From Vicinamibacterales bacterium (GTDB lineage Bacteria; Acidobacteriota; Vicinamibacteria; Vicinamibacterales; UBA8438): DNA of 64,000 nucleotides. The position numbers and the translations under genes were made by a program. How positions within the stretch are numbered: position 1 is the first letter of the stretch; each line of letters starts with the position of its first letter. Location: the NCBI GenBank assembly GCA_965242835.1, contig OZ251506.1, positions 13,179 through 77,178 on the forward strand, written 5' to 3'. The notes beneath the pieces were generated by a model. It was not told the DNA's origin and did no database searches. It was given only the letters and a program-made list of their open reading frames with translations. Of the stretch, positions 1 to 64,000 are shown piece after piece.

Positions 1-248
1 AATGAGGCCGCGGCGCATGGCCGCGGAAAACGCCAGAGAAGCCCCTGGATACCGACGGCTGCCTCTGAGCTTCAATGAGGCCGCGGCGCATGGCCGCGGA
101 AAACTCGCAGGCGGTATCACGGGCGCTATGGACCGCATCGCGCTTCAATGAGGCCGCGGCGCATGGCCGCGGAAAACGAGGCGAACGAGAAGTTCATGGA
201 CTGGGCCGCGAGGCTTCAATGAGGCCGCGGCGCATGGCCGCGGAAAAC
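1..248 (-). CRISPR. CRISPR array tail: 36-bp repeat x4 (first copy cut by window edge), spacers 37/37/35 bp
   Basis: GCTTCAATGAGGCCGCGGCGCATGGCCGCGGAAAAC occurs at 1-31 (partial), 69-104, 142-177 and 213-248, identical by eye. The spacers are unrelated to each other. The repeat contains a 7-bp stem (CCGCGGC / GCCGCGG). Read on the minus strand it is GTTTTCC...ATTGAAGC, with the common 3' ATTGAA(A/G)C tail, hence the strand call (inference). No cas genes are in the window. Confidence 0.9.
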
Positions 249-402
249 TACTACATCGTGTCCGCCAGAAAACGGGTAAGTGGTTGATTTTAAAGGACGT
301 TATCCCTGATTTCCAGTGGCGAAGATCGCCTCGATGTTGTATTCTTGCAGGTGAGAGGCACGATTCCCGGACCGTTCGGCAACCTTTGCGGCATCGACTT
401 CC

Positions 403-1765
403 ATGAGAGAAATCTACAAGCGGCAGTTCCAACTCGGTCAGGTGTCGATCGACAAGATCCAAATCGACCCGAAGTCGCGGGACGACATCCCGGCGGTGTT
501 GAAGGGGCTGCAGCACATCTGGTGCGACGAGGCGCTGCGCGCGCGACTGTTCGAGCTGCTGGACGAGCATGTGCTGCCGGAAACCGACCGCACCGTCGGG
601 CGCCCCGGAATGGACCTGTGGCGGGTCCTGGTGCTGGCCGTCTTGAAACAGGGCCTGGGCTGCGACTTCGACCGCCTCCACGACCTGGCGAACCATCACG
701 GGAAGATCCGCGAGTTCCTGGGGCACGGCGACTTCGCCGACCGGACGCGCTACGAGTACCAGACGGTGGTCGACAACGTGTCTCTGTTGACGCCGGAATT
801 GCTGTCGGCGGTCGGGCGCCTGGTGTGATTCGTTCGTGGTCGAAACTGACGTGCATTACCCGACCGACGTCAACCTGCTGTGGGACGCGATGCGGTGCCT
901 GCTGCGCGAGACCGGCCGTGCGGCCGTGCAGGAGTCGGTGGGCGGGTGGCGTCAGTGGCTCCATCTGACGCGAGAGGTCCGGAATCTGTTCAACCGGGTG
1001 CGTTCGACGCGGCGGGCGAAGCACCATCCGGAACGGGTGTCGGCGTACCTGGAGCGCTGTCGCGGCCTGGTCGAACGGGCGGAGAAAACGCTCGATGCGC
1101 TGCGCGACAAGAACGTCGGGGAAAGCACTCGTCAGGTGATCGAAGGCTTCCTCGCTCACGCCCGGCGCCAGATGGACCATGTGGAGCGGCGGCTTGTGCG
1201 GGACGAAACGATTCCTCACGCGGAGAAGGTCTTTTCGATCTTCGAAGAGCACACGCGCTGGATTTCCAAAGGGAAGGCGGGCACGCCGGTGGAATTCGGG
1301 GTGCCTGTCGCCCTCATCGAGGACCAGTATCAGTTCATCCTGCACCATCGGATCCTGTGGGAGGGGGAGGACGTGAACGTGGCGGTGCCGATGGTTGAGG
1401 AGACGCAGGCCCTGTACCCGGCGTTGCGGGCGTGCAGTTTCGACCGCGGCTTTCACAGTCCCGACAACCGGGTGCGGCTCGATGCGCTGCTCGACGTCAA
1501 CGCACTGCCGGGAAAGGGGTATCTTTCGAAGGCGGCCCGGGAACGGGAAGAGGACGGGGCCTTCGTTGCGGCCCGGCGTGCCCATCCGGCGATTGAATCG
1601 GCCATCAACGGACTGGAGCATCGGGGCCTCGACCGTGTCCGCAGTCACGGCGCCGACGGCTTCGCGCGAATGGTCGCCCTGTCGGTGCTGGCCGCCAACC
1701 TGCATCGCATCGGGTCGATCCTGCAGAAGCGAGAGCGCAAACGAAAACGCCACCGCGCCGCCTGA
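403..1765 (+). pseudogene. ISNCY/IS5-like DDE transposase, disrupted (internal deletion plus frameshift near 818-836)
   Basis: The N-terminal ORF 403-828 (...GRPGMDLWRVLVLAVLKQGLGCDFDRL...) stops. The catalytic part continues in another frame from ~818 (CDSFVVETDVHYPTDVNLLWDA...) to the stop at 1765. The stretch that normally links the two parts is missing. The family name is recalled from typical ISNCY-type N-termini and was not searched. Confidence 0.7.
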
Positions 1766-1986
1766 GCGGCGCGGTTCCGAATTCCTGCTCGGTCTCCGAC
1801 CGTCACAAGACGGCAACGCTCCTCCCAGCTCTGAACACCGGTGTATCGAGCTGCTTCCGGCCGATTCGGCCCGCGGACCGCTTGTTGCGGCCAGAGCCGC
1901 CGGATTCGTGGCGGAAACATCGCCTGAATCGTGCAAATCTGTTCCGGATCTCCACCTGCACGGGGGGTTTTCTGGCTGACACAAAC

Positions 1987-2344
1987 TAGTTGGTTCGTGA
2001 CGAACAACACGACCTGGGTGGCGAAGACGATTGCGGACATCTACAAGTCGCGGTGGGAGATCGAGCTGTTTTTCAAGTGGATCAAGCAGCATCTGAAGGT
2101 GAAGCGCTTCGTGGGGCGGTCCAGGAACGCCGTCATGACGCAGCTCTGGGTGGCGATCTGCATGTACCTGCTGCTGGCGTATCTCAAGTTCGTCATGCGT
2201 TCGGGCTGGAGCCTCCACCGGATGCTGCAGGTGCTTCAGCTCAACCTGCTCGAACGTCGTCCGCTTCCGGGTCTGTTCACGACGCCGTCGCCACCTCGCC
2301 CTCCGAACCCCTTCGGCCCCCAACTGGCGATGGCGTGGGCCTGA
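1987..2344 (+). pseudogene. IS4-family transposase, C-terminal fragment only
   Basis: FVTNNTTWVAKTIADIYKSRWEIELFFKWIKQHLKVKRFVGRSRNAVMTQLWVAICMYLLLAY is the conserved IS4 C-terminal (Y-R-E region) signature. No N-terminal or DDE part lies upstream. Confidence 0.8.
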
Positions 2345-2357
2345 GAGGAATGTGGGA

Positions 2358-3287
2358 CACTACTGTCGCCAGGTAGTCCTTCAACTCGCAGGCCCGGTCC
2401 AGCGCCCGGTTCGCACGGCGCAACGTCTCCAGACGCCGGACCTCGCCCGGCTTCAGCCGGTCCGGGCGCTTCAGCAGCGGATAGCGCGCCCCCTTCAGCG
2501 CCTTCGCCTCCGCCGGGGCCAGGCGGCGCTGCTCCGCACGCCGCACCTCGTCGACCGCATCGGCCGCCAGCCGTTCGACGTGGAACCGGTCGAACACCAC
2601 CCGCGCATGCGGCGCCCATGCCGCCAGCGCCTTCTGCCAGCTCGACGCCAGGTCCACCGTCACGAGCTCGAGCCGCGCGCACCCGCCCGGCCCCAACTGC
2701 TCGAAGAACGCCCCCAACGTCTCCGCGCTGCGACCCGCCCCGGCCCACACCACCCGGCGCGTGTCGTGGTCCACCACCACCGTCAGGTAGCAGTGCCGTT
2801 TCCGGTAGCTGAACTCGTCGATCCCGATCCGCTTCAGCCGCGTGAAGCGCGCCCCGTCCAGTCGCCGCGACACCACCCGCTCCACGATGTTCCCGACGGC
2901 CAGCCACGAGACTCCCAGCAGACGGCTCACCGCCGTGCGGTCCGTCACCTGCGCCAGATACGCCGCCAACTCCTCGAAATCCGACGTGAACACGCCGCCG
3001 CCCGTCGCCCACGGCACCCGCTCCACCTTCACCCCGCAGCGCGCGCACGACACCCGCCACGGCGCATACCGCGGCAACGCCGGCACCCGGCCCCACGACA
3101 GATGCCGCCACTCCCGCACAGGACGCCGGTCGTACCGCGGCGCCCGATTCCCGCACCCGCCGCAGCGGGAACGACGCCACGACGGCTCCACCGACACCCC
3201 CAACGGGCCGTCCGGGGTCAGATGCACCCCCTTGACGTACATCTGCGTGACACCCAACAGCCGCCGTAGTAACGTAGTCACACGCAT
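2358..3287 (-). pseudogene. ISL3-family transposase, C-terminally truncated
   Basis: The ATG at 3287 starts MRVTTLLRRLLGVTQMYVKGV..., followed by a zinc-finger region (CGGCG...CARCG) and then ...IGIDEFSYRKRHCYLTVVVDHDTRRVVWAGAGRSAETL...FDRFHV. Homology ends near ...ACELKDYLATVV (~2358), where the frame runs into the IS4 fragment. Confidence 0.8.
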
Positions 3288-3782
3288 GGGGCTCTCCTCC
3301 TCCTCACCGGTCGTGGTGGTGCACGCCCATGAGAACAGGAAGCCCCTGCGTTTTGCAACCCGCTTCGGCAAGCGCGCCGCACCCGCCGCGCACCGGCCGG
3401 CCCGGTACCCGGGTCGGCGCCGTCCCGAAGAGCGGTCGCCGAGCAGCCGCGCCCGGGCAGACCGCCGACCAACCCGCCCGCGCGGCGGCGTGGACGGTCG
3501 GGACGATCCCGTCCAGGCCGGGCCGCAAGGCCCATGACTGCTGCTTGAGCGGAGGGGCGGACGGCGTGTCACCCGAAGGGCCGGAGCGCAGCGGAGGACG
3601 CGCGAAGCGCGTTGACACGCCGTCCGGCCCGCAGCTACCCGCCGCACCGACCGACCCGCGCGGTCCGCCCCGGCCGGGCAGGTGAACGCCGACCTGTCGA
3701 GTCCAAGTCGCCCGCGCTGGCGCGGCCCTTCCCGGTCTGGCGATCGCGCCCCGACCTACCCACACTCGTTTGAGGAGAGCCC

Positions 3783-3815
3783 GTTTTCCGCGGCCATGCG
3801 CCGCGGCCTCGAAGC
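3783..3815 (+). repeat. Orphan, inverted, degenerate CRISPR repeat copy
   Basis: GTTTTCCGCGGCCATGCGCCGCGGCCTCGAAGC is the reverse complement of the 1-248 repeat with a 3-bp deletion (ATT). It lies 3.5 kb away, on the other side of the IS cluster. Confidence 0.85.
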
Positions 3816-3879
3816 GCGCGCCGGCGCGCGTAGTAGCCCGTGGTAAAAGTCAGCAGATCGAGGTCGACCTGCGTCCCCG

Positions 3880-5292
3880 TTGTGTCGTAGACTTGGCGGC
3901 ATGGCGATGGGCAAGAAACCGGCGGCTCGCGAGGGGTCGCCGATGTGGGTGGCGACGGCGGACCTTCCGAAGAGCGCGGGCCATCCTTTCTACGAGCGGC
4001 TGAACCGGGTTCTGGATGAATCCGGGTTCGATGCCTTCGTGGAGGGGTTGTGCGCGGTCTTCTACGCGGCTCGGCTGGGGCGTCCGAGCCTGCGTCCCGG
4101 GCGGTATTTCCGTCTGCTGTTGATCGGCTACTTCGAGGGGCAGTCGTCGGAACGTGGGATTGCGTGGCGGGTGGCGGATTCGTTGAGCCTGCGGTCATTT
4201 CTGGGCCTGGACGTGACGGAGGCTCCTCCGAACCACTCGACGCTGTCTCGGACTCGTCGTCTGATCGACGTGGAAACGCACGTGGCGGTGTTCACGTGGG
4301 TTCTGGAGCGGTTGTCGGAGGCGGGTCTGGTGGAGGGGAAGACGGTCGGCATCGATTCGACGACTCTGGAAGCGAACGCGGCGATGCGGAGCATCGAGCG
4401 TCGGGACACGGGGGAATCGTACGAGGCGTTCGTGGGCCGGTTGGCGGAGGCTTCGGGGGTTTCGACGCCGACGCGGGCGGAGTTGGCGCGGTTCGACCGG
4501 TCTCGGAAGGGTCGGAAGACGTCGAACGAGGAGTGGCAGTCTCCGCAGGACCCGGATGCGAAGGTCGCGAAGATGAAGGACGGCCGCACGCGCCTGGCGC
4601 ACAAGGCCGAGCAGGGGGTCGACCTGGAGACGGGGGCGATTGTGTCGGTGACGGTGCAGGATGCCTCGAAGGGTGATACGGCGACGCTGCCGGAGACGCT
4701 GACGATGGCAGCGGAACAGGTCGAGGCGGTGCAACCGGCGGGCAAGGGTGTCGAAGAGGTGGTGGCCGACAAGGGCTACCACGGCGACGCGACGCTGGCG
4801 GCGCTCGAGGAGGTCGGGGTTCGCAGCTACTTGTCGGAGCCGGACCGGGGCCGGCGTCGCTGGCGGGACAAGAAGACGGGCGAGCTGTCGGCGGAGAAGG
4901 CTGCTGCGCAGCGGTCGTTGTATGGGAACCGTCGGCGCGTTCGGGGCGGTCGCGGCCGTCGTCTCCAACGCAAGCGCGGGGAGCGGGTGGAGCGGCCGTT
5001 CGCGCACCAGTATGAGACCGGGGGTCTGCGTCGCGTGTGGGTGCGCGGCCGCGAGCAGGTGCGCAAGCGGGTGCTCATCCAGGCGGCCGGCTTCAACCTC
5101 GGACTGTGGCTCCGGGACCTGTTCGGGGTCGGCACGCCCCGGAGCTTGCAGGGGCGGGCTTTGCCGGCGATATTCGGGCTGATCGGGCCTCTGAGCGACC
5201 TCTGGCGGCGTCTGACACGTTGGGCGGCCATGGGGACACCACCGGGGATCATCCGCTCAGTCGCTCCTCGCCAAGCTGGCCAAGCTGCATGA
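3880..5292 (+). CDS. IS1182/IS5-like DDE transposase (apparently intact)
   Basis: 470-aa ORF: ...HPFYERLNRVLDESGFDAFVEGLC...GRPSLRPGRYFRLLLIGYFEG...NHSTLSRTRRLI...GIDSTTLEANAAMRSI...VADKGYHG... The true start is possibly the ATG a few codons downstream (MAMGKK). Confidence 0.75.
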   Translation: MCRRLGGMAMGKKPAAREGSPMWVATADLPKSAGHPFYERLNRVLDESGFDAFVEGLCAVFYAARLGRPSLRPGRYFRLLLIGYFEGQSSERGIAWRVADSLSLRSFLGLDVTEAPPNHSTLSRTRRLIDVETHVAVFTWVLERLSEAGLVEGKTVGIDSTTLEANAAMRSIERRDTGESYEAFVGRLAEASGVSTPTRAELARFDRSRKGRKTSNEEWQSPQDPDAKVAKMKDGRTRLAHKAEQGVDLETGAIVSVTVQDASKGDTATLPETLTMAAEQVEAVQPAGKGVEEVVADKGYHGDATLAALEEVGVRSYLSEPDRGRRRWRDKKTGELSAEKAAAQRSLYGNRRRVRGGRGRRLQRKRGERVERPFAHQYETGGLRRVWVRGREQVRKRVLIQAAGFNLGLWLRDLFGVGTPRSLQGRALPAIFGLIGPLSDLWRRLTRWAAMGTPPGIIRSVAPRQAGQAA

Positions 5293-5330
5293 ACGGACCT
5301 GTGCAGCGAACAGACTTCTTCCACGGGCTG

Positions 5331-6677
5331 TCAGGGCCCGTTCCCCACGTCCAGCCGACCGGTCACGGCGTCGGCGACCAGGGCGTCGCGGCGCTCCTTG
5401 AGCAACCCGATCGTGCGCACCGATTCCGCGCTCAGAACATTCAACTTCCCACATTCGGTTTCCAGGAACCCGACTATCGCCGTCTGTTCGGTTGGTGGCG
5501 GAATCGCGGCCGGAAGGTAGCCATAACGGTGCGGATTCAGATTGGCTTGGCCAATTGCGGGCATCGCCTCGGCTCGCGCCCACGCCAGGGCGGGAACGGA
5601 GTTCAGGAGCCACACCAGAAATTCAGGCAAGGCGGCGCCGTTGCATCGGAGGCGCACCAGATAAGAAGCAAACGATACCGGGTAGGCGGATGCGCCGCGA
5701 AACAACGCGACTTTTCCGATTCGATCCAGGCTGTTGGTGCGATTGAATACGAGGTCCCCGGGTCGAAGAAGCAGCGCGTCGTCGACTTCGTCCACGAACC
5801 CGACGTTGGAATAATCTATTTCCCCTTCATGAATATCACCCATTCGAAGCACGGCGATTTCTCCCGACGTGTCGACTTGCGCGGAGATGCCGTAGTCAAC
5901 GGCGGAAAGCACGCGCTTGAGGTGGCAGCTCTTCCAGTGCGCCGGGATCTCGCCCAGCCACGGAACGCCGGAATCGCGCAGCGGAGCGCGCGGGTCGAGA
6001 CCGCGGGTGACGGCACGGGTGACGATCGCCCGGCGCTTCTCGGCCAGCAGCAACAGCAGGCGCCGTTTCGCCGCCACCAGCGCGTCCAGCCGCGCCGTCT
6101 CCCGGTCGAGGTACTCGGCGATCGCCTTCTGGGTGTCGGGATCGGGAACGGGTACCGGCAGGTTGCCGATGAAGTCCCATTCGGCTCGGGGCATCTTCGA
6201 CCCGAACGTCGAGGCGTCCGCGTCGCCTACAAACCGGGAAGACAGGCAGACGCTTCGCAGGAACCGCGGCTCGATGGAGGTTGGCTGCATGACCAGAGCC
6301 TCCGTGGTGCATCGGCCCGGGAATTCGGCCACCCAGGCTTTTGCGAGATACGGTCGGAGTTTCCCGAAGAGCACGTCGCCGGGTTCGAAGTCGGTGCCCG
6401 GCGTTTCGTCCGTCACGGATGGCGCTGACGGACGATTACTTGCGCCGGCGCCGTTCACGAGTCGGCCCGTTCCCTGCTCGATGTCTTCAAGCCCGATGTA
6501 AGGCCGCACGCCGTCATTCTCGGGCGTGCGAAGGCGTCGAAGCGCCACGAGGTGCTTGAGGCGCTTCGTCGGAAACCCGGCGCCGGCGTTCCGATTCACT
6601 CCACCACCTCCCGCAGCAACCGCACGATCCTCTTTTTTCGCCGGCCGGATCCATCTCGTGTTCCTCGTTCGTCGCAT
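5331..6677 (-). CDS. hsdS: Type I restriction-modification specificity subunit HsdS (two target-recognition domains)
   Basis: It has two TRD-plus-conserved-helix units: ...GDVLFGKLRPYLAKAWVAEF...LPVPVPDPDTQKAIAEYLDRETARLDALVAAKRRLLLLLAEKRRAIV... and ...GDLVFNRTNSLDRIGKVAL...PPPTEQTAIVGFLETECGKLNVLSAESVRTIGLLKERRDALV. The start is uncertain (ATG at 6677, alternative GTG at 6599). No hsdM or hsdR is adjacent. Confidence 0.8.
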   Translation of the reverse strand: MRRTRNTRWIRPAKKEDRAVAAGGGGVNRNAGAGFPTKRLKHLVALRRLRTPENDGVRPYIGLEDIEQGTGRLVNGAGASNRPSAPSVTDETPGTDFEPGDVLFGKLRPYLAKAWVAEFPGRCTTEALVMQPTSIEPRFLRSVCLSSRFVGDADASTFGSKMPRAEWDFIGNLPVPVPDPDTQKAIAEYLDRETARLDALVAAKRRLLLLLAEKRRAIVTRAVTRGLDPRAPLRDSGVPWLGEIPAHWKSCHLKRVLSAVDYGISAQVDTSGEIAVLRMGDIHEGEIDYSNVGFVDEVDDALLLRPGDLVFNRTNSLDRIGKVALFRGASAYPVSFASYLVRLRCNGAALPEFLVWLLNSVPALAWARAEAMPAIGQANLNPHRYGYLPAAIPPPTEQTAIVGFLETECGKLNVLSAESVRTIGLLKERRDALVADAVTGRLDVGNGP

Positions 6678-6849
6678 TCTACCGCCTGTAGCGAGCCTGG
6701 GTGCGGCGGTGCGCCTCGGGGCCCGGGCCGCCGACGTGCAGGCGGCACGGGAGATCCGCGGGACACCCGTCCCGGCATGCCGTTCGCCTGGACGTCCGGC
6801 CAACGGCGGCAAGGACCGTTGCGGCGCCAACCCGCGTGCACTTGTCTCG

Positions 6850-7135
6850 TCGAGGGACCTGTCCTGCATCTCCTGAAGCAGCACGACTTCGAGCCGCCGG
6901 ACCTCGCGAAACGGCGGCCGGCCGATTCCGGGCGCCGCGCGGATCCGGGCCAGTTCTTCACCCCGGCCGGCGTCGCCCGCTTCATGGCTTCCCTGCTCGA
7001 TGTGCGCGAGCCGCCCGAGGCGCTCCGGATCCTCGACCCCGGCGGAGGGCGCGGCGTCCTGACGGCGGCGGCGGTGGACGAGCTCTGCAGCCGGCCGGAG
7101 CGCGGCAGACCCGCCGTCCTGCACCCGCCGCCGGG
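6850..7135 (+). pseudogene. N6-adenine DNA methyltransferase, N-terminal fragment truncated by IS insertion
   Basis: ...DPGQFFTPAGVARFMASLLDVREPPEALRILDPGGGRGVLTAAAVDEL... shows the FFTP motif and the AdoMet motif I (DPGxGxG). The reading frame ends at the left inverted repeat of the ISKra4-like element (7136), and no continuation follows the element. Confidence 0.55.
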
Positions 7136-8938
7136 GGGTGCACGTCAGATTTGTGAGGTGCCCCGGTCAGGCGGCTCTCCGCTCCCAGAAGTCCTCGAAA
7201 CGTCCGCTGAGCTGGCAGCATCGGAGGGCGATGATGGCGTTGGCTCCGGCGAGGGTCCATCTCATTCCGGCGCGCTTGAGCCTGTCACCGACCACGTGCT
7301 TTGCATCCGGCCTCGACGACCCCCGAGGCGACGCAGAGTCCTCTCGCCCGGAAGCGCGGACAGCGCATCCGGTGGCGGTTGCGTACGAAGGTATTCGATG
7401 CACCGGCGGGCCTCGTCGGAGGTCTTGGCGTGGGTCCGCGGTTCGGCCACGATCTTGCGCAGCCGCCCGTTGTCCAGCTCGTGATGGCGCTGCCGGGCCC
7501 AGGCGTCGGCTTCGTCGGTTCCGGCTCCGTGGAGGGCCTTGGCCACGTCGGACAGATGTTGCTTGGCGTGGTAGACGTCGACGATTTCGATGGCGTCGGG
7601 AAACTGCTCGCCGGCCAGATTCCAGATCCAGTTGGCGCCGTCTCCGAGGACGACCTGGCGGGTCGCGGTGTCGAAGCCTCGCCGTTGGGTTCGGTGTCGC
7701 GGCTGGCGGCGCTCTCGACGGCGGCGTTGTAGCTGACCGAACCGGGGTCGCGTACGGGCCTGCCGTCGTCATCGCGGGCTTCGGCGGTCCAGACGACGGC
7801 CAGCTTGACCTCGCGGGTCCTGGCCGTGTCGTCGGGCTGCTTTCCGCGTCGGCCTTCGACCTCGGAGGGGCGCACCGGCACGCCGGTGCCGTCCAGCCCC
7901 AGGTACATCGTCGGCGCGGGGGCGGGCGCCGCCTCGGTCACGGCGCGCTCGTCGGCGGCGACCTCGCGTCCCAGGGCTTCGGCGGTGCGTTCGACCTGCT
8001 TGGCGTCGATCGGCACTCCAGCCAACGTCCCCAGCAGTTCGTCCGCCTTGGCGAAGCTGACCTCGGCCGCCACCAACCCGACCATCCGCGTGGCGCCGGG
8101 TGACAGCGACGTCTCTTGCAGGCCCAACGCCCGGCCGCGTGGACTCCACCCCGACTGGCAGGCGTCGCAGTGGTACCAGGCCCGTTCCAGCCGCAACGGG
8201 CCCAGCACGCTCCGGAAGGTCTTCGCGCGGCGGCCGACGTAGCGCGCCGTCTGGCCGCGGGCGCAGGGCGCCGCCGGGCCGTCGTGGTCGCTTCGGTCCG
8301 CGTTCAGCCGCTCCTCCACCGCCCGCGCGGCGAGGGCGAGCACCTTGCGGCGGACCGCCTGTTCCAGAGCCTCGAAATCCTGCTCGTCGGCCGCGCCCGG
8401 CGCTACGAGAGCGTCGATTTCCGCGCGGACCTCGGCCCCGGGAGCTTCCGCGAAGCCCCCTTTTTCACCGCCCCGGCGGTCTGTTCGGAACCGGCCGCCA
8501 GACGCGCTTCGCTCAGCGCCGTGCTCACCGCCACCAGCTCCTTCGTCAACCGCCGGAAGCGCCGATGTTCCGCGATCCGCGCCCGCGTCTCCGCTTCCGC
8601 ATGCGCCGGGATGATCCGCGTCACCGTCTTGCCGTTCTCGTGCCGCGTCAACGACAGCACCGGACCGTGCCCCGGATCGCCAGGCCGCGCGCAGCGACAA
8701 CCCGACTTGCCGCGGCGACGGTAACGCGCCGTCAGCGAACCGGCGCGCATCTCGCCCACCGACGCGAGCTGGTCGAGCACCTGCGCGCGCCGCCGTTCCA
8801 ACGTGCTGATCTTCTGCGTCTCGGACAGCATCGGGACCTCCTTCCACCACCAACAGCCCGCCTTGCCGGCAGATCTCGGACGATCCCGCCCGGCTCTACA
8901 CCCCCGAACGACACCCCTCATTTTGTTGACGTGCACCC
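7136..8938 (-). mobile_element. ISKra4-like insertion sequence with imperfect terminal inverted repeats
   Basis: The left end is GGGTGCACGTCAGATTTGTGAGGTG (7136-7160). The right end, reverse-complemented, is GGGTGCACGTCAACAAAATGAGGGGTG (8912-8938). The first 12 nt are identical and a TGAGG block sits at the same offset. The ends enclose the transposase pseudogene. Confidence 0.7.
7167..8831 (-). pseudogene. ISKra4-family transposase, frameshifted across three or more frames
   Basis: N-terminus: MLSETQKISTLERRRAQVLDQLASVGEMRAGSLTARYRRRGKSGCRCARPGDPGHGP... (8831 downwards). Core: ...YLGLDGTGVPVRPSEVEGRRGKQPDDTARTREVKLAVVWTAE...DPGSVSYNAAVESAA. The next conserved segments (VVLGDGANWIWN...IVDVYHAKQHL; ...SGVVEAGCK; ...GMRWTLAGANAIIALRCCQLSGRFEDFWERRAA, stop 7167) lie in different frames. 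Confidence 0.8.
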
Positions 8939-9109
8939 TCGCACGGGCCGCCGGTCGCCCCGTTGCGGCGCCCGGCCGCTGTCGCTATAATCCCCCCGAA
9001 TCGACAGGGTTCGGCGGGAATTCGCAAGGTCGGCGACCGACGCGGTCGGTGGAGGCTTCCGAACGACTCGCCCGGCCCGAGTGACAGCCAAAACGTGGAG
9101 AGCCGCATC

Positions 9110-9679
9110 ATGAAACCAGCGTGGCGACACTTCCTGACCCTTCTCGTGGCGGCCGGCATGGCTTTCGGGGTCGCGGCCTGCGGCAGCAACCCGCCGCCCG
9201 AGCCGCCTCCGCCGGCGCCGGTGGAGCCGCCTCCTCCGCCTCCTCCGCCTCCTCCGCCTCCTCCGCCTCCTCCGCCTCCTCCGCCGGAGCCCACCGAGGA
9301 GGAGTTGTTCATGCGCATGACGCTCGACGAGCTGAACGACACCGCGCCGCTGCTGCCGGTGTTCTTCAACTACGACGAGGCGGAGTTGCTGCCCGAGGGC
9401 CAGACGACGCTGCAGCGCAACGCCGAGTGGATGCGCCGCTGGACGTCAACCAGCGTGCGCGTGGAGGGGCACTGCGACGAGCGGGGCACCAACGAGTACA
9501 ACCTGGCGCTCGGCGATTCGCGGGCGGCCGCGGTGCGGGACTACCTGGTTTCGCTGGGCATCGACGCCGGCCGCATCACGACGGTGAGCCGCGGCGAGGA
9601 ATCGCCCTTCTGCGCGGAGAGCCACGAGGGCTGCTGGACGCGGAACCGGCGCGGGCACTTCGAGATCACCGCCAAGTAG
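9110..9679 (+). CDS. pal: Peptidoglycan-associated lipoprotein (OmpA-family, Pal-like) with a poly-proline linker
   Basis: Lipobox signal peptide MKPAWRHFLTLLVAAGMAFGVAAC. OmpA-C-like domain: VFFNYDEAELLPEGQTTLQRNAEWM...VRVEGHCDERGTNEYNLALGDSRAAAVRDYLVSLGI...TVSRGEE. Confidence 0.85.
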   Translation: MKPAWRHFLTLLVAAGMAFGVAACGSNPPPEPPPPAPVEPPPPPPPPPPPPPPPPPPPPEPTEEELFMRMTLDELNDTAPLLPVFFNYDEAELLPEGQTTLQRNAEWMRRWTSTSVRVEGHCDERGTNEYNLALGDSRAAAVRDYLVSLGIDAGRITTVSRGEESPFCAESHEGCWTRNRRGHFEITAK

Positions 9680-9809
9680 CTCCGCGGCCGGGCGCATTCG
9701 ACGACTCGCGGGGGGCGCGTGGGGGGAGTCCCGCGCGCGCCCCCTTGGCCCCGTGCAGTTGGTCGGGGTGACGACGATCGCCGGGGAGTCCCACGCGCGC
9801 GCCCTTGGC

Positions 9810-10049
9810 CTACGCGCCCCGTAACGACTCGAGCAGCGCCGCGCGGGTCGTCCGGACGCGCGCCACCACCCGATCCCCGCGCGCCAGCACCGGGACCTCC
9901 CGCCCGAAGCGCCTTTCGAGGTCGACGTTCCCGGAGACGTCGACCTCGCGGAGCGTGACCGGCTCCTCCCGCGCGGCTTCTTCGACGACGTCCTTCATCG
10001 CGTCGCACAGGTGGCAGCCCGGCCGCGTGTAGAGCGTCAGCCGGATCAT
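9810..10049 (-). CDS. Glutaredoxin-like small thioredoxin-fold protein
   Basis: 79 aa: [22 protein letters not shown]..., with a CxxC motif in thioredoxin-fold context. The ATG at 10049 overlaps the pyrD stop. Confidence 0.7.
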   Translation of the reverse strand: MIRLTLYTRPGCHLCDAMKDVVEEAAREEPVTLREVDVSGNVDLERRFGREVPVLARGDRVVARVRTTRAALLESLRGA

Positions 10050-10987
10050 GGCCGCGCGGCCTCCCGCGCCGAGAGGTCGACGGTTCCGACCACCTCGCGG
10101 ACCGAGGCGTGGCCGTGGCGCTCGAGGTAGTCGGTCAGGCCCGCGCGGAGCTTCGGCCAGAGGCCCGGATCCTCGAAGTTCGCCGTCCCCACCTGCACGG
10201 CGGCGGCCCCGGCGATCAGGAACTCCAGCGCGTCGCGCGCCGAGGCGATGCCCCCCATGCCGATGATCGGGATGCGCACCGCGTTGCGGCATTCGTACAC
10301 CATGCGGACGGCGATGGGCCGGATCGCCGGGCCGCTGAGACCGCCCACCACGTTGGACAGGAGCGGGCGCCGCGTCTCCACGTCTATGGCCATCGCGAGG
10401 AAGGTGTTCACCAGGGACACGGCGTCGGCGCCGGCGTCCTCGGCGGCGGCGGCCATCGCCGCGACGTCGGTGACGTTCGGCGTCAGCTTGGGGAAGATCG
10501 GCAGGGTCGTCGCCGCCCGCACGGCCCGCACGACGTCGCGCACGCCGCGCAGGCTGCATCCGAAGGTATGGCCGCCCTCGTCGATGTTGGGGCACGAGAT
10601 GTTGATCTCGATGGCGGCCACCCCTTCCGCGTCGGACAGGATCCGGGCGATCTCGGCGTACTCCTCGACCGTCGAACCGCAGACGTTGACGATGACCACG
10701 GCCCGCCGGCTGCGCAGGACGGGCAGCTTCTCGGCCACGAAGGCCCGCACGCCGACGCCCTGCAGGCCGATCGCGTTGAGCATGCCGCTCGGCGTCTCCA
10801 CGATGCGCGGCGGGGCGTGTCCCTCGCGGGCCTCCAGGAACAGCCCCTTGACGGCGACGGCTCCGAGCGCCGACAGGTCGACGAGGCCGGCGTACTCGAC
10901 GCCGTAGCCGAAGCAGCCGCTCGCGGCGATGAGCGGGTTGTCCAGCCGCAGGCCGGCGATCTCGACGCTCAGGTCAGGTCGGCCCAC
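10046..10987 (-). CDS. pyrD: Dihydroorotate dehydrogenase B, catalytic subunit
   Basis: ...[15 protein letters not shown]...[12 protein letters not shown]...EINISCPNI...[10 protein letters not shown]...[11 protein letters not shown]...[16 protein letters not shown]...IPIIGMGGI. The GTG start at 10987 overlaps the pyrK stop. Confidence 0.9.
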
Positions 10988-11787
10988 GAGACGCGGCTTC
11001 CCTCGAACACCGGACCTTCGAGACAGCCCCGGACGAACCGGGCCCCGCCGTCCAGAACCGGCACCACGCAACTGTAGCAACCGCCGAGCCCGCACCCCAT
11101 GACCGGCTCCAGGGAGACCTGAAGCGGCCGGCCCGCGCGCGCGCAGAGCTCCGCCGCCGCCCGCATCATCGGCGTGGGGCCGCAGGCGTAGACCATCAGC
11201 GGCCGGCCGGCCGCGGCGGCCAGCTCGCGCGCCAGCGGAGCCGTCACCCGCCCCGTTTCGCCCCGCGTGCCGTCCTCGGTCGCCAGCACGACCCGCACCC
11301 CGAGGCGCTCGAAGAACGCGACCCGGTGCAGGTCGGCGCCCGACCGCCCGCCGTAGAAGAGCGTGGCGTCGACGCCCCGCGCCGCGAGCGCCTCGGCCAG
11401 CGTGGCGAACGGGGCCAGCCCGACGCCGCCGGCGACCATCCACGCGCGGGTGGGCGGGTCCACGACCGGGAACGGCACGCCGAGCGGCCCCAGGCAGCGC
11501 AACGGTTCGCCCGGTTCGGCCCGGAAGAGGTCGCGGGTGACCGCGCCCACCTGCTTGCTGAGCAGCGACAGGCCGGTCACGACGCCCCGCGCGTCCCGCA
11601 GGACTTCGAAGACCGAGAACGGACGGCGGAGCAGGGGCTCGCGCCCGAGGGCCCGCTTGACCATCACGAACTGCCCCGGCCGGGTCCGCCGGGCGATGGC
11701 CGGGGCCTCCACCTCGAGGACGTTGTAGGAGTCGGAAAGGCGGTGGTTCGCCGCGATGCGGGCGTCCACGTCGACCGGGCCGGCCAC
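10969..11787 (-). CDS. pyrK: Dihydroorotate dehydrogenase electron-transfer subunit
   Basis: Ferredoxin-reductase-like: PGQFVMV...RRPFSV...GGVGLAPF..., with a C-terminal 2Fe-2S cysteine cluster [13 protein letters not shown]. It lies directly upstream of pyrD. Confidence 0.85.
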
Positions 11788-12003
11788 GGCCCCGAGTATA
11801 TCCGAGCGCCCGCGCGTTCCCGGCCGCCCGCCCGCGCGTCTTGCGCCCCCGCGGGGAGCGGACTACGATCCCTGCTGCTCTTCAGGCGCGTCCCGCGAGG
11901 CCGCGAAAGAGGTGACGATGCATCCCGCGCGTCCGCACGTACGAGCCGCCGGCCGGTCCGCGCCGGACGCCGGGGTCCGGAGGCGAACGCCGTGCCGCGG
12001 GTG

Positions 12004-12596
<593 letters not shown>

Positions 12597-12600
<4 letters not shown>

Positions 12601-13592
12601 GCTCGGCCCTCGACGCCCGGGGCGCGGCTGCGGCCGGCCGCCCCGAACCGGCTCCGCGGCTGCGGGCCCGGCACCTGCTGAGCGCCGGCGACCTGAACCG
12701 CGAGGAGATCCTGCTCGTCCTCGACACGGCCGAGGCGATGAAGGAGATCGGCGCGCGGCGCATCAAGAAGGTGCCGACGCTGCGGGGCGCGACCGTCGTC
12801 AACCTCTTCCTGGAGCCGAGCACGCGGACGCGCACGTCGTTCGAGCTCGCCGAGAAGCGGCTGAGCGCCGACACCCTCAACGTCGCCGGGGGCGCGTCGA
12901 GTCTCCTGAAGGGGGAGACGCTGCTGGACACCGCGCGGACGCTCGAGGCGATGGCCCCGGACGTGGTCGTGCTGCGGCATTCCGCGTCGGGCGCCTGCGA
13001 CCTGCTTGCCGGCGTCTGCGGCGCGCGGGTCGTCAACGCGGGCGACGGGATGCACGAGCACCCCACGCAGGCGCTGCTCGACGCGTTCACGATCCGCGGG
13101 CACAAGCCGGGCTTCGAGGGGCTGAAGGTGGCCATCGTCGGCGACCTGCTGCACAGCCGCGTGCTGCGGTCCAACGTCCTGCTGCTGAACGAGCTGGGAG
13201 CGGACGTGTGGGTCTGCGGCCCGCGGACGCTGATGCCGCCCGGCGTGGAACGGTTCGGCGTGCGGGCGACGACGGCGCTGGACGACGCGCTGGACGACGC
13301 CGACGTGGTGATGCTGCTGCGGGTGCAGACGGAACGGATGCACGGGCATTTCTTCCCCTCGCGCCGGGAGTACTTCGCCACCTTCGGGCTGACCGCGGAA
13401 CGGCTCCGGCGGGCCCGCCCCGACGTCATCGTGATGCATCCGGGGCCGATGAACCGCGGGGTCGAGGTCGCCTCCGACGTGGCCGACGGCCCGGTTTCGG
13501 TGATCCTCGAGCAGGTGGCCAACGGCGTCGCGGTGCGGATGGCCGTGCTCTACCTGCTCGCCGGATTCGAGACGAACGAGGGGGCGGCATGA
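12597..13592 (+). CDS. pyrB: Aspartate carbamoyltransferase catalytic subunit
   Basis: ...[20 protein letters not shown]...HPTQALLD...[12 protein letters not shown]...[11 protein letters not shown]. Confidence 0.92.
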
Positions 13593-14908
13593 CGACACGG
13601 GCGGTGGTGCTGGCCGGGGGGCGGGTCGTCGATCCCGGGCAGGGGATCGACGGGGTGGCCGACGTGCGCATCGAGGACGGCCGCGTGGCCGCCGTCGGGG
13701 CCGGGTTGCCGCTCGACGGCGCGCTGCGCGTGGAGGTGCCGGCCGGGTTCGTCGTCTGTCCCGGCTTCATCGACATGCACGTCCATTTCCGGGAGCCCGG
13801 ACAGGAGCACAAGGAGACCATCGCCAGCGGGGCCGCCGCGGCCGTGGCGGGGGGCTTCGCCGCGGCGGCCTGCATGCCGAACACCGACCCGGTCAACGAC
13901 CACGTCGGCGTCACCGAGGAGATCGCCCGCAAGGCGCGCGAGGCGGGGCTCGCCCGGGTGCACCCGATCGGCGCGGTGTCGATGGGCTCGCGGGGCGAGC
14001 GGATGACCGAGATCGGCGCGCTCCGCAAGGCCGGCTGCGTCGGGATTTCCGACGACGGCCGTCCGGTCGCCAGCGCGCTCCTCATGCGGCGGGCGCTCGA
14101 GTACGCGTCCATGTTCGAGATGCCGGTCATCGATCACTGCGAGGAGCCCGCGCTGGCCGCCGGCGGAGTGGTCCACGAGGGCTACCGGGCGACGGCCCTG
14201 GGACTGCGCGGCCAGCCCGCCGAGACCGAGTCGATCATGGTGGAGCGGGACGTCAGCCTGAGCGGCCTGACCGGCGGGCCGGTCCACGTGGCCCACATGA
14301 GCGCGCGCGAGTCGTTGCGGGCGGTGCGCTCGGGCAAGGAGCGCGGCGTCCGGGTCACGTGCGAGGTGACCCCCCACCACTTCATCCTGACGGACGAGGA
14401 CCTGCGCTACGACACCAACTTCAAGATGAACCCCCCGCTGCGCGCGGCGGCGGACCGCGACGCGATGCTCGAAGGGCTCGCCGACGGCAGCATCGACGCC
14501 ATCGCCACCGACCACGCGCCGCACCACGCGGACGAGAAGGCGGTGGAGTTCGACCGGGCGCCGTTCGGCGTCATCGGCCTCGAGACGGCGGTGTCGCTGT
14601 CGCTGGACCGGCTCGTCCACCGGGGCGTGCTCTCCACGGCGCGGCTCGTCGAGCTGTACGCCACGAACCCGGCGCGGATCCTGGGTCTCGAAGGCGGCGC
14701 GCTCGCGCCCGGAAGCGCGGCCGACGTCACCATCCTGGCGCCGGACGCGGAGGTGGAGGTCGCCGCCGCCCGGTTCCGCTCGAAGGCGCGCAACACCCCG
14801 TTCGACGGCTGGCGGCTACGGGGCGCGGCGGCGGCCACGATCGTCGGCGGGCGCGTGGTCTACACCAATCCCGCGGTCCCCGGCGCGGCGGCGCTGGCGT
14901 GGTCCTGA
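13589..14908 (+). CDS. pyrC: Dihydroorotase
   Basis: The ATG at 13589 overlaps the pyrB stop (ATGA). Motifs: ...[14 protein letters not shown]...VSMGSRGE...VHVAHMS...TCEVTPHHF...ATDHAPH. Confidence 0.9.
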
Positions 14909-16003
14909 CCCGCTCCGCGCGACCACGTCGGCGTAGACCGCCTCCGTCTCCGCGACCATTCGATCGACGCTGAACGCCGCGCGGGCCCGCCGCCTTCCCG
15001 CCGCGCCGAACGCCCGCCGCCTCGGGCCGTCCCGCAGCAGGGCGGCGACGGCCCGGGCCAGCGCCGGCGCGTCGGCCGGCGGCGCGAGCAGCCCCGTCTC
15101 TCCATCGACGACGCTCTCGGGGATGCCTCCCGCGCGGGTGCCGACCACGGCCAGCCCGGCCGCCATCGCGTCGAGCACCGAGGTGCCGAGTCCCTCGCTG
15201 ACCGAGCTCATGACGAAGAGGTCGAGTCCCTTCAGCACCGACGGCACGTCGGACCGGAACCCGGCCAGGATCACCCGGCCCTCCAGTCCCAGGCGCCCGA
15301 CCTGCCGGGCGAGGGCGCTCCGCAGCTCCCCCGCGCCGACGATCAGCACCCGCGCGGCGGGGAGCTCGCGGACGACCCGCGCCGCGGCGTCGATCAGATG
15401 GCGCTGCCCCTTGTGCGGGGCCAGGGCGGCGACGTTGCCGACGATCGGACAACCCGCCGGCAGGTCGAACTCGCGGTGGAGGTCGAGGGCGGGCGCCCGC
15501 TCGATGCGCTCGACGTCCGTCCCTTCGTACACGACGCAGGTCCGCTCCGGCGGCACGCCTTCCGCGGACAGCACGCCGCGGATCGCGGCCGAGGCGCAGA
15601 CGAAGCGGTCCACCCGCCGGTGCTTCCAGCGCGAGAACGCATGGCCGCGGAGGGGGAAGTCGACCCGCCGCGCGGCGATCAGGGGGGGAGCCGCCCGCGG
15701 TCCGGCCAGCGCCCGGGCGAGCGCGGCGACGGCCGCCGCGTGCGCGTCGTGGGCGTGGATCACGTCCGGCCGCAGGCGGCGCAGCAGCCGCGAGAGCCTC
15801 CAGGCGGCCGCCGGGTCCAGGTCTCCCCGCACGGCCAGCGGAAGCAGGTCCGCGTCGCCGGCGGCGCGCCGGTACAGCTCGCCCCGCGGCTGGGCGGCGA
15901 GCGCGGCGCGCAGGCCCCGCCGCCGCAGGCCGCGCACCGTCAGCAGGGCCTGGTGCTGGCCGCCGCGCCACGTCCGCGCCGTGTCGACGTGCAGGGAGAA
16001 CAT
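14816..16003 (-). CDS. Glycosyltransferase family 4 (GT-B fold)
   Basis: ...PDVIHAHDAHAA...HKGQRHLIDAA...LIVGAGELRS...LFVMSSVSEGLGTSVLDAMAAGLAVVGTRAGGIPESVVDGETGLL (EX7E region). The 3' end overlaps the pyrC 3' end on the opposite strand. Confidence 0.8.
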   Translation of the reverse strand: MFSLHVDTARTWRGGQHQALLTVRGLRRRGLRAALAAQPRGELYRRAAGDADLLPLAVRGDLDPAAAWRLSRLLRRLRPDVIHAHDAHAAAVAALARALAGPRAAPPLIAARRVDFPLRGHAFSRWKHRRVDRFVCASAAIRGVLSAEGVPPERTCVVYEGTDVERIERAPALDLHREFDLPAGCPIVGNVAALAPHKGQRHLIDAAARVVRELPAARVLIVGAGELRSALARQVGRLGLEGRVILAGFRSDVPSVLKGLDLFVMSSVSEGLGTSVLDAMAAGLAVVGTRAGGIPESVVDGETGLLAPPADAPALARAVAALLRDGPRRRAFGAAGRRRARAAFSVDRMVAETEAVYADVVARSGSGPRQRRRAGDRGIGVDHAPADDRGRRRAP

Positions 16004-16027
16004 GAACGTGGTGGCCGCCCCGCCGGG

Positions 16028-16792
16028 TCAGCGCCGCTCCGCTCCGCCGCCGCGCTGCCGCTCCCACAGCTTGACGAACTTCAGAAGGACGTAGCCGGCG
16101 TTCAGCATCGAGACGATCAACCCCCGCGCGCCGTCGCGCGCGCCGCCGCGGAGCACGTAGTTGCGCAGGAAGGCCGCCGGCGGACGGGCGGCCAGGTCGA
16201 TCCAGCCGGCGCGGCGGCCCTCGCGGTGCATCTGCCGGGCGGCCAGCGTCGTGTAGCGGTCGATGGTCCGCAGGTGGTGCGACACGTCGCGGTAGGGGTG
16301 GTGCTCCAGCGTCCCCCGCAACCGCCCGACGGGGCCGTCGACCGCCACCGACTCGTGCACCAGGCGTTCGTTCCAGCGGCCGGCGCGGCGGTCGTACAGG
16401 CGCAACGGAAGGTCGTGCCGCCAGTCGGTGGAACGGATCCAGCCGCCCAGATAGCGCGTCACGCGCGGGAGGCGGTAGCCCCGGGCGGCCGGCTCCGACT
16501 CCAGCAGCGACCGGATCTCGCGCGCCAGGCCCGGCGTGACGCGTTCGTCCGCGTCGAGCGACAGGATCCAGTCGTGCGCCGCCAGCCGCGCCGCGTGGTT
16601 CTTCTGCGGGCCGAAGCCCTCCCAGTCGCGCGACGCGACGCGATCCGCGATCTCGCGCGCGATGCGCACCGTCTCGTCGGCGCTCCCGGAATCGACCACG
16701 ACGAGCTCGTCCGCCCAGCGCGCCGACTCCAGCGCGGCGCGGACGTTCGCGGCTTCGTTCCTGGTGATGACGACCACCGAGAGGGGGGGCAT
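16028..16792 (-). CDS. Glycosyltransferase family 2
   Basis: The ATG at 16792 starts MPPLSVVVITRNEAANVRAALES...ELVVVDSGSADETV...WILSLDADERV (DxD / ED motifs). Confidence 0.8.
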   Translation of the reverse strand: MPPLSVVVITRNEAANVRAALESARWADELVVVDSGSADETVRIAREIADRVASRDWEGFGPQKNHAARLAAHDWILSLDADERVTPGLAREIRSLLESEPAARGYRLPRVTRYLGGWIRSTDWRHDLPLRLYDRRAGRWNERLVHESVAVDGPVGRLRGTLEHHPYRDVSHHLRTIDRYTTLAARQMHREGRRAGWIDLAARPPAAFLRNYVLRGGARDGARGLIVSMLNAGYVLLKFVKLWERQRGGGAERR

Positions 16793-16855
16793 GGAGCTGG
16801 CCCCGAGTCTACCAAAGCGCCTCTGTATACTTGCCCACGATCCGGGCGGGATCCC

Positions 16856-17452
16856 ATGCATTCCGACGATCTGCTGCAGCGCTTCCGGGACGCCGGCGCC
16901 CTGCTCGAGGGGCACTTCCAGCTCTCGTCCGGCCTGCACAGTCCGGGCTACCTGCAGTGCGCGCTGCTGCTCCAGCATCCGCCGCAGGCCGAGGCGCTCG
17001 GCGCGGAGCTCGCGGAGCGGGTGCGTCCGCTTTCGCCGGGCGTCGTCCTGTCCCCGGCCCTCGGCGGCGTGGTCATCGGACACGAGGTGGCCCGCGCGCT
17101 CGGCGTCCGGGCCGTCTTCGCCGAGCGGCGCGGCGGCCGGCTGACGCTGCGCCGGGGCTTCGCGCTCGCCCCCGCCGAGCGGGTCCTCGTCGTCGAGGAC
17201 GTCGTCACCACCGGCGGCTCGACCCGCGAGACCATGGCCGTGGCGCGCGAATCGGGCGCCGACGTCGTCGGGGCCGCGGCCCTCGTCGACCGGAGCGGTT
17301 CGCGGGCCGCCTTCGACGTGCCCTTCGAGGCGCTGGCGGCCGTGTCGTGGCCCGCGCACGAACCCGCGGCGTGTCCGCTGTGCGCGCGGGGAACGCCGGT
17401 GGTCAAGCCCGGCTCGCGGCCGGGCGCGGCGGCCCGGGCGTCCGGGCCGTAA
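16856..17452 (+). CDS. pyrE: Orotate phosphoribosyltransferase
   Basis: ...GHFQLSSGLHSPGYLQC...VLVVEDVVTTGGSTRE (PRPP-binding motif). Confidence 0.88.
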   Translation: MHSDDLLQRFRDAGALLEGHFQLSSGLHSPGYLQCALLLQHPPQAEALGAELAERVRPLSPGVVLSPALGGVVIGHEVARALGVRAVFAERRGGRLTLRRGFALAPAERVLVVEDVVTTGGSTRETMAVARESGADVVGAAALVDRSGSRAAFDVPFEALAAVSWPAHEPAACPLCARGTPVVKPGSRPGAAARASGP

Positions 17453-17462
17453 CGGCGCGGCG

Positions 17463-18230
17463 ATGCGCACGATCAAGCTGACCCTCTCCTACGACGGGAC
17501 CGAGTACGTCGGCTGGCAGCGCCAGGCCCGTGGGCGTTCCATCCAGGGCGAGCTGGAGCGCGCGCTGGCCGAGATCGAGGGGCGGGCGGTGGACGTCGCC
17601 GGCGCCGGCCGGACGGACGCCGGCGCGCACGCGCTGGGGCAGGTCGCCAGCGTTCAGCTCGCCCACGGGATCGAGACGGCCGCGCTGGTCCGGGCGCTGA
17701 ACGCGAAGCTGCCCGCCGACGTGCGCCTGCTCGCGGCCGAGACGGTGGCGGCCGGCTTCCACGCCCGCTACGCGGCGCGCGGAAAGACGTATCGGTACAA
17801 TCTGATCTCCGGCCCCGCCGCGAACCCCTTCACGCCGCGCTACGCGTGGCGCGTCCGCGGGCCGCTCGACCTCGACGCCATGCGCGAAGCCGCCGCCCGG
17901 CTGCCGGGGCGCCGCGACTTCGCGGCGTTCCAGGCCGCGGGGTCGGACGTGGCGTCGACGGTGCGGACCCTGCGCTCGGTCGCCGTCGGGTCCACGGACG
18001 CCGTATGGCCGGCGCCGGGGGCCGTTCCGGCGCCGGCGCTGACGATAGAAGTCGCCGGCGACGGGTTCCTCCGGCACATGGTGCGGATCATCGTCGGGAC
18101 GCTCGTCGAGGTCGGGGCCGGCCGCCTCGAGGCCGCCGCGGTCCCCGAGATCGCCGCGTCCCGGCGGCGGGAGCGCGCGGGACCGACGGCGCCGCCGCAA
18201 GGGCTGTTTCTGCTCGCCGTCGATTACTGA
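17463..18230 (+). CDS. truA: tRNA pseudouridine(38-40) synthase
   Basis: MRTIKLTLSYDGTEYVGWQRQ...AGRTDAGAHALGQV...FLRHMVRIIVGTL. Confidence 0.9.
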   Translation: MRTIKLTLSYDGTEYVGWQRQARGRSIQGELERALAEIEGRAVDVAGAGRTDAGAHALGQVASVQLAHGIETAALVRALNAKLPADVRLLAAETVAAGFHARYAARGKTYRYNLISGPAANPFTPRYAWRVRGPLDLDAMREAAARLPGRRDFAAFQAAGSDVASTVRTLRSVAVGSTDAVWPAPGAVPAPALTIEVAGDGFLRHMVRIIVGTLVEVGAGRLEAAAVPEIAASRRRERAGPTAPPQGLFLLAVDY

Positions 18231-18245
18231 TTATCATTGGCAACC

Positions 18246-19036
<791 letters not shown>

Positions 19037-19040
<4 letters not shown>

Positions 19041-19831
19041 CCAGGGTCCTCAGCGGGCTGGCGCTGGCGGTCCTGGCCGCGGGGGCGATCTGGTTCCTTC
19101 CGCCGCCCGCCGCCGCCGCGCTGGCCGGCGGCGTGCTGCTGCTCGCGTTCGTGGAGTACGCCCGTCTCGCGGAATCGGCCGGGCTGGTCCTGGCCCGCGT
19201 TCCCTGCGGGGCCGCGGTGCTCGCGGCGGGCGCGGCGGTCGCCCTGGCCCCCGCCGCCCTCGGGCTGGTCGCGATGGCCGCCGGCCTGCTGATCGCGCTG
19301 ACGGTGCTGGCCCGCGGGCGCCGCGAGGACGCGCTGGCGAGCGCGGGGGCCGCCGCGTTCGCGGTGCTCTACATCGGGCTCCCGCTGGGCGCGCTGGCGG
19401 CGCTGGCCCTGGACGCGGGCCGCGAGGCGCTGTCGCTGCTGATCGCCACCGTCGCGGTCAGCGACACGGCGCAGTACTACGGCGGCCGCCGGCTGGGCCG
19501 GCGCAAGCTGGCGCCCGCGGTGAGCCCCGGCAAGACGGTCGAGGGGGCGGTCTGCGGGGCCGTCGCCGCCACGGCCGCGTTCGTTTTCCTCGGCGCCTGG
19601 TGGCTGCCCGCCCTGGACCCGCCCGCGCGCGCGGTGGTCGGGACGACGCTCGCGCTCAGCGGCATGGCCGGCGACCTGTTCGAGTCGCACCTGAAGCGCG
19701 CCTCCGGGATGAAGGACTCCTCGGGCCTCGTTCCGGGTCACGGCGGGGTGCTCGACCGCATCGACGCGCTCCTGTTCGCGGCGCCCGTCCACTACGCCGT
19801 GGTGACCTTCGGGGGAGCGCGGCTGCCGTGA
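19037..19831 (+). CDS. cdsA: Phosphatidate cytidylyltransferase
   Basis: Multi-pass membrane protein. Motifs: ...SDTAQYYGGRRLGRRKLAPAVSPGKTVEG...GDLFESHLKRASGMKDSSGLVPGHGGVLDRIDALLF. The GTG start overlaps the uppS stop. Confidence 0.85.
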
Positions 19832-20991
19832 AGCGCATCGCCGTCCTCGGCTCCACGGGCTCGATCGGCCGTAGCGCGCTCGCGGTCGCGGCCGCGCATC
19901 CGGAGCGCCTCGAAGTAGTCGGCCTGGCGGCCGGACGCAACGTCGAGCGTTTCGCCGAGCAGGTCGCGCGCGTGCGCCCCGCGGTAGTCGCGCTGGCCGA
20001 CGAGCCGGCGCTGGACCGCTTGCGGGCGTCCGGCGCGCTGGCCGGCGGCGTGGTCTCGGGATGGGGCGAAGACGGTCTGAGCGCGGTCGCCACGCACCCG
20101 CGCGTGGAGCTCGTGCTCTGCGCCTCGGCGGGCACGGCGGCGCTGGGCGCCACGCTGGCGGCCATCGAGGCGGGCAAGACCGTCGCCCTGGCCAACAAGG
20201 AAGTGCTGGTGACGGCCGGCGGCCTGATGGTCGAGGCGGCGCGGCGGCGCGGCGTGGCCATCCTCCCGGTGGACAGCGAGCACAACGCGATCCACCAGTG
20301 CGTCGACGGCCGCGCGGCGGACGACGTGCTGCGCTACGTCCTCACGGCGTCGGGCGGGCCGTTCCGGGACCGGCCGGCCGCGGAACTGGCGGCGGTGACC
20401 CCGGAGGACGCGCTGCGCCACCCCACGTGGTCGATGGGCCCCAAGATCACCGTCGATTCGGCGACGTTGATGAACAAGGGACTCGAGGTGATCGAGGCGC
20501 GCTGGCTCTTCGACGCGCCGCCCGAGCGCATCGACGTCGTGGTCCATCCGCAGTCGGTCGTGCATTCGCTCGTCGAGTTGCGCGACGGTTCGGTCATCGC
20601 GCAGCTCGGCGTGGCCGACATGCGCCTGCCCATCCAGTACGCGTTCTCCTACCCCGAGCGCTGGCCGGCGCCGCTGCCCTCGCTGGACCTCACCTCCTGC
20701 GGGCCGCTCGACTTCCAGGCTCCCGACACGGATCGGTTTCCGTGTCTCGATCTCGCGTACCAGGCGTTGCGCGCCGGGGCGGCCTTTCCCGCCGTGCTCA
20801 ACGCGGCCAACGAGGTGGCGGTGGCGGCGTTCCTGGAGCGCCGGCTGCCGTTCCCCGCGATCCCGCGGGTGATCGAGACCACCCTCGAAGCCGCGGCCGG
20901 GCGCGCGCCGGGCGAACCGGCGACGCTCGCCGAGGTCCGCGAACTGGACGCCTGGGCGCGGTCCTTTTCGTCTTCCGTCGCGGACGGGTAG
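19828..20991 (+). CDS. dxr: 1-deoxy-D-xylulose-5-phosphate reductoisomerase
   Basis: VKRIAVLGSTGSIGRSAL...ALANKE...PVDSEHNAI...ASGGPFR...HPTWSMGPKITVDSATLMNKGLE. Confidence 0.92.
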   Translation: MKRIAVLGSTGSIGRSALAVAAAHPERLEVVGLAAGRNVERFAEQVARVRPAVVALADEPALDRLRASGALAGGVVSGWGEDGLSAVATHPRVELVLCASAGTAALGATLAAIEAGKTVALANKEVLVTAGGLMVEAARRRGVAILPVDSEHNAIHQCVDGRAADDVLRYVLTASGGPFRDRPAAELAAVTPEDALRHPTWSMGPKITVDSATLMNKGLEVIEARWLFDAPPERIDVVVHPQSVVHSLVELRDGSVIAQLGVADMRLPIQYAFSYPERWPAPLPSLDLTSCGPLDFQAPDTDRFPCLDLAYQALRAGAAFPAVLNAANEVAVAAFLERRLPFPAIPRVIETTLEAAAGRAPGEPATLAEVRELDAWARSFSSSVADG

Positions 20992-21030
20992 AATCAGACG
21001 AGGCGCTCCCGACAACCGGATGAATCAGCC

Positions 21031-22350
21031 GTGACCACCCTGCTCGCATTCCTGTTCGTCCTCGGCGTGCTCATCTTCGTGCACGAGCTGGGCCACTTCC
21101 TGATGGCCCGCCGGCTCGGCGTGCGGGTGCTGACCTTCTCCCTCGGGTTCGGGCCGAAGATCCTCCGGGCCACGCGCGGCGACACCGAGTACTGCGTCAG
21201 CGCGATCCCGCTGGGCGGCTACGTCAAGATGGCGGGCGAGCACGGGGCGGAGAACCGCGTCGGCGCGCCCGACGAGTTCATGTCGAAGTCCAAGGGGGAG
21301 CGCTTCCTGGTGCTCGTCATGGGACCGGCGATGAACCTGGTCCTCGCCGTCCTCGTGATGTGGCTGGTGCTCTACCAGGGGGCCGAGGAGCCCGCGTTCG
21401 AGCTCCAGCCGCCGGTGGTCGGCCGCGTGGCGGAGGATTCTCCCGCCGCCCGCGCCGGAATCGCGGCGGGCGAGCGGATCGTGAGCGTCGCCGGCCGGGC
21501 CGTCGACACATGGGACGCGCTGTACCTGGAGGTCATGCCCCGCGCGGAGCGCGAGATCCCGGTCGTGGTGCGCGGCGTGGACGGGCGGGAGCGGACGCTG
21601 CAGATGACCCCGGACTCGCAGACCCGCTTCGAGATGGGCGACATCGGCGTCGGACCCGCGCTGCGCCCCCAGGTCGTGCAGGTCATGCCCGGCGAGCCGG
21701 CCGAGCGGGCCGGGCTCCGGGCCCGCGACGTCATCGAGGCGGTCGACGGGGAGAGGGTCGACCACGCCGAGTTGATCGCGCGCATCAACGCCAGCCCGGA
21801 CGTCCCGCTGCGCCTGACCGTGCGCCGCGGCGGCGAAACGCGGGAGGTCCGCGTCACGCCGGCGTTGCGGGGGGACGTCGGCCTGACCGGCATGACCGTC
21901 AATCCGTACGAGACGCGGATCGTCGAACCGGGCTTCTTCGAGGCGTTCGGGATGAGCCTCCGCCGGAACTACGAGTGGTCCGGGCTGATCTTCCAGACCC
22001 TGTGGGGGCTGCTGACGGCGGAGACGTCGCCGCGGCAGCTCGTCGGCCCGGTCGGCATCGCCCAGTTGTCCGGCAGCGCGGCCCAGGTGGGGTGGGTCGA
22101 GCTGTTCAGCCTCATGGCCATGATCTCGCTGAACCTCGGCATCCTGAACCTGCTGCCGATTCCGGTCCTCGACGGGGGCCACATCTTCATCATGGGGATG
22201 GAGAGCGTGGCGCGCCGCGACTTCAGCATGCGCGTCAAGGAGCGGATGCTGCTGGCCGGCTTCGTCGTCCTGATGATGCTGATGGTCACCGTCATCTACA
22301 ACGACCTGACCCGCATCCAGTGGATCGAAGCGCTCATGCCCTGGCGCTGA
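21031..22350 (+). CDS. rseP: RIP (site-2) zinc metalloprotease RseP
   Basis: HELGHFLMAR zinc motif, PDZ segments and C-terminal NLLPIPVLDGGHI. Confidence 0.9.
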   Translation: MTTLLAFLFVLGVLIFVHELGHFLMARRLGVRVLTFSLGFGPKILRATRGDTEYCVSAIPLGGYVKMAGEHGAENRVGAPDEFMSKSKGERFLVLVMGPAMNLVLAVLVMWLVLYQGAEEPAFELQPPVVGRVAEDSPAARAGIAAGERIVSVAGRAVDTWDALYLEVMPRAEREIPVVVRGVDGRERTLQMTPDSQTRFEMGDIGVGPALRPQVVQVMPGEPAERAGLRARDVIEAVDGERVDHAELIARINASPDVPLRLTVRRGGETREVRVTPALRGDVGLTGMTVNPYETRIVEPGFFEAFGMSLRRNYEWSGLIFQTLWGLLTAETSPRQLVGPVGIAQLSGSAAQVGWVELFSLMAMISLNLGILNLLPIPVLDGGHIFIMGMESVARRDFSMRVKERMLLAGFVVLMMLMVTVIYNDLTRIQWIEALMPWR

Positions 22351-22534
22351 CGCCCGCCAGGCGTCGGGCCGCGGCGCGCACCGCCCGGACTGCGCCGTTC
22401 CGCGTTCGGACGCGCTCCACGCGCGCCAGCGCCGCGCCCGCGCCGCGGATACCGCGCGGACGAAGCTGAGCCGGCGTCGGCCGGCGGCCGCGTCGGGGCG
22501 CCGTCCGCCGTCCACCGTTCCGCACCGGACGCCC

Positions 22535-23887
22535 ATGCCCCTGTTCGCCGCGCTGCGCCGGGAGATGCGCCCGACGGCGTCGCTCGCCGCGCCGGTCGTG
22601 ATCGCCGAGGTCGGCTGGGTGTCGATGCAGATCGTCGACGTCGCCATGGTCGGCCGGCTCGGTCCGGAGGCCATCGGGGCCGTGGGCGTCGGCAGCGCGT
22701 TGTTCCTGGCGTTCAGCGTCTTCGGCATGGGCCTGCTGCTGGGCCTCGACACGCTCGTGTCGCAGGCGTTCGGCGCCCGCGACCGGCCCGCGTGCGACCG
22801 CTGGCTGCGGCACGGGGTCCTCCTGGCCCTGGTCCTGACCCTGCCCGTCGGCCTGCTGGCCCGGATCGCGGGCGCCCGCCTCGACGTCTGGGGTTTCGAT
22901 CCGGGCGTCCTGCAGCTGGTGCGCCCGTACTTCGCCGTCGTGACCTGGAGTCTGCCCCTGCTGCTGTTGTACGCCGCGTTCCGGCGCTACCTGCAGGCGG
23001 TGGCGGTGGTCAGGCCGATCATGGCCGCGCTGCTGTCGGCCAACGTCGTCAACGCCGCCGCCAACTGGATCCTGATCTTCGGCAACCTCGGCGCGCCGGC
23101 GCTGGGCGTCGAGGGCGCCGGCTGGGCGACGTGCCTCTCCCGCGCCTGCATGGTCGCCGTGCTGGCGGCGGCGGTCGTCCGCCGGGGGGTCCGGCCCTGG
23201 GCGCTGAGCGGCGTCGGCGTCGCCGGCCTGCGGCGGATCCTGGGCCTGGGGTGGCCCGCGGCGACGCAGGCGACGCTGGAGTTCGGCGCGTTCGCGGCGG
23301 TCACGATGCTCGCGGCGCGGCTCGACCCGTCCACCCTGGCCGCGCACCAGATCGTCATCAACCTGGCCGGGTTGACCTACATGGTGCCCCTGGGGATGGC
23401 GTCGGCCGGCGCCGTGCGCGTCGGGCACGCGGTCGGCCGGCGGGATGCGGCGGGGGCGGCCGCGGCCGGATGGACCGCCGTCGCGCTCGGGACCGGCTTC
23501 ATGGCGTCCGCCGCGGCGGCGTTCCTCGCCGCGCCGCGCGCGCTCCTGGGCCTCTTCACGACGGACGGGGGCGTCGTCGAGGCGGGGCTGTCCCTCATCA
23601 CGCTGGTCGCGCTGTTCCAGGTCTTCGACGGGCTGCAGGGCGTGACCACGGGGGCGCTCCGGGGCCTGGGCGACACGCGGACGCCGATGCTGCTGAACCT
23701 GGCCGGCCACTGGATGATCGGTCTGCCGGCCGGCTGGCTGCTCTGCTTCGCGCTGGGTTGGGGAGTCGTCGGCCTGTGGATCGGGATCTCGGCCGGCCTC
23801 GTCGTCGTGGGCAGCCTCGTGACCGTCATCTGGTGGCGCCGGACGCGGGCGCTGGCCGCGGCCCTGGCGGACGCGCCGGCGGGGTGA
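22535..23887 (+). CDS. MATE-family efflux transporter
   Basis: 450 aa, about 12 predicted TM helices and the typical MATE N-terminus (...AAPVVIAEVGWVSMQIVDVAMVGRLG...). Confidence 0.85.
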   Translation: MPLFAALRREMRPTASLAAPVVIAEVGWVSMQIVDVAMVGRLGPEAIGAVGVGSALFLAFSVFGMGLLLGLDTLVSQAFGARDRPACDRWLRHGVLLALVLTLPVGLLARIAGARLDVWGFDPGVLQLVRPYFAVVTWSLPLLLLYAAFRRYLQAVAVVRPIMAALLSANVVNAAANWILIFGNLGAPALGVEGAGWATCLSRACMVAVLAAAVVRRGVRPWALSGVGVAGLRRILGLGWPAATQATLEFGAFAAVTMLAARLDPSTLAAHQIVINLAGLTYMVPLGMASAGAVRVGHAVGRRDAAGAAAAGWTAVALGTGFMASAAAAFLAAPRALLGLFTTDGGVVEAGLSLITLVALFQVFDGLQGVTTGALRGLGDTRTPMLLNLAGHWMIGLPAGWLLCFALGWGVVGLWIGISAGLVVVGSLVTVIWWRRTRALAAALADAPAG

Positions 23888-23904
23888 CGCGCGGCCGGTG
23901 ACGC
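23819..23904 (+). repeat. Direct repeat copy A (3' end of the MATE gene including its stop codon)
   Basis: GTGACCGTCATCTGGTGGCGCCGGACGCGGGCGCTGGCCGCGGCCCTGGCGGACGCGCCGGCGGGGTGACGCGCGGCCGGTGACGC recurs at 26031-26113 with one 3-bp indel and about 2 mismatches. Confidence 0.9.
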
Positions 23905-24013
23905 CGGCGCGGAGCATGTTTCAGTGGTGCGTTCCTGGCGTACGCGCGAGGGATTGAACGATCGGCGGCTGGCGGATCGGGGCTCCGCATCCTCCGCATC
24001 GAGGAGGGAACCG

Positions 24014-25996
24014 ATGTTTGACGACGCGGGCAAGTTCGCGGACTACTGGAAGGGGCGTATCGAGCGCGATCTGACGTCCTTCGGCGACCTTGGCGCCCTG
24101 GTCGACGTCAGTCCGGCGGGGCGTAGGTTCCGCGCCGTCTGGACCATGCAGGGCGAGAAGCGCGAGGCCCTGTTCTCCGTGTCGCGTGACCAGGGCGTTT
24201 CGGTGCGGACCGCAGGCCGCAAAGTCTCCTACCGATCGTTCCTCGCCGGGGCGGACATGGCGGATCTCCAAAGCCTCGCGCAGATGATCTTGCAGGCGAT
24301 GCCGCCGGGACTGTTCGTGGAAACCCGGGCGGAACGTTCCGATGCCGCCGGCGATCCGACGACGTCGTCCGCCGTAAAGTTGCTGACGGATCTTCTCGAG
24401 GGCGAAGGGCAATTGCTGGCCTCGGCGCGTTCCGTCTACTACGAAGAGGAGTTTCTGGCGCGGGCGGGCCGCGTCTCGGCGACCGGCGATCAGCGCTGGG
24501 CGCACGTGCCGGTTCGCGTGCTCGAATGGTCGGACGAAGACCGGCGGCGCTATCTGGACCAATGGGCCGCGGATCGCGGGCTGACGGACGAGGCTTCGGA
24601 GCGGCTTGGCCGTCGCGTGCGGACGATCTTCGACGACGGGCGCGAGGAGCTGGCGAAGAAGCCGCTGTTCTTCGCGCGGGTCGTGGAGTTGCTGCGGAAC
24701 AACCCGGAGTTCTCGGCAGGCGGCGACCTGCTGCAGGCGCTCGTGCGCGAGTACCTGTCCAGGGAGCGGAAAGAGAAGCTGCTGGACAGGCAGTCGGGCT
24801 CCCTGCTGACGGAAGAGCAGTTCGAACGGCTGATGTGCGAGCTGGCGCAGGAGATGTGGAACCAGGAGACGCGCGAGCTCGACTCCCGCTCCGTGCGGGA
24901 GGTCGCGGAGTTCTTCGTCGAGAGCGAAGACCTGTCGGAGGCGGCGAAGCAATCCGTGGTCGAGCGCATGCCGGCCCTGGCGTTTCTCGCGCAGAGCGAC
25001 GAAGAGTCGTTGCGCGGCGGCGGGATCTCCTTCGAGCACGAATTGTTCTTCTTCCATTTCCTGGCCCGCGCCGTCGTGTCGGAGTTCAACTCCACCGGCG
25101 CCGACGTGCGCATCGTCCTGAGCCGGTCCGCGCTGCCCGACGACGTCGCGGAGCGGGTGGCGGCGCAGTTGAATGCGCGGGACGGAGCGGGAGCGCGGGG
25201 TCGACTGCAGAAACGGCTGGATCGTCTGGCCGACGCGGGCAGGAAGGAGTGGCGGCGGACGATGCAGGTCCGCGAGAACGCCGGTCTCCTCGTGATGGCG
25301 TTGCTGCGGTACGCCGGCGAAGACGGGCGCGAGATCGACGGGTGCACCGTGCGGTCCGTCGTCTTTCCCGGCGGCCGGCTCGGCCGCGTCACGCTGAAGC
25401 GCTGCTCGCTGGTCGACGTGGAGATCCGCCGCACCGACTTGACGGAGGCGCGGTTCGTGGAGTGCACGGCCCGGGACGTCCTGCTGTTCGAGCCGCGCGT
25501 GGGGCCGGGTACGACACGTCTGGAACTGGAGGGGCTCGACGTCTCGCACGTGATTGGACTGCGTGTTCCCGAGACGGTCTACGATCCGTCGGCCGTTGCG
25601 GCGACGCTGAAAGAGTGCGGTGCGCCGACGCCCGGCTTGGATCAGGCGACAGGTTCCGGCGCGCCGTCCCCGTACGTCGATCTCGTCGAGCGTCTGGTGC
25701 GGGCCTACCGCCGGGCGAATCCGGTGTGCACGGAAGATCCCGCGCTCGCGGGCCTGCTGGGCGATCCGAAGTGGGCGGTCGTCGAACGGCTGCTCGTCGA
25801 GCACGAGATCGTGACGAAGGAACACCGCGCCACCAGCGGCCGGCCCAAGACGTTCCTGCGGCGGCGGGTGAAGCCGGAACAACTGATGTCGGGGCGCAAC
25901 GGCGGGGTGAACGGCGTCCCGCGCATCGTCCGGTCGTTCTGGCGGGCGCTGGAGTCCGAGACCGCGGCGGGAGACGCGCGGTCCAACCCCCTCTGA
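24014..25996 (+). CDS. Hypothetical 660-aa protein: STAND-like helical/winged-helix segment without a visible P-loop, plus a pentapeptide-repeat-like stretch
   Basis: The ATG at 24014 is preceded by GAGGAGGGAACCG. Segments: ...LLTEEQFERLMCELAQEMWNQE..., GGISFEHELFFFHFLARAV, then VVFPGGRLGRVTLKRCSLVDVEIRRTDLTEARFVECTARDVLLF. I see no GxxxxGK(S/T). The function is unknown. Confidence 0.5.
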   Translation: MFDDAGKFADYWKGRIERDLTSFGDLGALVDVSPAGRRFRAVWTMQGEKREALFSVSRDQGVSVRTAGRKVSYRSFLAGADMADLQSLAQMILQAMPPGLFVETRAERSDAAGDPTTSSAVKLLTDLLEGEGQLLASARSVYYEEEFLARAGRVSATGDQRWAHVPVRVLEWSDEDRRRYLDQWAADRGLTDEASERLGRRVRTIFDDGREELAKKPLFFARVVELLRNNPEFSAGGDLLQALVREYLSRERKEKLLDRQSGSLLTEEQFERLMCELAQEMWNQETRELDSRSVREVAEFFVESEDLSEAAKQSVVERMPALAFLAQSDEESLRGGGISFEHELFFFHFLARAVVSEFNSTGADVRIVLSRSALPDDVAERVAAQLNARDGAGARGRLQKRLDRLADAGRKEWRRTMQVRENAGLLVMALLRYAGEDGREIDGCTVRSVVFPGGRLGRVTLKRCSLVDVEIRRTDLTEARFVECTARDVLLFEPRVGPGTTRLELEGLDVSHVIGLRVPETVYDPSAVAATLKECGAPTPGLDQATGSGAPSPYVDLVERLVRAYRRANPVCTEDPALAGLLGDPKWAVVERLLVEHEIVTKEHRATSGRPKTFLRRRVKPEQLMSGRNGGVNGVPRIVRSFWRALESETAAGDARSNPL

Positions 25997-26030
25997 CGGC
26001 CGGCGGTCTTGCGGCCCCGGCCGGCAGCCG

Positions 26031-26113
26031 GTGACCATCTGGAGGCGCCGGACGCGGGCGCTGGCCGCGGCCCCGGCGGACGCGCCGGCGGGGTGACGCG
26101 CGGCCGGTGACGC
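26031..26113 (+). repeat. Direct repeat copy B (duplicate of the MATE 3' end)
   Basis: See copy A. Copy B ends 1 nt before the stop codon of the convergent HAD hydrolase gene. Confidence 0.9.
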
Positions 26114-26114
26114 T

Positions 26115-27080
26115 TCAGCGCGCGCCGGGTCCGTTCGGAATCACCTTGTCGATGGCGTCCGCGAGGCCGCATTCGTCGTGGGTCGCGGTGATCTCCCAGC
26201 CGGGCTCCCCGAGCGCCTCCACGGCGTTGCCCATCACCACGGGGCGCCCGGCGAACGCCAGCATCTCGCGGTCGTTCAGGTTGTCGCCGACGGCCATGAC
26301 CGCGTCCGGTTCGACGCCGAGGCGGCGGCTCCAGGCGGCCAGCGCGGTTCCCTTGGAGCAGCCGCCGGCGACGAGGTCGAGGAGCGAGAAGTCGCGCGCG
26401 GCGTACTCGGTCAGCGTCGGGGTGACGCCGGCGGCCTCGGGGCGCCGCCGCACCTCGGCGGCCAGCGCCCGCATCCCGGCCACGCCGCCGGTGAAGGCGA
26501 CCTGCACCGGGTCGTCGTCCAGCGCCGTCTCGATCGGCTCGACGCGGGTCATGAAGGCCCGGTTGCGTTCGTAGTACCAAGCCCGCTGCGGATGGCTCCA
26601 GTCGATGCCCTCGTAGACGTACTGGCGCGCGTCGGGCCGGTCGAAGATGACCGCGATTCCCTGGCCCCGCGGCCGCATCGCGGCGACGAGGGCGCGGGCG
26701 GTCTCGCGCGGCAGGAGCCGGCGGTCCAGCGTCGCGCCGTCGAGCCGCTTGGTCAACGCCCCGTTGCTGACGATCAGCGCCAGCGCGTCCGGCGCGCGTT
26801 CCGGCGCCAGCGCCTCGGCGACCGGACGGGCGTGGTGGAAGGCGCGGCCGGTCACCAGCACGACCCGGACGCCCGCGTCGATGGCCCGGTGGACGGCGAG
26901 GCGGTTGCGCGCGGGCAGGCGCCCGCGGCCGTCGAGCAGGGTGCCGTCGACGTCGATGGCGATCAGGCGGATGGGGCTGGTGGGGGGCGCGCGGCGGCGG
27001 GGCCGGGTGCGGCGGGCGGGATTCGCGTGCGACATGGGACGTGCCGGTTCGCGGCCGTGGACGGTCGGCGGGGAGGACAT
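26115..27080 (-). CDS. Cof-type HAD-IIB family hydrolase
   Basis: ...LIAIDVDGTLL (motif I)...VVLVTGR...AVGDNLNDREML (motif IV). The start is uncertain (27080 or 27035). Confidence 0.8.
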   Translation of the reverse strand: MSSPPTVHGREPARPMSHANPARRTRPRRRAPPTSPIRLIAIDVDGTLLDGRGRLPARNRLAVHRAIDAGVRVVLVTGRAFHHARPVAEALAPERAPDALALIVSNGALTKRLDGATLDRRLLPRETARALVAAMRPRGQGIAVIFDRPDARQYVYEGIDWSHPQRAWYYERNRAFMTRVEPIETALDDDPVQVAFTGGVAGMRALAAEVRRRPEAAGVTPTLTEYAARDFSLLDLVAGGCSKGTALAAWSRRLGVEPDAVMAVGDNLNDREMLAFAGRPVVMGNAVEALGEPGWEITATHDECGLADAIDKVIPNGPGAR

Positions 27081-27208
27081 GGGCGCGTACCGGGTCGGGC
27101 GTGCGCCAGCCTCCCTAGCCCGCCAACCGCCGCCTTGCGGCTCCGCTTGGCACCCAACCCAATCCTACAGGAGTCCGCGCCGTTCTACGGCGCAGACGGC
27201 GCAGACTC

Positions 27209-28462
27209 CTACCGCGCAGCGGCCGCCTTCCGCGCGTACTTCTCCTCGACGTAGTCGTCGATCAGGCGGCGGAACGCCTCGGAGAGTTCCTCGTACGAAC
27301 CGCGCAGCGTCGTCACGCGCCGGCCGTCCACGTAGACCGGGCAGGCCGGCTCCTCGCCGGTGCCGGGCAGGCTGATGCCGATGTTCGCCGCCTTCGATTC
27401 GCCGGGTCCGTTGACGACGCAGCCCATGACGGCGACGGTCATCTCCTCGACGCCGTCGTACTCCGTCTTCCAGGCCGGCATCATGCCGCGCACGTAGCCC
27501 TGGACCCGCTCGGCCAGCTCCTGGAACGTGGTGCTGGTGGTCCGGCCGCAACCGGGACAGGCGGTGATGCTGGGGGCGAACGACCGCAGGCCGAGCGCCT
27601 GCAGCAGCTCGCACGCGGCGTGCACCTCCTCGCGGCGGTCGCCGTTCGGGCGCGGCGTCAGCGACACGCGGATCGTGTCGCCGATGCCCTGATTCAGCAG
27701 GACCCCCATGGCCGAGGCCGACCAGACGAGCCCCTTCAGCCCCATGCCCGCCTCGGTCAGTCCGAGGTGCAGCGGCTGCGACGTCCGCGCGGCCAGCGCG
27801 CCGTAGACCGCGATCAGGTCCCGGGGCCGCGACACCTTGGCCGAGATGACGATCCGGTCCTCGCCGAGGCCGGCGTCGAGCGCCAGCGCGGTCGACTCGA
27901 GCGCGGAGGTCACCATGCACTCGTTGATGATCTCCCCGGACGTCCGGCCGGAGCCGCGGTCGGTGTTCTCCTGCATCTTCGCCATGACGAGCTCCTGGTT
28001 CAGGGAGCCGCCGTTGACGCCGATGCGCACCGGCTTGCCGTGGTCGCGGGCCACCGCGCAGATGGTCGCGAACCGCTCGTCGCGGCGCCGGCCGGCGCCC
28101 ACGTTGCCGGGGTTGACGCGGTACTTGTCGAGCGCCGCCGCGCACGCCGGGTGGCGGGTGAGCAGCAGGTGGCCGTTGTAGTGGAAGTCGCCGATGAGCG
28201 GCGCGGCGCAGCCGGCGTCGAGCATCCGCTGTTTTATCTCGGGCGCCGCGCGCGCCGCGCGCTCGTCGTTGACGGTGACGCGCACCAGCTCGGACCCCGC
28301 CTCGGCGAGCTCGACGCACTGCGCGGCGGTCGCCGCGGCGTCCGCGGTGTCCGTCAGCGTCATCGACTGCACGGCCACCGGCGCGCCGCCGCCGATCCGC
28401 AGGCCGCCGATCGGCACCGCCGTGGTGCGATGCAGACGAACGTCGGTCATGGATGCGCGCAT
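27209..28462 (-). CDS. ispG: 4-hydroxy-3-methylbut-2-en-1-yl diphosphate synthase (flavodoxin)
   Basis: ...APVAVQSMT...VRVTV...PLIGDFHYNGH...RVNPGN...HLGLTEAG...ACPGCGRT...MGCVVNGPGE. Confidence 0.92.
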   Translation of the reverse strand: MRASMTDVRLHRTTAVPIGGLRIGGGAPVAVQSMTLTDTADAAATAAQCVELAEAGSELVRVTVNDERAARAAPEIKQRMLDAGCAAPLIGDFHYNGHLLLTRHPACAAALDKYRVNPGNVGAGRRRDERFATICAVARDHGKPVRIGVNGGSLNQELVMAKMQENTDRGSGRTSGEIINECMVTSALESTALALDAGLGEDRIVISAKVSRPRDLIAVYGALAARTSQPLHLGLTEAGMGLKGLVWSASAMGVLLNQGIGDTIRVSLTPRPNGDRREEVHAACELLQALGLRSFAPSITACPGCGRTTSTTFQELAERVQGYVRGMMPAWKTEYDGVEEMTVAVMGCVVNGPGESKAANIGISLPGTGEEPACPVYVDGRRVTTLRGSYEELSEAFRRLIDDYVEEKYARKAAAAR

Positions 28463-29110
28463 GATACCAAGCCGGCGGGAGTCCGCGCAGTTCTGCTGAA
28501 AACGACAGGAAACGCCAATGTTTGCGGTCGATTTATCGGCTTTCCGCCGTTCCGCTTCCCTTGCGGATTCCCAAGCACGTTCGGGGCGGACGGAAACGGA
28601 CGCGAACAATCCGCGAGAGTCGGGCGCCCGTCCGCGCCCCGGAACCGGCCGACTCTCGCCAACCAAAGATGCCGCGGACGGGGGCGGAGACGATACCCCG
28701 GAAGGCCGGGGCGACCGGATGCGCCGCGCGGCACGTTGCGGTTGCCGCGCGCCCGGTGCAACGCGGACTCTACCACGCGCCGCGTTCGCGTGACGTCGCG
28801 CTGTACAGGCTTCGGCCGGACCGCCGCCCCGCTCAACTCGTCCTCCACCGGTCACCCCCGCGGCCGCGCGGGCGGATGCTCGCCTGGGCGAGTCGGCGCC
28901 GACCGCCTCCCCCGTCAAGTTCGGCGCTGCTGCGCCGCCGGCGTATGTCCGGCTGGTCGCACCGAGCAGCGTCGCGGGCCGCCGGTCGCCTTCGACCGGG
29001 ACCACTTCAGTGCGCCACCGGGTACGCGACGTGGCTGCCGAGGGCAGCGCGCCCGGTTCCTGCTTCGATCTCTATGCGGCCGCCCGCCCGCACGCGCACC
29101 AAGCGGTAGA

Positions 29111-32100
29111 ATGCCCGCCGTGCAGACCGACGCGCCTGTCGGCTCGTCGGCGCCACCTCGAGGCGCCTCCCCGAACGCGACACGAGGATCGGCATCGCGC
29201 GCCGCGGTCGCCCGCGCTTCCCGACACCTCCCCGAACGCGATCCCGAGCCGGGCGAGCTGGTGCAGGTGCGCACCCGGCGCTGGCTGGTCGAGGAGGTGG
29301 TCCCGCCGCCAGAGCCGGGGCACTCGGCCCGCGTGCGGCTGGCGTGCGCCGACGACGACGCGCAGGGGCGCACGCTGGAGGTGTTCTGGGACTGCGAGCC
29401 CGACCGCCGCATCCTGGCGCAGGAGGGCTGGGGAGACCTCGGCGCGCGCGGCTTCGACGCGCCGCGGCGCTTCGCGGCGTTCCTCCACACGCTGCGCTGG
29501 AACGCGGTGACCGCCACGGACCCCAACCTGTTCCAGGCGCCGTTCCGGGCCGGCATCACCCTCGACGCCTACCAGATGGAGCCGCTGCGCAAGGCCCTGC
29601 TCCTGCCCCGCGTCAACCTGTTCATCGCCGACGACACCGGCCTCGGCAAGACGATCGAGGCGGGGCTGATCGCGCGCGAGCTGCTGCTGCGCCGCAAGGC
29701 GAAGACGATCGTCGCGGCCGCGCCGGCCTCCGTGCTGGAGCAGTGGAAGGCGGAGATGGAGGACCGCTTCGGCCTGCTGTTCGAGGTGCTCGACCGCGCC
29801 TACCTGACGCGGATGCGGCGCGAACGGGGCTTCGGCGTCAACCCGTGGCGCACGCACAGCCGCTTCCTCGTCTCCCACAACCTGCTGATCGACCCGGTCT
29901 ACGCCGACCCGCTGCGCGAGTGGCTGGGACCGCTGCGGCCGGGCAGCCTGCTGATCCTCGACGAGGCGCACCACGCCGCGCCGGCGAGCGGCGGGCGCTA
30001 CGGCATCGAGACGAAGTTCACCCGCGCCGTGCGCGACGTCGGCGGCCGGTTCGAGCACCGGCTGTTCCTGTCGGCGACGCCGCACAACGGCCACTCGAAC
30101 AGCTTCTCGACGCTGCTGGAGCTGCTCGACCCCGCCCGCTTCACGCGCGGCGTCCCGGTGGCCGGACGCAAGGCGCTCGACGCCGTGATGGTGCGGCGGC
30201 TGAAGGAGGACGTCCGCGAGATGCAGGGCGGGTTCCCCCGGCGCGTGGTGGCGCCGGTCACCATCGACGGCCTGCCCGACGACGCGCCTGAACTCGTGCT
30301 GTCGCGGCTGCTCGACGACTACCGCGCCGTGCGCGAACAGCGCCACGCCGCCGCCCCGGCGAAGGCGCGGGCCGCCGCCGGCCTGCTGTCGGTCGGCCTG
30401 CAGCAGCGGCTGCTGTCGTCGGTCGAGGCGTTCGCCCGCAGCCTCGCCGTGCACCGCCGCACGCTGGCGCGCCGGGAAGCGGCCGACCGGGCGGAGGCGG
30501 CGGTCGCGCCGGGCAGCGCGCCGGACGGCGGCCTCTTCACGTCGGCCCCGGACGCCGACGACGAGCGCGCCGACTGGGCGCCGGACGAGACCGACGCCGA
30601 GGAGGACCGGCAGGTCGAGGAGATCACCGAAGCGGCCGAGACCGCCGCGGCCGGCGCGGACACCACCGCCGTCCGCCCGTCCGCCGGAGACGCCGCCCCC
30701 GGCGCGGACGCCGCCGCGCTCCGGCGCCGCGAACGCGACCTGCTCGACCGGATGCAGCGCATCGCCGAGGCGGCCCGCGGCCGGCCCGACGCGCGGACGC
30801 TGCGGCTGGTCGACTGGCTCCGCGAGCACCTCTGCCCCGGCCTGCCGCCGTTCGGCGCACCGTCCGCCGCGGGCGCGCCGCCGCCCCGCTGGAACGACCG
30901 GCGCGTGCTGATCTTCACCGAGAACCGCGAAGGCACGAAACGCTGGCTGCGGAAGATGCTCGAAGCGGCGATCGCCGGCACCGACCGCGCCGCGGAGCGC
31001 ATCGCGACCATCGACGGGCTGACCGCCGGCGCCCGCCGCCGGGAGGTCCAGCGCCGCTTCAACGCGCCCCCGGCCGACGACCCGCTGCGCATCCTGCTGG
31101 CCACCGACGCCGCCCGCGAGGGCCTCAACTTCCAGGCGCACTGCACCGACCTGTTCCACTTCGACCTGCCGTGGAACCCCGGCCGCATCGAGCAGCGCAA
31201 CGGCCGCATCGACCGCCGCCTGCAGCCGGCCCCCGAGGTCCGCTGCCACTACTTCGTGCTGCCGCAGCGCGCCGAGGACCGCGTGCTCGACGTGCTGGTC
31301 CGCAAGACCGAAACGATCCGGCGCGAACTCGGCAGCCTGTCGCGGGTGATCGACGACGACGTCGAGCGCCGCCTGCGGGCCGGCATCCGCCGCGGCGACG
31401 CCGGCCGGCTGGCGCGGGACATCGAGCGGGCCGACCTCGACGCCCGCCGCCGGCGCGCCGTCGAGACCGAGCTGGAGTCGGCCCGCGACCGGCAGGCGGA
31501 CCTGGCCGCGCAGATCGACCGCTGCCGCACCCTGCTCGACCGCTCGCGCGGCTGGACCGCCTTCGAGCCGGCCCCGTTCCGCGACGCGCTCTCGTGCGCG
31601 CTGGAGCTGACGGGCGCGCCGCCGCTGGCCGAGACGCGCGACGCCCGGGGCGCCCCCGTCTGGACCTTCCCGCCGCTCGACGGGCAGGCGGCCGGCGACC
31701 GCACCTGGACGGCCACCCTCGATTCGCTGCGCGCGCCGCGGCGCCGGGGCCAGCCGCTCGCCGAGTGGCGGCGCGACGCCCCCATCCGCCCGGTGGTCTT
31801 CGCCGACGCCGGCCGGCTGACCGACGACACCGTCCACCTGCACCTGGAACAGCGGGTGGCGCAGCGCCTGCTGGCCCGCTTCCGCACCCAGGGGTTCGTG
31901 CACCACGACCTGTCGCGGGCCTGCCTGGCGCAAGCCGCCGACGCCGTCCCGCGCGTGCTGCTGCTCGGCCGGCTGTCGCTCTACGGGCAGGGGGCGGAGC
32001 GGCTGCACGAGGAGGTCGTCCCGGTGACGGCGCGCTGGGTCGAGCCGTCGCGGCGCGCCGGCCCCCTCGCCGCCTACGCCCGCGACGCCGAGGCGCGGAC

Positions 32101-32554
32101 GCTCGACCTGCTGGAGCGGGCGCTGGCCCGCGGCGACGGCTGGACGCCGGCCGAGGCCGTCCGCCGCCGGCTGCTCGACGCGGCGGCCCGCGACGTGGAG
32201 GAGCTGCGCCCGCGGCTCGAAGCCCGGGCCCGCGAGACGGCCGACGGCGCGGCCCGGCGGCTGGCCGAGCGCGGGACCCGCGAAGCGCGGGACCTGCGCC
32301 GGGTGCTGGTCGACCAGCGCGCGCGGGTGGAGACGGAGCTGCGGAAGCACGAACGCGCCGAACAGCTCGCCCTTGACTTCAGCGCGGAAGAGAGACGCGA
32401 GCTGCAAGCGAACATGGCCGCATGGCGCCGGCGCCTCGACCGCTTCGCCGAGGACGCCGCGCGCGAGCCGGCGCGGGTGGAGGCGTTCTACCGCGTGCAG
32501 GCGCGGCGCGTCGAGCCGGTCGGCCTCGTCTACCTCTGGCCCGAGTCGAACTGA
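29111..32554 (+). CDS. drmD: SNF2-family helicase, DISARM class 1 DrmD
   Basis: ...LDAYQMEPLRKAL...FIADDTGLGKTIEAG (motif I)...LILDEAHHAA (motif II)...LFLSATPHNG...LLATDAAREGLNFQ...LPWNPGRIEQRNGRIDR (helicase C). It has a long C-terminal extension. The context with drmMI, drmA and drmB supports the call. Confidence 0.8.
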   Translation: MPAVQTDAPVGSSAPPRGASPNATRGSASRAAVARASRHLPERDPEPGELVQVRTRRWLVEEVVPPPEPGHSARVRLACADDDAQGRTLEVFWDCEPDRRILAQEGWGDLGARGFDAPRRFAAFLHTLRWNAVTATDPNLFQAPFRAGITLDAYQMEPLRKALLLPRVNLFIADDTGLGKTIEAGLIARELLLRRKAKTIVAAAPASVLEQWKAEMEDRFGLLFEVLDRAYLTRMRRERGFGVNPWRTHSRFLVSHNLLIDPVYADPLREWLGPLRPGSLLILDEAHHAAPASGGRYGIETKFTRAVRDVGGRFEHRLFLSATPHNGHSNSFSTLLELLDPARFTRGVPVAGRKALDAVMVRRLKEDVREMQGGFPRRVVAPVTIDGLPDDAPELVLSRLLDDYRAVREQRHAAAPAKARAAAGLLSVGLQQRLLSSVEAFARSLAVHRRTLARREAADRAEAAVAPGSAPDGGLFTSAPDADDERADWAPDETDAEEDRQVEEITEAAETAAAGADTTAVRPSAGDAAPGADAAALRRRERDLLDRMQRIAEAARGRPDARTLRLVDWLREHLCPGLPPFGAPSAAGAPPPRWNDRRVLIFTENREGTKRWLRKMLEAAIAGTDRAAERIATIDGLTAGARRREVQRRFNAPPADDPLRILLATDAAREGLNFQAHCTDLFHFDLPWNPGRIEQRNGRIDRRLQPAPEVRCHYFVLPQRAEDRVLDVLVRKTETIRRELGSLSRVIDDDVERRLRAGIRRGDAGRLARDIERADLDARRRRAVETELESARDRQADLAAQIDRCRTLLDRSRGWTAFEPAPFRDALSCALELTGAPPLAETRDARGAPVWTFPPLDGQAAGDRTWTATLDSLRAPRRRGQPLAEWRRDAPIRPVVFADAGRLTDDTVHLHLEQRVAQRLLARFRTQGFVHHDLSRACLAQAADAVPRVLLLGRLSLYGQGAERLHEEVVPVTARWVEPSRRAGPLAAYARDAEARTLDLLERALARGDGWTPAEAVRRRLLDAAARDVEELRPRLEARARETADGAARRLAERGTREARDLRRVLVDQRARVETELRKHERAEQLALDFSAEERRELQANMAAWRRRLDRFAEDAAREPARVEAFYRVQARRVEPVGLVYLWPESN

Positions 32555-32802
32555 CCGGCGGGCGCCGAACGGAGCGCTTTCCCCGCGCCGAACGCGGCGT
32601 CGAGCCGGTCGAGGATGCACAGCCCGCCGGCGGCCGAGCCGCGGGCGGCCAGCGCGCGAAACCGCGTCTCCGCGTCATGCCGGGTGACGGCGATCGTGGA
32701 CAGCTCCTCCACGAGCCGGTTCACGCTCACGCCGCGATCACGGGCGAGCGCCTTCATGCGCGCATGGGTGTCGTCGGGCAGACGAATGGTCAGCGTCGAC
32801 AA
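32530..32802 (-). CDS. Ribbon-helix-helix (CopG/Arc-type) DNA-binding protein, antitoxin-like, orphan
   Basis: (L)STLTIRLPDDTHARMKALARDRGVSVNRLVEELSTIAVTRHDAETRFRALAARGS... The likely start is TTG at 32802 (alternative ATG at 32847). It is divergent from drmMI, and its 3' end overlaps the drmD 3' end by 25 nt. Confidence 0.6.
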   Translation of the reverse strand: MSTLTIRLPDDTHARMKALARDRGVSVNRLVEELSTIAVTRHDAETRFRALAARGSAAGGLCILDRLDAAFGAGKALRSAPAGQFDSGQR

Positions 32803-32875
32803 GCTCGGCCCTCCGCAAGCGGCACCGTCGAGGGTCAACGGTAACATACGCGCACTCGGCGGGCGACGAGCGACC

Positions 32876-35800
32876 ATGGCGAAACCGGACCCGGAAACCG
32901 CGGCGCACCTGGAATGGCTCGGCTACGTGCAGCCGACCGGGCTGGTCGTCTCGGCGGCGGCGCTGGCGCGGGCCGGGGCCGTCCTGCCCCGCCGCGACGC
33001 CGAGGGGCAGCGCCTCGTCCGGGCCTGCGCGGCCGAACGGCGCTTCGGGGCCGACGCCGAACCGCGGCCGTGGCTGCCCGACTTCCCCGCCTTCGCCCGC
33101 GCCGTGCTCGGCTGGAGCTTCGCGCCCGCGGGCTACGCCGGGACGGCCGAGCGCCCGATACCCGACGACCTCCACGTCCTGCCGCCCGACGGCGGCGCCC
33201 CCATCCGGCCGGACTGGGCGGTCGCCGAACGGGACCCGGCGGAGGGGGCCGCGCCGTGGCAACTGCTGGTGCAGGTGCTCGCCCCCGGCCGCGACCTCGA
33301 CCGCGGCGGCGAGCGGCAAGGAGCCGGCGGCGGCCGGTCCGACGACGCCCCCCACGGCCGCATGGAGCGCCTGCTGCGCGGCACCGGCGCCCCTGCCGGC
33401 CTGCTCTGCAACGGCCGCACCCTGCGGCTGGTCTCCGCCCCGCGCGGCGAAAGCTCCGGCTGGCTCGACTTCCACGTCGCCGACCTGCTGCCGACCGCCG
33501 GCCGTCCGCTGTGCGCCGCCCTGCGCCTGCTGCTCGGCGAGCCGCGCCTGCTCGCCCTGCCCCGCCGGCAGCGGCTCGCCGCCCTGCTCGCCGACAGCCG
33601 CGAGTACCAGAACACGGTCAGCGAGCGCCTGTCGCAGCAGGTGCTGCACGCCCTCTACGAGCTGCTGCGCGGGTTCCAGGCCGCGCACGACGCCAGCGGC
33701 GGCGCGCTGCTGCGCGAACCGCTCGCCGACGACCCCGACGCCGTGTACCGCGCCCTGCTCGCCGTCGTCCTGCGCCTCGTCTTCCTGCTCTACGCCGAGG
33801 AGCGGGACCTGCTGCCCGACGACGAGACCTTCCGCGGCCACTACTCGCTCGCCGGCCTCCACGAGCGCCTGCGCGAGGACGCCGCGCGGCACCCCGACAC
33901 GATGGACCAGCGCTTCGGCGCCTGGGCGCAGTTTCTGGCGCTGTTCCGCATGGTCCACGACGGCGCCCGTTGCGGCCGCCTGTCGCTGCCGCCGCGCCAC
34001 GGGGCGCTCTTCGACCCCGACGTCCACCGCTTCCTGGAGGGCCGCGCGGGGAGCGGCGCGCGGCAGGTCCACGAACGCATCGAGCCGCCGCTGGTCCCCG
34101 ACGGGGCCGTCCACCGCGTGCTGGAGCAGCTCCTCGTCCTCGGCGGCGAACGCATCTCGTACCGCGCCCTCGACGTCGAGCACATCGGCTCGGTCTACGA
34201 GACGATGATGGGCTTCCGGCTGGAGACGGCGGCGGGCCGCTCGGCCGCCGTCCGCGCCGCCAGGAAGCACGGCGCGCCGGCCACGGTGAACCTCGAAGCG
34301 CTGCTGGCGGAGGCGCCCGCGAAGCGCGCGAAGTGGATCCGCGACCGCACCGACCGCCGGCTCACCGACCGCGTGCAGCGGGCCGTGCGCGCCGCCGACG
34401 GCGTCGACGCCCTGCACGCCGCCCTCGACCCGGTCATCGACCGCCGCGCCACGCCCGACCTGGCCCCGGCCGGGGCGATGGTGCTGCAGCCGAGCGAAGA
34501 GCGGCGGCGCTCCGGCTCGCACTACACGCCCCGAGCGCTGACCGAACCGATCGTGCGGCGGACGCTCGAGCCGATCCTCGCCCGGTTGCGGGCGGAGGCG
34601 GAGCGCGAAGCGGCCGAGGCCGACGCCGGCCGACCGCGGGCCGCGCAGGACGGACGCTCGGCGGGGCCGGCCGCCGACCAGCCGCGGGCGGGGCGCGAGA
34701 CGGCCGAGGCCGACGCCGGCCGACCGCGGGCCGCGCAGGACGGGACGCCGACGGGGCCGCTTCCAGACCGGCCGCGGGCGGAGGAGGCGGGAGCGGACCG
34801 AACCGCGCGTCCGCCGCGGCCCGAGCGGATCCTCGACCTGCGGATCTGCGACCCCGCGCTCGGCTCGGGCGCGTTCCTCGTCGAAGCGTGCCGGCAGCTC
34901 GGCGACGCGCTCGTGGAATCGTGGCGCGCGCACGGCGCCGCCCCGGAGATTCCGCCCGGCGAGGACGAGGTCGTCTTCGCCCGCCGCGAGATCGCCCGGC
35001 GCTGCCTCTACGGGGTGGACCGCAACCCCCTGGCCCTCGACCTCGCGCGGCTGTCGCTGTGGCTCGTCACCCTGGCGCGCGACCACCCGCTGACCTTCCT
35101 CGACCACGCCCTGCGCCACGGCGACTCGCTGGTCGGCCTGACCCGGCGGCAGATCGAGGCGTTCCACTGGCGCGGCGACGCGCCCCGCTTCCAGGCCGGC
35201 TTCGAGACCATGCGCATCCGCGAGCGCCTGCGCGAGATCGCCGCGCTGCGCGAACGCATCCGCGAAGCCGGCGAAGCCGTCTCCGACCACGAGCGGCGCG
35301 CGTGGTGGCGCGACGCCCGCGATGCCCTCGACGCCGCCGCCGTCTTCGGCGACCTGGCCCTGGCCGCCTTCTTCGAGCGGGCGAAGCCGAAGGAGCGCGA
35401 GGCGTTGCGGCAGGAGTTCGCCGCCGCCGTCGTGCGCGGCGAGACCCCCCGCTACCGAAGCTGGCTCGAAGAGCGGCGGCACGCCGAGCCGCCGCTCGCG
35501 CCCTTCCACTGGGAGATCGAGTTCCCGGAGGTGTTCGAGCGCGAGAACCCCGGCTTCGACGCCGTCGTGGGCAACCCGCCGTTCCTGGGCGGCAAGAGAA
35601 TCAGCACGGTACTTGGCCCAACGTATCGGGACTGGCTTCCGTCCCTTCACGCCGAGTCAAGCAGCAACGCCGACCAAGTGGCCCACTTCTTCCGCCGCGC
35701 GTTCACCCTGTTGCGCGACGGCGGAAACTTCGGCCTGATCGCCACCAACACCATCGCCCAAGGCGACACCCGCTCCACCGGCCTGCGTTGGATCTGCGAG

Positions 35801-37195
35801 CACGGCGGCGAAATCTACGAAGCACGCCGGCGCGTCCCGTGGCCTCGCTTCGCCGCCGTGGTGGTGAGCGTGCTGCACGTCCGCAAGGGACAGTTCGCCA
35901 AAGTGAAGCATCTCGACGGCGAGGCGGCCGAGACGATCACCGCCTTCCTCTTCCACCGCGGCGGTCACGCCGACCCGGCACGGCTAACCGAGAACGCGGA
36001 CAAGAGTTTCAACGGAAGCTACATTCTCGGCATGGGCTTCACCTTCGACAATACCGACACGAAGGGTGTCGCTTCGTCTCTCACCGAGATGGAGCGGTTG
36101 ATCAACGAGAATCCGCGCAACCGGGAGGTCATCTTCCCCTACGTCGGCGGCGAGGAAGTGAACACCAGCCCGACGCACGCGCACCACCGTTACGTCATCA
36201 ACTTCCGCGACTGGCCGCTGCGACGGGGAAATGTCGGCGGGTCGTGGACGGACGCGCACGCCGACCGACGGGGGGAGCTTCGGCGACGCCCGACCGTGCC
36301 GCTTGATTATCCAGAACCGGTGGCAGCGGACTGGCCGGAGTTGCTGGCGATCGTGGAGGAACGGGTGAAGCCCGAGCGAGACGGCTTAAACCGAAAGCCG
36401 CTTCGTGAGCGTTGGTGGCAATACGCGGAGAAGCGCCCAAGCCTCTACGCCACCGCGGCCGGACTCGACCGCGTGTTGGTCAACTCTCAAGTCAGCACTC
36501 ATCTTCAGTTCGCCTTCGCTCCGGTGGGTCAAGTCTTTGCACATACTATCTACGTCTTCCCATTCGACACGCACGCTGCCTTCTGCGCCCTCCAGTCCCG
36601 CATCCACGAAATCTGGGCCCGCTTCTTCGCGTCCTCTTTGGGAGACGGGCTGCGCTACACACCAGTCGATTGCTTCGAGACCTTCCCCTTCCCCGAACAC
36701 TGGGAGACCCGCCCCGACCTCGAAGCCGCCGGCCGGGCGTACCACGACTTCCGCGCCGCCCTGCTGGTCGAGAACGACGAGGGCCTGACCCGAACGTACA
36801 ACCGCTTCCACGATCCGCACGAGCACGACCCGCAGATCGCCCGGCTCCGCGCCCTGCACGCCGCGATGGACCGCGCCGTCCTCGACGCCTACGGCTGGCG
36901 CGACGTCCCCACCGACTGCGAGTTCCTGCTCGACTACCCCATCGACGAGGAGGAATGGGGCGACCGGAAGAAGCCCTACCGCTACCGCTGGCCCGACGCC
37001 GTCCGCGACGAGGTCCTCGCCCGCCTGCTGGAACTCAACGCCGAGCGCGCGGAGGAGGAGCGGCTGTCCGGCGCGGCGACGAGGACGAAGGGTGGGACGA
37101 AAAGCGGCCGGCCGACGGGCCGGAAGAGCGCGCCCCACGGCGGAGCATCGCTCGCCGCGGAATCCCGGCCGCTGTGGGGCACGTCGAATGAATAA
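32876..37195 (+). CDS. drmMI: Large Eco57I/type IIG-like N6-adenine DNA methyltransferase, DISARM DrmMI
   Basis: ...RRSGSHYTPRALTEPIV...LRICDPALGSGAFLVEACRQL (motif I)...CLYGVDRNPLALDLARLSLWL...DAVVGNPPFLGGKRIS (motif IV NPPF). 1439 aa. Confidence 0.8.
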   Translation: MAKPDPETAAHLEWLGYVQPTGLVVSAAALARAGAVLPRRDAEGQRLVRACAAERRFGADAEPRPWLPDFPAFARAVLGWSFAPAGYAGTAERPIPDDLHVLPPDGGAPIRPDWAVAERDPAEGAAPWQLLVQVLAPGRDLDRGGERQGAGGGRSDDAPHGRMERLLRGTGAPAGLLCNGRTLRLVSAPRGESSGWLDFHVADLLPTAGRPLCAALRLLLGEPRLLALPRRQRLAALLADSREYQNTVSERLSQQVLHALYELLRGFQAAHDASGGALLREPLADDPDAVYRALLAVVLRLVFLLYAEERDLLPDDETFRGHYSLAGLHERLREDAARHPDTMDQRFGAWAQFLALFRMVHDGARCGRLSLPPRHGALFDPDVHRFLEGRAGSGARQVHERIEPPLVPDGAVHRVLEQLLVLGGERISYRALDVEHIGSVYETMMGFRLETAAGRSAAVRAARKHGAPATVNLEALLAEAPAKRAKWIRDRTDRRLTDRVQRAVRAADGVDALHAALDPVIDRRATPDLAPAGAMVLQPSEERRRSGSHYTPRALTEPIVRRTLEPILARLRAEAEREAAEADAGRPRAAQDGRSAGPAADQPRAGRETAEADAGRPRAAQDGTPTGPLPDRPRAEEAGADRTARPPRPERILDLRICDPALGSGAFLVEACRQLGDALVESWRAHGAAPEIPPGEDEVVFARREIARRCLYGVDRNPLALDLARLSLWLVTLARDHPLTFLDHALRHGDSLVGLTRRQIEAFHWRGDAPRFQAGFETMRIRERLREIAALRERIREAGEAVSDHERRAWWRDARDALDAAAVFGDLALAAFFERAKPKEREALRQEFAAAVVRGETPRYRSWLEERRHAEPPLAPFHWEIEFPEVFERENPGFDAVVGNPPFLGGKRISTVLGPTYRDWLPSLHAESSSNADQVAHFFRRAFTLLRDGGNFGLIATNTIAQGDTRSTGLRWICEHGGEIYEARRRVPWPRFAAVVVSVLHVRKGQFAKVKHLDGEAAETITAFLFHRGGHADPARLTENADKSFNGSYILGMGFTFDNTDTKGVASSLTEMERLINENPRNREVIFPYVGGEEVNTSPTHAHHRYVINFRDWPLRRGNVGGSWTDAHADRRGELRRRPTVPLDYPEPVAADWPELLAIVEERVKPERDGLNRKPLRERWWQYAEKRPSLYATAAGLDRVLVNSQVSTHLQFAFAPVGQVFAHTIYVFPFDTHAAFCALQSRIHEIWARFFASSLGDGLRYTPVDCFETFPFPEHWETRPDLEAAGRAYHDFRAALLVENDEGLTRTYNRFHDPHEHDPQIARLRALHAAMDRAVLDAYGWRDVPTDCEFLLDYPIDEEEWGDRKKPYRYRWPDAVRDEVLARLLELNAERAEEERLSGAATRTKGGTKSGRPTGRKSAPHGGASLAAESRPLWGTSNE

Positions 37196-37624
37196 GGCCG
37201 CCGGCGCGCCGGAAGCCAGCCCCGCGCGGCGGCGCGGCGCCGACGGCGGAATCCCGGCCGCTGTGAGGCTTGTCAAATGAATGAGGCCGGCCACCGTGCC
37301 AGAAAGCCAGCCCCGCGCGATGGCGTGGCGCTGACGGCGGAATCCCGGCCGCTGTGGGGCACGCCCGATGAAATGAGGCGCGTCCCGGCCGCCGGGGCAA
37401 GGCATCGCCGGGCGTGGCGAGGACTTCCAGATGCAGACGCGGAGACCGGGATTCGCCCGAGGCCGCCGGGGGCAAGGCATCGCCGGACGCGCGACCCTCG
37501 CGCCACCGGGCCACCGGGCAAGGCATCGCCGGGCGCGCGACGATGTCTGGATGCAGACGCCGAGACCGGGGTTCGCCTGAGCTGCCGGGGGCAAGGCATC
37601 GCGCGACCCTCGCGCCACCGGGGA
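37157..37624. repeat. Compound tandem-repeat zone: ~90-bp unit x3, then ~110-120-bp unit x2
   Basis: Unit A starts (GCGGAATCCCGGCCGCTGTG(G/A)GGC...) at 37157, 37246 and 37337. The first copy encodes the last residues and stop of drmMI. Unit B spans 37394-37515 and 37516-37624. Each copy holds two GGGCAAGGCATCGC(C/G) cores and one ATGCAGACGC(G/C)GAGACCGGG(A/G)TTCGCC block. Confidence 0.85.
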
Positions 37625-37981
37625 GATGCCGAGCGAACGGCGGGACCGCCGGCGGCGAAACGACGCCGCCCGCGATCTGGATCGTGCGCCGGGATTCCGG
37701 CGCGGGCGGCGCACCCGGAGGAGTGGCGAGACGACCCGAACGCCCGCTCCGATCCGCCCCGGCCGACACGGTCCGCCGCCGGTTGAACCGCGCGGCCGGT
37801 GGAACGATAATCCTCTGATGAACCCGACCCGGGAACCGGCGGCGATGGACCGGAAGTTCAAGCGCCCGGACTGCATCCAGGGCGTGATCACGCCTCCGGT
37901 CCGACTCGTTCCGGACGAGGACCGGTCCGTCGTCCTCGTCGCCGCCCGACGGATCGCGGGATTTCGGCCGACCAGCTGCTC

Positions 37982-38989
37982 ATGGCGAACGGCAAGCTGC
38001 TGAGACAGCTCATTCGCTCCGGCGCGGACGGAGACCTCGACGCCTTCCGCAGCGCGGCGAAGGAGGTCGTCGCCGACGAGCGCCAGAAGCAGCACCACCT
38101 GCTTGCGAACGACCTCGAGACCATTCTGTACGGGCGCGCCCGCACGCCGTCCTCGCCCGCCCTGCGGCGCCTGGCCGAGGCGATCCCGGAGGACCGCGAG
38201 CGGGGCATTCCGCTGTTGTCCCTGCGCGAACCCGTCCGCCGCATCGAAGACGTCGTGCTGTCGCGCGACAACCTGTCGCTGGTCAACGAGATCATCCGCG
38301 AGCACAATCGAGAGGAAGTGCTGAAGACCTACGGGCTGCGTCCGAGCGATCGCATCCTGTTCTGCGGGCCGCCCGGCTGCGGCAAGACGCTGACGGCCGA
38401 GGTGATCGCCAGCGAGCTCGGCCGGCCCTTCGCCGTCGTTCGCACGGACAGCGTCGTCTCGTCCTTCCTCGGCGAGACCGCCGCCAACCTCCGCAAGGTG
38501 TTCGACTTCGCCGCGGCGACACCCTCGGTCATGCTCTTCGACGAATTCGACGCCCTGGGGAAGGAACGCGAGGACGCTTCCGAACACGGCGAGCTGCGCC
38601 GCGTCGTGAACGCCGTCCTCCAGATGCTCGACGCCTACGACGGACGGAGCCTCATCCTCGCCGCCACCAACCACGAGGGAATGCTGGATTCCGCCGTCTG
38701 GCGCCGCTTCGACGAAGTGCTGTTCCTGAAGCCGCCGACCCGCGCCCAACTTTGTCGTCTGCTCGGCGTGAAACTGCGCGGCGTCCGCCGCGATTTCGAC
38801 GTTCGAGAGCTCGCGGAGCGGGACGTGCTGAAAGGCTTGACCCACGCGGACGTCGAACGCATCGTGCGGCGGGCCTTGAAGGAAATGGTCATCGAGGGCG
38901 GCGACCTGCGCCTGAACGTCGCCCACATCGACGCGGCGTTGCGCCGCGAGAGCGCGAGAAGACAGCGAGCGACAAGGCGCCGAGTGTAG
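37982..38989 (+). CDS. ietA: AAA+ ATPase, IetA-like
   Basis: Walker A ILFCGPPGCGKT, Walker B VMLFDEFDAL, and ...LILAATNH...RRFD (sensor / Arg finger region). It sits directly upstream of an S8 peptidase gene. Confidence 0.7.
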   Translation: MANGKLLRQLIRSGADGDLDAFRSAAKEVVADERQKQHHLLANDLETILYGRARTPSSPALRRLAEAIPEDRERGIPLLSLREPVRRIEDVVLSRDNLSLVNEIIREHNREEVLKTYGLRPSDRILFCGPPGCGKTLTAEVIASELGRPFAVVRTDSVVSSFLGETAANLRKVFDFAAATPSVMLFDEFDALGKEREDASEHGELRRVVNAVLQMLDAYDGRSLILAATNHEGMLDSAVWRRFDEVLFLKPPTRAQLCRLLGVKLRGVRRDFDVRELAERDVLKGLTHADVERIVRRALKEMVIEGGDLRLNVAHIDAALRRESARRQRATRRRV

Positions 38990-38993
38990 TTGA

Positions 38994-41339
38994 ATGGCCG
39001 CCCCCGAGAGCAATCACCCGCACCTGGAACTGCGGAGGGAGGAACCGGTCACCGGACGCCGCCCGCGGTCAGGATTCCCTCGCACCGAGCCGCCGGACGC
39101 CCCTCGAAGGCACGGCGAGATTCTTGGAACTCGCCTGCGAGCGGCGCGGGCGGCCGCCGGAGAAGATCTCGGCGGTACCGACGACCGACGCCTCATCAAG
39201 ATCGAGTTGACGGACAAGGTGTCGCCGGAGGAGGTTGCGAGAGCAGCGAGCGGCATACAGATCGTGAGCCAGGAGGAAGGAATGCTGATACTCGCGTTCG
39301 CTACCGACGAGCAACTCGACGGGTTCGAAGCGAAACTCGCGAGCCTCGCCGCCGGCCGTCACGTCACCTACCGTGATCTGCTTTACGCGCTTCAGGGCTT
39401 CGATCGCTGGACCCCAGAGGACAGAACCGGCTGGGCGCTGAAGCGCGACGGATTCCCCGACGCGGAATCGTTCCTGCTCGACGTGGAGCTGTGGCCGATC
39501 GAGCGCGGCAATGACCTGTCTCGGTCGCGCGCCGCTTTCGAGAGCTGGGTGGCCGGGAATAGTGGACGCGTCGTCGATTCCGTTCAACAACCGTATCTGA
39601 CAATCTACCGGATTCGGTGCGCCCGGACGTTGGCAGACGATCTGCTCCGCTATAGAGACGTCCGCCTTGTCGATCTGCCGCCGCGCATCGGCCTGGAACG
39701 GGCGCTCGTCTCCACTGACGTTCAGGAGTTGGGGGACGTGCCCGCGCCGGCGGCGGATGCTCCGGGGATCGTCGTTCTCGACTCCGGCCTCGTTGCCGGT
39801 CATCCGCTCCTTGCGCCCGCGGTCGGCGATGCGCAGAGTTTTCTCGCCGGTGAATCCGAGACCGACGAGCATGGCCACGGAACGTTCGTGTCGGGAATCG
39901 CCCTCTATGACGACATCGCCGAGTGTATTCGTAACCGGCGTTTCGTGCCGGCGTTGAGGCTGTTCAGCGGCCGAATCCTGAATGACCGGAACGAAGGCGA
40001 TCCCCGCCTTATTGAAAACCAGGTTGACGAAGCCGTCAGGTACTTTGTGGACAATTATGATTGCCGGATATTCAACCTCTCGTACGGCAATACGAACAAG
40101 CCTTATCAGGGCCGGCATGTCGCGGGTCTGGCCGTGACGCTGGACGTTCTGAGTCGGGAGCTCGACGTGCTTTTCGTCGTTCCCACCGGAAACTACAACG
40201 GTGACGACATTGGCCCCCACGACTGGCGTGCCGAATACCCGCGCTATTTGACCGGAGAGACTTCGGTGCTGCTCGATCCGGACCCGGCCTTGAACGCACT
40301 TACGGTCGGCAGCCTCGCCCGCTACGAGCGGGGAGCGCCGAACCAGCGCTGGCCGGATGATCCCGCCTACCGTCCGGTCGCCGGATCGGATCAACCGTCG
40401 CCGTTCACCAGACGCGGACCATCGGTGAACGAGGCCATCAAACCCGATTTGGTGGACTACGGCGGAAATATGCTGGTCGATGTTCGTACCGGCTCGATGG
40501 CCGGACGCCAAGGCGTAGGAGAGTTGTCGGCCTCGCACGAATTTGCCACCGGTGGCTTATTCAGGGAGGACTCCGGCACGAGCTTCGCCGCGCCGCGCAT
40601 CGCGAATGCCGCCGCGCGAATCCTTGGGGAAACGCCTGGAGCAGGCGTGAACCTCTGCCGGGCCCTGCTGGTTTCCCACGCCCGTACGCCGGCGGCTTGC
40701 GCCAATCTGTTCACCACTAACAAGAATGCGCTTCGCAATCTGACCGGCTACGGTTTGGTCGACCGATCTGCGATCTATCGATCGATGGAGAACCATGTTA
40801 CGCTCTGGGCCGAGGAGTCGATAGAGGATCGTCATCATAATTTCTACGAAATACCGGTTCCCGATGAATTCTGGTCGGGGGGCAGGCGGGAACGAGAAGT
40901 GACCATAGCTCTCGCGTTCCGCCCGCCTGTGCGAACCACGAGAATTGACTACCGGGCGGTTGCCATCAGCTTCAAATTCATCCAGGCGGGCTCACTTGAT
41001 GAAGTTGCACGGTCCTTCAACGTCGCTGTTGACCGGGACACTGCCCCGAACATCAAGGAGCGTGATTCCGGGCGACGCATTTCGGAGACGGATCGGTCGC
41101 GCGGCACGGTGCAGGCGTCCACATGGAAGTTCGAGCAGCCCTCCAGGGCGACGCGTGAAAGTTCCTGGTTCGTAGTGGTCACCCGCAACGATCCTGCCTG
41201 GGGCGCGAACCTGTCATCCGAGCGGGAACCGTATGCCCTCACAGTTGTCCTCGCCGACCGCTTCGCCGAACAACCGCGACTGTACACGCGAATCGAAGCG
41301 CGACTCCGCGAACGGATTCGGGTGAGGAGAACGCGATGA
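38994..41339 (+). CDS. ietS: Subtilisin-like S8 serine peptidase, IetS-like
   Basis: Catalytic triad contexts: VVLDSGL (Asp), DEHGHGTFVSG (His), DSGTSFAAPRIA (Ser). 781 aa with no signal peptide. Confidence 0.75.
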   Translation: MAAPESNHPHLELRREEPVTGRRPRSGFPRTEPPDAPRRHGEILGTRLRAARAAAGEDLGGTDDRRLIKIELTDKVSPEEVARAASGIQIVSQEEGMLILAFATDEQLDGFEAKLASLAAGRHVTYRDLLYALQGFDRWTPEDRTGWALKRDGFPDAESFLLDVELWPIERGNDLSRSRAAFESWVAGNSGRVVDSVQQPYLTIYRIRCARTLADDLLRYRDVRLVDLPPRIGLERALVSTDVQELGDVPAPAADAPGIVVLDSGLVAGHPLLAPAVGDAQSFLAGESETDEHGHGTFVSGIALYDDIAECIRNRRFVPALRLFSGRILNDRNEGDPRLIENQVDEAVRYFVDNYDCRIFNLSYGNTNKPYQGRHVAGLAVTLDVLSRELDVLFVVPTGNYNGDDIGPHDWRAEYPRYLTGETSVLLDPDPALNALTVGSLARYERGAPNQRWPDDPAYRPVAGSDQPSPFTRRGPSVNEAIKPDLVDYGGNMLVDVRTGSMAGRQGVGELSASHEFATGGLFREDSGTSFAAPRIANAAARILGETPGAGVNLCRALLVSHARTPAACANLFTTNKNALRNLTGYGLVDRSAIYRSMENHVTLWAEESIEDRHHNFYEIPVPDEFWSGGRREREVTIALAFRPPVRTTRIDYRAVAISFKFIQAGSLDEVARSFNVAVDRDTAPNIKERDSGRRISETDRSRGTVQASTWKFEQPSRATRESSWFVVVTRNDPAWGANLSSEREPYALTVVLADRFAEQPRLYTRIEARLRERIRVRRTR

Positions 41340-41560
41340 CGGATTCCGCCCGCCGCCGTTACTGTCGGTACTGCCGGTTCACCATTGCCGTTCATGGGAA
41401 GTTGGCCGTGGCGTGTGTCCGGGCGGTCGGGGACGACGGCGTCGTCTACGAGGGGCAACTGAGCAACGAGCAGACCGGCGAGTATCACGGCTACCCGATG
41501 AAGAAGGGCGACGGCTTCGCCGGCTTCATCGGCGAGGAGTGGGAAAGGCGCGGAACATGA
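41336..41560 (+). CDS. Hypothetical 74-aa protein
   Basis: The start overlaps the ietS stop (ATGA). Sequence: MTDSARRRYCRYCRFTIAVHGK...GEYHGYPMKKGDGFAGFIGEEWERRGT. I recognise no family. Confidence 0.45.
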   Translation: MTDSARRRYCRYCRFTIAVHGKLAVACVRAVGDDGVVYEGQLSNEQTGEYHGYPMKKGDGFAGFIGEEWERRGT

Positions 41561-42420
41561 CGCTTCATCTATCGACCGCGTGGTGTCGGCAGCCCGGCGA
41601 CGAAGCCGCCGGATCGCCGGAATCGCCGGAAGACGAAGCTACCCTGAGCCGGATCGCCGTGAACGTCGATCGGATCCGGCTGACGCAGACGCTCGACGCC
41701 CGGACGATGCGCGTGCACGACGGCGCGAACCTCTCCGCCTACCGGCTGGCGGAGTGGCTGACCTGGAACTGGTGGCGTCTGCGTTGGGAGCCGCCGCACC
41801 AGAACGTGCAGCGCGATCGCCGGCCGGAGTGGCGGCAGGCGCACGAACTCGCGGGCATCGGCGGCGGCTGGCTCTGGCCGAACGTCACCGTCCGGTCTGA
41901 CGGTCTGCGCATCGGGTTGGACGCGCTGCCGTCGCCGGAGGTTGAGACCGAGCCGATGCGCTACCTGGCGAGTCGGAGCACGGCGGTTTCCGCGGAGTCG
42001 TTCGAGGCGGGGGTCGACGACTTCGTGGAGCGCGTGCTGGCGCGGCTGGACGAGTGCGCGCTCGGCGGCACGGACCTGGCCACCGCCTGGAAAGAACTGG
42101 CGGCCGAGCGCGCCGACCCGGAATCGGCCGCGTACCGGAAGGTCGAGGCGTTCCTCGGCCGCGACGTGGACGAGGCCGATCCGCGGCAGGTGGAACGGAT
42201 CATTCTGGACGGGCGGACGCTCGGCAGCGCGGCCATGTCGGAAGTGGCGGCCGCCGGGTTTCACACCGCCGACGAGCTCCGCGAGGAGGCGCGCAGCGCG
42301 GGCTTCGATACGAGCGCCGACAACCGGGCGCGGGTGCCTGTCCCGAGAAGCGTGATTTCCGGCACTACTCCATCGACAATGTATCCTGCCTTTGGACCTC
42401 GCGTCCCCTCCGCATACTGA
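41557..42420 (+). CDS. Hypothetical 287-aa protein
   Basis: The start overlaps the upstream stop (ATGA). Sequence: ...NLSAYRLAEWLTWNWWRLRWEPPH...GGGWLWPNVTVRSDG... I recognise no family. Confidence 0.5.
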   Translation: MTLHLSTAWCRQPGDEAAGSPESPEDEATLSRIAVNVDRIRLTQTLDARTMRVHDGANLSAYRLAEWLTWNWWRLRWEPPHQNVQRDRRPEWRQAHELAGIGGGWLWPNVTVRSDGLRIGLDALPSPEVETEPMRYLASRSTAVSAESFEAGVDDFVERVLARLDECALGGTDLATAWKELAAERADPESAAYRKVEAFLGRDVDEADPRQVERIILDGRTLGSAAMSEVAAAGFHTADELREEARSAGFDTSADNRARVPVPRSVISGTTPSTMYPAFGPRVPSAY

Positions 42421-42424
42421 CGCC

Positions 42425-43621
42425 ATGAAAAACACTTCCCCCGCCATGCCGTTCATCGCCCCGGCGACTCACGACGACCCGGCTCCGCCTACCGGTATGC
42501 GCCGTTCCGCGGAACCACCGGCCGTGGCGACTCCTCCGCCGTCGTCAGCCGCGTCCTTCGCGAAACGTTCTCTTCCCAGGCCATCCGCCATCTATTCGAT
42601 TCTCTGGCATTTCGCCGACGAGCGCCATCGCGTCTACCTGCAACGGGTCGCCGGACAGCCGCAGCCGTGGACCCGCGATCCCGTGCTGTCGACGTACCGA
42701 TTCACGAACGCCTTCCGCGCCGCCGACCGCGTGAGCCAGTACTTGATCCGCATGGCCTACTCGGACCACGACGCGGACGACGACACGCTGTTCCTCCGGA
42801 CCCTGCTGTTCAAGATCTTCAACCGGATAGACACGTGGGAGAGCATCGTCCGCGCCATCGGGCCGCCCACCGCCGACAGCTTCGACCACCGCGCCTGCGA
42901 AGCGCTCCTCACCGAACGCCGCCGAGCCGGCGGGCGAATCTACTCGGCCGCCTACATCATGCCGACGGGCGGAGACTCCGGATCGCCGAAGCACACGATG
43001 CACCTTCGACTGCTGCGCCGCATGCTCGACGAACGGCTTCCGGCGAAACTCAGACGTTCCCGATCCTTGAAGGACGCCTACGGCCTTCTCCTGGCGTATC
43101 CGACCCTGGGACCGTTTCTCGCGTTCCAGTACGCGATCGACCTCAACTACACGAAGCTGACCTGCCACTCCGAATCGAGCTTCGTCGTGGCCGGCCCCGG
43201 GGCCCTGGACGGGTTGTCGAAGTGCTTCGAATCCCTCGGGGAGTACTCCCCGGACGACGCGATCCTGTGGTTGTCCGACCGCCAGGACGACGAGTTCCGG
43301 CGCGCCGACCGGCCCTTCGACGGGCTGTGGGGACGGTCCCTGCGCCCCATCGACGTCCAGAACCTGTTGTGCGAGGTCTCCAAGTACACCCGCGCGACCC
43401 ACCCCGGGATCAAGGGCCGCGCCGGGCGTGGACGCATCAAGCAGAAGTTCACCGCGGCAGGTCCCTTGCCCCGCCCCTTCTTCCCTCCGAAATGGGAATT
43501 GAACGAGCGCGTCGAAAAGTGGATTGCGGAAAACGGCCACGCTCCGGGCGAACGCCGGCGGCCCCTCCAGACGGATCTGCCGCTCGTCATGACGGCTTCC
43601 GGTAGCCCAGATCCCGGTTGA
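42425..43621 (+). CDS. Putative DNA base hypermodification protein (5-hmdU DNA kinase helical domain / aGPT-pyrophosphorylase-like family)
   Basis: ...IYSILWHFADERHRVYLQRVAGQPQPWTRDPVLSTYRFTNAFRAADRVSQYLIRMAY...LFLRTLLFKIFNRIDTWESI...PFLAFQYAIDLNY... This matches my memory of proteins annotated as 'nucleotide kinase domain-containing / DNA base hypermodification' proteins. It was not searched. Confidence 0.5.
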   Translation: MKNTSPAMPFIAPATHDDPAPPTGMRRSAEPPAVATPPPSSAASFAKRSLPRPSAIYSILWHFADERHRVYLQRVAGQPQPWTRDPVLSTYRFTNAFRAADRVSQYLIRMAYSDHDADDDTLFLRTLLFKIFNRIDTWESIVRAIGPPTADSFDHRACEALLTERRRAGGRIYSAAYIMPTGGDSGSPKHTMHLRLLRRMLDERLPAKLRRSRSLKDAYGLLLAYPTLGPFLAFQYAIDLNYTKLTCHSESSFVVAGPGALDGLSKCFESLGEYSPDDAILWLSDRQDDEFRRADRPFDGLWGRSLRPIDVQNLLCEVSKYTRATHPGIKGRAGRGRIKQKFTAAGPLPRPFFPPKWELNERVEKWIAENGHAPGERRRPLQTDLPLVMTASGSPDPG

Positions 43622-44684
43622 GCAGGTCCAGGGTCACCATGCCGCCTCCATGACGGCCCAGTTCCCGGAACACGCGGAATCCCTCGAGAATGGCCTCTTC
43701 CCACTGCCACAACGGAACCTTGTCGACCTCGAACCCCCTCACGAAACCCTGGATGGTCTTGAGCAGGTCGTAGTCGACACGGTCGATTCCCTCGTAATAG
43801 CCCACTTCCTTCGCTCTGCTGAACACGGTCGCCGACACCGCCTCTTCGATGATGCCGGCCCGCGCGCCGTCCTCGCTTTCGTCCACTTCCGAATTGCTCT
43901 TGCGCTTGCACTTCAACAGACCGCGCAGGATCGGCGACCATCCGAGATATACGGCATATGAGAAATGGAACACGTCGTGGAACCTGTAGCCGTCGGGAGT
44001 GCCGAAATTGTCCGTCAGGCGATCTCCCAGATTGAGACCGTTGCAGCGCAGGATGACGACCGGCCTGTCGCCGCTTCTCGTCTCCCGAAACTCGACCTTC
44101 AGCTTGCGCGGAATCCGCTCCTCCTCCGGGAACTCGCTGTCGAACAGCGGCGCCCCCTTTCGATCCCGCGGCCATCGGCTCCCGGTCTTCTCGACGTTCT
44201 TCCGGGCCGCATCTTCAAGGCAGACGTTCGAACCGGCCGCGACTCGAACAAGAGCCCGCCAGACCGCCGCCAATCCCGGTGACGCATCGGCGTTCGAGTC
44301 CCGTCCCAACGTCTCGATCAGCGCGCCGACAGCGGCGCCGAGCGCAAGCGCATTCTCGACACCTTCTCCATTCGATCGCTCCTGGTCCGCGGCCGCGTCG
44401 TCCAGCTTCGTCACGTCGAACGGCTTCAGAACCGCCGTCAGGCGAGCGAAGTACCACAGAAAATCTCCGAGCTCCTCGCCAAGCCGTTCGGGGGCAATCG
44501 GATAGGCCGCGTCCTCCCGGCTTCTTTTCTTCAGCTCCGCGAGAATGCCGCCGGTTTCACCGAACAGACCCGCGGCCAGAAGCTCGACGTGCTTCGGCTT
44601 CCCGGCCAACCGGTCCGTTCTCTCGGCGCCCTCACGATACCCCACGAACCACGACGCGGCATCCATGCCTTCGTCCTCCTCCAT
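43587..44684 (-). CDS. MazG-like nucleoside triphosphate pyrophosphohydrolase with an extra C-terminal domain
   Basis: ...LLAAGLFGETGGILAELKK...LGEELGDFLWYFARL (MazG EExxE/D-type helix pair). The ATG at 44684 overlaps the vapC stop (TGATG); an alternative ATG lies at 44708. The C-terminal ~200 aa are unassigned. Confidence 0.6.
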   Translation of the reverse strand: MEEDEGMDAASWFVGYREGAERTDRLAGKPKHVELLAAGLFGETGGILAELKKRSREDAAYPIAPERLGEELGDFLWYFARLTAVLKPFDVTKLDDAAADQERSNGEGVENALALGAAVGALIETLGRDSNADASPGLAAVWRALVRVAAGSNVCLEDAARKNVEKTGSRWPRDRKGAPLFDSEFPEEERIPRKLKVEFRETRSGDRPVVILRCNGLNLGDRLTDNFGTPDGYRFHDVFHFSYAVYLGWSPILRGLLKCKRKSNSEVDESEDGARAGIIEEAVSATVFSRAKEVGYYEGIDRVDYDLLKTIQGFVRGFEVDKVPLWQWEEAILEGFRVFRELGRHGGGMVTLDLLNRDLGYRKPS

Positions 44685-45100
44685 CACTCGAGCATCGGCA
44701 TCATGCACCCTTCCGCGCGCGCCGCGGCGCGAAGGGCCCGGTCCAGCGTCGCCAGCGGTAGTCCCCGCCGCATTGCGAGTTCGAGGTACGTCGCATCATA
44801 GGCGGTAAGGTCATGCGCCGCCGCGAGATCGAGGACCGGACCCCAGGCCCGGGTCGTCGAAATCGGATCGACGTCAATCGGCAGCGCATCGAGCTGCATG
44901 CGCAGCCGCGGCCACTCTTCCGTGCCGACCCGGCGGCGGCGCGTCGCGGCGAGAAGGGCGTTGGCCGTCTCCGTCGCCCACAATGCCGGAACCAACGCCC
45001 GGTCGTCGCCCAGCGCGTCCCGCAACCGGCCCGTCGCGCTGGTCGCTTCGTCCCGAAACACCCACGCCATGGTGACCGAGCAATCCAGAACGAACACCAT
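44684..45100 (-). CDS. vapC: PIN-domain toxin (VapC-type)
   Basis: MVFVLDCSVTMAWVFRDE...TETANALL...AHDLTAYDATYLELAMRRGLPLATLDRAL (acidic PIN residues in the expected contexts). Confidence 0.8.
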   Translation of the reverse strand: MVFVLDCSVTMAWVFRDEATSATGRLRDALGDDRALVPALWATETANALLAATRRRRVGTEEWPRLRMQLDALPIDVDPISTTRAWGPVLDLAAAHDLTAYDATYLELAMRRGLPLATLDRALRAAARAEGCMMPMLE

Positions 45101-45864
45101 CAGTAACGCCGCCCTTCGTCGATCATGCGGCGCACCGACATCCCGCCCAGGCTGTGTGACCGTGCGAATTCCTCGAGACCGCGGACCGCTTCCCGAACCG
45201 CGCGCGCGGGGTGTGGTTGAAATGGCGGGATTCTTCGCCGCTTGTCCCACGGCAGGCCCATGAGTTTCCTGTCCCACTCCAGCGGGTCGTTACGACAGCC
45301 AGCTTCATCGAGGCTACGCAGCCACGCCACGCACTCGGCCACCAGATCTTCCGAAAAATTACACTTGTGGCCGGGTCCGCCCTTGCAGACCTCCCTCCTG
45401 AAGGATATCGGAATGTCGGGGCCGTGGCCGCCCCAATAGACGAAATCGTCGCTGACGAGAACACGATCCACCCGGGTATCGTGATCGATGTTTCGACAGT
45501 TCGGTGTTCCGTCCTCGAGACTGTGGTGGGAGTTCGCCTGGATCCACTTGCCGGTGGCGTCGTTCCGGTGATAAATGTTGTCACCGAACGCGTTGCGAAT
45601 ACTGACGTGCAGGTCGGGTCGCTTCTCTCGGAAGCGGAGATCCCGCCAGTACTCGTTGAACGTCATCTTCTCGGTCACGCGCATGGCGAAGACGACGTGC
45701 GCGTCTCGTTTGTGCTTCTTCGACCCGGTTCCCACGATCCAGTCGCCGATCTGGGCCGTTCGCCGTATCTCCGGCTTGCACGTGGCCAGCGTGCAGAATC
45801 CGTGGAACGGATTCGGAGCGAATCCAAAATCTCTCGCCACTACGTACGAATACAGTTTAGGCAC
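45100..45864 (-). CDS. Nmad2-like (nucleotide-modification-associated domain 2) protein fused to an antitoxin-like C-terminal tail
   Basis: N-terminus: (M)PKLYSYVVARDFGFAPNPFHGFCTLATCKPEIRRTAQIGDWIVGTGS... The last ~40 aa (...AVREAVRGLEEFARSHSLGGMSVRRMIDEGRRY) look like the C-terminus of the small antitoxins that precede this kind of PIN toxin. GTG start at 45864; the stop overlaps the vapC ATG. Confidence 0.5.
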   Translation of the reverse strand: MPKLYSYVVARDFGFAPNPFHGFCTLATCKPEIRRTAQIGDWIVGTGSKKHKRDAHVVFAMRVTEKMTFNEYWRDLRFREKRPDLHVSIRNAFGDNIYHRNDATGKWIQANSHHSLEDGTPNCRNIDHDTRVDRVLVSDDFVYWGGHGPDIPISFRREVCKGGPGHKCNFSEDLVAECVAWLRSLDEAGCRNDPLEWDRKLMGLPWDKRRRIPPFQPHPARAVREAVRGLEEFARSHSLGGMSVRRMIDEGRRY

Positions 45865-46351
45865 TCGCCTCTCCTCGTCCGCACGAATAGCGCGGGATCA
45901 TCCGATAGCCGTGCATCGAACCGTCCTGATTGTACCACGCCCCCGATTTGCCGTTGATGGCGTCGATGATGCTCTCACCGTTCCAGCCGACCACGGCGTC
46001 CGCATGGCGATCGAGAGCGGGCGGCAACTCGCAGTCACGCTCGCCCCTCGCCCAGACGCCTACGATCCGCTTGCCCTGCTTCCGGGCGTAGTCGATTTCC
46101 CATTCCACCCATTCGCTGCGCCTGGTTCTTTCCGAGACGTACACCACCAGGCAACCGGCCTGCCGTATGCGCGGAGCGAGTATCTCGGACTTGATGTACT
46201 GCTCGCTGCGCGCGTTGTTCGGGTTGTCCGCGGTTATGGAATAGTCGCGACACGTCATGCCGTGCCGTCCGAGCAGGTCCTTGAGATCCGCCAGGCCGGC
46301 GTCGTCCTCGTGCCGGTGGCTGATGAACACGTTCCTGATCTGTTCCGCCAT
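45857..46351 (-). CDS. TIR-domain protein (DUF1863/ThsB-like)
   Basis: MAEQIRNVFISHRHEDDAGLADLKDLL...CLVVYVSERTRRSEWVEWEIDYARKQGKRIVGV (a conserved Glu in a W..E context). Confidence 0.7.
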   Translation of the reverse strand: MAEQIRNVFISHRHEDDAGLADLKDLLGRHGMTCRDYSITADNPNNARSEQYIKSEILAPRIRQAGCLVVYVSERTRRSEWVEWEIDYARKQGKRIVGVWARGERDCELPPALDRHADAVVGWNGESIIDAINGKSGAWYNQDGSMHGYRMIPRYSCGRGEASA

Positions 46352-46355
46352 CGCC

Positions 46356-46838
46356 TCACTCTCCTTCCTGCCGCTCCAGATTCGTCAGGTCCTCGACGCC
46401 GGCGATCTTCGCCAGCAAGCGGTTGTAGTTACGCAAGTCCGCCTGCAGATGTTCCAGCTGCTCCCGGAATTCCCTTCGCTTCTCCGTGTCCCGGAAAGCG
46501 CCCGACAGAGACTCCCGGTGCCACTTCGCGGTGAACGGGCGCACCACCTGGTTCAGGACGGGTATCGCCACCTTGCTGAATTGCACCGTACCCTTGCCGC
46601 GCCGCCGCAGGATTTCGCGGGTGGTGGGGAACAGCGAGTGGACGCTGTCGAGGGCGGTCTGTTCGTCGCCGACGCTCGCCGGCAGCGGTTGCGTGACGAT
46701 CCGGGTCAGCATCTCGACGTACAGTTCCCACGCGGCGTTTCGGTCTTCGTCGTTGAAGTCGATCTCGACCGTGACCCACTTGGGGCCCAGGCGGACCTTC
46801 GCCAAGCCGAACCGCTCGAAATGATCTCCCAGGTTCAT
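46356..46838 (-). CDS. Hypothetical 160-aa protein, first gene of the TIR sub-block
   Basis: Its stop lies 4 nt from the TIR start. It looks helical, with no TM segment and no family that I recognise. Confidence 0.5.
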   Translation of the reverse strand: MNLGDHFERFGLAKVRLGPKWVTVEIDFNDEDRNAAWELYVEMLTRIVTQPLPASVGDEQTALDSVHSLFPTTREILRRRGKGTVQFSKVAIPVLNQVVRPFTAKWHRESLSGAFRDTEKRREFREQLEHLQADLRNYNRLLAKIAGVEDLTNLERQEGE

Positions 46839-46923
46839 CGCGTCCCTCCAATCTTTCGCGAGGATTCCTGCTCATCCGCCTACTGTGCACCGAGTCCCAA
46901 CAGGCGCTCGAGCGTCGCTGGGT

Positions 46924-47706
46924 TCAGTGAGCCGGGACATTGCGACTTTCCTCGCTTTCCGCGTTCTGGTGGAGATCCATCAGGAGTCTCCGCATGGCGG
47001 CCTTGGATCCGTTCAGATATGCATACGACGAATGAACGGTCAGGCCGCCGATTCTGCTGCCGACCTCGCGCACGACGCAGCACTGGAGTCTGGCGAGACC
47101 CAGCAGGTTGCCCGGAACCTTGTAGCGGTAGTCGTGGCTTCGATACAGCGCGGTCAAGTGCACCGCATCCTGGAACAGCTTGAATGTAAGATGGGAAAGA
47201 CAGGGACCTCCCCTGCGGCGCGTCCCATCCTGCGCGGGGCTGTAGAGAGACATGTCGTATTCGCCTTCAGCAACACCGAGATCATAGCACGATCTCTTTG
47301 GCCCCGGTTTTTTGATTTCGCTCTTCATCTTGTCGATCAACTGTTCCAAGGGGTTGACGTGGCCGCCGCTCGCATCCGACCGTCGGACCAGGCGATGAGC
47401 GTAGGTGCCCCAGTGATTCGACGGATGCTTCTTGATCACGGGATAGACTGTATCGGGATAGTAATCCAGAACCCCAGCAAGACCGCGGTGGCGGTACTCA
47501 TGGCCGGGAAAGATCGTCTCCGCAACCGTGTGCATCGAAAATTGTTTCTCGTCCTTCAGGAACTTGTCGATAATCGAGTGACTTCCGCCAGCCGTCGGCG
47601 ATTCTATCGCCAAGGTCAGATTCAGCATGGGCCCGTGGACCAGCAGATGGTCCGCCGCCTGCATCCAGGCGTCCAGGCGCGTATCGGTTTCGATTAGTTT
47701 CGCCAT
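46924..47706 (-). CDS. Thymidylate synthase / dNMP hydroxymethylase-fold protein
   Basis: ...RRGGPCLSHLTFKLFQDAVHLTALYRSHDYRYKVPGNLLGLARLQCCVVREVGSRIGGLTVHSSYAYL aligns by eye to the ThyA core PCH..FQF.....L.CQLYQRS.D..LG.PFNIASYALL......G......H..GDAHIY, including the catalytic Cys. The ATG at 47706 (or GTG at 47709) overlaps the upstream stop. Confidence 0.6.
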   Translation of the reverse strand: MAKLIETDTRLDAWMQAADHLLVHGPMLNLTLAIESPTAGGSHSIIDKFLKDEKQFSMHTVAETIFPGHEYRHRGLAGVLDYYPDTVYPVIKKHPSNHWGTYAHRLVRRSDASGGHVNPLEQLIDKMKSEIKKPGPKRSCYDLGVAEGEYDMSLYSPAQDGTRRRGGPCLSHLTFKLFQDAVHLTALYRSHDYRYKVPGNLLGLARLQCCVVREVGSRIGGLTVHSSYAYLNGSKAAMRRLLMDLHQNAESEESRNVPAH

Positions 47707-48338
47707 CACGCCGCATCCTCCGTCAGCACCAGCACGTCCCGCAGGTGCTGGATCATGAAGGCGTCATCGAGCCAGGCATGGCCGGCGTCGGCCCACGCCG
47801 CGCCCCAACTGTTCCGGATGAGGAAGCGGCGCGCCGTGTGCGTCGTACCGATTCCCACGGCCGCGACCGCGTGGAGTCCTCTGACCGGGCCGGCCGAGGA
47901 GATGACCCACGGCGCAGTCGGAGCATAGAAGGCGTCCGTCGTCGAAATGCCCAGAACGGGGACGTGGCCGGCGTCGAGAAGCGCTTCGACGTCATCCGGA
48001 CTCTGCTGCGCCGACGCGCTCCGTCGCCGATACAGGGTCAGATTCGCGGGCGGCGTCCACGCGGGCGGCGGTTCGCTCTCCTGATACGGGCAATCCGATT
48101 CGACAGGTTGTCCGGGGTCGAGAAGGGCGCGGGAGACGTTCGGGAAGTCGACGCCCGTGGGGGAGTCGGTGCTTCCCGAAGCGAAGTGGTGCAGGTACTC
48201 GGGCGACAGCGCCACCGTCGATCCGCGTGCATGTTCGTGCACCGTCGTGGACGCGTGCGCGAGGCAGGTCGGACGCGCTCCCTGATCGCGAACCGGACCG
48301 AGCAGCGGGCGGTAGTCGTGGCGGATGGTGACGTTCAT
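47706..48338 (-). CDS. Papain-like (C1 family) cysteine peptidase, cytoplasmic
   Basis: LGPVRDQGARPTCLAHAST (Cys), GLHAVAAVGIG (His), FLIRNSWGAAWADAGHAWL (Asn / NSWG). No signal peptide. The ATG at 48338 overlaps the upstream stop (ATGA). Confidence 0.7.
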   Translation of the reverse strand: MNVTIRHDYRPLLGPVRDQGARPTCLAHASTTVHEHARGSTVALSPEYLHHFASGSTDSPTGVDFPNVSRALLDPGQPVESDCPYQESEPPPAWTPPANLTLYRRRSASAQQSPDDVEALLDAGHVPVLGISTTDAFYAPTAPWVISSAGPVRGLHAVAAVGIGTTHTARRFLIRNSWGAAWADAGHAWLDDAFMIQHLRDVLVLTEDAA

Positions 48339-49318
48339 GCAACCCGTTCCAGGGCGCCGCGTCTGGTGCGCCGCGCCCAACCTTCACGTTCTTTTCCGTG
48401 CCCGTCGACGTCGATCCGGATGCGGGCCAGGGTGGCGCGGCTCCACGGCCGGACGTGTTCGAAGACGAGTTCATGCACGCCGGGCGCCTTGAACCTCACG
48501 TACGACACCCGTGACGATCGCGCGCCATACGCGTGATCGAGATCCGGCGTCCGCTCGCCGACGACGTCGACCTCGGCGTCCGCGTCGACGAGACGCCAGA
48601 CGTAACCGGCGGAGGCGTGGTCCTGGACGTGGACGGCGAACAGGTCGTCGGGGCCTGCTTCAATGAACGTCTCGCTGTCGGCCGCCGTCAGCGCCCACAC
48701 GTCAGCCCACGAGTTCGTGATCGATCCCGCGGGCGCCAACTCGTGCTTCAGCGTCTTCACCGACGTTTTCTGGAGTTGGCGGACTTCGGGGCGCGTGAGA
48801 ACCCCGGACGTGACCAAGGCCCAGCACGCGGCTTGGTAGCTGATGCCCAACCGCAGGGACAGTTGATAGATGTTGGAGGGCAGGCGGAGCTTGTCCCTGG
48901 TCCACTCATGACGCTGCGCGGACGCGAGAAGGAGGCGCTTCGGAGCCAGAAGCTCGGCGGCGAACGCATCCGCCGCCGCCTCGTGCGTCGGTCTCGACGC
49001 CGGTGCGTTCCGTCCCGCGAACCCGACCGCCTCGTCGAGGCTCGTTCGGTGTCCGAGCCACAGATGGCCGAGTTCGTGGGCGACCGTGAACCGTTGCACC
49101 GGCAACCCGAGTTTCGAGGTCACGATGATTCCGCGCGCCTGGTCGTTGACGGTGATGAACGCGCCCCACAGCTTGTCCAGCGGCCGGAACAGCAGCGGGA
49201 TGCCGCGGTCGGCGACGGCCCCGATGACGTCGAAGCTGGTCCGGGCGCCGATCGGCGACTCGTCGAACACGGCCGCGGCCCCGCTGACGGCGCGCAGTAT
49301 CTCCGTGCGCCTGGTCAT
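48335..49318 (-). CDS. ImmA/IrrE-type zinc metallopeptidase fused to a chagasin-like (I42) cysteine-peptidase-inhibitor domain
   Basis: The N-terminal half has FTVAHELGHLWLGH (HExxH) plus ...EAAADAFAAELLAP. The C-terminal ~110 aa (48338-48676) read ...LFAVHVQDHASAGYVWRL...YGARSSRVSYVRFKAPGVHELVFEHVRPWS... Compare the chagasin motifs NPTTG(F/Y)xW, G.GG and RPW. Confidence 0.6.
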   Translation of the reverse strand: MTRRTEILRAVSGAAAVFDESPIGARTSFDVIGAVADRGIPLLFRPLDKLWGAFITVNDQARGIIVTSKLGLPVQRFTVAHELGHLWLGHRTSLDEAVGFAGRNAPASRPTHEAAADAFAAELLAPKRLLLASAQRHEWTRDKLRLPSNIYQLSLRLGISYQAACWALVTSGVLTRPEVRQLQKTSVKTLKHELAPAGSITNSWADVWALTAADSETFIEAGPDDLFAVHVQDHASAGYVWRLVDADAEVDVVGERTPDLDHAYGARSSRVSYVRFKAPGVHELVFEHVRPWSRATLARIRIDVDGHGKEREGWARRTRRGALERVA

Positions 49319-49656
49319 TTCGTCTTCCTCGATCTCAGGAATTGCGCGAATCGCAGCACCTCGCCCCGATCCGTGTCCGACAGATCGGTGGCGGCGCGCG
49401 CCAGCAGGCGGACCGACTCCGGCTGAGAGGCTTCCTGGCCATGACCCGCGAGGCTCTCCATCGTGGTCTGGTACAGCTTGGCCAGTCGGCCGAGTTCTTC
49501 GACGCTGACACGCCGGGCGCCGCTCTCGATCAGCGAGATCGCCGACCGCGGCACACCGAGATGGCCGGCGACCTCCTCCTGGGAGAATCCGCGGTACTCG
49601 CGCTCCTCTCTGAGCCGTTTTCCGAGGACGTTCCGAGTCGTTCCCCGGTCGTTCAT
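49315..49656 (-). CDS. XRE-family helix-turn-helix transcriptional regulator
   Basis: ...LGKRLREEREYRGFSQEEVAGHLGVPRSAISLIESGARRVSVEELGRLAKLY... It overlaps both neighbours by ATGA. Confidence 0.85.
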   Translation of the reverse strand: MNDRGTTRNVLGKRLREEREYRGFSQEEVAGHLGVPRSAISLIESGARRVSVEELGRLAKLYQTTMESLAGHGQEASQPESVRLLARAATDLSDTDRGEVLRFAQFLRSRKTK

Positions 49657-50015
49657 GAATCGACCTCCTGAGAAATGCGCTCCGCCGGGTCGGAACCTCC
49701 CTTGCCGAAGACGAGATGCCGGATCGTGTCTTCGATGCCGGCGTATCCGCCGACGCGAATGCGCTTGATGTCGAAAGGGCAGCCGTGCTTCTCGAAGATC
49801 GGCGCCATCCGGGCGACCGTCTTGGAGTCGACGACAGGCATGGTCCCCCATGGATCCGCTCCAGCCGCGCCGTTGCCGAGAACCTGGACGTCCCAGCCCG
49901 CCTGTTCTTTGGCCCACCACTCGCGGAGCTCCGCCGCCAACCGCATGCGGGGGGCGGCCACGTCGCTCTGCGCGGGTTCGGGCGGGGGGCCGAACACGAT
50001 CTTGGGCTGCAACAT
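49653..50015 (-). CDS. Hypothetical 120-aa protein with a carrier-protein-like (ACP/PCP) helix-II motif
   Basis: ...GTMPVVDSKTVARMAPIFEKHGCPFDIKRI...YAGIEDTIRHLV compares with E. coli ACP ...[28 protein letters not shown]...TTVQAAIDYI. It lies 98 bp downstream of a PPTase gene. The resemblance is weak and is an inference. Confidence 0.35.
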   Translation of the reverse strand: MLQPKIVFGPPPEPAQSDVAAPRMRLAAELREWWAKEQAGWDVQVLGNGAAGADPWGTMPVVDSKTVARMAPIFEKHGCPFDIKRIRVGGYAGIEDTIRHLVFGKGGSDPAERISQEVDS

Positions 50016-50113
50016 CCGGCATCCGTTCGATAATCAGACACTCTACAGAAAAAACGTCCGATGGTCAAACCATCGCGATCTGCACCCAAGTTCGCTCACG
50101 GAGAAGAACGAGT

Positions 50114-50761
50114 TCACACGCCGGCCGGCCACAGGGCGGCCGAGGCGATCCATGACGGAACGGCCCTGGAACAGCGCATGTCGAGCGCGACGCCGCATGC
50201 CCGGGCGACGCCGCGACAGCGAACGGGGCTGATCGAGGTCCACGACACGGCGACTTCCTCAAGACCGAGCGGACGGCCGAGAATCGGGTGCAGGGCCTTG
50301 AAGGCGGCTTCCTTGACGGAGAAGAGAACGACCCGTCCACCGGCCTCCGGCATCGACGCCCACGGTTGTTCGCCGACGCCCAGTCCGCGGAGGTTCGGGA
50401 CGGGCTTCGCGTCCAGGCGTTCCACGTCGATGCCGATCGACCTCGCTCGATCGGCGCCGGCGACAGCGGCGGCCACGGTCGTGCCCTTGTGACTCACGCT
50501 GCCGGTGCAGCCTTGCGGCCACTCGCGAGCTCCGGAGGCCAACCGCGCCGGCTCGACGGCAGGAAGACCCATGCTCGCGAGGAGATCCGCCAAGCACTTC
50601 CCGGTTGCGTCCCGCTGGGCCTCCATCAGGACCCGCTCGCGGGCGGTCGGCGGAACGTCGCGAGGACGTTGGAGCCAATGGGCGAACGACCCGCCTGAAA
50701 TCACGAGCTCCGGCGCCAAACGCCGGAGCTCGTCGATCAGCCGGTCCGATTGGAGATGCAT
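50114..50761 (-). CDS. 4'-phosphopantetheinyl transferase (EntD/Sfp-type)
   Basis: ...GSVSHKGTTVAAAVA...SIGIDVERL...VLFSVKEAAFKALHP (the GxDxE and FSxKEAxxK motifs). Confidence 0.75.
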   Translation of the reverse strand: MHLQSDRLIDELRRLAPELVISGGSFAHWLQRPRDVPPTARERVLMEAQRDATGKCLADLLASMGLPAVEPARLASGAREWPQGCTGSVSHKGTTVAAAVAGADRARSIGIDVERLDAKPVPNLRGLGVGEQPWASMPEAGGRVVLFSVKEAAFKALHPILGRPLGLEEVAVSWTSISPVRCRGVARACGVALDMRCSRAVPSWIASAALWPAGV

Positions 50762-50824
50762 GCTCGAATCACCGGGGATCGCCGCGCGGTTTTCCCGACT
50801 GGCGCAGCAACACGCCCGCCGGAA

Positions 50825-51050
50825 TCCCGGGCGTCAGGGCTGTCGGGGTCGGCGTCCATGAGCTCGTCGATCCGCGCGAGGGCGGCTTCGTAGTCGGCTT
50901 CGGTCCGCACCGGGCGGGTGTCGGCCATCTTTCACACCTCCTCGACGTCCCGGCGTCGTACTCCGTGTGCGTGCCCACGAACCGCGCCGAAGCGACAGTC
51001 CGGCCGCGGGCCCGCGCCACCTTCAGGCGTCGGCCGATCATGAGACGGCC
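50825..51050 (-). pseudogene. HigB/HigA toxin-antitoxin remnant
   Basis: HigB-like C-terminus ...RLMIGRRLKVARARGRTVASARFVGTHTEYD (frame of ORF 50769..51122), followed by a HigA-like N-terminus MADTRPVRTEADYEAALARIDELMDADPDSP that degenerates before any HTH. Confidence 0.5.
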
Positions 51051-51127
51051 CCTTGGCGTTCGGCGCGGGAAGCGTTGCGGACGTTCGCTCGGTGTAGACT
51101 CGTCATCAGGTGTCGACGCCATATGCC

Positions 51128-51346
51128 ATGCGAACCATCATAAACCTCGCGGACGATCAGGTGCGGCGGCTCGCCGAGGTGTGTCGGCGGGAAGGCGTCT
51201 CCCGCGCCGAGGCGGTCCGCCGCGCGGTCGCCGACTACCTCGACGCGCGGTGCCTGCGCGAACGGGAAGACGCGTTCGGCCTCTGGCGGGGCCGCCGAAT
51301 CGACGGCCTCGAGTACGAGCGGCGGCGGCGGCGGGAGTGGCCCTGA
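51128..51346 (+). CDS. vapB: Ribbon-helix-helix antitoxin (VapB/CopG-type)
   Basis: MRTIINLADDQVRRLAEVCRREGVSRAEAVRRAVADYL... Its stop abuts the GTG start of the PIN gene. Confidence 0.75.
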   Translation: MRTIINLADDQVRRLAEVCRREGVSRAEAVRRAVADYLDARCLREREDAFGLWRGRRIDGLEYERRRRREWP

Positions 51347-51712
51347 GTGCGCGCCCTGCTCGACACCAACGTTCTGATCGACTACCTCGGCGGCATCGAG
51401 GCCGCCCGCGACGAGATCGCCCGCCACGCCGATGCGTCGATCAGCCTGATTACGTGGATGGAGGTGCTGGCCGGCGCTTCCGACGACCGGGAAACGGCCC
51501 GGCTCGAGTCGTTCCTGTCCAGCTTCGAGCTGGTCGCCATCGACGCCGAGGTGAGCGAGCTGGCCGTCGCCATCCGGCGCCGGCATCGCATCCGCCTGCC
51601 CGATGCGATCATCCGGGCGAGCGCCCGCACCGTCGGCGCCGTACTCGTCACACGGAACACGAAGGACTTTCCCGCCGACGATCCGGGGGTTCGGGTGCCG
51701 TATTCGCTGTGA
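51347..51712 (+). CDS. vapC: PIN-domain toxin (VapC-type)
   Basis: (M)RALLDTNVLIDYL...LITWMEVL...RLPDAIIRASA...LVTRNTKDF. Confidence 0.85.
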   Translation: MRALLDTNVLIDYLGGIEAARDEIARHADASISLITWMEVLAGASDDRETARLESFLSSFELVAIDAEVSELAVAIRRRHRIRLPDAIIRASARTVGAVLVTRNTKDFPADDPGVRVPYSL

Positions 51713-51801
51713 TCAGGAACGGAACGCGGCGCTCGCCCGCCTCTCGGCGAGCTCGTCAACTACGATTCCATGCTACGATTGTTTCCGAAGAGGACATCTG
51801 C

Positions 51802-52104
51802 ATGGCCATCAACATCGCGCATCGGCGGGATCTCGACGACCGCGTCGAGCGGCTGGCCGGCCGTCTCTCTCTCCGCGGGCGGGGGAGGAAGGTCGCCGTC
51901 ATCGAGCGGGCGCTGGAGGCGCTGGAAACACAGGTGGCGCGCAGCCGTCCGGACCGCGCGGCCATCCTGGCCTCTCTGGAGCGGTACGCGGAAGCGGGGA
52001 CGCGCCTGCGCGAGAGGCCGATCGACGCGGAAGCCGCGGATCGCCGTCCGGCGTCGCTGCGCCTCCAGGACGCCCTGTACGACGAGCGCGGGCTGCCGCG
52101 GTGA
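51802..52104 (+). CDS. vapB: VapB-type antitoxin (Rv0623/PSK-like fold)
   Basis: MAINIAHRRDLDDRVERLAGRLSLRGRGRKVAVIERALEALE... It overlaps the downstream PIN gene by 4 nt. Confidence 0.65.
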   Translation: MAINIAHRRDLDDRVERLAGRLSLRGRGRKVAVIERALEALETQVARSRPDRAAILASLERYAEAGTRLRERPIDAEAADRRPASLRLQDALYDERGLPR

Positions 52105-52499
52105 TCGTCGTCGACACCTCGGCGATCCTCGCCATCCTGCTGCCGGAGGACGACGCGGCGGCGTACCGGGCGCGGATCGCGGACGCCGGGCATGCGCTGG
52201 TGTCCGCGGTGTCGGCGGTGGAGCTGGCCGCGGTCGCGAGCCGGGACGATGCGCTGTCCGATGCGGTTCGCGCCTTCCTGGAGGAACCGTTCGTGGCCGT
52301 CGAAACCGTCGACGCGGCGCAGGCATCGGCCGCCGCCGCCGCCTACCGCCGCTTCGGCCGGGGCCGCCATCCCGCCGGTCTCGACCTCGGCGACGTCTTC
52401 CCCTACGCGCTGGCCCGCACGCGGGGACTGCCGCTGCTGTTCAAGGGACGCGATTTCTCGCGGACCGACGTCGAGTGCGCGATCCCGTCGGAAACGTGA
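52101..52499 (+). CDS. vapC: PIN-domain toxin (VapC-type)
   Basis: (V)IVVDTSAILAILLPEDD...VSAVSAVEL...LDLGDVFPYALARTRGLPLLFKGRDF. Its stop overlaps the drmA ATG (GTGATG). Confidence 0.85.
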   Translation: MIVVDTSAILAILLPEDDAAAYRARIADAGHALVSAVSAVELAAVASRDDALSDAVRAFLEEPFVAVETVDAAQASAAAAAYRRFGRGRHPAGLDLGDVFPYALARTRGLPLLFKGRDFSRTDVECAIPSET

Positions 52500-55400
52500 T
52501 GCCGCCGCCCGCCGCCGCTGTTTCTTCCCCCACCGTCCGCGACCGGCTCGCCGAGGCGCTCGCGCTGGATCTGGTCGGCCCCGGCCCGGACGACCCGCTC
52601 GCGGCGGAGCGGCTGCCGGGGCGGGAGCGGCCGTCGAACTGGTACCTCACCGGCTTCCTGGTCCCCTCCGGCCTGCCGCCGGAGCGCTGCGCGGACGCCG
52701 ACGAGGACGACGACTTCGACGCCGAGGTCCCCGGGCAGGCCGGCCTCCTCGAAGAGTCGAGCGAAGACCGGAAGGCGGCGAAGCGGGGCTGGTTCCCGTC
52801 GTCGATCGGGCTGAGCTTCCTCGTCGCGGCGGAGGCCGAACGGCTGGCCGTCACCGTCCGCTGGGGCGACTACGCGCAGGAGACGGTCGAGTCGGCGGAG
52901 GGCGGGGCGAAGCAGGTCTGGCGCCGGACGCCGCGGATGGTGGAGGTGGAGACGCCCCTGGCGCGGGACGGCGACGCCGAGGGCGCGGGGACGGCGGACG
53001 ACGGCGCGGCGCCGATCTACGACGTGCCCGGTTCCGGCGGCCTGCAGCTCCAGGTGGTCGAGCGCGCGCTCGACGCGGCCGCCGCGGGCGCGGGGTTGCC
53101 GCCGGGCGCCCGCGCCGTCTCGGTCTTCCTGGTGAACCGCCGCGAGCCGCCGCCCGAGGGCGAAGACCCCGAGTCGGCCCATGCGTTCCAGGCCGGCCTC
53201 GAGGTGCGCGGCGACCGGCCGTTCCCGGCGCGGCCCGACCTGCGCGGGGCGCGCGGCGGCGCCGGGGACGACTGGGACGAGCGGGTCGCCGACCTGCAGT
53301 ACGCCGACACGCCGGAGTACGCCGCCGGGCACGGCGTCTCGGCCGACTGGGAGCTGACCGGCGGCGTCTGCCGTCTGGTGCGGACGACGTGGATGCCGGC
53401 CGCCGACGTGCGGAAGACCGACACGTTCGACCCGCCGGGCGTGGAGCTGTCGATGGCGGCGCTCGGCGCGCTGGCCGGGGCCGCCGAGGTCGAGGCGGCG
53501 CTTGGGCCGCTGGCGGCGGCGTACCGCGCCTGGATCGCGGAGCGCCGCGCGGAGATCGCCGCGAGCGGCGCGGCGGCGCCTGCCGCGGCGGACGAGCCGC
53601 GGCGCCCGGCGGCGCCGAACGGCGCGCAGCGCGAGACCGCGGAAGAGCCGCGGCGCCCGGCGGCGCTGGACCGCGCGTCACGCGACTCCGTGGACGAACC
53701 GACGCGCCCGGCGGCGCTGGACCGCGCGCGGCGCGCGACCGCCGAAGAGCTGCTGCGGCAGGCGGACCTGGCCGCGGAGCGCATCGAGCGGGGCGTCGCG
53801 GTGCTGGCCGCCGACGAGGCCGCGCGCGACGCCTTCGGCATGGCGAACCGGGCGGTGGCGCGGGCGCTGCGGCAGCGGCTCGGCGTCGAGGCGCCGCGCT
53901 GGCGCGCCTTCCAGCTCGCCTTCCTCTTGCTGAACCTGCCCGGCCTCGCCGACCCGCGCGCGCCCGACCGGACCGTCGTCGACCTGCTCTTCTTCCCCAC
54001 CGGCGGCGGCAAGACCGAGGCGTACCTGGGGCTGGCGGCGTTCACGATGGTGTTGCGGCGTCTGCGCCGCCCGGGCGGCGGCGGGCGGGCCGGCGCCGGC
54101 GTCAGCGTGGTCATGCGCTACACGCTGCGCCTGCTCACCCTCGACCAGTTCGGACGGGCGGCGGGGCTGGTGTGCGCGCTGGAGCTGGAGCGCGAGCGGG
54201 CGCCCGAACGGTACGGCGCGTGGCCGTTCGAGATCGGCCTGTGGGTCGGCAAGGCGGCCACGCCGAACCTGCTCGGCCGCAAGGGCGACGGACGGTCCGA
54301 TTCGGCCCGCGGCAAGGTGAACCGGTTCCAGAGCGAACCCGACCGCCGGCCGTCGCCGATCCCGCTGGAGAACTGCCCCTGGTGCGGCGAGCGCTTCCGG
54401 CCGGAGTCGTTCACGCTGGAGCCGGACGCCGACCGCCCGCGCGCCCTGCGCATCGTCTGCGCCGACTTCGCGTGCGACTTCTCCGGCGGCCGGCCGCTGC
54501 CGGTGGTGGCGGTCGACGAGGCGCTGTACCGCCGCCTGCCCGCCTTCCTGATCGCCACGGTGGACAAGTTCGCGTCGCTGCCGTGGGTCGGCCCGTCCGG
54601 CATCCTGCTCGGCGGCGCCGGCCGCGGCGACGCGCACGGGTTCTACGGCCCCGCGGAGCCGGGGCGGGGGAGGCCGCTGGCCGCGCCGCTGCCCCCGCCG
54701 GACCTGATCGTGCAGGACGAGCTGCACCTGATCGCGGGGCCGCTCGGCACGATGGCCGGCCTCTACGAAGCGGCGGTCGAGGCGCTGGCCGCGCGCGCCG
54801 CGGACGGGCGTCCGGCGCGGCCGAAGATCGTCGCGTCCACGGCCACCGTGCGCCGCGCGCAGGACCAGATCCGGGCGCTGTTCGCCCGGCCCGAGACCCG
54901 GGTCTTCCCGCCGCCCGGCCCGGAACGGAGCGATTCGTTCTTCGCCCGCACGGCGCCCCCCGCGACGCCCGCGCGGCGCCATCTCGGCGTCGCCGCGCCC
55001 GGCCGGAACCCGAAGGTGCTGATGCGCCGGGTGCTGGTCACGCTGATGGCCGCCGCCGAGCGCGAGTACCGCGGCGCGGGGGGACACCGGAACCACGACA
55101 ACCCGGCCGACCCGTACATGACGGTGCTCGCCTACTTCAACAGCCTGCGCGAGCTGGGCGGCGCGCGGCGCATCGTCGAGGAAGAGGTCGGCAGCACGCT
55201 GAAGGAGTACGGGGCGCGCCGGCGGGTCGGCGAAGCGGATGGCCGGTTCCGGGACCGGCGCACGTTCTCGGAGGTGATGGAGCTCACCTCGCGCGTCTCG
55301 ACCGCCCAGGTGGCGGCGGCGCGGCGGCGGCTGGAGCGCGCGTTCCACGAGCCGGACCGCGTCGACTGCGCCCTCGCCACCAACATGATCTCGGTCGGGC

Positions 55401-56092
55401 TCGACATCCGGCGGCTCGGGCTGATGGTGGTGCTCGGCCAGCCGAAGGCGCACGCCGAGTACATCCAGGCCACCAGCCGCGTCGGGCGCGACGAGGCGCG
55501 GCCGGGCCTGGTGGTCACCCTGCTGAACGTCCACAAGCCGCGCGACCGCTCGCACTACGAGCGGTTCCGGCATTACCACGAGACGTTCTACCGCTCGGTC
55601 GAGGCGGGCAGCGTCACGCCGTTCGCGGCCCGCGCGCTCGACCGCGGGCTGGCCGGCGCCCTCGTCGCCCTGGCCCGCCACGCGGAGCCGGCGCTGACCC
55701 CGGCGCGGGGCGCGGAGGAGATCGCGGACGCGCGCGGCGCCCTCGAACCCCGGCTGCTCGACGCTTTCGTCGAGCGCGTGCGCGCGCAGCCGCTCGACGC
55801 GGCCGAGGTCGAAGCGCGGCGGGCGAGCGTCCGGGGCCGCATCGGCGCCCTGCTCGACGCGTGGGACCGGATCGTCGAGGCGTACCGCGGCGCCGGGGTG
55901 GCCGTGCAGTACCAGAAGCACGAGGAACGCCAGCCGCGCCCCCTGCTGCGGGAGATGCTGGACACCGGCTTCGAGTCGGACGACCACCGGATGTTCCGCG
56001 CCGCCCGGTCGCTCCGCGACGTGGAGCCGGAGGTGAACCTGTTCCTGCAAGACCCGGGCGCCGCCCGCGCCCGCGCCGGAGACGGGCGATGA
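52499..56092 (+). CDS. drmA: DISARM DrmA: large DEAD/DEAH-like helicase of the DUF1998-associated type
   Basis: ...DLLFFPTGGGKTEAYLGLAAF (Walker A)...LIVQDELHLIAGPLGT (motif II)...ASTATV...NMISVGLDIRRLGLMVVLGQPKAHAEYIQATSRVGR (motif VI). 1197 aa. It is followed by a DUF1998 gene. Confidence 0.8.
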   Translation: MPPPAAAVSSPTVRDRLAEALALDLVGPGPDDPLAAERLPGRERPSNWYLTGFLVPSGLPPERCADADEDDDFDAEVPGQAGLLEESSEDRKAAKRGWFPSSIGLSFLVAAEAERLAVTVRWGDYAQETVESAEGGAKQVWRRTPRMVEVETPLARDGDAEGAGTADDGAAPIYDVPGSGGLQLQVVERALDAAAAGAGLPPGARAVSVFLVNRREPPPEGEDPESAHAFQAGLEVRGDRPFPARPDLRGARGGAGDDWDERVADLQYADTPEYAAGHGVSADWELTGGVCRLVRTTWMPAADVRKTDTFDPPGVELSMAALGALAGAAEVEAALGPLAAAYRAWIAERRAEIAASGAAAPAAADEPRRPAAPNGAQRETAEEPRRPAALDRASRDSVDEPTRPAALDRARRATAEELLRQADLAAERIERGVAVLAADEAARDAFGMANRAVARALRQRLGVEAPRWRAFQLAFLLLNLPGLADPRAPDRTVVDLLFFPTGGGKTEAYLGLAAFTMVLRRLRRPGGGGRAGAGVSVVMRYTLRLLTLDQFGRAAGLVCALELERERAPERYGAWPFEIGLWVGKAATPNLLGRKGDGRSDSARGKVNRFQSEPDRRPSPIPLENCPWCGERFRPESFTLEPDADRPRALRIVCADFACDFSGGRPLPVVAVDEALYRRLPAFLIATVDKFASLPWVGPSGILLGGAGRGDAHGFYGPAEPGRGRPLAAPLPPPDLIVQDELHLIAGPLGTMAGLYEAAVEALAARAADGRPARPKIVASTATVRRAQDQIRALFARPETRVFPPPGPERSDSFFARTAPPATPARRHLGVAAPGRNPKVLMRRVLVTLMAAAEREYRGAGGHRNHDNPADPYMTVLAYFNSLRELGGARRIVEEEVGSTLKEYGARRRVGEADGRFRDRRTFSEVMELTSRVSTAQVAAARRRLERAFHEPDRVDCALATNMISVGLDIRRLGLMVVLGQPKAHAEYIQATSRVGRDEARPGLVVTLLNVHKPRDRSHYERFRHYHETFYRSVEAGSVTPFAARALDRGLAGALVALARHAEPALTPARGAEEIADARGALEPRLLDAFVERVRAQPLDAAEVEARRASVRGRIGALLDAWDRIVEAYRGAGVAVQYQKHEERQPRPLLREMLDTGFESDDHRMFRAARSLRDVEPEVNLFLQDPGAARARAGDGR

Positions 56093-56231
56093 GGACGCGG
56101 CCGCGGCGGCCGGGTCGAGCGCGGCGGCGCGGCGGCGACGCCCGTACGCCTCCGCAGCCCGGACCCGGCTTCGCGGCGCAGCCCCGCCGCGGGCGGCGGC
56201 TCGGCCGCGGCGTCCGTACGGAGAACGGCCG

Positions 56232-58106
56232 GTGAGTCCGAGGCCGCGCCGGTCCGCCGGCCGCGCCGCGCCCACGCCCCGGGGCGACGGCCAGTTGCGC
56301 CGCGGCCAGGTGATCACCACCTATGGTCCGGGGGCGCTGATCGACCTGCCGAAGGACTCCGCCGTCGTCGGCGGCCTGGAGACGTGGCCCGGCCCCGCCC
56401 GGCTCGAGGAGATCGTCGAACCGCGGCTGGCCGCCAAGCTGCGGGCGATGAGCGACGGCCCCCCGCCGGCCCTGTACGCGCCCCCCGCCGCGTCGAGCGA
56501 CCCGCGCGAGCCGGCCGCGGGAATCGGCGCGTGGCGCTTCCCGGAGTGGTTCGTCGTGCAGGAAGCGGCCGGACGGCGGGACGATGGCGGCGACCGGCAG
56601 CGGGCGCGGTCCCGCCGGCTCGCGCACCGGACGGCGCTCGACGAGCGGGGCCGCTTCGACGGACGGCCGGTGGTGGCGACCCGCTTCGTGCGCGCCTGCC
56701 CGAAGGGGCACGTCGACGACGTCGACTGGTACCGCTTCGTGCACGGCGGGGACGACCCGTGCCGGAACCAGCTCTGGCTCGACGAGCGCGGCACCAGCGG
56801 CGACCTCTCCGACCTGGTGGTCCGTTGCGGATGCGGCCGGCGCCGCGGCATGCACGAGGCGAAGGAGATCGAGAACCGGACGCTGGGCGCCTGCAGCGGC
56901 GCGCGCCCGTGGCTCGGCCCGCACGCCGCCGAGCGCTGCGATCTGCCCGCGCGCCTGCTGATCCGGACCGCCTCGAACGCCTGGTTCCCGCAAGTGGTGA
57001 GCGTCCTCTCGCTGCCGGAGGACGGCGCGGAGGTCGATCGGGCGGCGGCCGCGCTGTGGGACGACCTGCAGATCGTCGACGGGCCGGAGGCGCTGGCGTT
57101 CATCCGGCGCAAGCCGGCGGTGGCCGAGCGGCTCGCGCCGTTCGCCGACGCGGCGATCCTCGCGGCGATCGCCCGCCGCCGGGCCGGGGTCTCCGCCGAC
57201 CGGCCCGTCAAGCAGGTGGAACTGGACGCCCTGCTCGCGGCGCCGGAGGGGTTCGGAGACGACCTCGCGGCCGACTCCGACTTCCACGCGCGGCGGCTGC
57301 CGGACGATGCCTGGCGGCGTCCTTCCGGTTCCGTCGCCCGCGGCGTGGCGGCCGTGGTGCAGCTCCACCGGCTGCGCGAGGTGGCGGCGCTCGCCGGGTT
57401 CACCCGCTTCGAGGCGGTGACGCCGGACATCGACGGCGAGTACGCCTCGGACGTCGAGCGCGCCGACCTCACGTTCGACCCCGTCTGGTTCCCGGCCGTC
57501 GAGAACCGCGGCGAGGGGCTCTTCCTGCAGATCGACGCCGCGGCGGTCGACCGCTGGCGGCGGCGGAGCGCGGTGGCCGCGCGCGTCGCCGCCCTCGGCG
57601 CCGGCCACGAACGCTGGAGCGGCCGGCGCACGCCGCGGAACCGGCAGACGCGGCCGCGGCCGTTCCCGGGCGGGGCGTACGTGCTGCTCCACACCCTGTC
57701 GCACCTGCTGATCCAGTCGCTTGCGCTGCGCTGCGGCTATCCGGCGGCGTCCATCCGCGAGCGGATCTACGTCGACGGCGAGGCGCAGCGCTTCGGCCTG
57801 CTGCTCTACACGGCGAGCGCCGACGCGGAAGGGACTCTCGGCGGACTGGTGCAGGAGGCGCGCGCCGTCGAGGACCACCTCGAGACGGCGCTCCGCTCGG
57901 CCGCGCTGTGCTCCAGCGACCCGGTCTGCGCCACGCATGCGCCGGAGCGGAGCCTGGAGGAGCGCTGGCTCCACGGCGCGGCCTGCCACGGCTGCGCCCT
58001 GATCGCCGAGACCTCGTGCGAGATGCGCAACGACTACCTCGACCGCGCGCTGCTCGTCCCGGTGATCGGCGTCCCGGGCGCCGCTTTCTTCGACTCCGTC
58101 GCCTGA
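56232..58106 (+). CDS. drmB: DISARM DrmB (DUF1998 domain protein)
   Basis: ...RGQVITTYGPGALIDLP...LLHTLSHLLIQSLALRCGYPAASIRERIY...GTLGGLV..., with the C-terminal Zn-binding signature CSSDPVC...HGAACHGCALIAETSCEMRN. The GTG start at 56232 is uncertain. Confidence 0.8.
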   Translation: MSPRPRRSAGRAAPTPRGDGQLRRGQVITTYGPGALIDLPKDSAVVGGLETWPGPARLEEIVEPRLAAKLRAMSDGPPPALYAPPAASSDPREPAAGIGAWRFPEWFVVQEAAGRRDDGGDRQRARSRRLAHRTALDERGRFDGRPVVATRFVRACPKGHVDDVDWYRFVHGGDDPCRNQLWLDERGTSGDLSDLVVRCGCGRRRGMHEAKEIENRTLGACSGARPWLGPHAAERCDLPARLLIRTASNAWFPQVVSVLSLPEDGAEVDRAAAALWDDLQIVDGPEALAFIRRKPAVAERLAPFADAAILAAIARRRAGVSADRPVKQVELDALLAAPEGFGDDLAADSDFHARRLPDDAWRRPSGSVARGVAAVVQLHRLREVAALAGFTRFEAVTPDIDGEYASDVERADLTFDPVWFPAVENRGEGLFLQIDAAAVDRWRRRSAVAARVAALGAGHERWSGRRTPRNRQTRPRPFPGGAYVLLHTLSHLLIQSLALRCGYPAASIRERIYVDGEAQRFGLLLYTASADAEGTLGGLVQEARAVEDHLETALRSAALCSSDPVCATHAPERSLEERWLHGAACHGCALIAETSCEMRNDYLDRALLVPVIGVPGAAFFDSVA

Positions 58107-58289
58107 GACGCCGCGGCGCCGCGGGCGTCGGACCGGCCGCCGCGATTCCATGCCTCGGCCGAAGGACGACCGCGCCGAGCGGCCGGCCGACCGCCTTCCG
58201 GCCGAGGCGCGGACGCCGAACCGTTGTCGCCGGGCGCGCCCCCGGGCCGGGTCGGTGACTCATCGCGCAGACGATGAAGTTGATGCCCA

Positions 58290-58633
58290 TCTACCGCGAA
58301 CGTGGAGAACTTCAGCGGGTACTCCGGGCGCTCGGCCCACTCCCAGGCGTCGCCGAGGTCGGTCACGAGAGCGATCCGCGCAAAGGTCTGACGACCGCAT
58401 CGGCTGCTCCAGATGCACGACGAGGCCCTCGCCGGCAGGCTGCTGCCGGCCGGTGTCGACGAGGTCCTCGCCGCGCTCGCCGACCGCTTTGCCGGATGGC
58501 TGGTCCGGCTGTGGCCGCTACTGGTAGTGGTCATTCTTGTTCTTCTACGCAACATTTTGGTGTTTCGCCTTGACTTCGTGTTCCGGTCCCGGTCCAGACG
58601 ACGGCCAGCTTGACCTCGCGGGTCCTGGCCGTG
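58290..58633 (-). pseudogene. Decayed ISKra4-like transposase remnant
   Basis: 58591-58633 is 43/43 identical to 7785-7827 of the other ISKra4-like copy (encodes ARTREVKLAVVWT). Further downstream on the minus strand, ...ALVTDLGDAWEWAERPEYPLKFSTFAVDGHQLHRL resembles the VVLGDGANWIWN...IVDVYHAKQHL block. Confidence 0.5.
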
Positions 58634-58692
58634 ACGGCCTCACGCCGCTGCGACTCGCGGCTCTGTAGAAGCTCGTTCCGCTCCCTCGGCTC

Positions 58693-58723
58693 GGAGATAT
58701 TGTCAATATTTGACAACATCTCC
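58693..58723. promoter_or_regulatory. AT-rich 31-bp palindrome, operator-like
   Basis: GGAGAT-A-TTGTCAA-TAT-TTGACAA-C-ATCTCC: a perfect 7-3-7 core inside 6-bp outer arms, in an otherwise very GC-rich stretch. Confidence 0.4.
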
Positions 58724-58975
58724 GATCGTCGTGGTTCTACTGGCGGGACTTTCTCGAGACCTTCCAGGAAGGCACGACCGACCAACAGGCACGCGCGGCC
58801 CTGGACCGGTTGCGGCGCAAGGTCGAGGACACGCCGGACCTCCCGTCACCGAAAGCACAGTCGGCCCTCGCCATCATCCAGGCGCTCGAAGCTATTCTCG
58901 ATCTGCCCGACTGAGCGGTCGGAACGGTGGAGAAGGCCGAACGCCGAACCGTGCGAGCAGGCGTCCGAAGTCGCG

Positions 58976-60280
<1,305 letters not shown>

Positions 60281-60310
60281 CGGCGCAGCGAAAGATATCA
60301 TGCTGGCGGC

Positions 60311-61408
60311 ATGGACGCCCCCTGCGCGGCCGGCGGGACGGACCGCGCCGCCGGGCCGGGACCGCCCGGCGCGGGCGGCGATCCCTGCGACGTCTGCGGC
60401 GCGGACGGCGGGATGACCCCGCTGGTGGAGGCGGGGCTGCCCGGCGTCGGGCCGGTTCGGATACATCGTTGCGGCGGCTGCGGCGTGCGGCAGGTGCGCC
60501 CGCGGCTTCCGCCGGCGGCGCTCGACGCGCTGTACGGCGCGGACTACTTCGACCCGGGCTCGGCGCACGGCTTCGCCGGATACGCCCGCCAGCGGCAGCG
60601 CTACGAGCGCGACGCCTTCTTTCTGGCCCGCGAGCTGCGGCGGCTGGCCCCGGCGGGGCGGTTCCTGGAGGTCGGCAGCGCGCTCGGCTTCCTGCTCGCC
60701 TCCCTGGCGCCCGTCACCCGCTGGACGGTGGAAGGCGTCGAGGTCTCGGCGTTCGGCGCCTGGTACGCCCGCGGCCGGTTCGGCGCGAGAGTCCATCGGG
60801 GCACGCTGGAGGAGGCCGGACTACCGGCCGGGGCGTTCGACTACGTGCTGCAGAAGGACCTGCTGGAGCACGTCACCCACCCGCGCCGGCACCTGGAGGA
60901 GACGCGGCGGATCATGCGGCCGGGCGCGCGGCTGCGCGTGGTCACCCCGAACGGCGAAGCCGACCTGCGCCCGCTCCTGCGCGCGGCGGTGGAGTCGGCG
61001 GCCGACGTGCTCCCGGTCCTCGGCCAGGGGCACCTGTCGTTCTTCTCGCGCGGGCAACTCCTGCGCCTGTTCGCCGAGTCCGGGTTCCGGGTGCTGCATC
61101 TGCGCTCCATCGGGATACGCCGCGGCCTGCAGGCGCTCGGCGTGCTCCCGGGCCGGCGCCGCCGCGCCGCGCTGGTGCCCCGCGCCGCGCTGGCGCCCCG
61201 GGATCGCGGCGCCACGGCCGGTGAAGCCGGCCCGGACGGATGGGAGACGCGGGCGGCGCGGCTCGACGCGGAGATCGCCGCGCGCCACCGGCGGCTGCGC
61301 TCCCGGCCGCCGTACTTCCATTACCGCCGCCTGATGAAGCAGCTCGGCGTCCTGCCGGGCGCGCTGGCCGTCGGTCAGGACTTCGATCTGCTCGTCGAGA
61401 AGCGCTGA
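60311..61408 (+). CDS. Class I SAM-dependent methyltransferase
   Basis: N-terminal Cys pairs (CDVCG...CGGCG), then ...RFLEVGSALGFLL (motif I)...DYVLQKDLLEHV...RPGARLRVVTPN. Confidence 0.7.
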   Translation: MDAPCAAGGTDRAAGPGPPGAGGDPCDVCGADGGMTPLVEAGLPGVGPVRIHRCGGCGVRQVRPRLPPAALDALYGADYFDPGSAHGFAGYARQRQRYERDAFFLARELRRLAPAGRFLEVGSALGFLLASLAPVTRWTVEGVEVSAFGAWYARGRFGARVHRGTLEEAGLPAGAFDYVLQKDLLEHVTHPRRHLEETRRIMRPGARLRVVTPNGEADLRPLLRAAVESAADVLPVLGQGHLSFFSRGQLLRLFAESGFRVLHLRSIGIRRGLQALGVLPGRRRRAALVPRAALAPRDRGATAGEAGPDGWETRAARLDAEIAARHRRLRSRPPYFHYRRLMKQLGVLPGALAVGQDFDLLVEKR

Positions 61409-61641
61409 GCCTCTCGGCCCGCGGCGAGAAACCCGCCCCGGCAGGCGAACCGGCGACATGGTTGCGGACGCGCAGCGCCGAGATGCGCGGTGGCGCGGGG
61501 CTGGTCGGGGCTGGTCATGGACGGCATGGATGGTCGGAACGGCAAGCCGCCGACGTCCGCCGCCGCGTTCTTGCCACGACGATCCTCACGCCGCGGACGG
61601 CCGCGGCACGTAGTCCGCGTCGTCCCTGTCGACGTTCCGAG

Positions 61642-63123
61642 CTACCGCGGCAGCGGAAGCTGGCGGCTTTCCGTCTCGCGGGCCTGGTCGAAGGCGGGCC
61701 GCGGCTCGGCGCCGCGCACCTGCTCGAGCCAGAAGACGCCGTCCCAGGGGACCGAGTTGCCGCGGGTGCCGACCAGGTCGACGTCGCCGTCGCCGTCCAC
61801 GTCGCGGGCGACGAACTTGTCGAACATGCCGCGGACGCGGCGCGACACGTCGTGGCGGATCCAGGTCCCGGCCGGGTCCTCGGGCTGCTCGAACCACGCC
61901 AGGCGGCCCGCCCGGTGCGTCGGCGTGATCTCCGCGGCGTCGGCGTCGCGCGGGTCCTGGCTGTAGGCGCCGGAGAACGCGTCGAGGCGACCGTCGCCGT
62001 TGACGTCGGTGAGCACGAAACCGACCAGCCGGTCGGGGGCGAGGCCGCCGATGACGTGCCGGCGCCACGGGTCGGCGGGGTCGGCCGGCTGCTCCAGCCA
62101 CGAGAGGCCCTCGCGCTCGTCGCGGACGGCGACGTCGATGCGCCCGTCGCCGCTCAGATCGGCGAAGTCCATGTTGAAGCCGGTGACGGCCGCCTCCGGC
62201 TCGATCTCGATGCGGTGCTCGACGAACGCGATCTCGTCGGTGGTCACGTTCTCGAACCAGAAGATCCGCCGCTCCATGCGCGAGCCGCCGATGACGTCGA
62301 GGTCGCCGTCGCCGTCGAGGTCGAACGGCTGCGCGTTGATGGGAACGACGACGCGGGCCAGCTCGTGCTCGACCCAGGCGTCGCCGTCGAGCGGGTCGCC
62401 GGGAATCGCGAACCACGAGACCGGGTGCTTCTCGGTGGTGCCGCGGGGCGGGTTCTGGCCCCCCTTGTTCGCGGCGGTGGCCTCCGGCCGGCCGTCGCCG
62501 TCGAGATCCGCGAGGAACGCCCGGATGTACGAACCGCGGCCGAGCGTCGCGGCCGGGATGACCCGCTCCCAGCGCGCGGCCCGACCGGCCGCGCCCGGAT
62601 TCTCGAAGTAGATCAGGTGCGCCAGCTCGCAGGCCACGAGGACGTCCGGCCAGCCGTCGCCGTTCACGTCGGCGACGGCGACGTCCTCGGCCGCGCCCGC
62701 TTCCTCGCCCTCGGCCAGGGTGCGCAGGTCCCAGACATCGGGATCTGCCGAGCCGTAGGCGATGCGGACGTGTCCGTCCGGCACGCCGTCGTAGGTCGTG
62801 TCGGACTCGTGCACGGAGACGACGTCGAGGTGGCCGTCGCGGTCGAGGTCGGCCATCTCCAGGCCGTCGCTCCCGGCGAGGGCGACGCCGCCTGCATCGA
62901 GGTCGTCGATGACGTGCTCGCGCCACGAGATGTACGACCCGTCGGCCGCCCGCGCCCGCGTCGGCGTGTCGGCGACGGTCGTCACCGGCTCGTCCGCCAC
63001 CCCCGCGGAGCGTGACGCCGACTGCGCGCGCACGCCGCCGCCCGCCGCCAGCACGGCCGCCGCCGTCACCGCCGCGGCGACGCCGCGCCACCCGTCCCGT
63101 GACCCGTCACGTGATGCCGCCAT
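61642..63123 (-). CDS. Secreted FG-GAP/VCBS-repeat protein
   Basis: Signal-like N-terminus (...AAAVTAAAVLAAGGGVRAQS) and seven or more DxDxDG-type repeats (DLDRDGHLDVV, DVNGDGWPDVL, DLDGDGRPE, DLDGDGDLDVI, DLSGDGRIDVA, DVNGDGRLDAF, DVDGDGDVDLV). Confidence 0.8.
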   Translation of the reverse strand: MAASRDGSRDGWRGVAAAVTAAAVLAAGGGVRAQSASRSAGVADEPVTTVADTPTRARAADGSYISWREHVIDDLDAGGVALAGSDGLEMADLDRDGHLDVVSVHESDTTYDGVPDGHVRIAYGSADPDVWDLRTLAEGEEAGAAEDVAVADVNGDGWPDVLVACELAHLIYFENPGAAGRAARWERVIPAATLGRGSYIRAFLADLDGDGRPEATAANKGGQNPPRGTTEKHPVSWFAIPGDPLDGDAWVEHELARVVVPINAQPFDLDGDGDLDVIGGSRMERRIFWFENVTTDEIAFVEHRIEIEPEAAVTGFNMDFADLSGDGRIDVAVRDEREGLSWLEQPADPADPWRRHVIGGLAPDRLVGFVLTDVNGDGRLDAFSGAYSQDPRDADAAEITPTHRAGRLAWFEQPEDPAGTWIRHDVSRRVRGMFDKFVARDVDGDGDVDLVGTRGNSVPWDGVFWLEQVRGAEPRPAFDQARETESRQLPLPR

Positions 63124-63199
63124 CTTGCTGCTCCTCGCCGCGACCCCGCGCGCCCCGCGCAGGCGGCCCGCGACGTACAGGCCGGCCGTAGCGCCGGCG

Positions 63200-63388
63200 T
63201 CAGGCGGCGTCGCAGCGCCGGCCGGTGAATCCCTCGATCACGCCTTCCAGCCGGGCCATCCGCTCCCGGAGGTCTCCGATCTCCCCTTCGACGCGCGAGA
63301 GCCGGTCGGACAGGTCCCGGTGCATGGCGCGCACGAGGCCGGCCAGCGCCACGCCGACCGCGAAGTTCGCGATCAGCTCCGGGGTCAT
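63200..63388 (-). CDS. Small hypothetical protein (one hydrophobic helix plus a coiled-coil-like tail)
   Basis: MTPELIANFAVGVALAGLVRAMHRDLSDRLSRVEGEIGDLRERMARLEGVIEG... Its ATG overlaps the upstream stop. Confidence 0.4.
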   Translation of the reverse strand: MTPELIANFAVGVALAGLVRAMHRDLSDRLSRVEGEIGDLRERMARLEGVIEGFTGRRCDAA

Positions 63389-64000
63389 GGCGCTTCCGCG
63401 GGAGGCTTCACCGTCACCGTCACGTCGATCGGGGTGACGTGGACCGTGTCGTCGGCCACCGCCTGCAGAACGTAGGAGCCCGGCTCGCTGAAGCGGACCC
63501 GCGTGACGGCCCGGCCCCCCTCGCCGATCTCCGGCACCCGCGGGTCGAACGACACCTCGCCCGGCCCGCGCCAGTGCAGCCACGTCACGGCCAGGCCGGC
63601 CGCGGCCGCGTTGCGCGGATCGACCATCGCCTGCGACTTCGGCCCGCGGCGCGGCGTGCGCTCCGCCAGCCGCGGGTTCGGCGGCGGGATGCCGTCGTCG
63701 CCGGCGACGACGGCGATCTCCAGCGCGTCCGGCAGGGTCACTTCCAGCGCGTCCGCGCCCTCCAGGCGGATGAACGGCCGCTGGTTGTCGGCGTAGCCCT
63801 GCGCCGTGCCCGTGCCGCGGTTCAGCCGCCGCACGCCCGCGTCGATCTCCCACACCGGCCACAGGTGGCCGTACGCGAAGTCGGTCCGGCCGTTGTGGGT
63901 CACGCTCCAGACCAGGTCCTGCTCCCGCCCCCAGTCGGCCGGCACGCGCACCGTGAAGACGAACTGCTGCCGCCGGTTGTAGAAGTGGGTCGGCTGTCCG
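63385..64000 (-). CDS. Hypothetical protein, 5'-partial (the frame stays open to the window edge)
   Basis: There is no stop upstream of the annotated GTG at 63951 (...GQPTHFYNRRQQFVFTVRVPADWG...). I recognise no family. Confidence 0.4.
   Translation of the reverse strand, partial: GQPTHFYNRRQQFVFTVRVPADWGREQDLVWSVTHNGRTDFAYGHLWPVWEIDAGVRRLNRGTGTAQGYADNQRPFIRLEGADALEVTLPDALEIAVVAGDDGIPPPNPRLAERTPRRGPKSQAMVDPRNAAAAGLAVTWLHWRGPGEVSFDPRVPEIGEGGRAVTRVRFSEPGSYVLQAVADDTVHVTPIDVTVTVKPPAEAP

Follow-up and report, generated by a model that had tools for sequence, protein, structure and literature searches.

The eleven minus-strand ORFs that lie tightly packed, in an operon-like array, at positions 43587-50761 of the window (the whole stretch of 64,000 nucleotides analysed here), within a DISARM locus, are read here as a single composite, horizontally mobile and probably anti-phage operon built from modules of one system family, a reading to which we assign a probability of about 0.6. 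That the modules come from one widespread system family is very probable, a defence role of the array is probable, and the effector logic that we propose for it, "pyrimidine-pool plus base-excision", is tentative.

Comparison with related loci shows an invariant core made of MazG::MazG_C and a DNA-glycosylase-like enzyme, which is here HMUDK_hel/aGPT-Pplase1-like and elsewhere belongs to the UDG superfamily. As judged from gene order, this core is normally paired with one of two interchangeable front ends. Front end A comprises an ACP-like protein, XRE, ImmA::chagasin, a papain-like C1 peptidase and a TS-like protein, with a PPTase in the window's lineage only; front end B comprises g7, a ThsB-like TIR protein and Nmad2, with frequent extra TIR+SLOG pairs. 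In the window A comes first, B is inserted after TS and ahead of MazG, and both are joined to the core; its copy of B has an additional Nmad2 tail and a PIN gene. The sequence-only reading had seen two five-gene blocks behind a PPTase gene; synteny gives other units (front end A, front end B and core), which we delimit as (PPTase) plus ACP-like-XRE-ImmA::I42-C1-TS, g7-TIR-Nmad2(::tail-PIN), and MazG::MazG_C with the convergent HMUDK_hel gene.

Among 80 MazG_C-centred loci, which like the other locus samples are the best matches to the window's proteins and do not give unbiased frequencies, 56 carry UDG, 21 HMUDK_hel, 53 the XRE-ImmA-C1-TS series closed by the TS-like gene, 48 g2 and 26 Nmad2. 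Of the 80 Nmad2-centred loci, about 60 have TIR immediately ahead of Nmad2 and 21-23 have g7 upstream of TIR-Nmad2; MazG_C is present in 38-40, HMUDK_hel in 33-34 and UDG in 15. Front ends A and B occur together in only 2 of the 80 MazG_C loci, and in at least nine loci PPTase-g2-XRE-ImmA::I42-C1-TS is joined directly, without B, to MazG and its convergent HMUDK neighbour. The full hybrid was found again in two other contigs (L082/L120 and L201), the second of which keeps the same 11-gene order, with 77% identity, although its genomic surroundings are unrelated. Both L082 and L201 have a truncated or split TS gene, so that the hybrid may be partly decaying; deletion variants of the array also exist (L081, L083 and L084). 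The modules and their link to MazG_C and a glycosylase-like gene recur, with gene order unchanged, in distant phyla whose proteins are 30-50% identical.

With regard to gene layout, the eleven co-directional genes reported earlier were all re-found, and an independent gene caller gave identical starts and stops for ten of them on a near-identical 5.27-Mb ENA contig. The eleventh, MazG, was called short, at 303 aa; since alignments of its homologues begin at residue 7-16 of the 365-aa form and the MazG helices sit in the N-terminal region present in that form, the coupled start is preferred. Inspection of the sequence showed every claimed junction to be as described, with ATGA overlaps at g2/XRE, XRE/ImmA and ImmA/C1, TGATG overlaps at C1/TS, Nmad2/PIN and PIN/MazG, an 8-nt overlap of TIR and Nmad2, and an 85-nt gap between TS and g7; g7 and TIR are separated by 4 nt, and PPTase and g2 by 98 nt. 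Start/stop overlaps are commonplace in bacterial operons, and what exceeds chance in the array is the set of genes and the order kept in other phyla, not the overlaps. The lower GC-richness described for the array was also confirmed, the G+C content being 0.61-0.68 over 43-51 kb and 0.72-0.80 in most of the window.

The first gene (50114-50761) codes for a Sfp-type 4'-phosphopantetheinyl transferase (Pfam 4PPT_N 2.2e-7, ACPS 1.7e-6) in which the GID (110) and FSxKE (147) motifs were both found. Of 39 ImmA-centred loci, 19 have it beside the g2 family, versus only 9 of the 80 MazG_C-centred ones; the gene is an accessory of the window's lineage and lies upstream of the regulated operon. The PPTase-g2 intergenic region harbours, on the minus strand (50022-50075), a conserved promoter-like site, TTGACC-17-TAGAGT, flanked by two related boxes, GTTTGACnnTCGGAC and GTyyGaTTATCGAACa; a 7-bp palindrome spans the -35 hexamer. 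Aligning 17 related loci with 43-90% protein identity showed the boxes to be kept, and they may represent the XRE operator. The regulated operon opens with g2 (49653-50015), which encodes a 120-aa protein without a Pfam match. Its family is present in 48 of the 53 front-end-A loci, with D63-S64 and GGY invariant, and the description of the protein as carrier-like gained ground, as hhalign of a 49-sequence profile against ACPs gave 86% probability (only 1.9% with a shallower alignment) and placed the invariant Ser64 on the phosphopantetheine serine of the ACP DSL motif.

The next gene (49315-49656) encodes an XRE/CapH-like HTH repressor (HTH_31 5.2e-15; PADLOC capH 3e-14 over the full length), followed by a fusion of an ImmA/IrrE/CapP-type Zn-metallopeptidase with a chagasin-type (I42) inhibitor of cysteine peptidases (48335-49318; Peptidase_M78 2.6e-14, Inhibitor_I42 3.7e-8). 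PADLOC capP matches the peptidase part only of this fusion (1.4e-15); the HELGH (81), GYxW (238) and RPW (290) motifs are at least 90% conserved among 54 sequences, and the same fusion occurs in Sphingopyxis and Pseudomonas loci. The capH/capP-like matches and the conserved promoter/operator speak for regulated expression. In the surveyed loci, the fusion is always directly followed by the gene for the papain-like C1 peptidase (47706-48338; Peptidase_C1 6.5e-8), presumably the target of the I42 domain, whose Q19, C25, H156 and N176 are at least 90% conserved (n = 54). Front end A closes with a divergent thymidylate-synthase-fold enzyme (46924-47709), possibly starting at the ATG at 47706, which matches TIGR03283 (6.8e-10) and phrog_5131 (4.4e-5), with only 0.054 against Pfam TS. 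Its C170, R190 and N201 are at least 90% conserved (n = 55). The position that we mapped by eye to the folate-contacting Asp seems not to be conserved, and the enzyme may therefore not transfer one-carbon units.

Front end B begins with g7 (46356-46838), a 160-aa member of a large family linked to TIR-Nmad2 (3810 homologues, all of about 160 aa), for which Pfam, PADLOC, NCBIfam and PHROGs gave no match. The ThsB-like TIR protein (45857-46351; ThsB_TIR 1.3e-23; PADLOC ThsB PDLC00418 2.5e-61) has a Glu in its WVxxEI motif, E85, that is at least 90% conserved in 72 sequences. Next comes an Nmad2 domain with a 55-aa C-terminal tail (45100-45864; PF18753 1.8e-74, aa 1-199). Its predicted structure (AF2 pLDDT 74.5) has a PUA-like fold, and the Foldseek matches, to ASCH, EVE, YTH, McrB-N and PD-T4-3, are weak (E 4e-3 to 1, TM about 0.45; best E 3.9e-3, probability 0.97). 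The tail is found in 15 of the 120 best homologues and, among the variants examined, only where PIN is next. The PIN-domain (VapC-like) nuclease (44684-45100; PIN 6.4e-9) has its acidic residues D6, E44, D102 and D120 in place; the gene follows Nmad2 in the window, L001, L082, L201, L202 and L203, and is rare in the system family, two surveys having each found it in 1 of 80 loci.

In the core, an all-alpha NTP pyrophosphatase domain, MazG, is joined to MazG_C (43587-44684; MazG_C 4.8e-77, MazG 0.006, a weak match) in a protein with more than 3200 homologues. In structure comparison of the model (AF2 pLDDT 80.6), the N-domain resembles dimeric dUTPases and phage MazG; for MazG_C no PDB analogue was found, so that its "kinase" label is a database prediction only. 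The HMUDK_hel/aGPT-Pplase-clade-1-like protein (42392-43621, plus strand; PF18723 5.8e-94) is encoded convergently, its gene overlapping the MazG 3' end by 35 nt. This gene falls outside the interval 43587-50761 of the earlier reading.

The placement of the array inside DISARM, among other defence and toxin-antitoxin genes, was likewise confirmed: DrmD, DrmMI, IetA and IetS lie upstream, and two VapBC-like pairs, DrmA and DrmB downstream. DISARM embeds or adjoins the cassette in the window, L001 and L202, and Iet is adjacent in several related loci. The immediate neighbours of the 80 loci include AbiE, Septu PtuB, SoFic, MADS, ThsB, bSEFIR, restriction-modification genes and many PDC candidates, and one copy of the cassette is carried by a Sulfitobacter plasmid. 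Nearly all the domain guesses were borne out. PADLOC v2 named no system for the array, in agreement with the sequence-only reading, its matches being limited to ThsB for TIR and capH/capP for XRE/ImmA. The further claim that neither gene combination had been seen before is not supported: the units recur in many genomes and phyla, and the component domains are listed by DefensePredictor (PMC13092281). The Pfam names of these domains point to nucleotide modification.

We propose that XRE represses the operon by binding the conserved boxes that precede the ACP-like gene, and that upon a trigger the CapP/ImmA-type metallopeptidase would cleave XRE, the chagasin domain keeping the papain-like protease latent at rest. 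CapP has a GAF domain and responds to ssDNA; the ImmA protein of the array carries the chagasin domain in place of GAF, so the trigger is presumably not the ssDNA/GAF signal of CapP. After induction, the TS-fold enzyme, which keeps its nucleophilic Cys, and MazG/MazG_C might remodel the deoxypyrimidine pool, for example from dUTP/dTTP to dNMP and then 5-substituted dUMP, or by removing the phage's non-canonical dNTP. The glycosylase-like enzyme would then attack uracil or 5-substituted uracil in replicating DNA, leading to block or breakage. Nmad2, with its PUA-like "modified-base reader" fold, may sense the unusual base or nucleotide, host-made or phage-brought, and control TIR as an NADase or signal producer; in the window's variant, its C-terminal tail might also control the PIN toxin as an abortive-infection back-up. 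Catalytic or binding residues are at least 90% conserved in TS, C1, ImmA, I42 and TIR, and MazG invariants were also identified. Phage aGPT-Pplase enzymes work on 5-substituted dU in DNA (PMC8989533). In Brig1-type defence, a glycosylase alone suffices, whereas the array has TS, MazG and ACP besides, which counts against the proposed mechanism. Front-end-B loci without TS would need another source of the base, an observation against the version in which the host makes it.

The alternative that survives best, though unlikely, is pure restriction of phages with non-canonical pyrimidines, in which MazG destroys the phage dNTP, the UDG- or aGPT-like enzyme excises the base and Nmad2 reads the modification; no base would be made by the host, and the TS-like protein would only bind or sense modified dNMP. 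Protection against phages with modified DNA has precedents in Brig1 and Brig2 of the UDG family and in the HhH "Dag" glycosylases (PMC11078745; 10.1101/2025.10.29.685425). Also in keeping are the PUA-like fold that Nmad2 has in common with EVE, McrB-N and the 5hmC-specific PD-T4-3, the dUTPase resemblance of MazG-type enzymes and the frequent lack of TS in front-end-B loci. However, the conserved Cys, Arg and Asn of the TS-like protein suggest catalysis, tight XRE/ImmA repression and a latent protease are unexpected for a harmless, self-sparing glycosylase, and the ACP-like protein is left without a role.

Somewhat less probable still is that the TS-like hydroxymethylase, MazG, the MazG_C "kinase" and the aGPT-Pplase1-like transferase hypermodify thymidine in host DNA, with ACP as a possible group donor, thereby serving as the "M" arm in an immunity that depends on modification, as in Dpd or Dnd. 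Phage hypermodification pathways are described (PMC8989533, PMC5889632), and 489 homologues of the HMUDK_hel protein occur in phages, some of the listed ones annotated aGPT-Pplase clade 1; that of phage Montesquieu lies beside a TS/pyrimidine hydroxymethylase gene and a DNA polymerase. The hypermodified phage PhiW-14, moreover, has a dUTPase that the MazG N-domain resembles. Against such self-marking, a P-loop 5-HMUDK kinase was not found (no Pfam match, and no Walker A on reading the sequences), the base-removing UDG replaces the aGPT-like enzyme in 56 of the 80 loci, and neither MazG_C nor Nmad2 was found in phage records. A cognate restriction component is not conserved, and repressor/anti-repressor control together with TIR, SLOG and PIN partners suggests an inducible harmful pathway rather than constitutive marking.

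A chance juxtaposition in a defence island (an ImmR/ImmA remnant of a mobile element, an orphan ThsB, a VapBC-like toxin-antitoxin pair and housekeeping nucleotide enzymes without shared function) is very improbable. The island does combine DISARM with Iet and two VapBC pairs as a mosaic, deletion variants exist, TS/g7 is the sole long gap and the double hybrid is rare; yet the conserved order in distant phyla and the complete array in L201 largely refute this reading, and no integrase or phage structural gene was found in the window region. The sequence-only reading had expected blocks joined by chance never to be found together elsewhere, and each unit recurs in many genomes and phyla. Least probable of all is a carrier-protein-dependent cluster making a nucleotide-derived metabolite or antibiotic rather than conferring immunity: an intact Sfp-type PPTase does adjoin an ACP-like protein with an invariant Ser, with nucleotide-acting enzymes downstream, but adenylation, ketosynthase, condensation and thioesterase genes were not found, the PPTase is missing from most ACP-like loci (9/80 vs 48/80), and the setting is a defence island with TIR and PIN partners.

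The array is best called uncharacterised, not unknown. DefensePredictor (2026, PMC13092281), citing Burroughs et al. 2015, lists MazG, MazG-C, NMAD, UDG and aGPT-Pplase as predicted defence domains, none of them validated. The function of the array is likely an inducible defence whose targets, by a mechanism that we infer, would be pyrimidine nucleotides and, in DNA, 5-substituted uracil.

The eleven-gene array on the minus strand (43587-50761) is, as placed by sequence comparison across genomes, a rare hybrid within a very large, computationally predicted family and not an isolated oddity. Its genes, namely PPTase, an ACP-like gene termed g2 (49653-50015), XRE, ImmA::I42, C1, TS-like, g7 (46356-46838, coding for a 160-aa protein), TIR, Nmad2, PIN and MazG::MazG_C, were all recovered as open reading frames at the coordinates proposed by the sequence-only reading, whose domain assignments agreed with the Pfam, PADLOC and NCBIfam results. 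The tight packing that it had described was found as well: ATGA overlaps join g2 to XRE, XRE to ImmA::I42 and ImmA::I42 to C1, TGATG overlaps join C1 to TS-like, Nmad2 to PIN and PIN to MazG, TIR and Nmad2 share 8 nt, and TS-like is separated from g7 by 85 nt, in which neither an inverted repeat nor a promoter was detected. The other gaps measure 4 nt (g7/TIR) and 98 nt (PPTase/g2). With regard to corrected gene starts, on which this coupling depends, an external gene caller drew 10 of the 11 boundaries identically on a near-identical 5.27-Mb metagenomic contig. MazG is shorter in these calls (303 aa vs 365 aa for the coupled form), and the coupled start is retained here because the alignments with homologues of other phyla begin at residues 7-16, which form MazG helices in the model. 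The same contig (ENA ERZ26050812, comparison locus L200) carries a C1 gene (6492-7133) that is 9 nt (3 codons) longer than that of the window (47706-48338), an in-frame indel.

The array had been placed inside a split DISARM locus and described as less GC-rich than its surroundings, and both statements are correct: its G+C content is 0.61-0.68 vs 0.72-0.80 across most of the window, and it is flanked by DrmD (27620-32554, PADLOC E = 0) and DrmMI (32615-37195, PADLOC E = 0) on one side, and by DrmA (from about 52500, PADLOC 1e-261), with DrmB beyond it (PADLOC 3e-80), on the other. PADLOC found no Drm homology within the array proteins, and DISARM is their context. Further defence genes occupy the same gap. 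A complete Gao 'Iet' pair (37982-41339, plus strand; PADLOC), consisting of the AAA ATPase IetA (6.6e-92) and the subtilase IetS (4.8e-259), lies between DrmMI and the array, and Iet pairs also occur near TIR-Nmad2 or MazG_C modules in loci of other genomes (L017, L048, L082, L084, L135 and L202). Immediately ahead of drmA, and pointing the same way, two consecutive VapBC-like pairs of antitoxin and PIN genes span 51110-52500 (51110-51712 and 51803-52500, plus strand); since DrmA begins at the end of the second PIN (about 52500), the 1440-aa ORF at 51770-56092 overstates DrmA, for which an independent call gives 1196 aa. A 63-aa ORF (50737-50928, minus strand) with a HigA-type antitoxin-like N-terminus (MADTRPVRTEADYEAALARIDELMDA...) overlaps the PPTase start, and looks truncated beside the relative L085, where the version ahead of the PPTase gene is 131 aa long.

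The array had been divided into two five-gene blocks behind the PPTase gene. Contigs representing one genome per species were scanned from three starting points, Nmad2 (80 loci), ImmA::I42 (39 loci) and a MazG_C profile (80 loci), and the scans confirmed that modules recur across genomes, and together, but drew the natural units differently, as a core and two front ends; each scan gathered the best matches to the window proteins, and its fractions are not unbiased frequencies. In the Nmad2 scan, a ThsB-like TIR gene stands directly upstream of Nmad2 in about 60 of the 80 loci, which also hold MazG::MazG_C (38-40 loci), HMUDK_hel, an aGPT-Pplase-clade-1-like gene (33-34), g7 (21-23) or a UDG-superfamily gene (15). 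Rarer partners are pairs of TIR with SLOG-cluster-2 or -3, a TS closer to the canonical type, another ThsB-like TIR, and a membrane protein resembling dCTP deaminase. The last of these, of 310 aa with C-terminal transmembrane helices, is encoded between MazG_C and HMUDK_hel, at about 11.7 kb in each of the Dehalococcoidia loci concerned (L002, L004, L006, L008 and L010-L012), which also carry a second ThsB-like TIR between g7 and TIR, and about 20 other loci, mostly from Dehalococcoidia, have Nmad2 without any usual partner. The ImmA::I42 scan retrieved the order PPTase-g2-XRE-ImmA::I42-C1 in about 20 of its 39 loci, from Vicinamibacterales, Binatia, Gammaproteobacteria and Longimicrobiales; in at least nine of these, TS-like runs straight into MazG::MazG_C with a convergent HMUDK_hel gene, and g7, TIR, Nmad2 and PIN are absent. 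Among the 80 MazG_C loci, the adjoining gene is UDG-like in 56 and HMUDK_hel in 21, one or the other being present in 77. The XRE-ImmA-C1-TS block adjoins MazG_C in 53 of them, the g2 family in 48, Nmad2 in 26, the TIR-Nmad2 pair in 22, PPTase in nine and PIN in one, while both front ends meet at a single locus in only two. These results define a core of MazG::MazG_C plus a glycosylase-like gene, a front end A (g2, XRE, ImmA::I42, C1 and TS-like) with or without PPTase, and a front end B (g7, TIR and Nmad2) with or without TIR/SLOG pairs.

In the window, front end A is followed by front end B and then by the core. The interval first reported (43587-50761) covers the eleven minus-strand genes, but leaves out the second gene of the core, HMUDK_hel (42392-43621, plus strand), which overlaps the MazG 3' end by 35 nt. 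The start of HMUDK_hel is itself overlapped by 29 nt by an ORF at 41413-42420 (plus strand; 253 aa from an alternative start) without Pfam or PADLOC match, and this overlap makes it probable that both belong to one convergent operon of two genes. Homologues of this ORF lie beside HMUDK_hel or Iet in a few relatives (L082, L084, L085 and L098/L123), and a 74-aa ORF (41336-41560) precedes it in the window. The hybrid order recurs in L082/L120, with a truncated TS, and in L201 (77% identity), with a split TS and in an unrelated, non-DISARM context; L081, L083 and L084 are deletion derivatives. In L001 and L202, block B plus the core once more has DISARM or Iet genes beside it.

Internal deletions in the three derivatives (around 9000-10500) fuse gene fragments, for example TS aa 1-31 to g7 aa 92-158, or C1 aa 1-42 to g7. 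In L082 (9628-11480) TS is truncated and about 1.5 kb of additional DNA comes after it, and in L201 (7123-7904) TS is split. Judging by their sequences, hybrid loci seem to rearrange or decay readily, above all where TS meets g7. The closest relative of block B, in a Binatia MAG (L001, 3601-8331; Nmad2 74% identity), sits beside a DrmA homologue across a 407-aa ATPase-like ORF, and carries directly ahead of g7 an XRE gene whose product is 69% identical to that of the window. This likeness and position suggest a hybrid ancestor that lost ImmA-C1-TS, or recombination at the XRE gene.

Burroughs et al. reportedly predicted (NAR, 2015) 'nucleotide-centric' conflict systems with MazG, MazG-C, NMAD, UDG and aGPT-Pplase. 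The accessible text of DefensePredictor, which credits Burroughs et al. 2015 for nucleotide-centric conflict systems, gives MazG, MazG-C ('predicted nucleotide kinase'), NMAD, UDG, aGPT-Pplase and dUTPase as predicted defence domains, none of which is experimentally validated according to its authors (PMC13092281). As far as that text goes, these domains are the closest description of the array. The claim that it corresponds to no described system therefore holds in part: PADLOC v2 is without models for MazG_C, Nmad2, HMUDK_hel, UDG-like, SLOG and TS-like proteins, and the Pfam and PADLOC HMM searches did not assign every gene to an already named system, the PADLOC matches being ThsB and capH/capP; on the other hand, the component domains are among those predicted to act in defence. 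The families are the same (MazG_C PF18722, Nmad2 PF18753, HMUDK_hel PF18723, and UDG in sister loci), but the window unites both front ends with PPTase and an Nmad2-tail/PIN pair. The accessible descriptions of the predicted systems mention neither an ACP-like gene, nor a conserved pair of ImmA::chagasin and papain-like proteins, nor an either/or use of UDG and HMUDK_hel or of front ends, and no relevant paper was found under the names Nmad2, MazG_C, HMUDK_hel or their PF numbers. As far as can be told from these partial sources, the core/front-end architecture with its two either/or choices, the ACP-like component, the conserved anti-repressor::chagasin and papain pair, the modelled PUA-like fold of Nmad2 and the Nmad2-tail/PIN variant are new.

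At the operon head, an XRE-family HTH repressor is followed by an HExxH M78 peptidase (PADLOC capH 3e-14 and capP 1.4e-15, the latter confined to positions 11-143 of 242), which keeps HELGH at residue 81. The peptidase is C-terminally fused to an Inhibitor_I42 domain (Pfam 3.7e-8), and the following gene codes for a Peptidase_C1 (Pfam 6.5e-8). The chagasin loops of I42 (GYxW and RPW) and the Gln, Cys, His and Asn of C1 are at least 90% conserved in 54 pairs, and these motifs predict an inhibitor-enzyme pair; the fusion and its C1 partner also occur in Sphingopyxis and Pseudomonas at about 35% identity. In the PPTase/g2 intergenic region, a promoter-like TTGACC-17-TAGAGT is overlapped by two related boxes, both conserved in 17 loci with divergent proteins. 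They sit where an XRE operator would be expected and represent a putative one. The regions upstream of the ACP gene and of MazG share no 9-mers in 34 UDG-type loci, whose ORF starts are uncurated. CapH/CapP, like ImmR/ImmA and DdrO/IrrE, has the same succession of XRE repressor and HExxH M78 peptidase, with boxes over the promoter (10.1101/2022.04.27.489752; PMC13228613). CapP, the closest studied relative of ImmA::I42, possesses a GAF domain that forms half of an ssDNA-binding groove and a cysteine-switch loop (PMC13228613). In ImmA::I42, however, chagasin replaces the C-terminal GAF domain, no Cys was seen on inspection of the loop after HExxH, the papain-like peptidase gene always comes next, and an ACP-like gene precedes the repressor. 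Owing to the loss of GAF and of the cysteine switch, and to the extra papain and ACP-like genes, the activating signal is probably not that of CapP.

The g2 protein has no Pfam match, but its family (49 sequences) shows a GGY motif and an invariant Asp-Ser with an amphipathic helix behind it. When aligned with five ACPs by hhalign, the 49-sequence profile reached 86% probability and placed Ser64 on the phosphopantetheine serine; since a shallower profile of 22 close sequences gave only 1.9%, the ACP-like assignment is held with moderate confidence. The Sfp-type PPTase has intact motifs, and a minority of g2 homologues have such a dedicated neighbour. A secondary-metabolite cluster was rejected as a reading, synthase genes being absent.

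Among the nucleotide and base enzymes, TS-like is a divergent thymidylate-synthase fold (Pfam E = 0.054; TIGR03283 6.8e-10) whose family keeps the nucleophilic Cys170, Arg190 and Asn201; the folate-contacting Asp of classical TS, its position being mapped by eye, appears not to be conserved. MazG::MazG_C (Pfam PF18722 4.8e-77, PF03819 0.006) has an N-domain rendered in the AF2 model as an all-alpha NTP pyrophosphatase that resembles dimeric dUTPases and phage MazG. The MazG_C domain (aa ~190-362) harbours many invariant Asp, His and Arg and had no PDB analogue, the Foldseek matches of the full model running through the N-terminal MazG domain only; sequence searches of PDB chains with MazG::MazG_C, HMUDK_hel and Nmad2 returned nothing usable. 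HMUDK_hel (Pfam PF18723 5.8e-94) has 489 phage homologues, of which some among the matches listed are annotated as aGPT-Pplase clade 1 (29-38% identity), and the homologue in phage Montesquieu has DNA polymerase on one side and a TS/pyrimidine hydroxymethylase gene on the other. Neither MazG_C nor Nmad2 occurs in the 50,697 phage records. None of the 12 proteins gave a Pfam match to a P-loop kinase domain, and inspection of the MazG_C and HMUDK_hel sequences showed no Walker A motif.

The array brings together candidate enzymes of TS-fold, MazG/dUTPase-like and aGPT-Pplase clade 1-like type, the last two gene types being neighbours in phage Montesquieu too, and has these enzyme families in common with phage thymidine hypermodification, which involves dUMP hydroxymethylase, 5-HMUDK and aGPT-Pplase/AADT (PMC5889632, PMC8989533). 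The array differs in being cellular, repressor-controlled and set in a defence island, in the lack of a P-loop 5-HMUDK and of PLP or radical-SAM enzymes, in its MazG_C and Nmad2, and in the ability of UDG to stand in for the aGPT-like enzyme. The UDG-family Brig1/Brig2 and the HhH 'Dag' enzymes are precedents for glycosylase-based immunity (PMC11078745; 10.1101/2025.10.29.685425). They share with the array a UDG-superfamily or predicted helix-hairpin-helix (PMC8989533) glycosylase-like protein in a defence context, with a modified pyrimidine in DNA as its likely target, but are single-gene systems, whereas the predicted glycosylase-like gene is here obligately paired with MazG::MazG_C and multi-gene front ends.

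The TIR protein is of ThsB type (PF08937 1.3e-23; PADLOC ThsB PDLC00418 2.5e-61, full length), and its catalytic Glu, E85 of the WVxxEI motif, is at least 90% conserved in 72 sequences. Nmad2 (PF18753 1.8e-74) carries an additional 55-aa tail, modelled at low confidence (pLDDT of the whole 74.5), in which Pfam recognised no antitoxin or DNA-binding domain. Its modelled fold matches PUA-like structures, including ASCH, EVE, THYN1 bound to 5mC DNA, YTH, the McrB N-domain and the 5hmC-specific PD-T4-3; the scores are weak (best E 3.9e-3), but the series is coherent and suggests a PUA-like superfamily fold. The tail is present in 15 of the 120 best homologues. PIN follows Nmad2 in all tail-bearing loci examined, and every PIN-followed variant examined has the tail. 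The PIN protein (Pfam 6.4e-9) keeps four acidic residues (D6, E44, D102 and D120). As in VapBC, such a PIN is coupled (here by TGATG) to an upstream gene, but the candidate 'antitoxin' would be the C-terminal tail of a 200-aa Nmad2 domain. The full-length ThsB match recalls Thoeris, as do the TIR and SLOG pairs of sister loci, reminiscent of SLOG-based signal sensing by ThsA. However, the constant TIR partner here is Nmad2 and not ThsA, and downstream it is accompanied by MazG_C and a glycosylase-like enzyme. Pfam and PADLOC gave no match to ThsA, SIR2 or SLOG in the 11 proteins or flanks, and the SLOG partners, confined to sister loci, are not the ThsA of PADLOC. Membership in Thoeris is thus ruled out by the absence of ThsA, an effector in which SLOG accompanies a SIR2, Macro or TM domain.

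Among the immediate neighbours of MazG_C loci are AbiE, Septu, SoFic, MADS, bSEFIR, ThsB, restriction-modification genes and many PDC candidates; modules of this family are repeatedly embedded in DISARM, and one copy is on a plasmid. A prophage or ICE immunity region was rejected, as integrase and structural genes are absent and the cassette is kept in non-phage contexts.

Synteny and homology show how the modules are arranged, that catalytic residues are conserved, what type of regulator is present and that the context is a defence island, and a mechanism can be proposed beside them. XRE would repress the operon until removed by the ImmA-type peptidase, on a signal involving the chagasin-caged papain-like protease and not ssDNA. 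The induced TS-fold enzyme and MazG/MazG_C would then rework deoxypyrimidine nucleotides, and the UDG-like or aGPT-like enzyme would act on uracil or 5-substituted uracil in replicating DNA. Nmad2 may read the unusual base or nucleotide and govern TIR and, in the window variant, the PIN toxin. This theme of pyrimidine and modified base is drawn from the exchange of UDG-like and aGPT-like enzymes at the same position, and from the characterised relatives of all enzyme families involved, which handle dUMP, dUTP or 5-substituted uracil. If the host makes the base, the pathway would be suicidal or poisoning; if the phage supplies it, modified phages would be restricted. The former is in better agreement with repression that is tight, with a TS nucleophile that has been retained and with the pairing of MazG and MazG_C.

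A further-reaching and rather unlikely reading, to which we would give about one chance in five, sees in the cassette a phage thymidine-hypermodification toolkit that the host has domesticated and turned into an inducible weapon. Once the repressor had been cleaved, 5-substituted deoxyuridine would be fed into the dNTP pool by the TS-fold enzyme and MazG/MazG_C, and perhaps phosphorylated by MazG_C as a non-P-loop kinase, and the aGPT-Pplase-like or UDG-like enzyme would process the base in replicating DNA by excision or nucleophile transfer; the chagasin-caged protease would be the licensing switch, and Nmad2/TIR the modified-base sensor. In its boldest form, the nucleophile would be the phosphopantetheine thiol of the ACP-like protein, resulting in a DNA-protein adduct. 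If true, this would be a new class of immunity through programmed DNA-base chemistry.

With more than 3200 homologues of MazG_C, more than 6500 of Nmad2 and about 3800 members of the g7 family (stand-alone 160-aa proteins without a Pfam model), these families are present in defence islands of many phyla, including the culturable Sphingopyxis, Rhizobium, Pseudomonas, Delftia, Brucella and Salipiger. The parts list, with its two-gene core and two alternative front ends, together with the catalytic residues and the conserved putative operator, makes a long-standing computational prediction directly testable. If the proposed effector logic is true, it would add programmed pyrimidine-nucleotide manipulation and base excision to the modes of bacterial immunity, as well as protease caging by an inhibitor that is fused to an anti-repressor, and both additions would tie host defence to the chemistry of phage thymidine hypermodification.

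What the first reader, a model, noticed from the sequence alone, without database searches (positions are those of the whole stretch)
42425..47709. Thymidine-hypermodification-type enzyme set on a bacterial chromosome, converging from two operons
Within 5.3 kb I read four proteins:
- a thymidylate-synthase / dNMP-hydroxymethylase-fold protein (46924-47706, catalytic Cys context retained);
- an Nmad2-like protein (45100-45864);
- a MazG-like NTP pyrophosphohydrolase (43587-44684);
- on the opposite strand, a protein resembling the 5-hmdU DNA kinase / aGPT-pyrophosphorylase family (42425-43621).

This toolbox is established for phage DNA hypermodification: a hydroxymethylase makes 5-hm-pyrimidine, and kinase and transferase enzymes then elaborate it on DNA. 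Here there are no phage structural genes, and the genes are embedded in a methylation-dependent defence locus (DISARM).

The options are host self-marking by a non-methyl base modification, nucleotide-pool manipulation as an abortive defence, or a cargo remnant.
Basis: partly seen in the sequence, partly recalled or inferred. Interest (0 to 1): 0.7.

Follow-up and report, generated by a model that had tools for sequence, protein, structure and literature searches.

The report
DISARM-embedded pyrimidine-nucleotide defence cassette
The four "phage DNA-hypermodification-like" genes are real, but they belong to a larger 12-gene, probably inducible anti-phage cassette inserted in a DISARM locus; it is related to the recently validated E. 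coli system DS-4, whose mechanism is still unknown.

Summary
All four protein calls hold at the stated coordinates. Three are confirmed by Pfam: HMUDK_hel (the old aGPT-Pplase clade 1) at 6e-94, MazG_C at 5e-77 with a weak N-terminal MazG match, and Nmad2 at 2e-74. The fourth has a thymidylate-synthase fold with the catalytic Cys, RSxD and Asn retained.

Comparative genomics resolves two modules. Cassette A (PPTase to TS-like) is colinear in 39 genomes from many phyla. Block B (TIR–Nmad2) is adjacent in 60 of 80 Nmad2 loci. Both use the same convergent pair, MazG-MazG_C and HMUDK_hel. The window, like one Vicinamibacterales genome, carries the A+B composite.

TIR, Nmad2 and HMUDK_hel are homologous to three of the five genes of DS-4 (DeWeirdt et al., Science 2026), which was shown to protect E. 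coli. The cassette repeatedly sits between drmA/B and drmMI/D.

Two enzymes that define phage thymidine hypermodification are absent: the P-loop 5-hmdU DNA kinase and the clade-2 amino-acid:DNA transferase.

Verdict: this is a new composite variant of a known but mechanistically unsolved defence kind.

The parts
50114..50761 (-). 4'-phosphopantetheinyl-transferase-like protein (215 aa), the first gene of cassette A.
   Evidence: Pfam 4PPT_N at 2.2e-7 and ACPS at 1.7e-6. The GiD.E and fS.KEa..KA motifs are conserved in 22 homologues. Present in 28 of 39 TS-like loci.
50025..50070 (-). Promoter-like site (TTGACC-17-TAGAGT) bracketed by two copies of a palindromic motif, GTYYGAHNNTCGRAC. Probably the operator of the XRE repressor.
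   Evidence: One search gives the promoter-like site. One search finds only 2 motif matches in 64 kb, against 0.09 expected. One search finds the same motif, often visibly as two copies, upstream of the 120-aa gene in most related loci across phyla.
49653..50015 (-). Conserved 120-aa protein of unknown family with an invariant DSK motif.
   Evidence: No Pfam hit. Present in 26 of 39 TS-like loci. Conservation pattern. No detectable similarity to E. coli ACP by hhalign.
49315..49656 (-). XRE-type HTH repressor (113 aa).
   Evidence: Pfam HTH_31 at 5e-15 and HTH_3 at 1.7e-12. Present in 35 of 39 TS-like loci.
48335..49318 (-). ImmA/IrrE (M78) metallopeptidase fused to a chagasin-type (I42) cysteine-protease inhibitor domain (327 aa).
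   Evidence: Pfam Peptidase_M78 at 7.8e-14 and Inhibitor_I42 at 9.6e-8. PADLOC capP at 4.4e-15. The HExxH and RPW motifs are conserved. Present in 36 of 39 loci.
47706..48338 (-). Papain-like C1 cysteine peptidase (210 aa).
   Evidence: Pfam Peptidase_C1 at 7.8e-8. The Cys/His/Asn triad motifs are conserved in 36 homologues. Present in 36 of 39 loci.
46924..47706 (-). Divergent thymidylate-synthase-fold enzyme (260 aa) with the catalytic Cys, RSxD and Asn retained.
   Evidence: The family has 543 members.
46356..46838 (-). 160-aa protein of unknown family, the first gene of block B.
   Evidence: No Pfam, PADLOC or PDB assignment. Homologues lie just upstream of the TIR gene in 22-23 of 80 Nmad2 loci.
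45857..46351 (-). ThsB-like TIR protein (164 aa).
   Evidence: Pfam ThsB_TIR at 1.3e-23. PADLOC ThsB PDLC00418 at 2.5e-61. 33% identity over the full length to the DS-4 TIR, E 3e-27. Adjacent to Nmad2 in 60 of 80 loci.
45100..45864 (-). Nmad2 protein (254 aa) with a ~55-aa C-terminal tail. Predicted PUA-like (ASCH/EVE/YTH-type) fold.
   Evidence: Pfam Nmad2 at 1.8e-74. 52% identity to the DS-4 Nmad2, E 9e-55. Model and Foldseek results. Alignment.
44684..45100 (-). PIN-domain protein (138 aa).
   Evidence: Pfam PIN at 2e-8. Present at the same position only in the closest relatives, L001/L087 and L088.
43587..44684 (-). MazG-like NTP pyrophosphohydrolase fused to a MazG_C domain (365 aa).
   Evidence: Pfam MazG_C at 5e-77 and MazG at 0.006. 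PHROG 229 at 8.8e-34. Present in 33 of 39 TS-like loci and 38-39 of 80 Nmad2 loci.
42425..43621 (+). HMUDK_hel / aGPT-Pplase clade 1 protein (398 aa). It is convergent with MazG, with a 35-nt 3' overlap.
   Evidence: Pfam PF18723 at 5.8e-94. 23% identity to the DS-4 homologue, E 2e-22. Phage homologues are annotated as clade 1.

Best explanation
The region 42425-50761 is one composite anti-phage defence cassette of the DS-4 kind, acquired horizontally and embedded in a class 1 DISARM locus.

**Control (inferred from domain paradigms)**
- The XRE repressor binds the two palindromes that bracket the promoter.
- Its partner ImmA/IrrE (CapP-like) protease relieves repression on infection or DNA damage.
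- The chagasin domain fused to that protease keeps the next-encoded papain-like peptidase inactive until then.

**Effector chemistry (inferred)**
- The TS-fold enzyme makes a C5-substituted pyrimidine deoxynucleotide. Uracil-type is suggested by the invariant Asn.
- MazG/MazG_C reshapes the pyrimidine dNTP pool by pyrophosphohydrolysis, and possibly by phosphorylation.
- Replicating phage DNA therefore acquires, or lacks, the wrong pyrimidine.
[quoted passage not shown] It then acts on that base in DNA.

**Second arm (inferred)**
- Nmad2 has a PUA-like modified-base or nucleotide reader fold. It works with the ThsB-like TIR, and here also with PIN, as a sensing and abortive arm.

**Shown versus inferred**
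- Shown: domain identities, operon structure, cross-phylum synteny, DISARM embedding and homology to DS-4.
- Inferred: every biochemical step.
For: **Homology to DS-4**
- DS-4 (TS + adenylate/dNMP kinase + HMUDK_hel + TIR + Nmad2) was experimentally validated in E. coli (PMC13092281).
- Window TIR, Nmad2 and HMUDK_hel match their DS-4 counterparts at E 3e-27, 9e-55 and 2e-22.
- Both systems show TIR-then-Nmad2 start/stop overlap: 7 nt in DS-4 and 8 nt in the window.

**Synteny**
- Cassette A is colinear in 39 genomes.
- TIR-Nmad2 are adjacent in 60 of 80 Nmad2 loci.
- The same A+B composite occurs in L088 at 60-87% amino-acid identity.

**Substitution pattern in Nmad2 loci**
- HMUDK_hel (19 loci) and a UDG-superfamily protein (14 loci) are mutually exclusive.
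- MazG_C and TS are near-exclusive alternatives.
- This points to one pyrimidine-pool enzyme plus one DNA-glycosylase-like enzyme.

**Component properties**
- The TS fold has invariant Cys, RSxD and Asn.
- Nmad2 weakly but consistently resembles PUA-like readers: ASCH, EVE, YTH and the McrB N-terminal domain.

**Regulation**
- The M78 protein hits capP.
- A conserved dual palindrome sits at a promoter-like site.

**Defence context**
- The cassette lies between DrmA/B and DrmMI/D in the window and in L001/87, L086 and L088/L129; one or other DISARM gene lies beside it in L022, L081/91, L085 and L090.
- IetAS and a VapBC-like pair are neighbours.
Against: - No biochemical data exist for any component, and the DS-4 mechanism is unknown.
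- The one DS-4 assay row I read, on lambda, shows a modest effect: about 0.9 log EOP and small plaques.
- The TS-like protein is only a remote relative of both canonical and DS-4 TS. Its N-terminal, folate-side half is divergent and partly low-confidence in the model.
- There is no P-loop kinase. The MazG_C 'kinase' role is only a literature prediction.
- Cassette A and block B each occur alone, so their coupling here is inferred.
- Nmad2 fold matches are weak (best E 8e-3, TM 0.3-0.48).
- The chagasin-peptidase and operator-repressor interactions are untested.
Confidence: 0.5

Rival explanations
1. Counter-hypermodification. The cassette targets phages that themselves use non-canonical pyrimidines (dU, 5-hmdU or hypermodified T).
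- MazG destroys their special dNTPs.
- The glycosylase-like HMUDK_hel, or UDG in other loci, attacks their bases.
- The PUA-like Nmad2 reads those bases and triggers TIR and PIN.
- The phage DNA is thereby re-exposed to the surrounding DISARM.
For: - HMUDK_hel relatives occur in hypermodifying phages.
- PUA-like folds commonly read modified bases.
- UDG and HMUDK_hel are interchangeable.
- The cassette sits systematically inside DISARM, a restriction-like system that base modification can evade.
Against: - A biosynthetic TS-fold enzyme with an intact catalytic Cys has no obvious role in a purely degradative or sensing scheme.
- DS-4 acted on lambda, which has canonical DNA.
- Cassette A lacks Nmad2 and TIR altogether.
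Confidence: 0.2
2. Pure depletion or abortive infection with no new base.
- MazG hydrolyses dNTPs, TIR consumes NAD+ and PIN cleaves RNA.
- The TS-like protein and HMUDK_hel are regulatory or binding subunits.
- Cassette A and block B may be independent neighbours.
For: - Nucleotide depletion and TIR NADase activity are established defence principles (my own knowledge).
- A and B each occur alone.
- A dCTP-deaminase gene lies next to cassette A in L083/L084.
Against: - The TS catalytic residues are invariant across 23 aligned family members.
- Block B sits inside one tightly packed operon and shares a single MazG_C/HMUDK_hel pair.
- The composite is conserved in L088.
- DS-4 likewise joins TS and HMUDK_hel with TIR-Nmad2.
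Confidence: 0.17
3. Host self-marking. The genes install a non-methyl pyrimidine modification on the host chromosome as an epigenetic self label.
For: - The enzyme families are shared with phage DNA hypermodification.
- The cassette lies next to a modification-based system.
Against: - There is no P-loop 5-HMUDK, no clade-2 transferase and no tailoring enzymes.
- The operon is under an XRE/ImmA-type inducible switch.
- It contains TIR and PIN abortive-type genes.
- Its distribution is patchy and island-like.
- No cognate nuclease that would read such a mark was found.
Confidence: 0.08
4. Decaying cargo or a prophage remnant with no current function.
For: - GC content dips to 62-68%, against 72-78% in the flanks.
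- Transposase fragments lie near some related loci.
Against: - All 13 ORFs are intact, with overlapping start and stop codons.
- Catalytic motifs are conserved.
- The architecture is conserved across more than 10 phyla.
- No phage structural genes were seen.
Confidence: 0.03

Closest known systems
DS-4 ('NTTI'), a five-gene E. coli anti-phage system validated by DeWeirdt, Mahoney & Laub, Science 2026 (PMC13092281).
   Same: - It has a ThsB-like TIR immediately followed by Nmad2, with overlapping stop and start codons.
- It has an HMUDK_hel / aGPT-Pplase clade 1 protein and a TS-superfamily enzyme with Cys, RSxD and Asn.
- Its mechanism is unknown.
- Homology to the window proteins: TIR 33%, Nmad2 52% and HMUDK_hel 23% identity.
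   Different: - The DS-4 TS is a canonical PF00303 protein. The window TS-like belongs to a separate, very divergent clade.
- DS-4 has a P-loop adenylate/dNMP kinase, where the window has MazG-MazG_C with no similarity to it.
- DS-4 lacks the PPTase, 120-aa, XRE, M78-I42 and C1 genes, the 160-aa protein and PIN.
- Gene order and strand layout differ.
Unvalidated DefensePredictor candidate systems containing MazG, MazG-C, NMAD, UDG, dUTPase or aGPT-Pplase (Fig. 6F and S12 of PMC13092281).
   Same: - They share the same domain vocabulary.
- The block-B type loci found here (TIR-Nmad2-MazG_C with HMUDK_hel or UDG) match those descriptions.
   Different: - Those candidates are predictions without sequences that I could compare.
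- None is described with the PPTase / XRE / M78-I42 / C1 / TS-like cassette.
Phage thymidine hypermodification pathway (Lee et al., PNAS 2018, cited from my own knowledge; NAR 2021, PMC8989533).
   Same: A TS-family enzyme and an aGPT-Pplase-family helix-hairpin-helix protein; in my recollection of these pathways (not read here), also a nucleotide pyrophosphatase that excludes the canonical dNTP.
   Different: - The window has no P-loop 5-hmdU DNA kinase.
- Its aGPT-Pplase is clade 1, not the catalytically characterised clade-2 amino-acid:DNA transferase.
- It has no PLP, radical-SAM or FAD enzymes.
- It is cellular, repressor-controlled and linked to TIR and PIN.
Thoeris (ThsB TIR + ThsA effector).
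   Same: A ThsB-family TIR, with PADLOC ThsB at 2.5e-61.
   Different: - No ThsA (SIR2/SLOG or Macro/TM) is present in the window.
- Nmad2 occupies the partner position.
CapH/CapP (XRE HTH + ImmA/IrrE protease), the damage-responsive regulators of CBASS and other defence operons (named from my own knowledge).
   Same: - An XRE HTH gene overlaps an M78 protease gene.
- The protease matches PADLOC capP at 4.4e-15.
- Palindromes lie at the promoter.
   Different: - The protease carries a C-terminal chagasin (I42) domain.
- It is followed by a papain-like peptidase.
- The regulated cargo is different.

Membership tests
DS-4-type defence system (PMC13092281) | ThsB-like TIR gene immediately upstream of an Nmad2 gene. 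| tested here: met
   BLASTP of the window proteins against DS-4 gives TIR at E 3e-27 and Nmad2 at E 9e-55. The genes overlap by 8 nt.
DS-4-type defence system (PMC13092281) | HMUDK_hel ('putative DNA base hypermodification protein'). | tested here: met
   PF18723 at 5.8e-94. E 2e-22 against DS-4 WP_087900470.1.
DS-4-type defence system (PMC13092281) | Thymidylate synthase (PF00303-type). | tested here: inconclusive
   The TS fold and catalytic motifs are present. There is no PF00303 hit. Similarity to the DS-4 TS is not significant: E 0.017 by BLASTP and hhalign probability below 1%.
DS-4-type defence system (PMC13092281) | P-loop adenylate/dNMP kinase. | tested here: not met
   No locus protein has a Walker A motif. 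MazG-MazG_C shows no similarity to the DS-4 kinase.
DS-4-type defence system (PMC13092281) | Demonstrated protection against phage. | not testable with these tools
   This needs plaque assays with the cloned cassette.
Phage thymidine hypermodification pathway (PMC8989533) | P-loop 5-hmdU DNA kinase. | tested here: not met
   No kinase Pfam hit and no Walker A motif between 41.3 and 50.8 kb.
Phage thymidine hypermodification pathway (PMC8989533) | Clade-2 aGPT-Pplase (amino-acid:DNA transferase). | tested here: not met
   The only Pfam hit is PF18723. Phage homologues are annotated as clade 1.
Phage thymidine hypermodification pathway (PMC8989533) | dUMP hydroxymethylase (TS family). | tested here: inconclusive
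   A TS-fold enzyme with Cys and Asn is present. Its substrate, cofactor and product are unknown.
Phage thymidine hypermodification pathway (PMC8989533) | Viral genome context with PLP, radical-SAM or FAD tailoring enzymes. | tested here: not met
   The cassette sits on a chromosome inside DISARM. No such domains were found.
Thoeris | ThsB TIR protein. | tested here: met
   PADLOC ThsB at 2.5e-61 and Pfam ThsB_TIR at 1.3e-23.
Thoeris | ThsA effector (SIR2/SLOG or Macro/TM). | tested here: not met
   No ThsA hit among the ten locus proteins scanned with PADLOC; PPTase, the 120-aa protein and the HTH were scanned with Pfam only.
CapH/CapP-like regulatory pair | XRE HTH repressor gene adjacent to an M78 ImmA/IrrE protease gene. 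| tested here: met
   HTH_31 at 5e-15. M78 at 7.8e-14 and capP at 4.4e-15. The genes overlap by 4 nt.
CapH/CapP-like regulatory pair | Repressor cleavage and derepression on DNA damage or infection. | not testable with these tools
   Only a conserved palindrome pair at a promoter-like site could be shown.
DISARM class 1 (context, not the finding itself) | DrmA, DrmB, DrmD and DrmMI. | tested here: met
   PADLOC: DrmD E 0, DrmMI E 0, DrmA 1e-261 and DrmB 3e-80. DrmC was not examined.

The most novel reading that the evidence does not exclude
Bacteria run a repressor-controlled version of the phage base-modification toolkit as an immune weapon.
- On infection, the TS-fold enzyme and MazG/MazG_C make and favour a 5-substituted dUTP-type nucleotide.
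- This nucleotide is built into replicating phage DNA.
- The clade-1 aGPT-Pplase (or UDG in sister systems) and the PUA-like Nmad2 then recognise that corrupted DNA and fire TIR and PIN.
- The 8-gene cassette A would be a previously undescribed, widespread defence system with a protease-inhibitor safety catch. Its genes are PPTase, the 120-aa protein, XRE, ImmA-chagasin, papain-like peptidase, TS-like, MazG/MazG_C and aGPT-Pplase1.
Probability: 0.22. Interest if true: 0.9.

Novelty: new variant of a known kind. Interest (0 to 1): 0.62.

Why it matters
DS-4 showed in 2026 that genes which look like base-hypermodification enzymes can protect bacteria, but nobody knows how.

This locus and its relatives contribute three things:
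- **A parts list.** There is a core pair (MazG-MazG_C facing aGPT-Pplase clade 1). There are interchangeable partners: TS in place of MazG_C, and UDG in place of aGPT-Pplase1. There are also two alternative control or sensing modules: XRE / ImmA-chagasin / papain-like peptidase, and TIR-Nmad2.
- **A pointer to the chemistry.** These substitution rules point to uracil/thymine-type chemistry on both the nucleotide pool and the DNA, and they turn the mechanism into a set of direct experiments.
- **An apparently undescribed system.** Cassette A occurs in at least 39 species-level genomes across many bacterial phyla and one archaeon. I found no paper in the searchable literature that describes it as a system.

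If the host really synthesises a modified pyrimidine to sabotage phage DNA, that would be a new immune principle. It would also be a source of new DNA-modifying enzymes.

Tried and rejected
- **Sequence search of PDB.** Searching the TS-like, MazG-MazG_C, HMUDK_hel and 160-aa proteins against PDB sequences gave nothing, or only chance hits to designed Kelch repeats and RAP.
- **TS-like versus DS-4 TS.** hhalign of the TS-like family against the DS-4 TS was not significant. I therefore do not call them orthologues.
- **MazG_C as a second MazG domain.** hhalign of the N-terminal half against the C-terminal half showed no similarity.
- **The 120-aa protein as an acyl-carrier-like substrate of the PPTase.**
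  - The invariant DSK motif is suggestive.
  - There is no PP-binding Pfam hit and no hhalign similarity to E. coli AcpP.
  - I keep this only as speculation.
- **The Nmad2 C-terminal tail as a VapB-like antitoxin for the downstream PIN.**
  - The tail has no Pfam hit.
  - The only support is co-occurrence: in the L001/L087 relative, a 254-aa tailed Nmad2 (P0133) is followed by PIN.
- **Rfam.** A scan of 36-52 kb found nothing.
- **Source record.** Looking up the source record via P0001 returned nothing on record.
- **Viral fold search for Nmad2.** It found nothing significant; one EVE-domain protein appeared at low probability.
- **Literature.** A search for 'Nmad2' and a search combining 'chagasin' with 'anti-phage' returned no relevant paper. 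Burroughs et al. 2015 (PMC4678834) is not held in the library.

Full report
**1. The observation**

The window is GC-rich (72-78%), with a dip to 62-68% between about 38 and 51 kb.

- **42425-43621(+).** Pfam assigns it to PF18723 HMUDK_hel (E 5.8e-94).
- **43587-44684(-).** Pfam assigns it to PF18722 MazG_C (5e-77), with a weak N-terminal MazG match (E 0.006). PHROG 229 'MazG-like pyrophosphatase' matches at 8.8e-34.
- **45100-45864(-).** Pfam assigns it to PF18753 Nmad2 (1.8e-74).
- **46924-47706(-).** It has no Pfam hit, but several results place it in the thymidylate synthase (TS) superfamily.
  - It partially matches a thymidylate-synthase NCBIfam model (6.8e-10).
  - Its family of 543 members gives an HMM that hits only thymidylate synthases in the PDB.
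  - An AlphaFold model (pLDDT 74.7, pTM 0.80) gives 394 Foldseek hits at E<1e-3, and every one of the 50 best listed is a TS-superfamily enzyme.
  - The top hits are flavin-dependent dCMP hydroxylases (9iqc, 9iqu), followed by ThyA and the CMP hydroxymethylase MilA.
  - Cys169, R189-S-H-D192 and N200 are invariant. They align to L. casei C198, R218-D221 and N229.
  - From established TS enzymology, Asn at that position goes with uracil and Asp with cytosine.

**2.

The minus-strand genes form one tightly packed operon running from 50761 down to 43587. Junctions between successive genes are +98, -4, -4, -4, -1, +85, +4, -8, -1 and -1 nt. The genes, in order, are:

- a 4'-phosphopantetheinyl-transferase-like protein;
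- a conserved 120-aa protein;
- an XRE HTH protein;
- an ImmA/IrrE M78 peptidase fused to a chagasin-type I42 inhibitor domain (PADLOC capP 4.4e-15);
- a papain-like C1 peptidase;
- the TS-like enzyme;
- a 160-aa protein of unknown family;
- a ThsB-like TIR (PADLOC ThsB 2.5e-61);
- Nmad2;
- a PIN protein;
- MazG-MazG_C.

HMUDK_hel converges on MazG with a 35-nt 3' overlap. No protein in the locus has a Walker A motif.

**3. Context**

PADLOC identifies the following neighbours:

- DrmD (27620-32554);
- DrmMI (32615-37195);
- IetA and IetS (37982-41339);
- DrmA (51770-56092);
- DrmB (56232-58106).

An RHH+PIN pair lies at 51110-51712.

**4. Related loci**

*Nmad2 relatives.* Eighty genomes encode Nmad2 relatives.

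- The TIR gene lies directly upstream on the same strand in 60 of them.
- MazG-MazG_C is present in 38-39, HMUDK_hel in 34-35, and the 160-aa protein in 22-23.
- Combinations are informative:

| Combination with Nmad2 | Loci |
|---|---|
| TIR + MazG_C + HMUDK_hel | 19 |
| TIR + MazG_C + a UDG-superfamily protein | 14 |
| TIR + HMUDK_hel + a PF00303 TS, without MazG_C (the DS-4 architecture) | 8 |

- HMUDK_hel and UDG never co-occur.
- TIR + SLOG cluster2/3 pairs and dCTP-deaminase-like genes are further recurrent neighbours.

*TS-like relatives.* Thirty-nine genomes encode TS-like relatives. They span Acidobacteriota, Alpha-, Beta- and Gammaproteobacteria, Binatia, Planctomycetota, Thermodesulfobacteriota, Myxococcota, Bacteroidota and Actinomycetota, plus one Thermoplasmata archaeon.

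- The order is colinear: PPTase, 120-aa protein, HTH, M78-I42, C1, TS-like, MazG-MazG_C, then the convergent HMUDK_hel.
- Counts out of 39 are: HTH 35, M78-I42 36, C1 36, MazG_C 33, HMUDK_hel 33, PPTase 28 and the 120-aa protein 26.
- Only one of these genomes (L088 = L129, a Vicinamibacterales MAG) also carries the block of 160-aa protein, TIR, Nmad2 and PIN. It sits in exactly the window's position, at 60-87% amino-acid identity.
- L001/L087 (Binatia) has that block plus MazG-MazG_C and the convergent HMUDK_hel, but no cassette A.

The window is thus a rare composite of two modules that share one MazG_C/HMUDK_hel pair.

*DISARM embedding.* The cassette lies between DrmA/B and DrmMI/D in L001/87, L086 and L088/L129, and one or other DISARM gene lies beside it in L022, L081/91, L085 and L090.

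*Conserved motifs.* Catalytic motifs are conserved in all of the following:

- PPTase: GiD.E and fS.KEa..KA;
- C1 peptidase: the Cys/His/Asn triad;
- M78: HExxH;
- I42: RPW.

**5. Regulation**

A promoter-like site (TTGACC-17-TAGAGT, 50068-50040) lies between the PPTase gene and the 120-aa gene.

- It is bracketed by two copies of GTYYGAHNNTCGRAC, at 50056-50070 and 50025-50039.
- These are the only two matches in 64 kb, against 0.09 expected.
- The same palindrome occurs, often visibly as two copies, at the equivalent place in most related loci across phyla. Examples are TGTTTGACTTTCGAACA and GTTCGATTTTCGAAC.

I infer that this is the operator of the XRE repressor. By analogy with ImmR/ImmA and CapH/CapP (established paradigm, my own knowledge), I infer that the M78 protease derepresses the operon on infection or DNA damage. 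The fusion of a papain inhibitor to that protease, directly upstream of a papain-like peptidase, suggests a second, post-translational safety catch. This too is inference.

**6. Literature**

- **DeWeirdt, Mahoney & Laub (Science 2026, PMC13092281).**
  - One Table S7 row shows about a 0.93-log EOP reduction with small plaques on lambda.
  - No mechanism was studied.
  - The paper also lists unvalidated candidates with aGPT-Pplase, MazG, MazG-C ('predicted nucleotide kinase'), dUTPase, NMAD and UDG.
- **Window versus DS-4.** TIR is 33% identical (3e-27), Nmad2 52% (9e-55) and HMUDK_hel 23% (2e-22). The TS match is only marginal (0.017). There is no similarity between MazG-MazG_C and the DS-4 kinase.
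- **Lee et al. (NAR 2021, PMC8989533).** They showed that the P-loop 5-HMUDK and clade-2 aGPT-Pplases carry out thymidine hypermodification. The window protein is clade 1.
- **Payne et al. (bioRxiv 2024).** They describe embedding of defence genes in DISARM but do not mention these families.
- **Gaps.** I found no paper describing the PPTase / XRE / M78-I42 / C1 / TS-like cassette.

**7. Nmad2**

- The family is large, with 6581 hits. It has many invariant polar residues, including R11, D12, C24, C29, D41, E65, D95, H113, H114 and D129.
- The model (pLDDT 71.9) matches PUA-like readers weakly but consistently. The matches are MJECL36, ZmASCH, the McrB N-terminal m5C reader, the THYN1 EVE domain and YTH domains, with best E 8e-3.
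- I treat 'PUA-like modified-base or nucleotide-binding fold' as a lead, not a result.

**8. Mechanism**

*Shown:*
- domain identities;
- a single operon;
- the conserved operator;
- modular synteny;
- DISARM embedding;
- homology to a validated defence system.

*Inferred:*
- The cassette is an inducible effector set acting on uracil/thymine-type deoxynucleotides and on DNA.
- The substitution rules argue for one pool enzyme plus one DNA-glycosylase-like enzyme. The rules are TS+kinase in place of MazG-MazG_C, and HMUDK_hel in place of UDG.
- The invariant TS catalytic residues argue that a C5-substituted pyrimidine nucleotide is actually made.

My preferred model is synthesis or enrichment of a wrong pyrimidine that corrupts replicating phage DNA. 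DNA-level recognition by aGPT-Pplase1 follows, with TIR-Nmad2 (and here PIN) as a sensing and abortive arm.

Rivals are:
- counter-hypermodification of phages that use odd pyrimidines;
- simple depletion;
- self-marking;
- a dead remnant.

They are weighed in the rival-explanations section.

**9. Verdict**

It is a defence system, not a complete hypermodification pathway.
- Novelty: a new composite variant of a known kind. It includes an 8-gene cassette that I could not find described as a system in the literature I could search.

Noticed in passing
window 37150-37720: The intergenic stretch between DrmMI and IetA is rich in repeats. It holds three copies of a ~91-nt unit and two of a ~120-nt unit, plus several long inverted repeats. 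It may be an insertion scar or a REP-like element at the edge of the embedded island.
   Followed up: partly
window 37982-41339: A complete IetA/IetS (AAA ATPase + S8 subtilase) defence pair is embedded in the same DISARM gap (PADLOC IetA 6.6e-92, IetS 4.8e-259).
   Followed up: partly
window 41336-42420: Two ORFs without any family assignment (74 aa and up to 335 aa) lie between IetS and HMUDK_hel on the plus strand. Homologues lie on the HMUDK_hel side of the cassette in L081/L091/L113, L088/L129 and L090/L097: adjacent to it in L088 and L090, about 2.7 kb away in L081/L091. It is unclear whether they belong to IetAS, to the cassette or to neither.
   Followed up: partly
window 51110-51712: An RHH (CopG) + PIN pair, typical of a VapBC-type toxin-antitoxin module, lies between the cassette and DrmA.
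   Followed up: no
window 27620-37195 and 51770-58106: The DISARM genes are split into DrmD-DrmMI and DrmA-DrmB by about 14.5 kb of lower-GC embedded genes. The cassette or its variants lie between the same DISARM halves in L001/87, L086 and L088/L129, with one half seen beside it in four other loci. This suggests a preferred insertion site.
   Followed up: partly
window 43587-43621; L082-L086: MazG-MazG_C and HMUDK_hel are always convergent, with overlapping 3' ends. The overlap is 35 nt in the window and 86-92 nt in L082, L085 and L086 by their called genes. It may allow antisense or termination coupling.
   Followed up: no
L001-L080 (Nmad2 loci): HMUDK_hel and a UDG-superfamily protein are mutually exclusive partners of TIR-Nmad2-MazG_C (19 versus 14 loci, never together). 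Separate TIR + SLOG cluster2/3 pairs and a dCTP-deaminase-like membrane protein recur nearby.
   Followed up: partly
L112 (Thermoplasmata archaeon MAG JAKIWQ010000009.1): Most of cassette A is present in an archaeal MAG at 30-51% identity: PPTase, the 120-aa protein, HTH, M78-I42, C1, TS-like and HMUDK_hel. No MazG_C match was found. This implies inter-domain transfer, or possibly a binning artefact.
   Followed up: no
window 45100-45270 (Nmad2 residues 200-254): The ~55-aa C-terminal tail ending ...MSVRRMIDEGRRY occurs only in the closest Nmad2 relatives (15 proteins). Of these I checked the context of one (P0133, the L001/L087 genome), and a PIN gene follows it there; the PIN-bearing L088 relative matches Nmad2 over 75% identity but I did not check its tail. 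The tail may be an antitoxin-like tether for PIN, but it has no Pfam hit.
   Followed up: partly
window 50737-50928: A 63-aa ORF on the minus strand overlaps the PPTase start. It has no Pfam hit and may be a gene fragment.
   Followed up: no

Follow-up and report, generated by a model that had tools for sequence, protein, structure and literature searches.

Closely related regulatory pairs have been described as CBASS-associated CapH/CapP and, in the older paradigms, IrrE/DdrO and ImmA/ImmR, where an XRE repressor adjoins an M78 zinc peptidase with an HExxH motif and a downstream Glu, as was also found here. CapP itself is built of peptidase, HTH and GAF domains, and DNA is bound in the groove between domains. 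A second family with a bearing on this locus is that of the chagasin/ICP inhibitors (MEROPS I42; chagasin-cruzipain, EhICP, PbICP), whose known members are free-standing proteins of ~110 aa that are secreted, periplasmic, membrane-anchored or made by parasites, the bacterial ones (PA-ICP, Cip1, Cpi1) acting on host proteases. A 64,000-nt stretch of DNA from a Vicinamibacterales bacterium (assembly GCA_965242835.1, contig OZ251506.1, positions 13,179-77,178 of the forward strand; here the window, to which all coordinates refer) combines both themes in a trio of genes encoding an XRE protein, an M78::I42 fusion protein and a C1 peptidase. Searchable literature yielded no description of this trio, which thus appears undescribed, as an earlier sequence-only reading had supposed. 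The explanation favored here, whose chances as a whole we put at about even, is a CapH/CapP-type switch in which the chagasin domain would latch the C1 peptidase.

The operon and its regulatory pair

The conserved cassette opens with a gene (50114..50761, minus strand) for a 4'-phosphopantetheinyl transferase (PPTase) of the Sfp/EntD type, with Pfam matches to 4PPT_N (2.2e-7) and ACPS (1.7e-6) that both exceed the gathering score. It is followed on the minus strand by a promoter-like site, by the gene for up120, a small protein in which an Asp-Ser motif (VDSK) is invariant (49653..50015), and by those for the XRE-family repressor (49315..49656), the M78::I42 protein (327 aa; 48335-49318), the C1 papain-family cysteine peptidase (210 aa; 47706..48338) and a thymidylate-synthase-like (TS-like) enzyme, p261 (46924..47709). 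All four successive junctions between these genes overlap, by ATGA at up120/XRE, XRE/M78::I42 and M78::I42/C1 and by GTGATG at C1/TS-like, so that the ATGA overlap previously claimed for M78::I42/C1 was found in the sequence, as at XRE/M78.

A promoter scan located the promoter-like site (50040..50075, minus strand), TTGACC-17-TAGAGT, which a hairpin overlaps and which is accompanied by TCGRAC repeats. The promoter ahead of the operon, in which TCGRAC motifs recur, is conserved, and the block GTTTGAC-N-TCGGAC ... -10 ... ATCGAAC could be aligned, with invariant columns, across 10 loci from different phyla. The site is a candidate operator of the XRE repressor.

The repressor (113 aa) comprises an HTH and a C-terminal helical region, matching Pfam HTH_31 (5e-15) and HTH_3 (1.7e-12) and, over residues 9-109, PADLOC capH (3e-14). 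Its neighbor begins with an M78 (ImmA/IrrE/CapP-like) zinc-metallopeptidase domain and a helical middle domain (residues 1 to ~195; 48734..49318, minus strand); Pfam Peptidase_M78 (PF06114) was matched over residues 37-165 (2.6e-14) and PADLOC capP at 1.4e-15. In Foldseek searches with an AlphaFold2 model of the M78::I42 protein (pLDDT 81, pTM 0.83), the N-terminal part matched IrrE/PprI, with IrrE 3dti at 5.5e-6 and the PprI-ssDNA structure 8sln among the top fold matches. The HExxH...E zinc site is intact, and H81, E82, H85 and E113 were invariant among homologues. The proposal of an XRE and ImmA-type pair is therefore upheld, the former protein being CapH-like and the latter CapP-like with a complete zinc site; among PADLOC models, capH and capP scored best for the two.

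The inhibitor domain and its putative partner peptidase

The C-terminal extension of the M78::I42 protein had been suggested to be a chagasin-like domain, and this assignment withstood both profile and structure searches. Within the domain (residues ~205-306; 48401..48706, minus strand), residues 225-296 matched Pfam Inhibitor_I42 (PF09394) at 3.7e-8 (34 bits vs. a gathering score of 27.2), and the corresponding part of the model matched EhICP2, chagasin, amebosin and PbICP-C in Foldseek with a probability of 1.0 (E 2e-5 to 9e-4) and TM-scores on target of 0.43-0.68 (0.56-0.68 for EhICP2, chagasin and amebosin), indicating an Ig-like fold. A family profile searched against the PDB matched only chagasin-family chains, with the motifs in register. 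All three motifs named earlier align in register with chagasin and EhICP2: SAGYvW of HASAGYVW pairs with NPTTGFaW and RPW with RPW, and the third, YGARSS, keeps only the first Gly of GXGG. Of the domain's 22 invariant residues, 11 lie in the loops, among them S236, A237, G238, W241, Y264, G265, R290, P291 and W292, and the loops were still recognizable down to ~25-35% identity, with a canonical NPSTGY or NRTTGY in some variants. Seven of seven distant variants scanned with PF09394 matched, five reaching the gathering score. That the clade of the window has HASAG instead of NPTTG in L2 and a single Gly in place of the L4 GXGG counts against the favored latch as to the strength of the putative inhibition; in its favor, chagasin is described as tolerant of substitutions at T31/T32 in PMC2607524. 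The domain is followed by a conserved tail (48338..48400, minus strand), modelled as a helix over residues 309-326, with the motif G-K-E-x-x-G-W-x-R-R, in which G308, E310, G313, R316 and R317 are invariant; distant variants keep it as G-[KP]-E-x-x-G-[WL]-x-R.

The next gene had been read as a catalytically complete C1 peptidase lacking a signal peptide, and the evidence agreed. Pfam Peptidase_C1 (PF00112) was matched at 6.5e-8 (33.4 bits vs. a gathering score of 20.7), and full-length matches among PDB sequences included dionain-1 (4e-6), Der f 1 and cathepsin K. Residues Q19, C25, H156, N176 and W178 were invariant in 42/42 and 26/26 homologues, as was S177. Neither signal peptide nor propeptide was found in the sequence, the mature domain starting ~8 residues past the Met. 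Because the catalytic site is complete but no propeptide is present, the I42 domain may serve as a safety catch.

At 50% identity the fusion family falls into at least 52 clusters, from many bacterial phyla and an archaeal plasmid, and the XRE / M78::I42 / C1 architecture was found again in hundreds of independent contigs, a recurrence far beyond chance; a search for the fusion in 2.9 million viral contigs found none. Matching by contig gave 31 pairs of the two genes. Among metagenome C1 relatives above ~30% identity, each one whose upstream DNA could be read had M78::I42 directly upstream, and no C1 gene without an upstream I42 was seen among informative loci. Both genes were present in 11 of 13 genome and ENA loci, the remaining two lacking C1: in L009 a single deletion removed I42 and C1 together, and in L008 C1 was gone and M78::I42 frameshifted. 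The same order was also seen on Rhizobium and Haloarcula plasmids. I42 and C1 are thus strictly coupled in evolution, across Bacteria and Archaea.

From these sequences we strongly infer that the I42 domain clamps the C1 peptidase. The degenerate L4 motif, and the fact that the bacterial chagasin-like inhibitors Cip1 and Cpi1 act on the proteases of other organisms, would also fit an I42 domain that targets the cysteine proteases of phages or competitors, or that is merely a structural Ig domain, adjacency to C1 reflecting shared regulation only. We consider this very improbable, given the strict and ancient co-occurrence and translational coupling, a C1 enzyme without its own propeptide and never without an upstream I42, and inhibitor loops that are better conserved than the rest of the domain.

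The nucleotide-enzyme cassette

A mobile gene cassette with nucleotide and DNA-base enzymes, itself widespread, has the trio as its fixed core. At essentially all loci it was embedded among the PPTase, the small Asp-Ser protein, the TS-like enzyme, MazG/MazG_C, HMUDK_hel and further enzymes acting on pyrimidines or DNA bases, to which distant variants add UDG-like (by RefSeq name or by eye), dCTP-deaminase-like and dTMP kinase (RefSeq annotation) genes. p261 matched TIGR03283 (NCBIfam; 6.8e-10 over residues 156-230) and, weakly, PF00303; its motif GGPCLSH...LYRSHDY was kept in all variants, and it follows C1 at nearly every locus. It abuts MazG_C with nothing between in the genome and ENA loci L001-L010 and L080-L082 where both are kept, and in L083, L092 and L094, other distant variants having other gene orders. 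In the window the two are separated by an insertion specific to it (44684..46838, minus strand) encoding p160 (46356-46838), a ThsB-like TIR protein (45857-46351; Pfam ThsB_TIR 1.3e-23, PADLOC ThsB 2.5e-61), Nmad2 (45100-45864; Pfam 1.8e-74) and a PIN protein (44684-45097; 6e-9). Beyond it lie the MazG-like NTP pyrophosphohydrolase with a MazG_C domain (43587..44708, minus strand; Pfam 5e-77), which is kept in cassettes, and, convergent with the operon, HMUDK_hel, named for the helical domain of 5-hmdU DNA kinases (42392..43621, plus strand; PF18723 5.8e-94). The latter has the same position in L001, L005-L007, L010 and L080-L083 and was nearby in many metagenome loci. The cassette is usually located in anti-phage defence islands, often between DISARM drmMI and drmA, and adjoining IetAS was also seen.

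A PPTase homologue occupies the same position in L001-L007, L009, L010, L080 and L082; the distant variant L090 has an AcpS-type enzyme instead (PF01648, 9e-16), and a gene annotated as PPTase is present at the Haloarcula locus. An up120 homologue lies upstream of XRE in all cassettes, with D63, S64 and K65 invariant in 26 close homologues; distant variants, those of Rhizobium (IDSLTVVEIL) and Haloarcula among them, retain the Ser within DSK, DSL or DSV. No match to up120 was found in Pfam or by Foldseek; hhalign against ACPs was weak (probability 12%), with DS in register. up120 is possibly a phosphopantetheine carrier protein.

These companions bear on what the peptidase might do. Instead of a toxin, C1 could be a processing enzyme of the cassette for a modified pyrimidine nucleotide or DNA base, cutting or transferring something carried by the small Asp-Ser protein or maturing the TS-like or MazG proteins, with I42 only timing the step after induction. 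The cassette comes with a PPTase of one or the other of two unrelated types, the small protein with its invariant Ser (canonical DSLTVVE in some variants) is always at the head of the operon, the TS-like gene is translationally coupled to C1, and MazG_C, HMUDK_hel, UDG-like, DCD-like and dTMP kinase proteins sum to a hydroxymethyl-uracil-type pathway. However, the putative carrier protein had no match in Pfam or Foldseek and an hhalign probability of 12%, the cassette holds no adenylation or acyl-loading enzyme, a tight-binding active-site inhibitor would be an odd timer for a biosynthetic step, and L004 keeps PPTase, small protein and trio with the nucleotide enzymes lost; we rate this account as unlikely. 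The same context still touches the favored latch: the trio is tied to one fixed nucleotide-enzyme set and not to diverse effectors, so that a generic killer protease fits no better than a dedicated biosynthetic or processing role. The latch assigns no role to the PPTase or the small Asp-Ser protein.

The proposed switch and its relation to known systems

The latch scheme draws on the domain identities, the intact active sites, the conserved inhibitor loops, the strict coupling, the promoter/operator-like element and the defence-island and plasmid context. We infer its steps, from binding and trigger through repressor cleavage and release to targets, as follows. The chagasin domain would have taken over the position of the GAF sensor of a CapP-type peptidase. 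Its three loops would most likely enter the active-site cleft of the C1 enzyme, whose gene comes next and is translationally coupled, and the two proteins would form a latent cytoplasmic complex at 1:1. At rest, the XRE protein would repress the conserved promoter. A stress signal, which the cases of CapP, IrrE and ImmA suggest may be DNA damage or single-stranded DNA arising in an infection, would lead the M78 domain to cleave the repressor, and the operon would be induced. As coupled genes supply both partners at ~1:1, induction alone would not free the protease; conjecturally, release would come only with loss, cleavage or displacement of the M78::I42 protein. Free C1 might then cut its targets as a proteolytic effector, or activate or process the co-encoded nucleotide and DNA-base enzymes.

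A different use of the same complex can be imagined, and the M78 domain gives one point in its favor: CapP has a cysteine-switch Cys that M78::I42 lacks, and at about that place, in the loop between HExxH and E113, there is an invariant Asp. C1 bound to I42, a domain that stands where CapP and IrrE carry their regulatory GAF domain, could be a ligand that holds M78 off: a phage protein occupying, inhibiting or cut by the C1 site would displace I42, M78 would cleave XRE, and the nucleotide enzymes would be the real effectors, with C1 as bait or guard. Such a sensor would agree with the regulatory place of I42 (peptidase, helical domain, I42) and with the constant presence of the same nucleotide enzymes. 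The effect of C1 on M78 and the phage ligand are purely hypothetical, however; bait would need the invariant catalytic residues only if catalysis is sensed, and the decayed loci L003 and L004, which keep XRE, M78::I42 and C1 intact with the nucleotide enzymes lost, are not explained by a pure regulator. We think it improbable.

The sequence-only reading had also seen an intracellular, toxin/antitoxin-like protease/inhibitor pair. The strict I42/C1 coupling supports the pairing, but the pair is not free-standing and sits in a larger conserved cassette, and in that setting the protease may as plausibly have a part in processing or regulation as be a killer effector. As in type II toxin-antitoxin systems, including XRE-COG2856 (ImmA-like) pairs, the gene of a presumed neutralizer lies upstream of and overlaps that of a potentially harmful enzyme; the operon also includes an XRE regulator, decayed loci retain the module, and the inhibitor disappears along with the protease. 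Unlike those systems, the module has three proteins, is always linked to a specific nucleotide-enzyme set, and has a papain-like protease, from outside the known TA toxin classes, as its putative toxin.

With phage thymidine-hypermodification and 5-hydroxymethyl-dU pathways (TS-like hydroxymethylase, MazG or dUTPase, 5-HMUDK, dCMP/dCTP deaminase and nucleotide kinase), such as those described in PMC5889632 and PMC8989533, the cassette shares the TS-like, MazG_C, HMUDK_hel, DCD-like, dTMP kinase, UDG-like and Nmad2 families. It differs in being cellular or plasmid-borne, with M78::I42 absent from the viral contigs, in an HMUDK_hel protein without an obvious kinase P-loop (by eye), and in its XRE/M78 control, protease/inhibitor pair, PPTase and small Asp-Ser protein, none of which is among the components set out in the consulted parts of those two papers.

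Like known ICPs, the I42 domain has an Ig-like fold, a PF09394 match above threshold, the L2 (x-x-S/T-x-G-aromatic-x-W) and L6 (RPW) loops and a C1 peptidase, presumably cognate, encoded in the same genome; unlike them, it is cytoplasmic, fused to a regulatory metallopeptidase, reduced in L4 and paired in one operon with a propeptide-less enzyme. As with CapH/CapP, the XRE and M78 genes are part of a defence island, where they precede the genes under their presumed control and adjoin a conserved promoter/operator-like element. Here, however, the pair stands mid-operon and is joined to the C1 gene by translational coupling, a chagasin/I42 domain with a conserved tail takes the place of the C-terminal GAF sensor found in CapP and IrrE, and the presumed controlled genes are nucleotide enzymes rather than CBASS.

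Domain composition of the XRE, M78::I42 and C1 genes

The span 47706-49656 was found to contain exactly three genes, all on the minus strand, encoding an XRE repressor (49315-49656; 113 aa), a zinc peptidase fused to a chagasin/I42 domain and here termed M78::I42 (48335-49318; 327 aa), and a C1 papain-family peptidase (47706-48338; 210 aa), as had been proposed in the sequence-only reading. All of the Pfam matches lay above curated thresholds: HTH_31 for the XRE protein (5e-15), Peptidase_M78 (PF06114; 2.6e-14, residues 37-165) and Inhibitor_I42 (PF09394; E 3.7e-8, 34.0 bits against a gathering score of 27.2, residues 225-296) for the fusion protein, and Peptidase_C1 (PF00112; 6.5e-8, 33.4 bits against a threshold of 20.7) for the third product. 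The ATGA overlap previously noted between the M78::I42 and C1 genes was confirmed, and the same overlap was present at the XRE/M78 junction. With a further ATGA overlap between XRE and the preceding gene, up120, and a GTGATG junction between C1 and the next gene, this gave four consecutive coupled junctions.

The best PADLOC matches were capH for the XRE protein (3e-14, nearly full length) and capP for M78::I42 (1.4e-15), the latter running over profile positions 11-143 of 242, or approximately the N-terminal 60% of the model. Foldseek matched the N-terminal part of the fusion protein to IrrE (3dti, 5.5e-6) and to the PprI-ssDNA complex (8sln), and the zinc site, made up of H81, E82 and H85 (HExxH) together with E113, was invariant and mirrored H96, E97, H100 and E129 of CapP, all in agreement with the suggested XRE/ImmA-type pair. 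The XRE gene adjoins and overlaps that of M78::I42, and by analogy with the ImmA, IrrE and CapP pairs its product is the putative M78 substrate. A separate observation concerned the loop between HExxH and Glu113 (residues ~86-112; 49024-49075, minus strand), which is of the same length as the cysteine-switch loop of CapP and has, in place of Cys, an Asp95 (S-L-D-E) that is invariant even in distant variants; it may represent an Asp-based autoinhibitory switch.

CapP proteins bear GAF domains, but the C-terminal GAF-like sensor domain of CapP and IrrE has no counterpart in M78::I42, where its position is held by the I42 domain. An AlphaFold2 model of the protein, generated with 30 homologues as input (pLDDT 81, pTM 0.83), was helical over residues 1-195, formed a beta domain at 207-306 (pLDDT within it only 59-85) and ended in a terminal helix (309-326). 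Upon comparison of the beta domain with the PDB using Foldseek, the significant matches were to chagasin-family structures only, with a probability of 1.0. These were EhICP2 (3m86), chagasin (2h7w, 2nnr, 2oul_B and 2nqd_A, which include free chagasin and its complexes with cathepsin L or falcipain-2) and amebosin (6cjz), with target TM-scores of 0.56-0.68, as well as PbICP-C (3pnr_B; probability 1.0, TM-score 0.43). A search of PDB sequences with a profile of the I42 domain returned seven chagasin-family chains and nothing else, at weak E-values of 0.06-1.1, and the best-scoring of these alignments (amoebiasin-2 and chagasin) covered most of the domain. PF09394 was also above threshold in five of seven distant variants scanned. 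The initial assignment of the C-terminal extension as chagasin-like was thus upheld by both the Pfam score and the predicted fold.

The defining features shared by members of the chagasin family are an Ig fold and the loops L2 (NPTTG), L4 (GXGG) and L6 (RPW/F) (PMC2607524). The window protein presents HASAGYvW, YGarS and RPW in register with these. Of the three motifs originally proposed, that for L6 held, that for L2 matched in part, and that for L4 did not: L4 retains only the first Gly of GXGG, within Y264-G265 (YGARS), and its counterpart in Haloarcula is YGSSG. In L2, where HASAGY aligns to NPTTGF, Ser takes the place of Thr31, and the Gly, the aromatic position and the Trp after it are invariant; T31/T32 substitutions in chagasin are described as tolerated (PMC2607524). 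At L2 the more distant variants of the cassette read NPSTGY, TPSTGY or NRTTGY, and most of them have RPW, QPW or KPF at L6. Among the closer homologues of the window protein, R290, P291 and W292 of L6 are invariant across 30 sequences. Together with S236, A237, G238, W241, Y264, G265, E287 and H288, these are the loop residues invariant in 30 homologues (61-89% identity), and the eleven make up half of the invariant positions of the domain. L4 of the window protein is therefore degenerate, L6 is kept, and L2 appears to be kept. The tail following the I42 domain (48338-48400, minus strand; residues 307-327) is predicted to be helical and carries the motif G-[KP]-E-x-x-G-[WL]-x-R-x-x-R, conserved down to ~30% identity, and could be a docking or cleavage element.

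The C1 peptidase and its co-occurrence with the I42 domain

The catalytic set of the C1 peptidase (Q19, C25, H156, N176 and W178, as well as S177) was invariant in all 42 close homologues and in 26 of 26 sequences when distant ones were included, and the protein aligned across the whole mature domain to dionain-1, Der f 1 and cathepsin K. Its N-terminus lies about eight residues ahead of the mature domain, with no hydrophobic N-terminus and no propeptide, such that the intact Cys, His and Asn and the lack of a signal peptide recorded at first reading were both borne out. The typical C1A secreted-zymogen layout of signal peptide plus inhibitory propeptide was absent from the 210-aa protein. As typical C1A enzymes are kept inactive by their own propeptide, a C1 peptidase lacking one would logically need a separate inhibitor.

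The fusion protein is widespread. A search with M78::I42 gave 1386 matches, the best 120 of which were ~327 aa in length at 61-89% identity (one truncated 311-aa match aside) and nearly all contained both Pfam domains. When the I42 part alone was searched with HMMER against 1.84 billion cluster representatives (50% identity), 126 matches were obtained, and at least 52 of them were proteins of 320-350 aa matched at approximately residues 203-330, a length and position that identify them as fusions. Three family members, P0020 (441 aa), P0353 and P0381 (~460 aa), were ~113-130 aa longer than the others and may be XRE-M78::I42 fusions of RmrA-like architecture or long-insert I42 variants such as those in L103, L106 and L110. 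Genomic loci came from Vicinamibacterales, other Acidobacteriota, Gammaproteobacteria, Pseudomonadales, Binatia, Longimicrobiales and Planctomycetota, and plasmid homologues from Rhizobium, Bradyrhizobium, Sphingomonas, Sphingobium and the archaeon Haloarcula marina, conjugative plasmids accounting for 11 of 16 carriers. RefSeq labels the proteins simply as 'ImmA/IrrE family metallo-endopeptidase' and 'C1 family peptidase'. A phage or prophage origin was rejected, as IMG/VR viral contigs yielded no M78::I42 but only ordinary M78 proteins, with matches ending before the I42 domain.

The linkage between inhibitor domain and peptidase was followed in two sets of loci. Metagenomes were scanned with a C1-family seed and HMM annotation, taking in every C1 relative above ~30% identity with readable upstream DNA (L083, L085-L092, L094, L095, L097, L099-L101, L103, L104, L106 and L110), and XRE, M78 and C1 were contiguous in all of these loci. 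The I42 domain was missed in three of them by the custom-built HMM but was found there by Pfam (3.9e-14, 7.4e-12 and 3.5e-6), with L2 loops of TPSTGY, NPSTGY and NRTTGY. C1 matches at 24-30% identity (L107-L162) were set aside as unrelated generic C1 peptidases lacking the cassette. Among the genome and ENA loci, 11 of 13 encoded both M78::I42 and C1; in L009 a single deletion had taken out the I42 domain and C1 together, and in L008 M78::I42 was frameshifted and C1 absent. No locus among those examined had C1 without I42, which, in this small sample, is the pattern that a protease harmful without its inhibitor would give. Along with the joint loss of I42 and C1 in L009 and the survival of all three genes in the decayed loci L003 and L004, it lends indirect support to a type II toxin-antitoxin module, in which a putatively toxic C1 peptidase would be neutralised by the protein encoded before it. 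Natural I42-C1 fusions were not seen among the top matches of the homologue searches, and the I42 loops and the C1 cleft are both essentially invariant. It was also conceivable that the I42 domain and the C1 peptidase do not interact at all; against this stands the pattern of co-occurrence, and independence of the two proteins is considered very improbable.

The surrounding cassette and its genomic setting

The three genes were found to form the centre of a conserved cassette, a context that the sequence-only reading had missed. Its order is phosphopantetheinyl transferase (50114-50761, minus strand; 4PPT_N and ACPS in Pfam), the small protein up120 with an invariant Asp-Ser (49653-50015, minus strand), XRE, M78::I42, C1, a thymidylate-synthase-like protein termed p261 (46924-47709, minus strand; TIGR03283 6.8e-10, motif GGPCLSH...YRSHDY, no match in a sequence search of the PDB), MazG/MazG_C (43587-44708, minus strand; 5e-77) and a convergent HMUDK_hel gene (42392-43621, plus strand; 5.8e-94). 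In the window alone, genes for p160 (160 aa), a ThsB-like TIR protein (PADLOC ThsB 2.5e-61), Nmad2 (1.8e-74) and a PIN protein are inserted between the thymidylate-synthase-like and MazG_C genes (44684-46838, minus strand), and no ThsA-like partner for the TIR protein was seen. A 335-aa ORF just upstream of HMUDK_hel (41413-42420, plus strand) had no Pfam or PADLOC match, and a 60%-identical homologue of it occurs near the cassette in L005 (15089-15976). The possibility that XRE-M78::I42-C1 acts as a portable regulator of many effectors, like CapH/CapP, was rejected because the same thymidylate-synthase-like, MazG_C and HMUDK_hel set was present in all informative loci.

In distant variants the gene order is shuffled and other pyrimidine or DNA-base enzymes are swapped in. 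In L090 the transferase is of AcpS type (9e-16) and a dCTP-deaminase-like protein is encoded as well (PF22769, 1.5e-10), a UDG-like protein is present in Rhizobium (by its RefSeq name) and in L101 and L104 (by eye), and in the Haloarcula variant a dTMP kinase occurs together with a homologue of HMUDK_hel annotated as a 'nucleotide kinase domain' protein. Two such variants have cultured carriers, namely the Rhizobium leguminosarum WSM1689 plasmid NZ_CP007047 (plasmid positions 464745-470058; 6187-11500 of locus L243) and the Haloarcula marina plasmid NZ_CP100410 (3212-9401 of locus L244). Contents recorded for these two loci were the small Asp-Ser protein, XRE, M78::I42, C1 and the thymidylate-synthase-like enzyme, with UDG, DCD-like, small MazG-like, dTMP kinase, HMUDK_hel-like 'nucleotide kinase domain' and PPTase genes further represented. 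Taken together, the cassette enzymes resemble the hydroxymethyl-dU and thymidine-hypermodification toolkits described for phages (PMC5889632, PMC8989533), but unlike those they are cellular and presumably stand under XRE/M78 control.

In up120, D63 and S64 were invariant in 26 close homologues, and the Ser was kept in distant variants as DSK, DSL or DSV (the window clade has DSK, Rhizobium IDSLTVVEIL and L101 LDSLTVVDV). Ser64 marks the start of helix 64-68 in the AlphaFold2 model (pLDDT 72), giving the combination expected of a carrier protein, a D-S at a helix start with an Sfp-type or AcpS-type transferase in the same cassettes. Pfam gave no match to up120 even at E-values up to 10, a profile search of PDB sequences found no carrier protein, Foldseek with the model returned nothing better than E 5, and hhalign against an ACP alignment gave E 0.0023 at a probability of 12%. 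The presence of two unrelated transferase types beside the invariant Asp-Ser points to a phosphopantetheine carrier, a hypothesis for up120 that these searches did not confirm. The C1 peptidase might instead be a processing or biosynthetic enzyme working with the carrier-like protein and the thymidylate-synthase-like enzyme, a role that is regarded as unlikely. In L003 and L004 the nucleotide enzymes have been lost, with XRE, M78::I42 and C1 intact.

A promoter scan placed a sigma-70-like promoter, TTGACC-17-TAGAGT, between the transferase gene and up120 (50068-50040). When ten loci representing different phyla were aligned, the block GTTTGAC-N-TCGGAC ... -10 ... ATCGAAC showed invariant columns, and its two TCGRAC copies, ~31 nt apart, flank the -10 element on both sides and are a plausible candidate for the XRE operator.

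The genes of interest, all on the minus strand, have a G+C content of 0.62-0.69 compared with ~0.75 in the flanks, which suggests that the stretch was horizontally acquired. In the window, DrmMI (32615-37195, plus strand; PADLOC E 0) and DrmA (~52550-56092, plus strand; 4.9e-262) belong to a class-1 DISARM locus split by ~15 kb of inserted systems, which include, between drmMI and the cassette, an IetA (AAA ATPase)/IetS (S8 subtilase) pair (37982-41339, plus strand; 6.6e-92 and 4.8e-259). The placement recurs in other phyla: L081 likewise has the cassette between drmMI and drmA, L008 and L009 retain remnants of it there, and in L002, L005 and L080 it adjoins one or the other of these genes. 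The cassette is therefore a resident of defence islands, often nested in DISARM loci. Either insertions recur at the drmMI-drmA gap, which would make it a hotspot, or the cassette serves as an accessory of DISARM; an immune or conflict role is suggested by this association only. A repeat-rich spacer follows drmMI (37111-37720) and is built of three tandem ~90-nt units (83% matches) along with other units that repeat ~120 nt apart and a number of inverted repeats, and two VapBC-like pairs, each a ribbon-helix-helix antitoxin with a PIN toxin, were recognized by eye between the cassette and drmA (51110-51712 and ~51900-52499, plus strand).

Proposed control of the C1 peptidase and comparison with known systems

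The best-supported reading, to which roughly an even chance is given, is that the locus encodes a CapH/CapP-type switch in which GAF has given way to an I42 domain, with the propeptide-less C1 peptidase as the protein that it clamps. The I42 domain would hold C1 in a 1:1 cytoplasmic complex, and a stress signal would, by analogy with CapP, IrrE and ImmA, lead M78 to cut XRE and so induce the operon, with C1 acting only after M78::I42 had been lost, cut or displaced. The weak point of such clamping is that, with coupled 1:1 synthesis, induction alone cannot free C1. It was also considered that the bound C1 peptidase is itself a regulatory ligand of M78, in a bait or guard logic. In favour of this, the I42 domain holds the position of the GAF-like sensor domain; against it, the catalytic set of the C1 peptidase is invariant. 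A role as ligand is judged fairly improbable. More speculative, and quite doubtful at present, is a reading of the whole cassette as a new inducible immune or conflict system, in which a nucleotide or DNA-base pathway of the hydroxymethyl-uracil type would be induced through the CapH/CapP-like switch, with the phosphopantetheinylated small protein and the clamp-controlled protease taking part in the chemistry. For example, a pyrimidine nucleotide or DNA might acquire an adduct linked to protein or pantetheine that the protease would then trim or release, so that replicating phage or foreign DNA would be poisoned or marked, the sensor-fused chagasin domain serving as a post-translational safety catch.

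Nmad2, MazG_C and HMUDK_hel were reportedly defined by Iyer et al. in 2013, and a passing mention there is possible; in the literature searched, the M78::I42 fusion, the three-gene unit and the cassette were not found, in agreement with the earlier remark that the arrangement had not been seen described. The system is directly testable owing to its cultured carriers, the plasmids of R. leguminosarum WSM1689, Sphingomonas, Bradyrhizobium and H. marina, and its study could uncover either an immune effector logic of a new kind or a pathway by which cells hypermodify DNA. The three genes mark a widespread, uncharacterised eight-gene cassette of Bacteria and Archaea. It resides on conjugative plasmids and in defence islands of chromosomes, in many cases within DISARM loci, and brings hydroxymethyl-uracil-type nucleotide enzymes together with a phosphopantetheinyl transferase and protease control. 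Inside this cassette, a CapH/CapP-like switch is combined with a putative I42-C1 inhibitor pair. Published bacterial chagasin-like inhibitors act on host proteases and are either secreted or anchored in the membrane, whereas the I42 domain here is fused to M78 and would be cytoplasmic in the proposed complex. If it does clamp C1, it would be the first intracellular prokaryotic chagasin-type inhibitor to keep the cell's own papain-like protease latent, and M78::I42 the first ImmA/CapP-type sensor protease to carry an inhibitor of a second protease instead of a ligand-binding domain, so that two proteases would form a relay built into a transcription switch.
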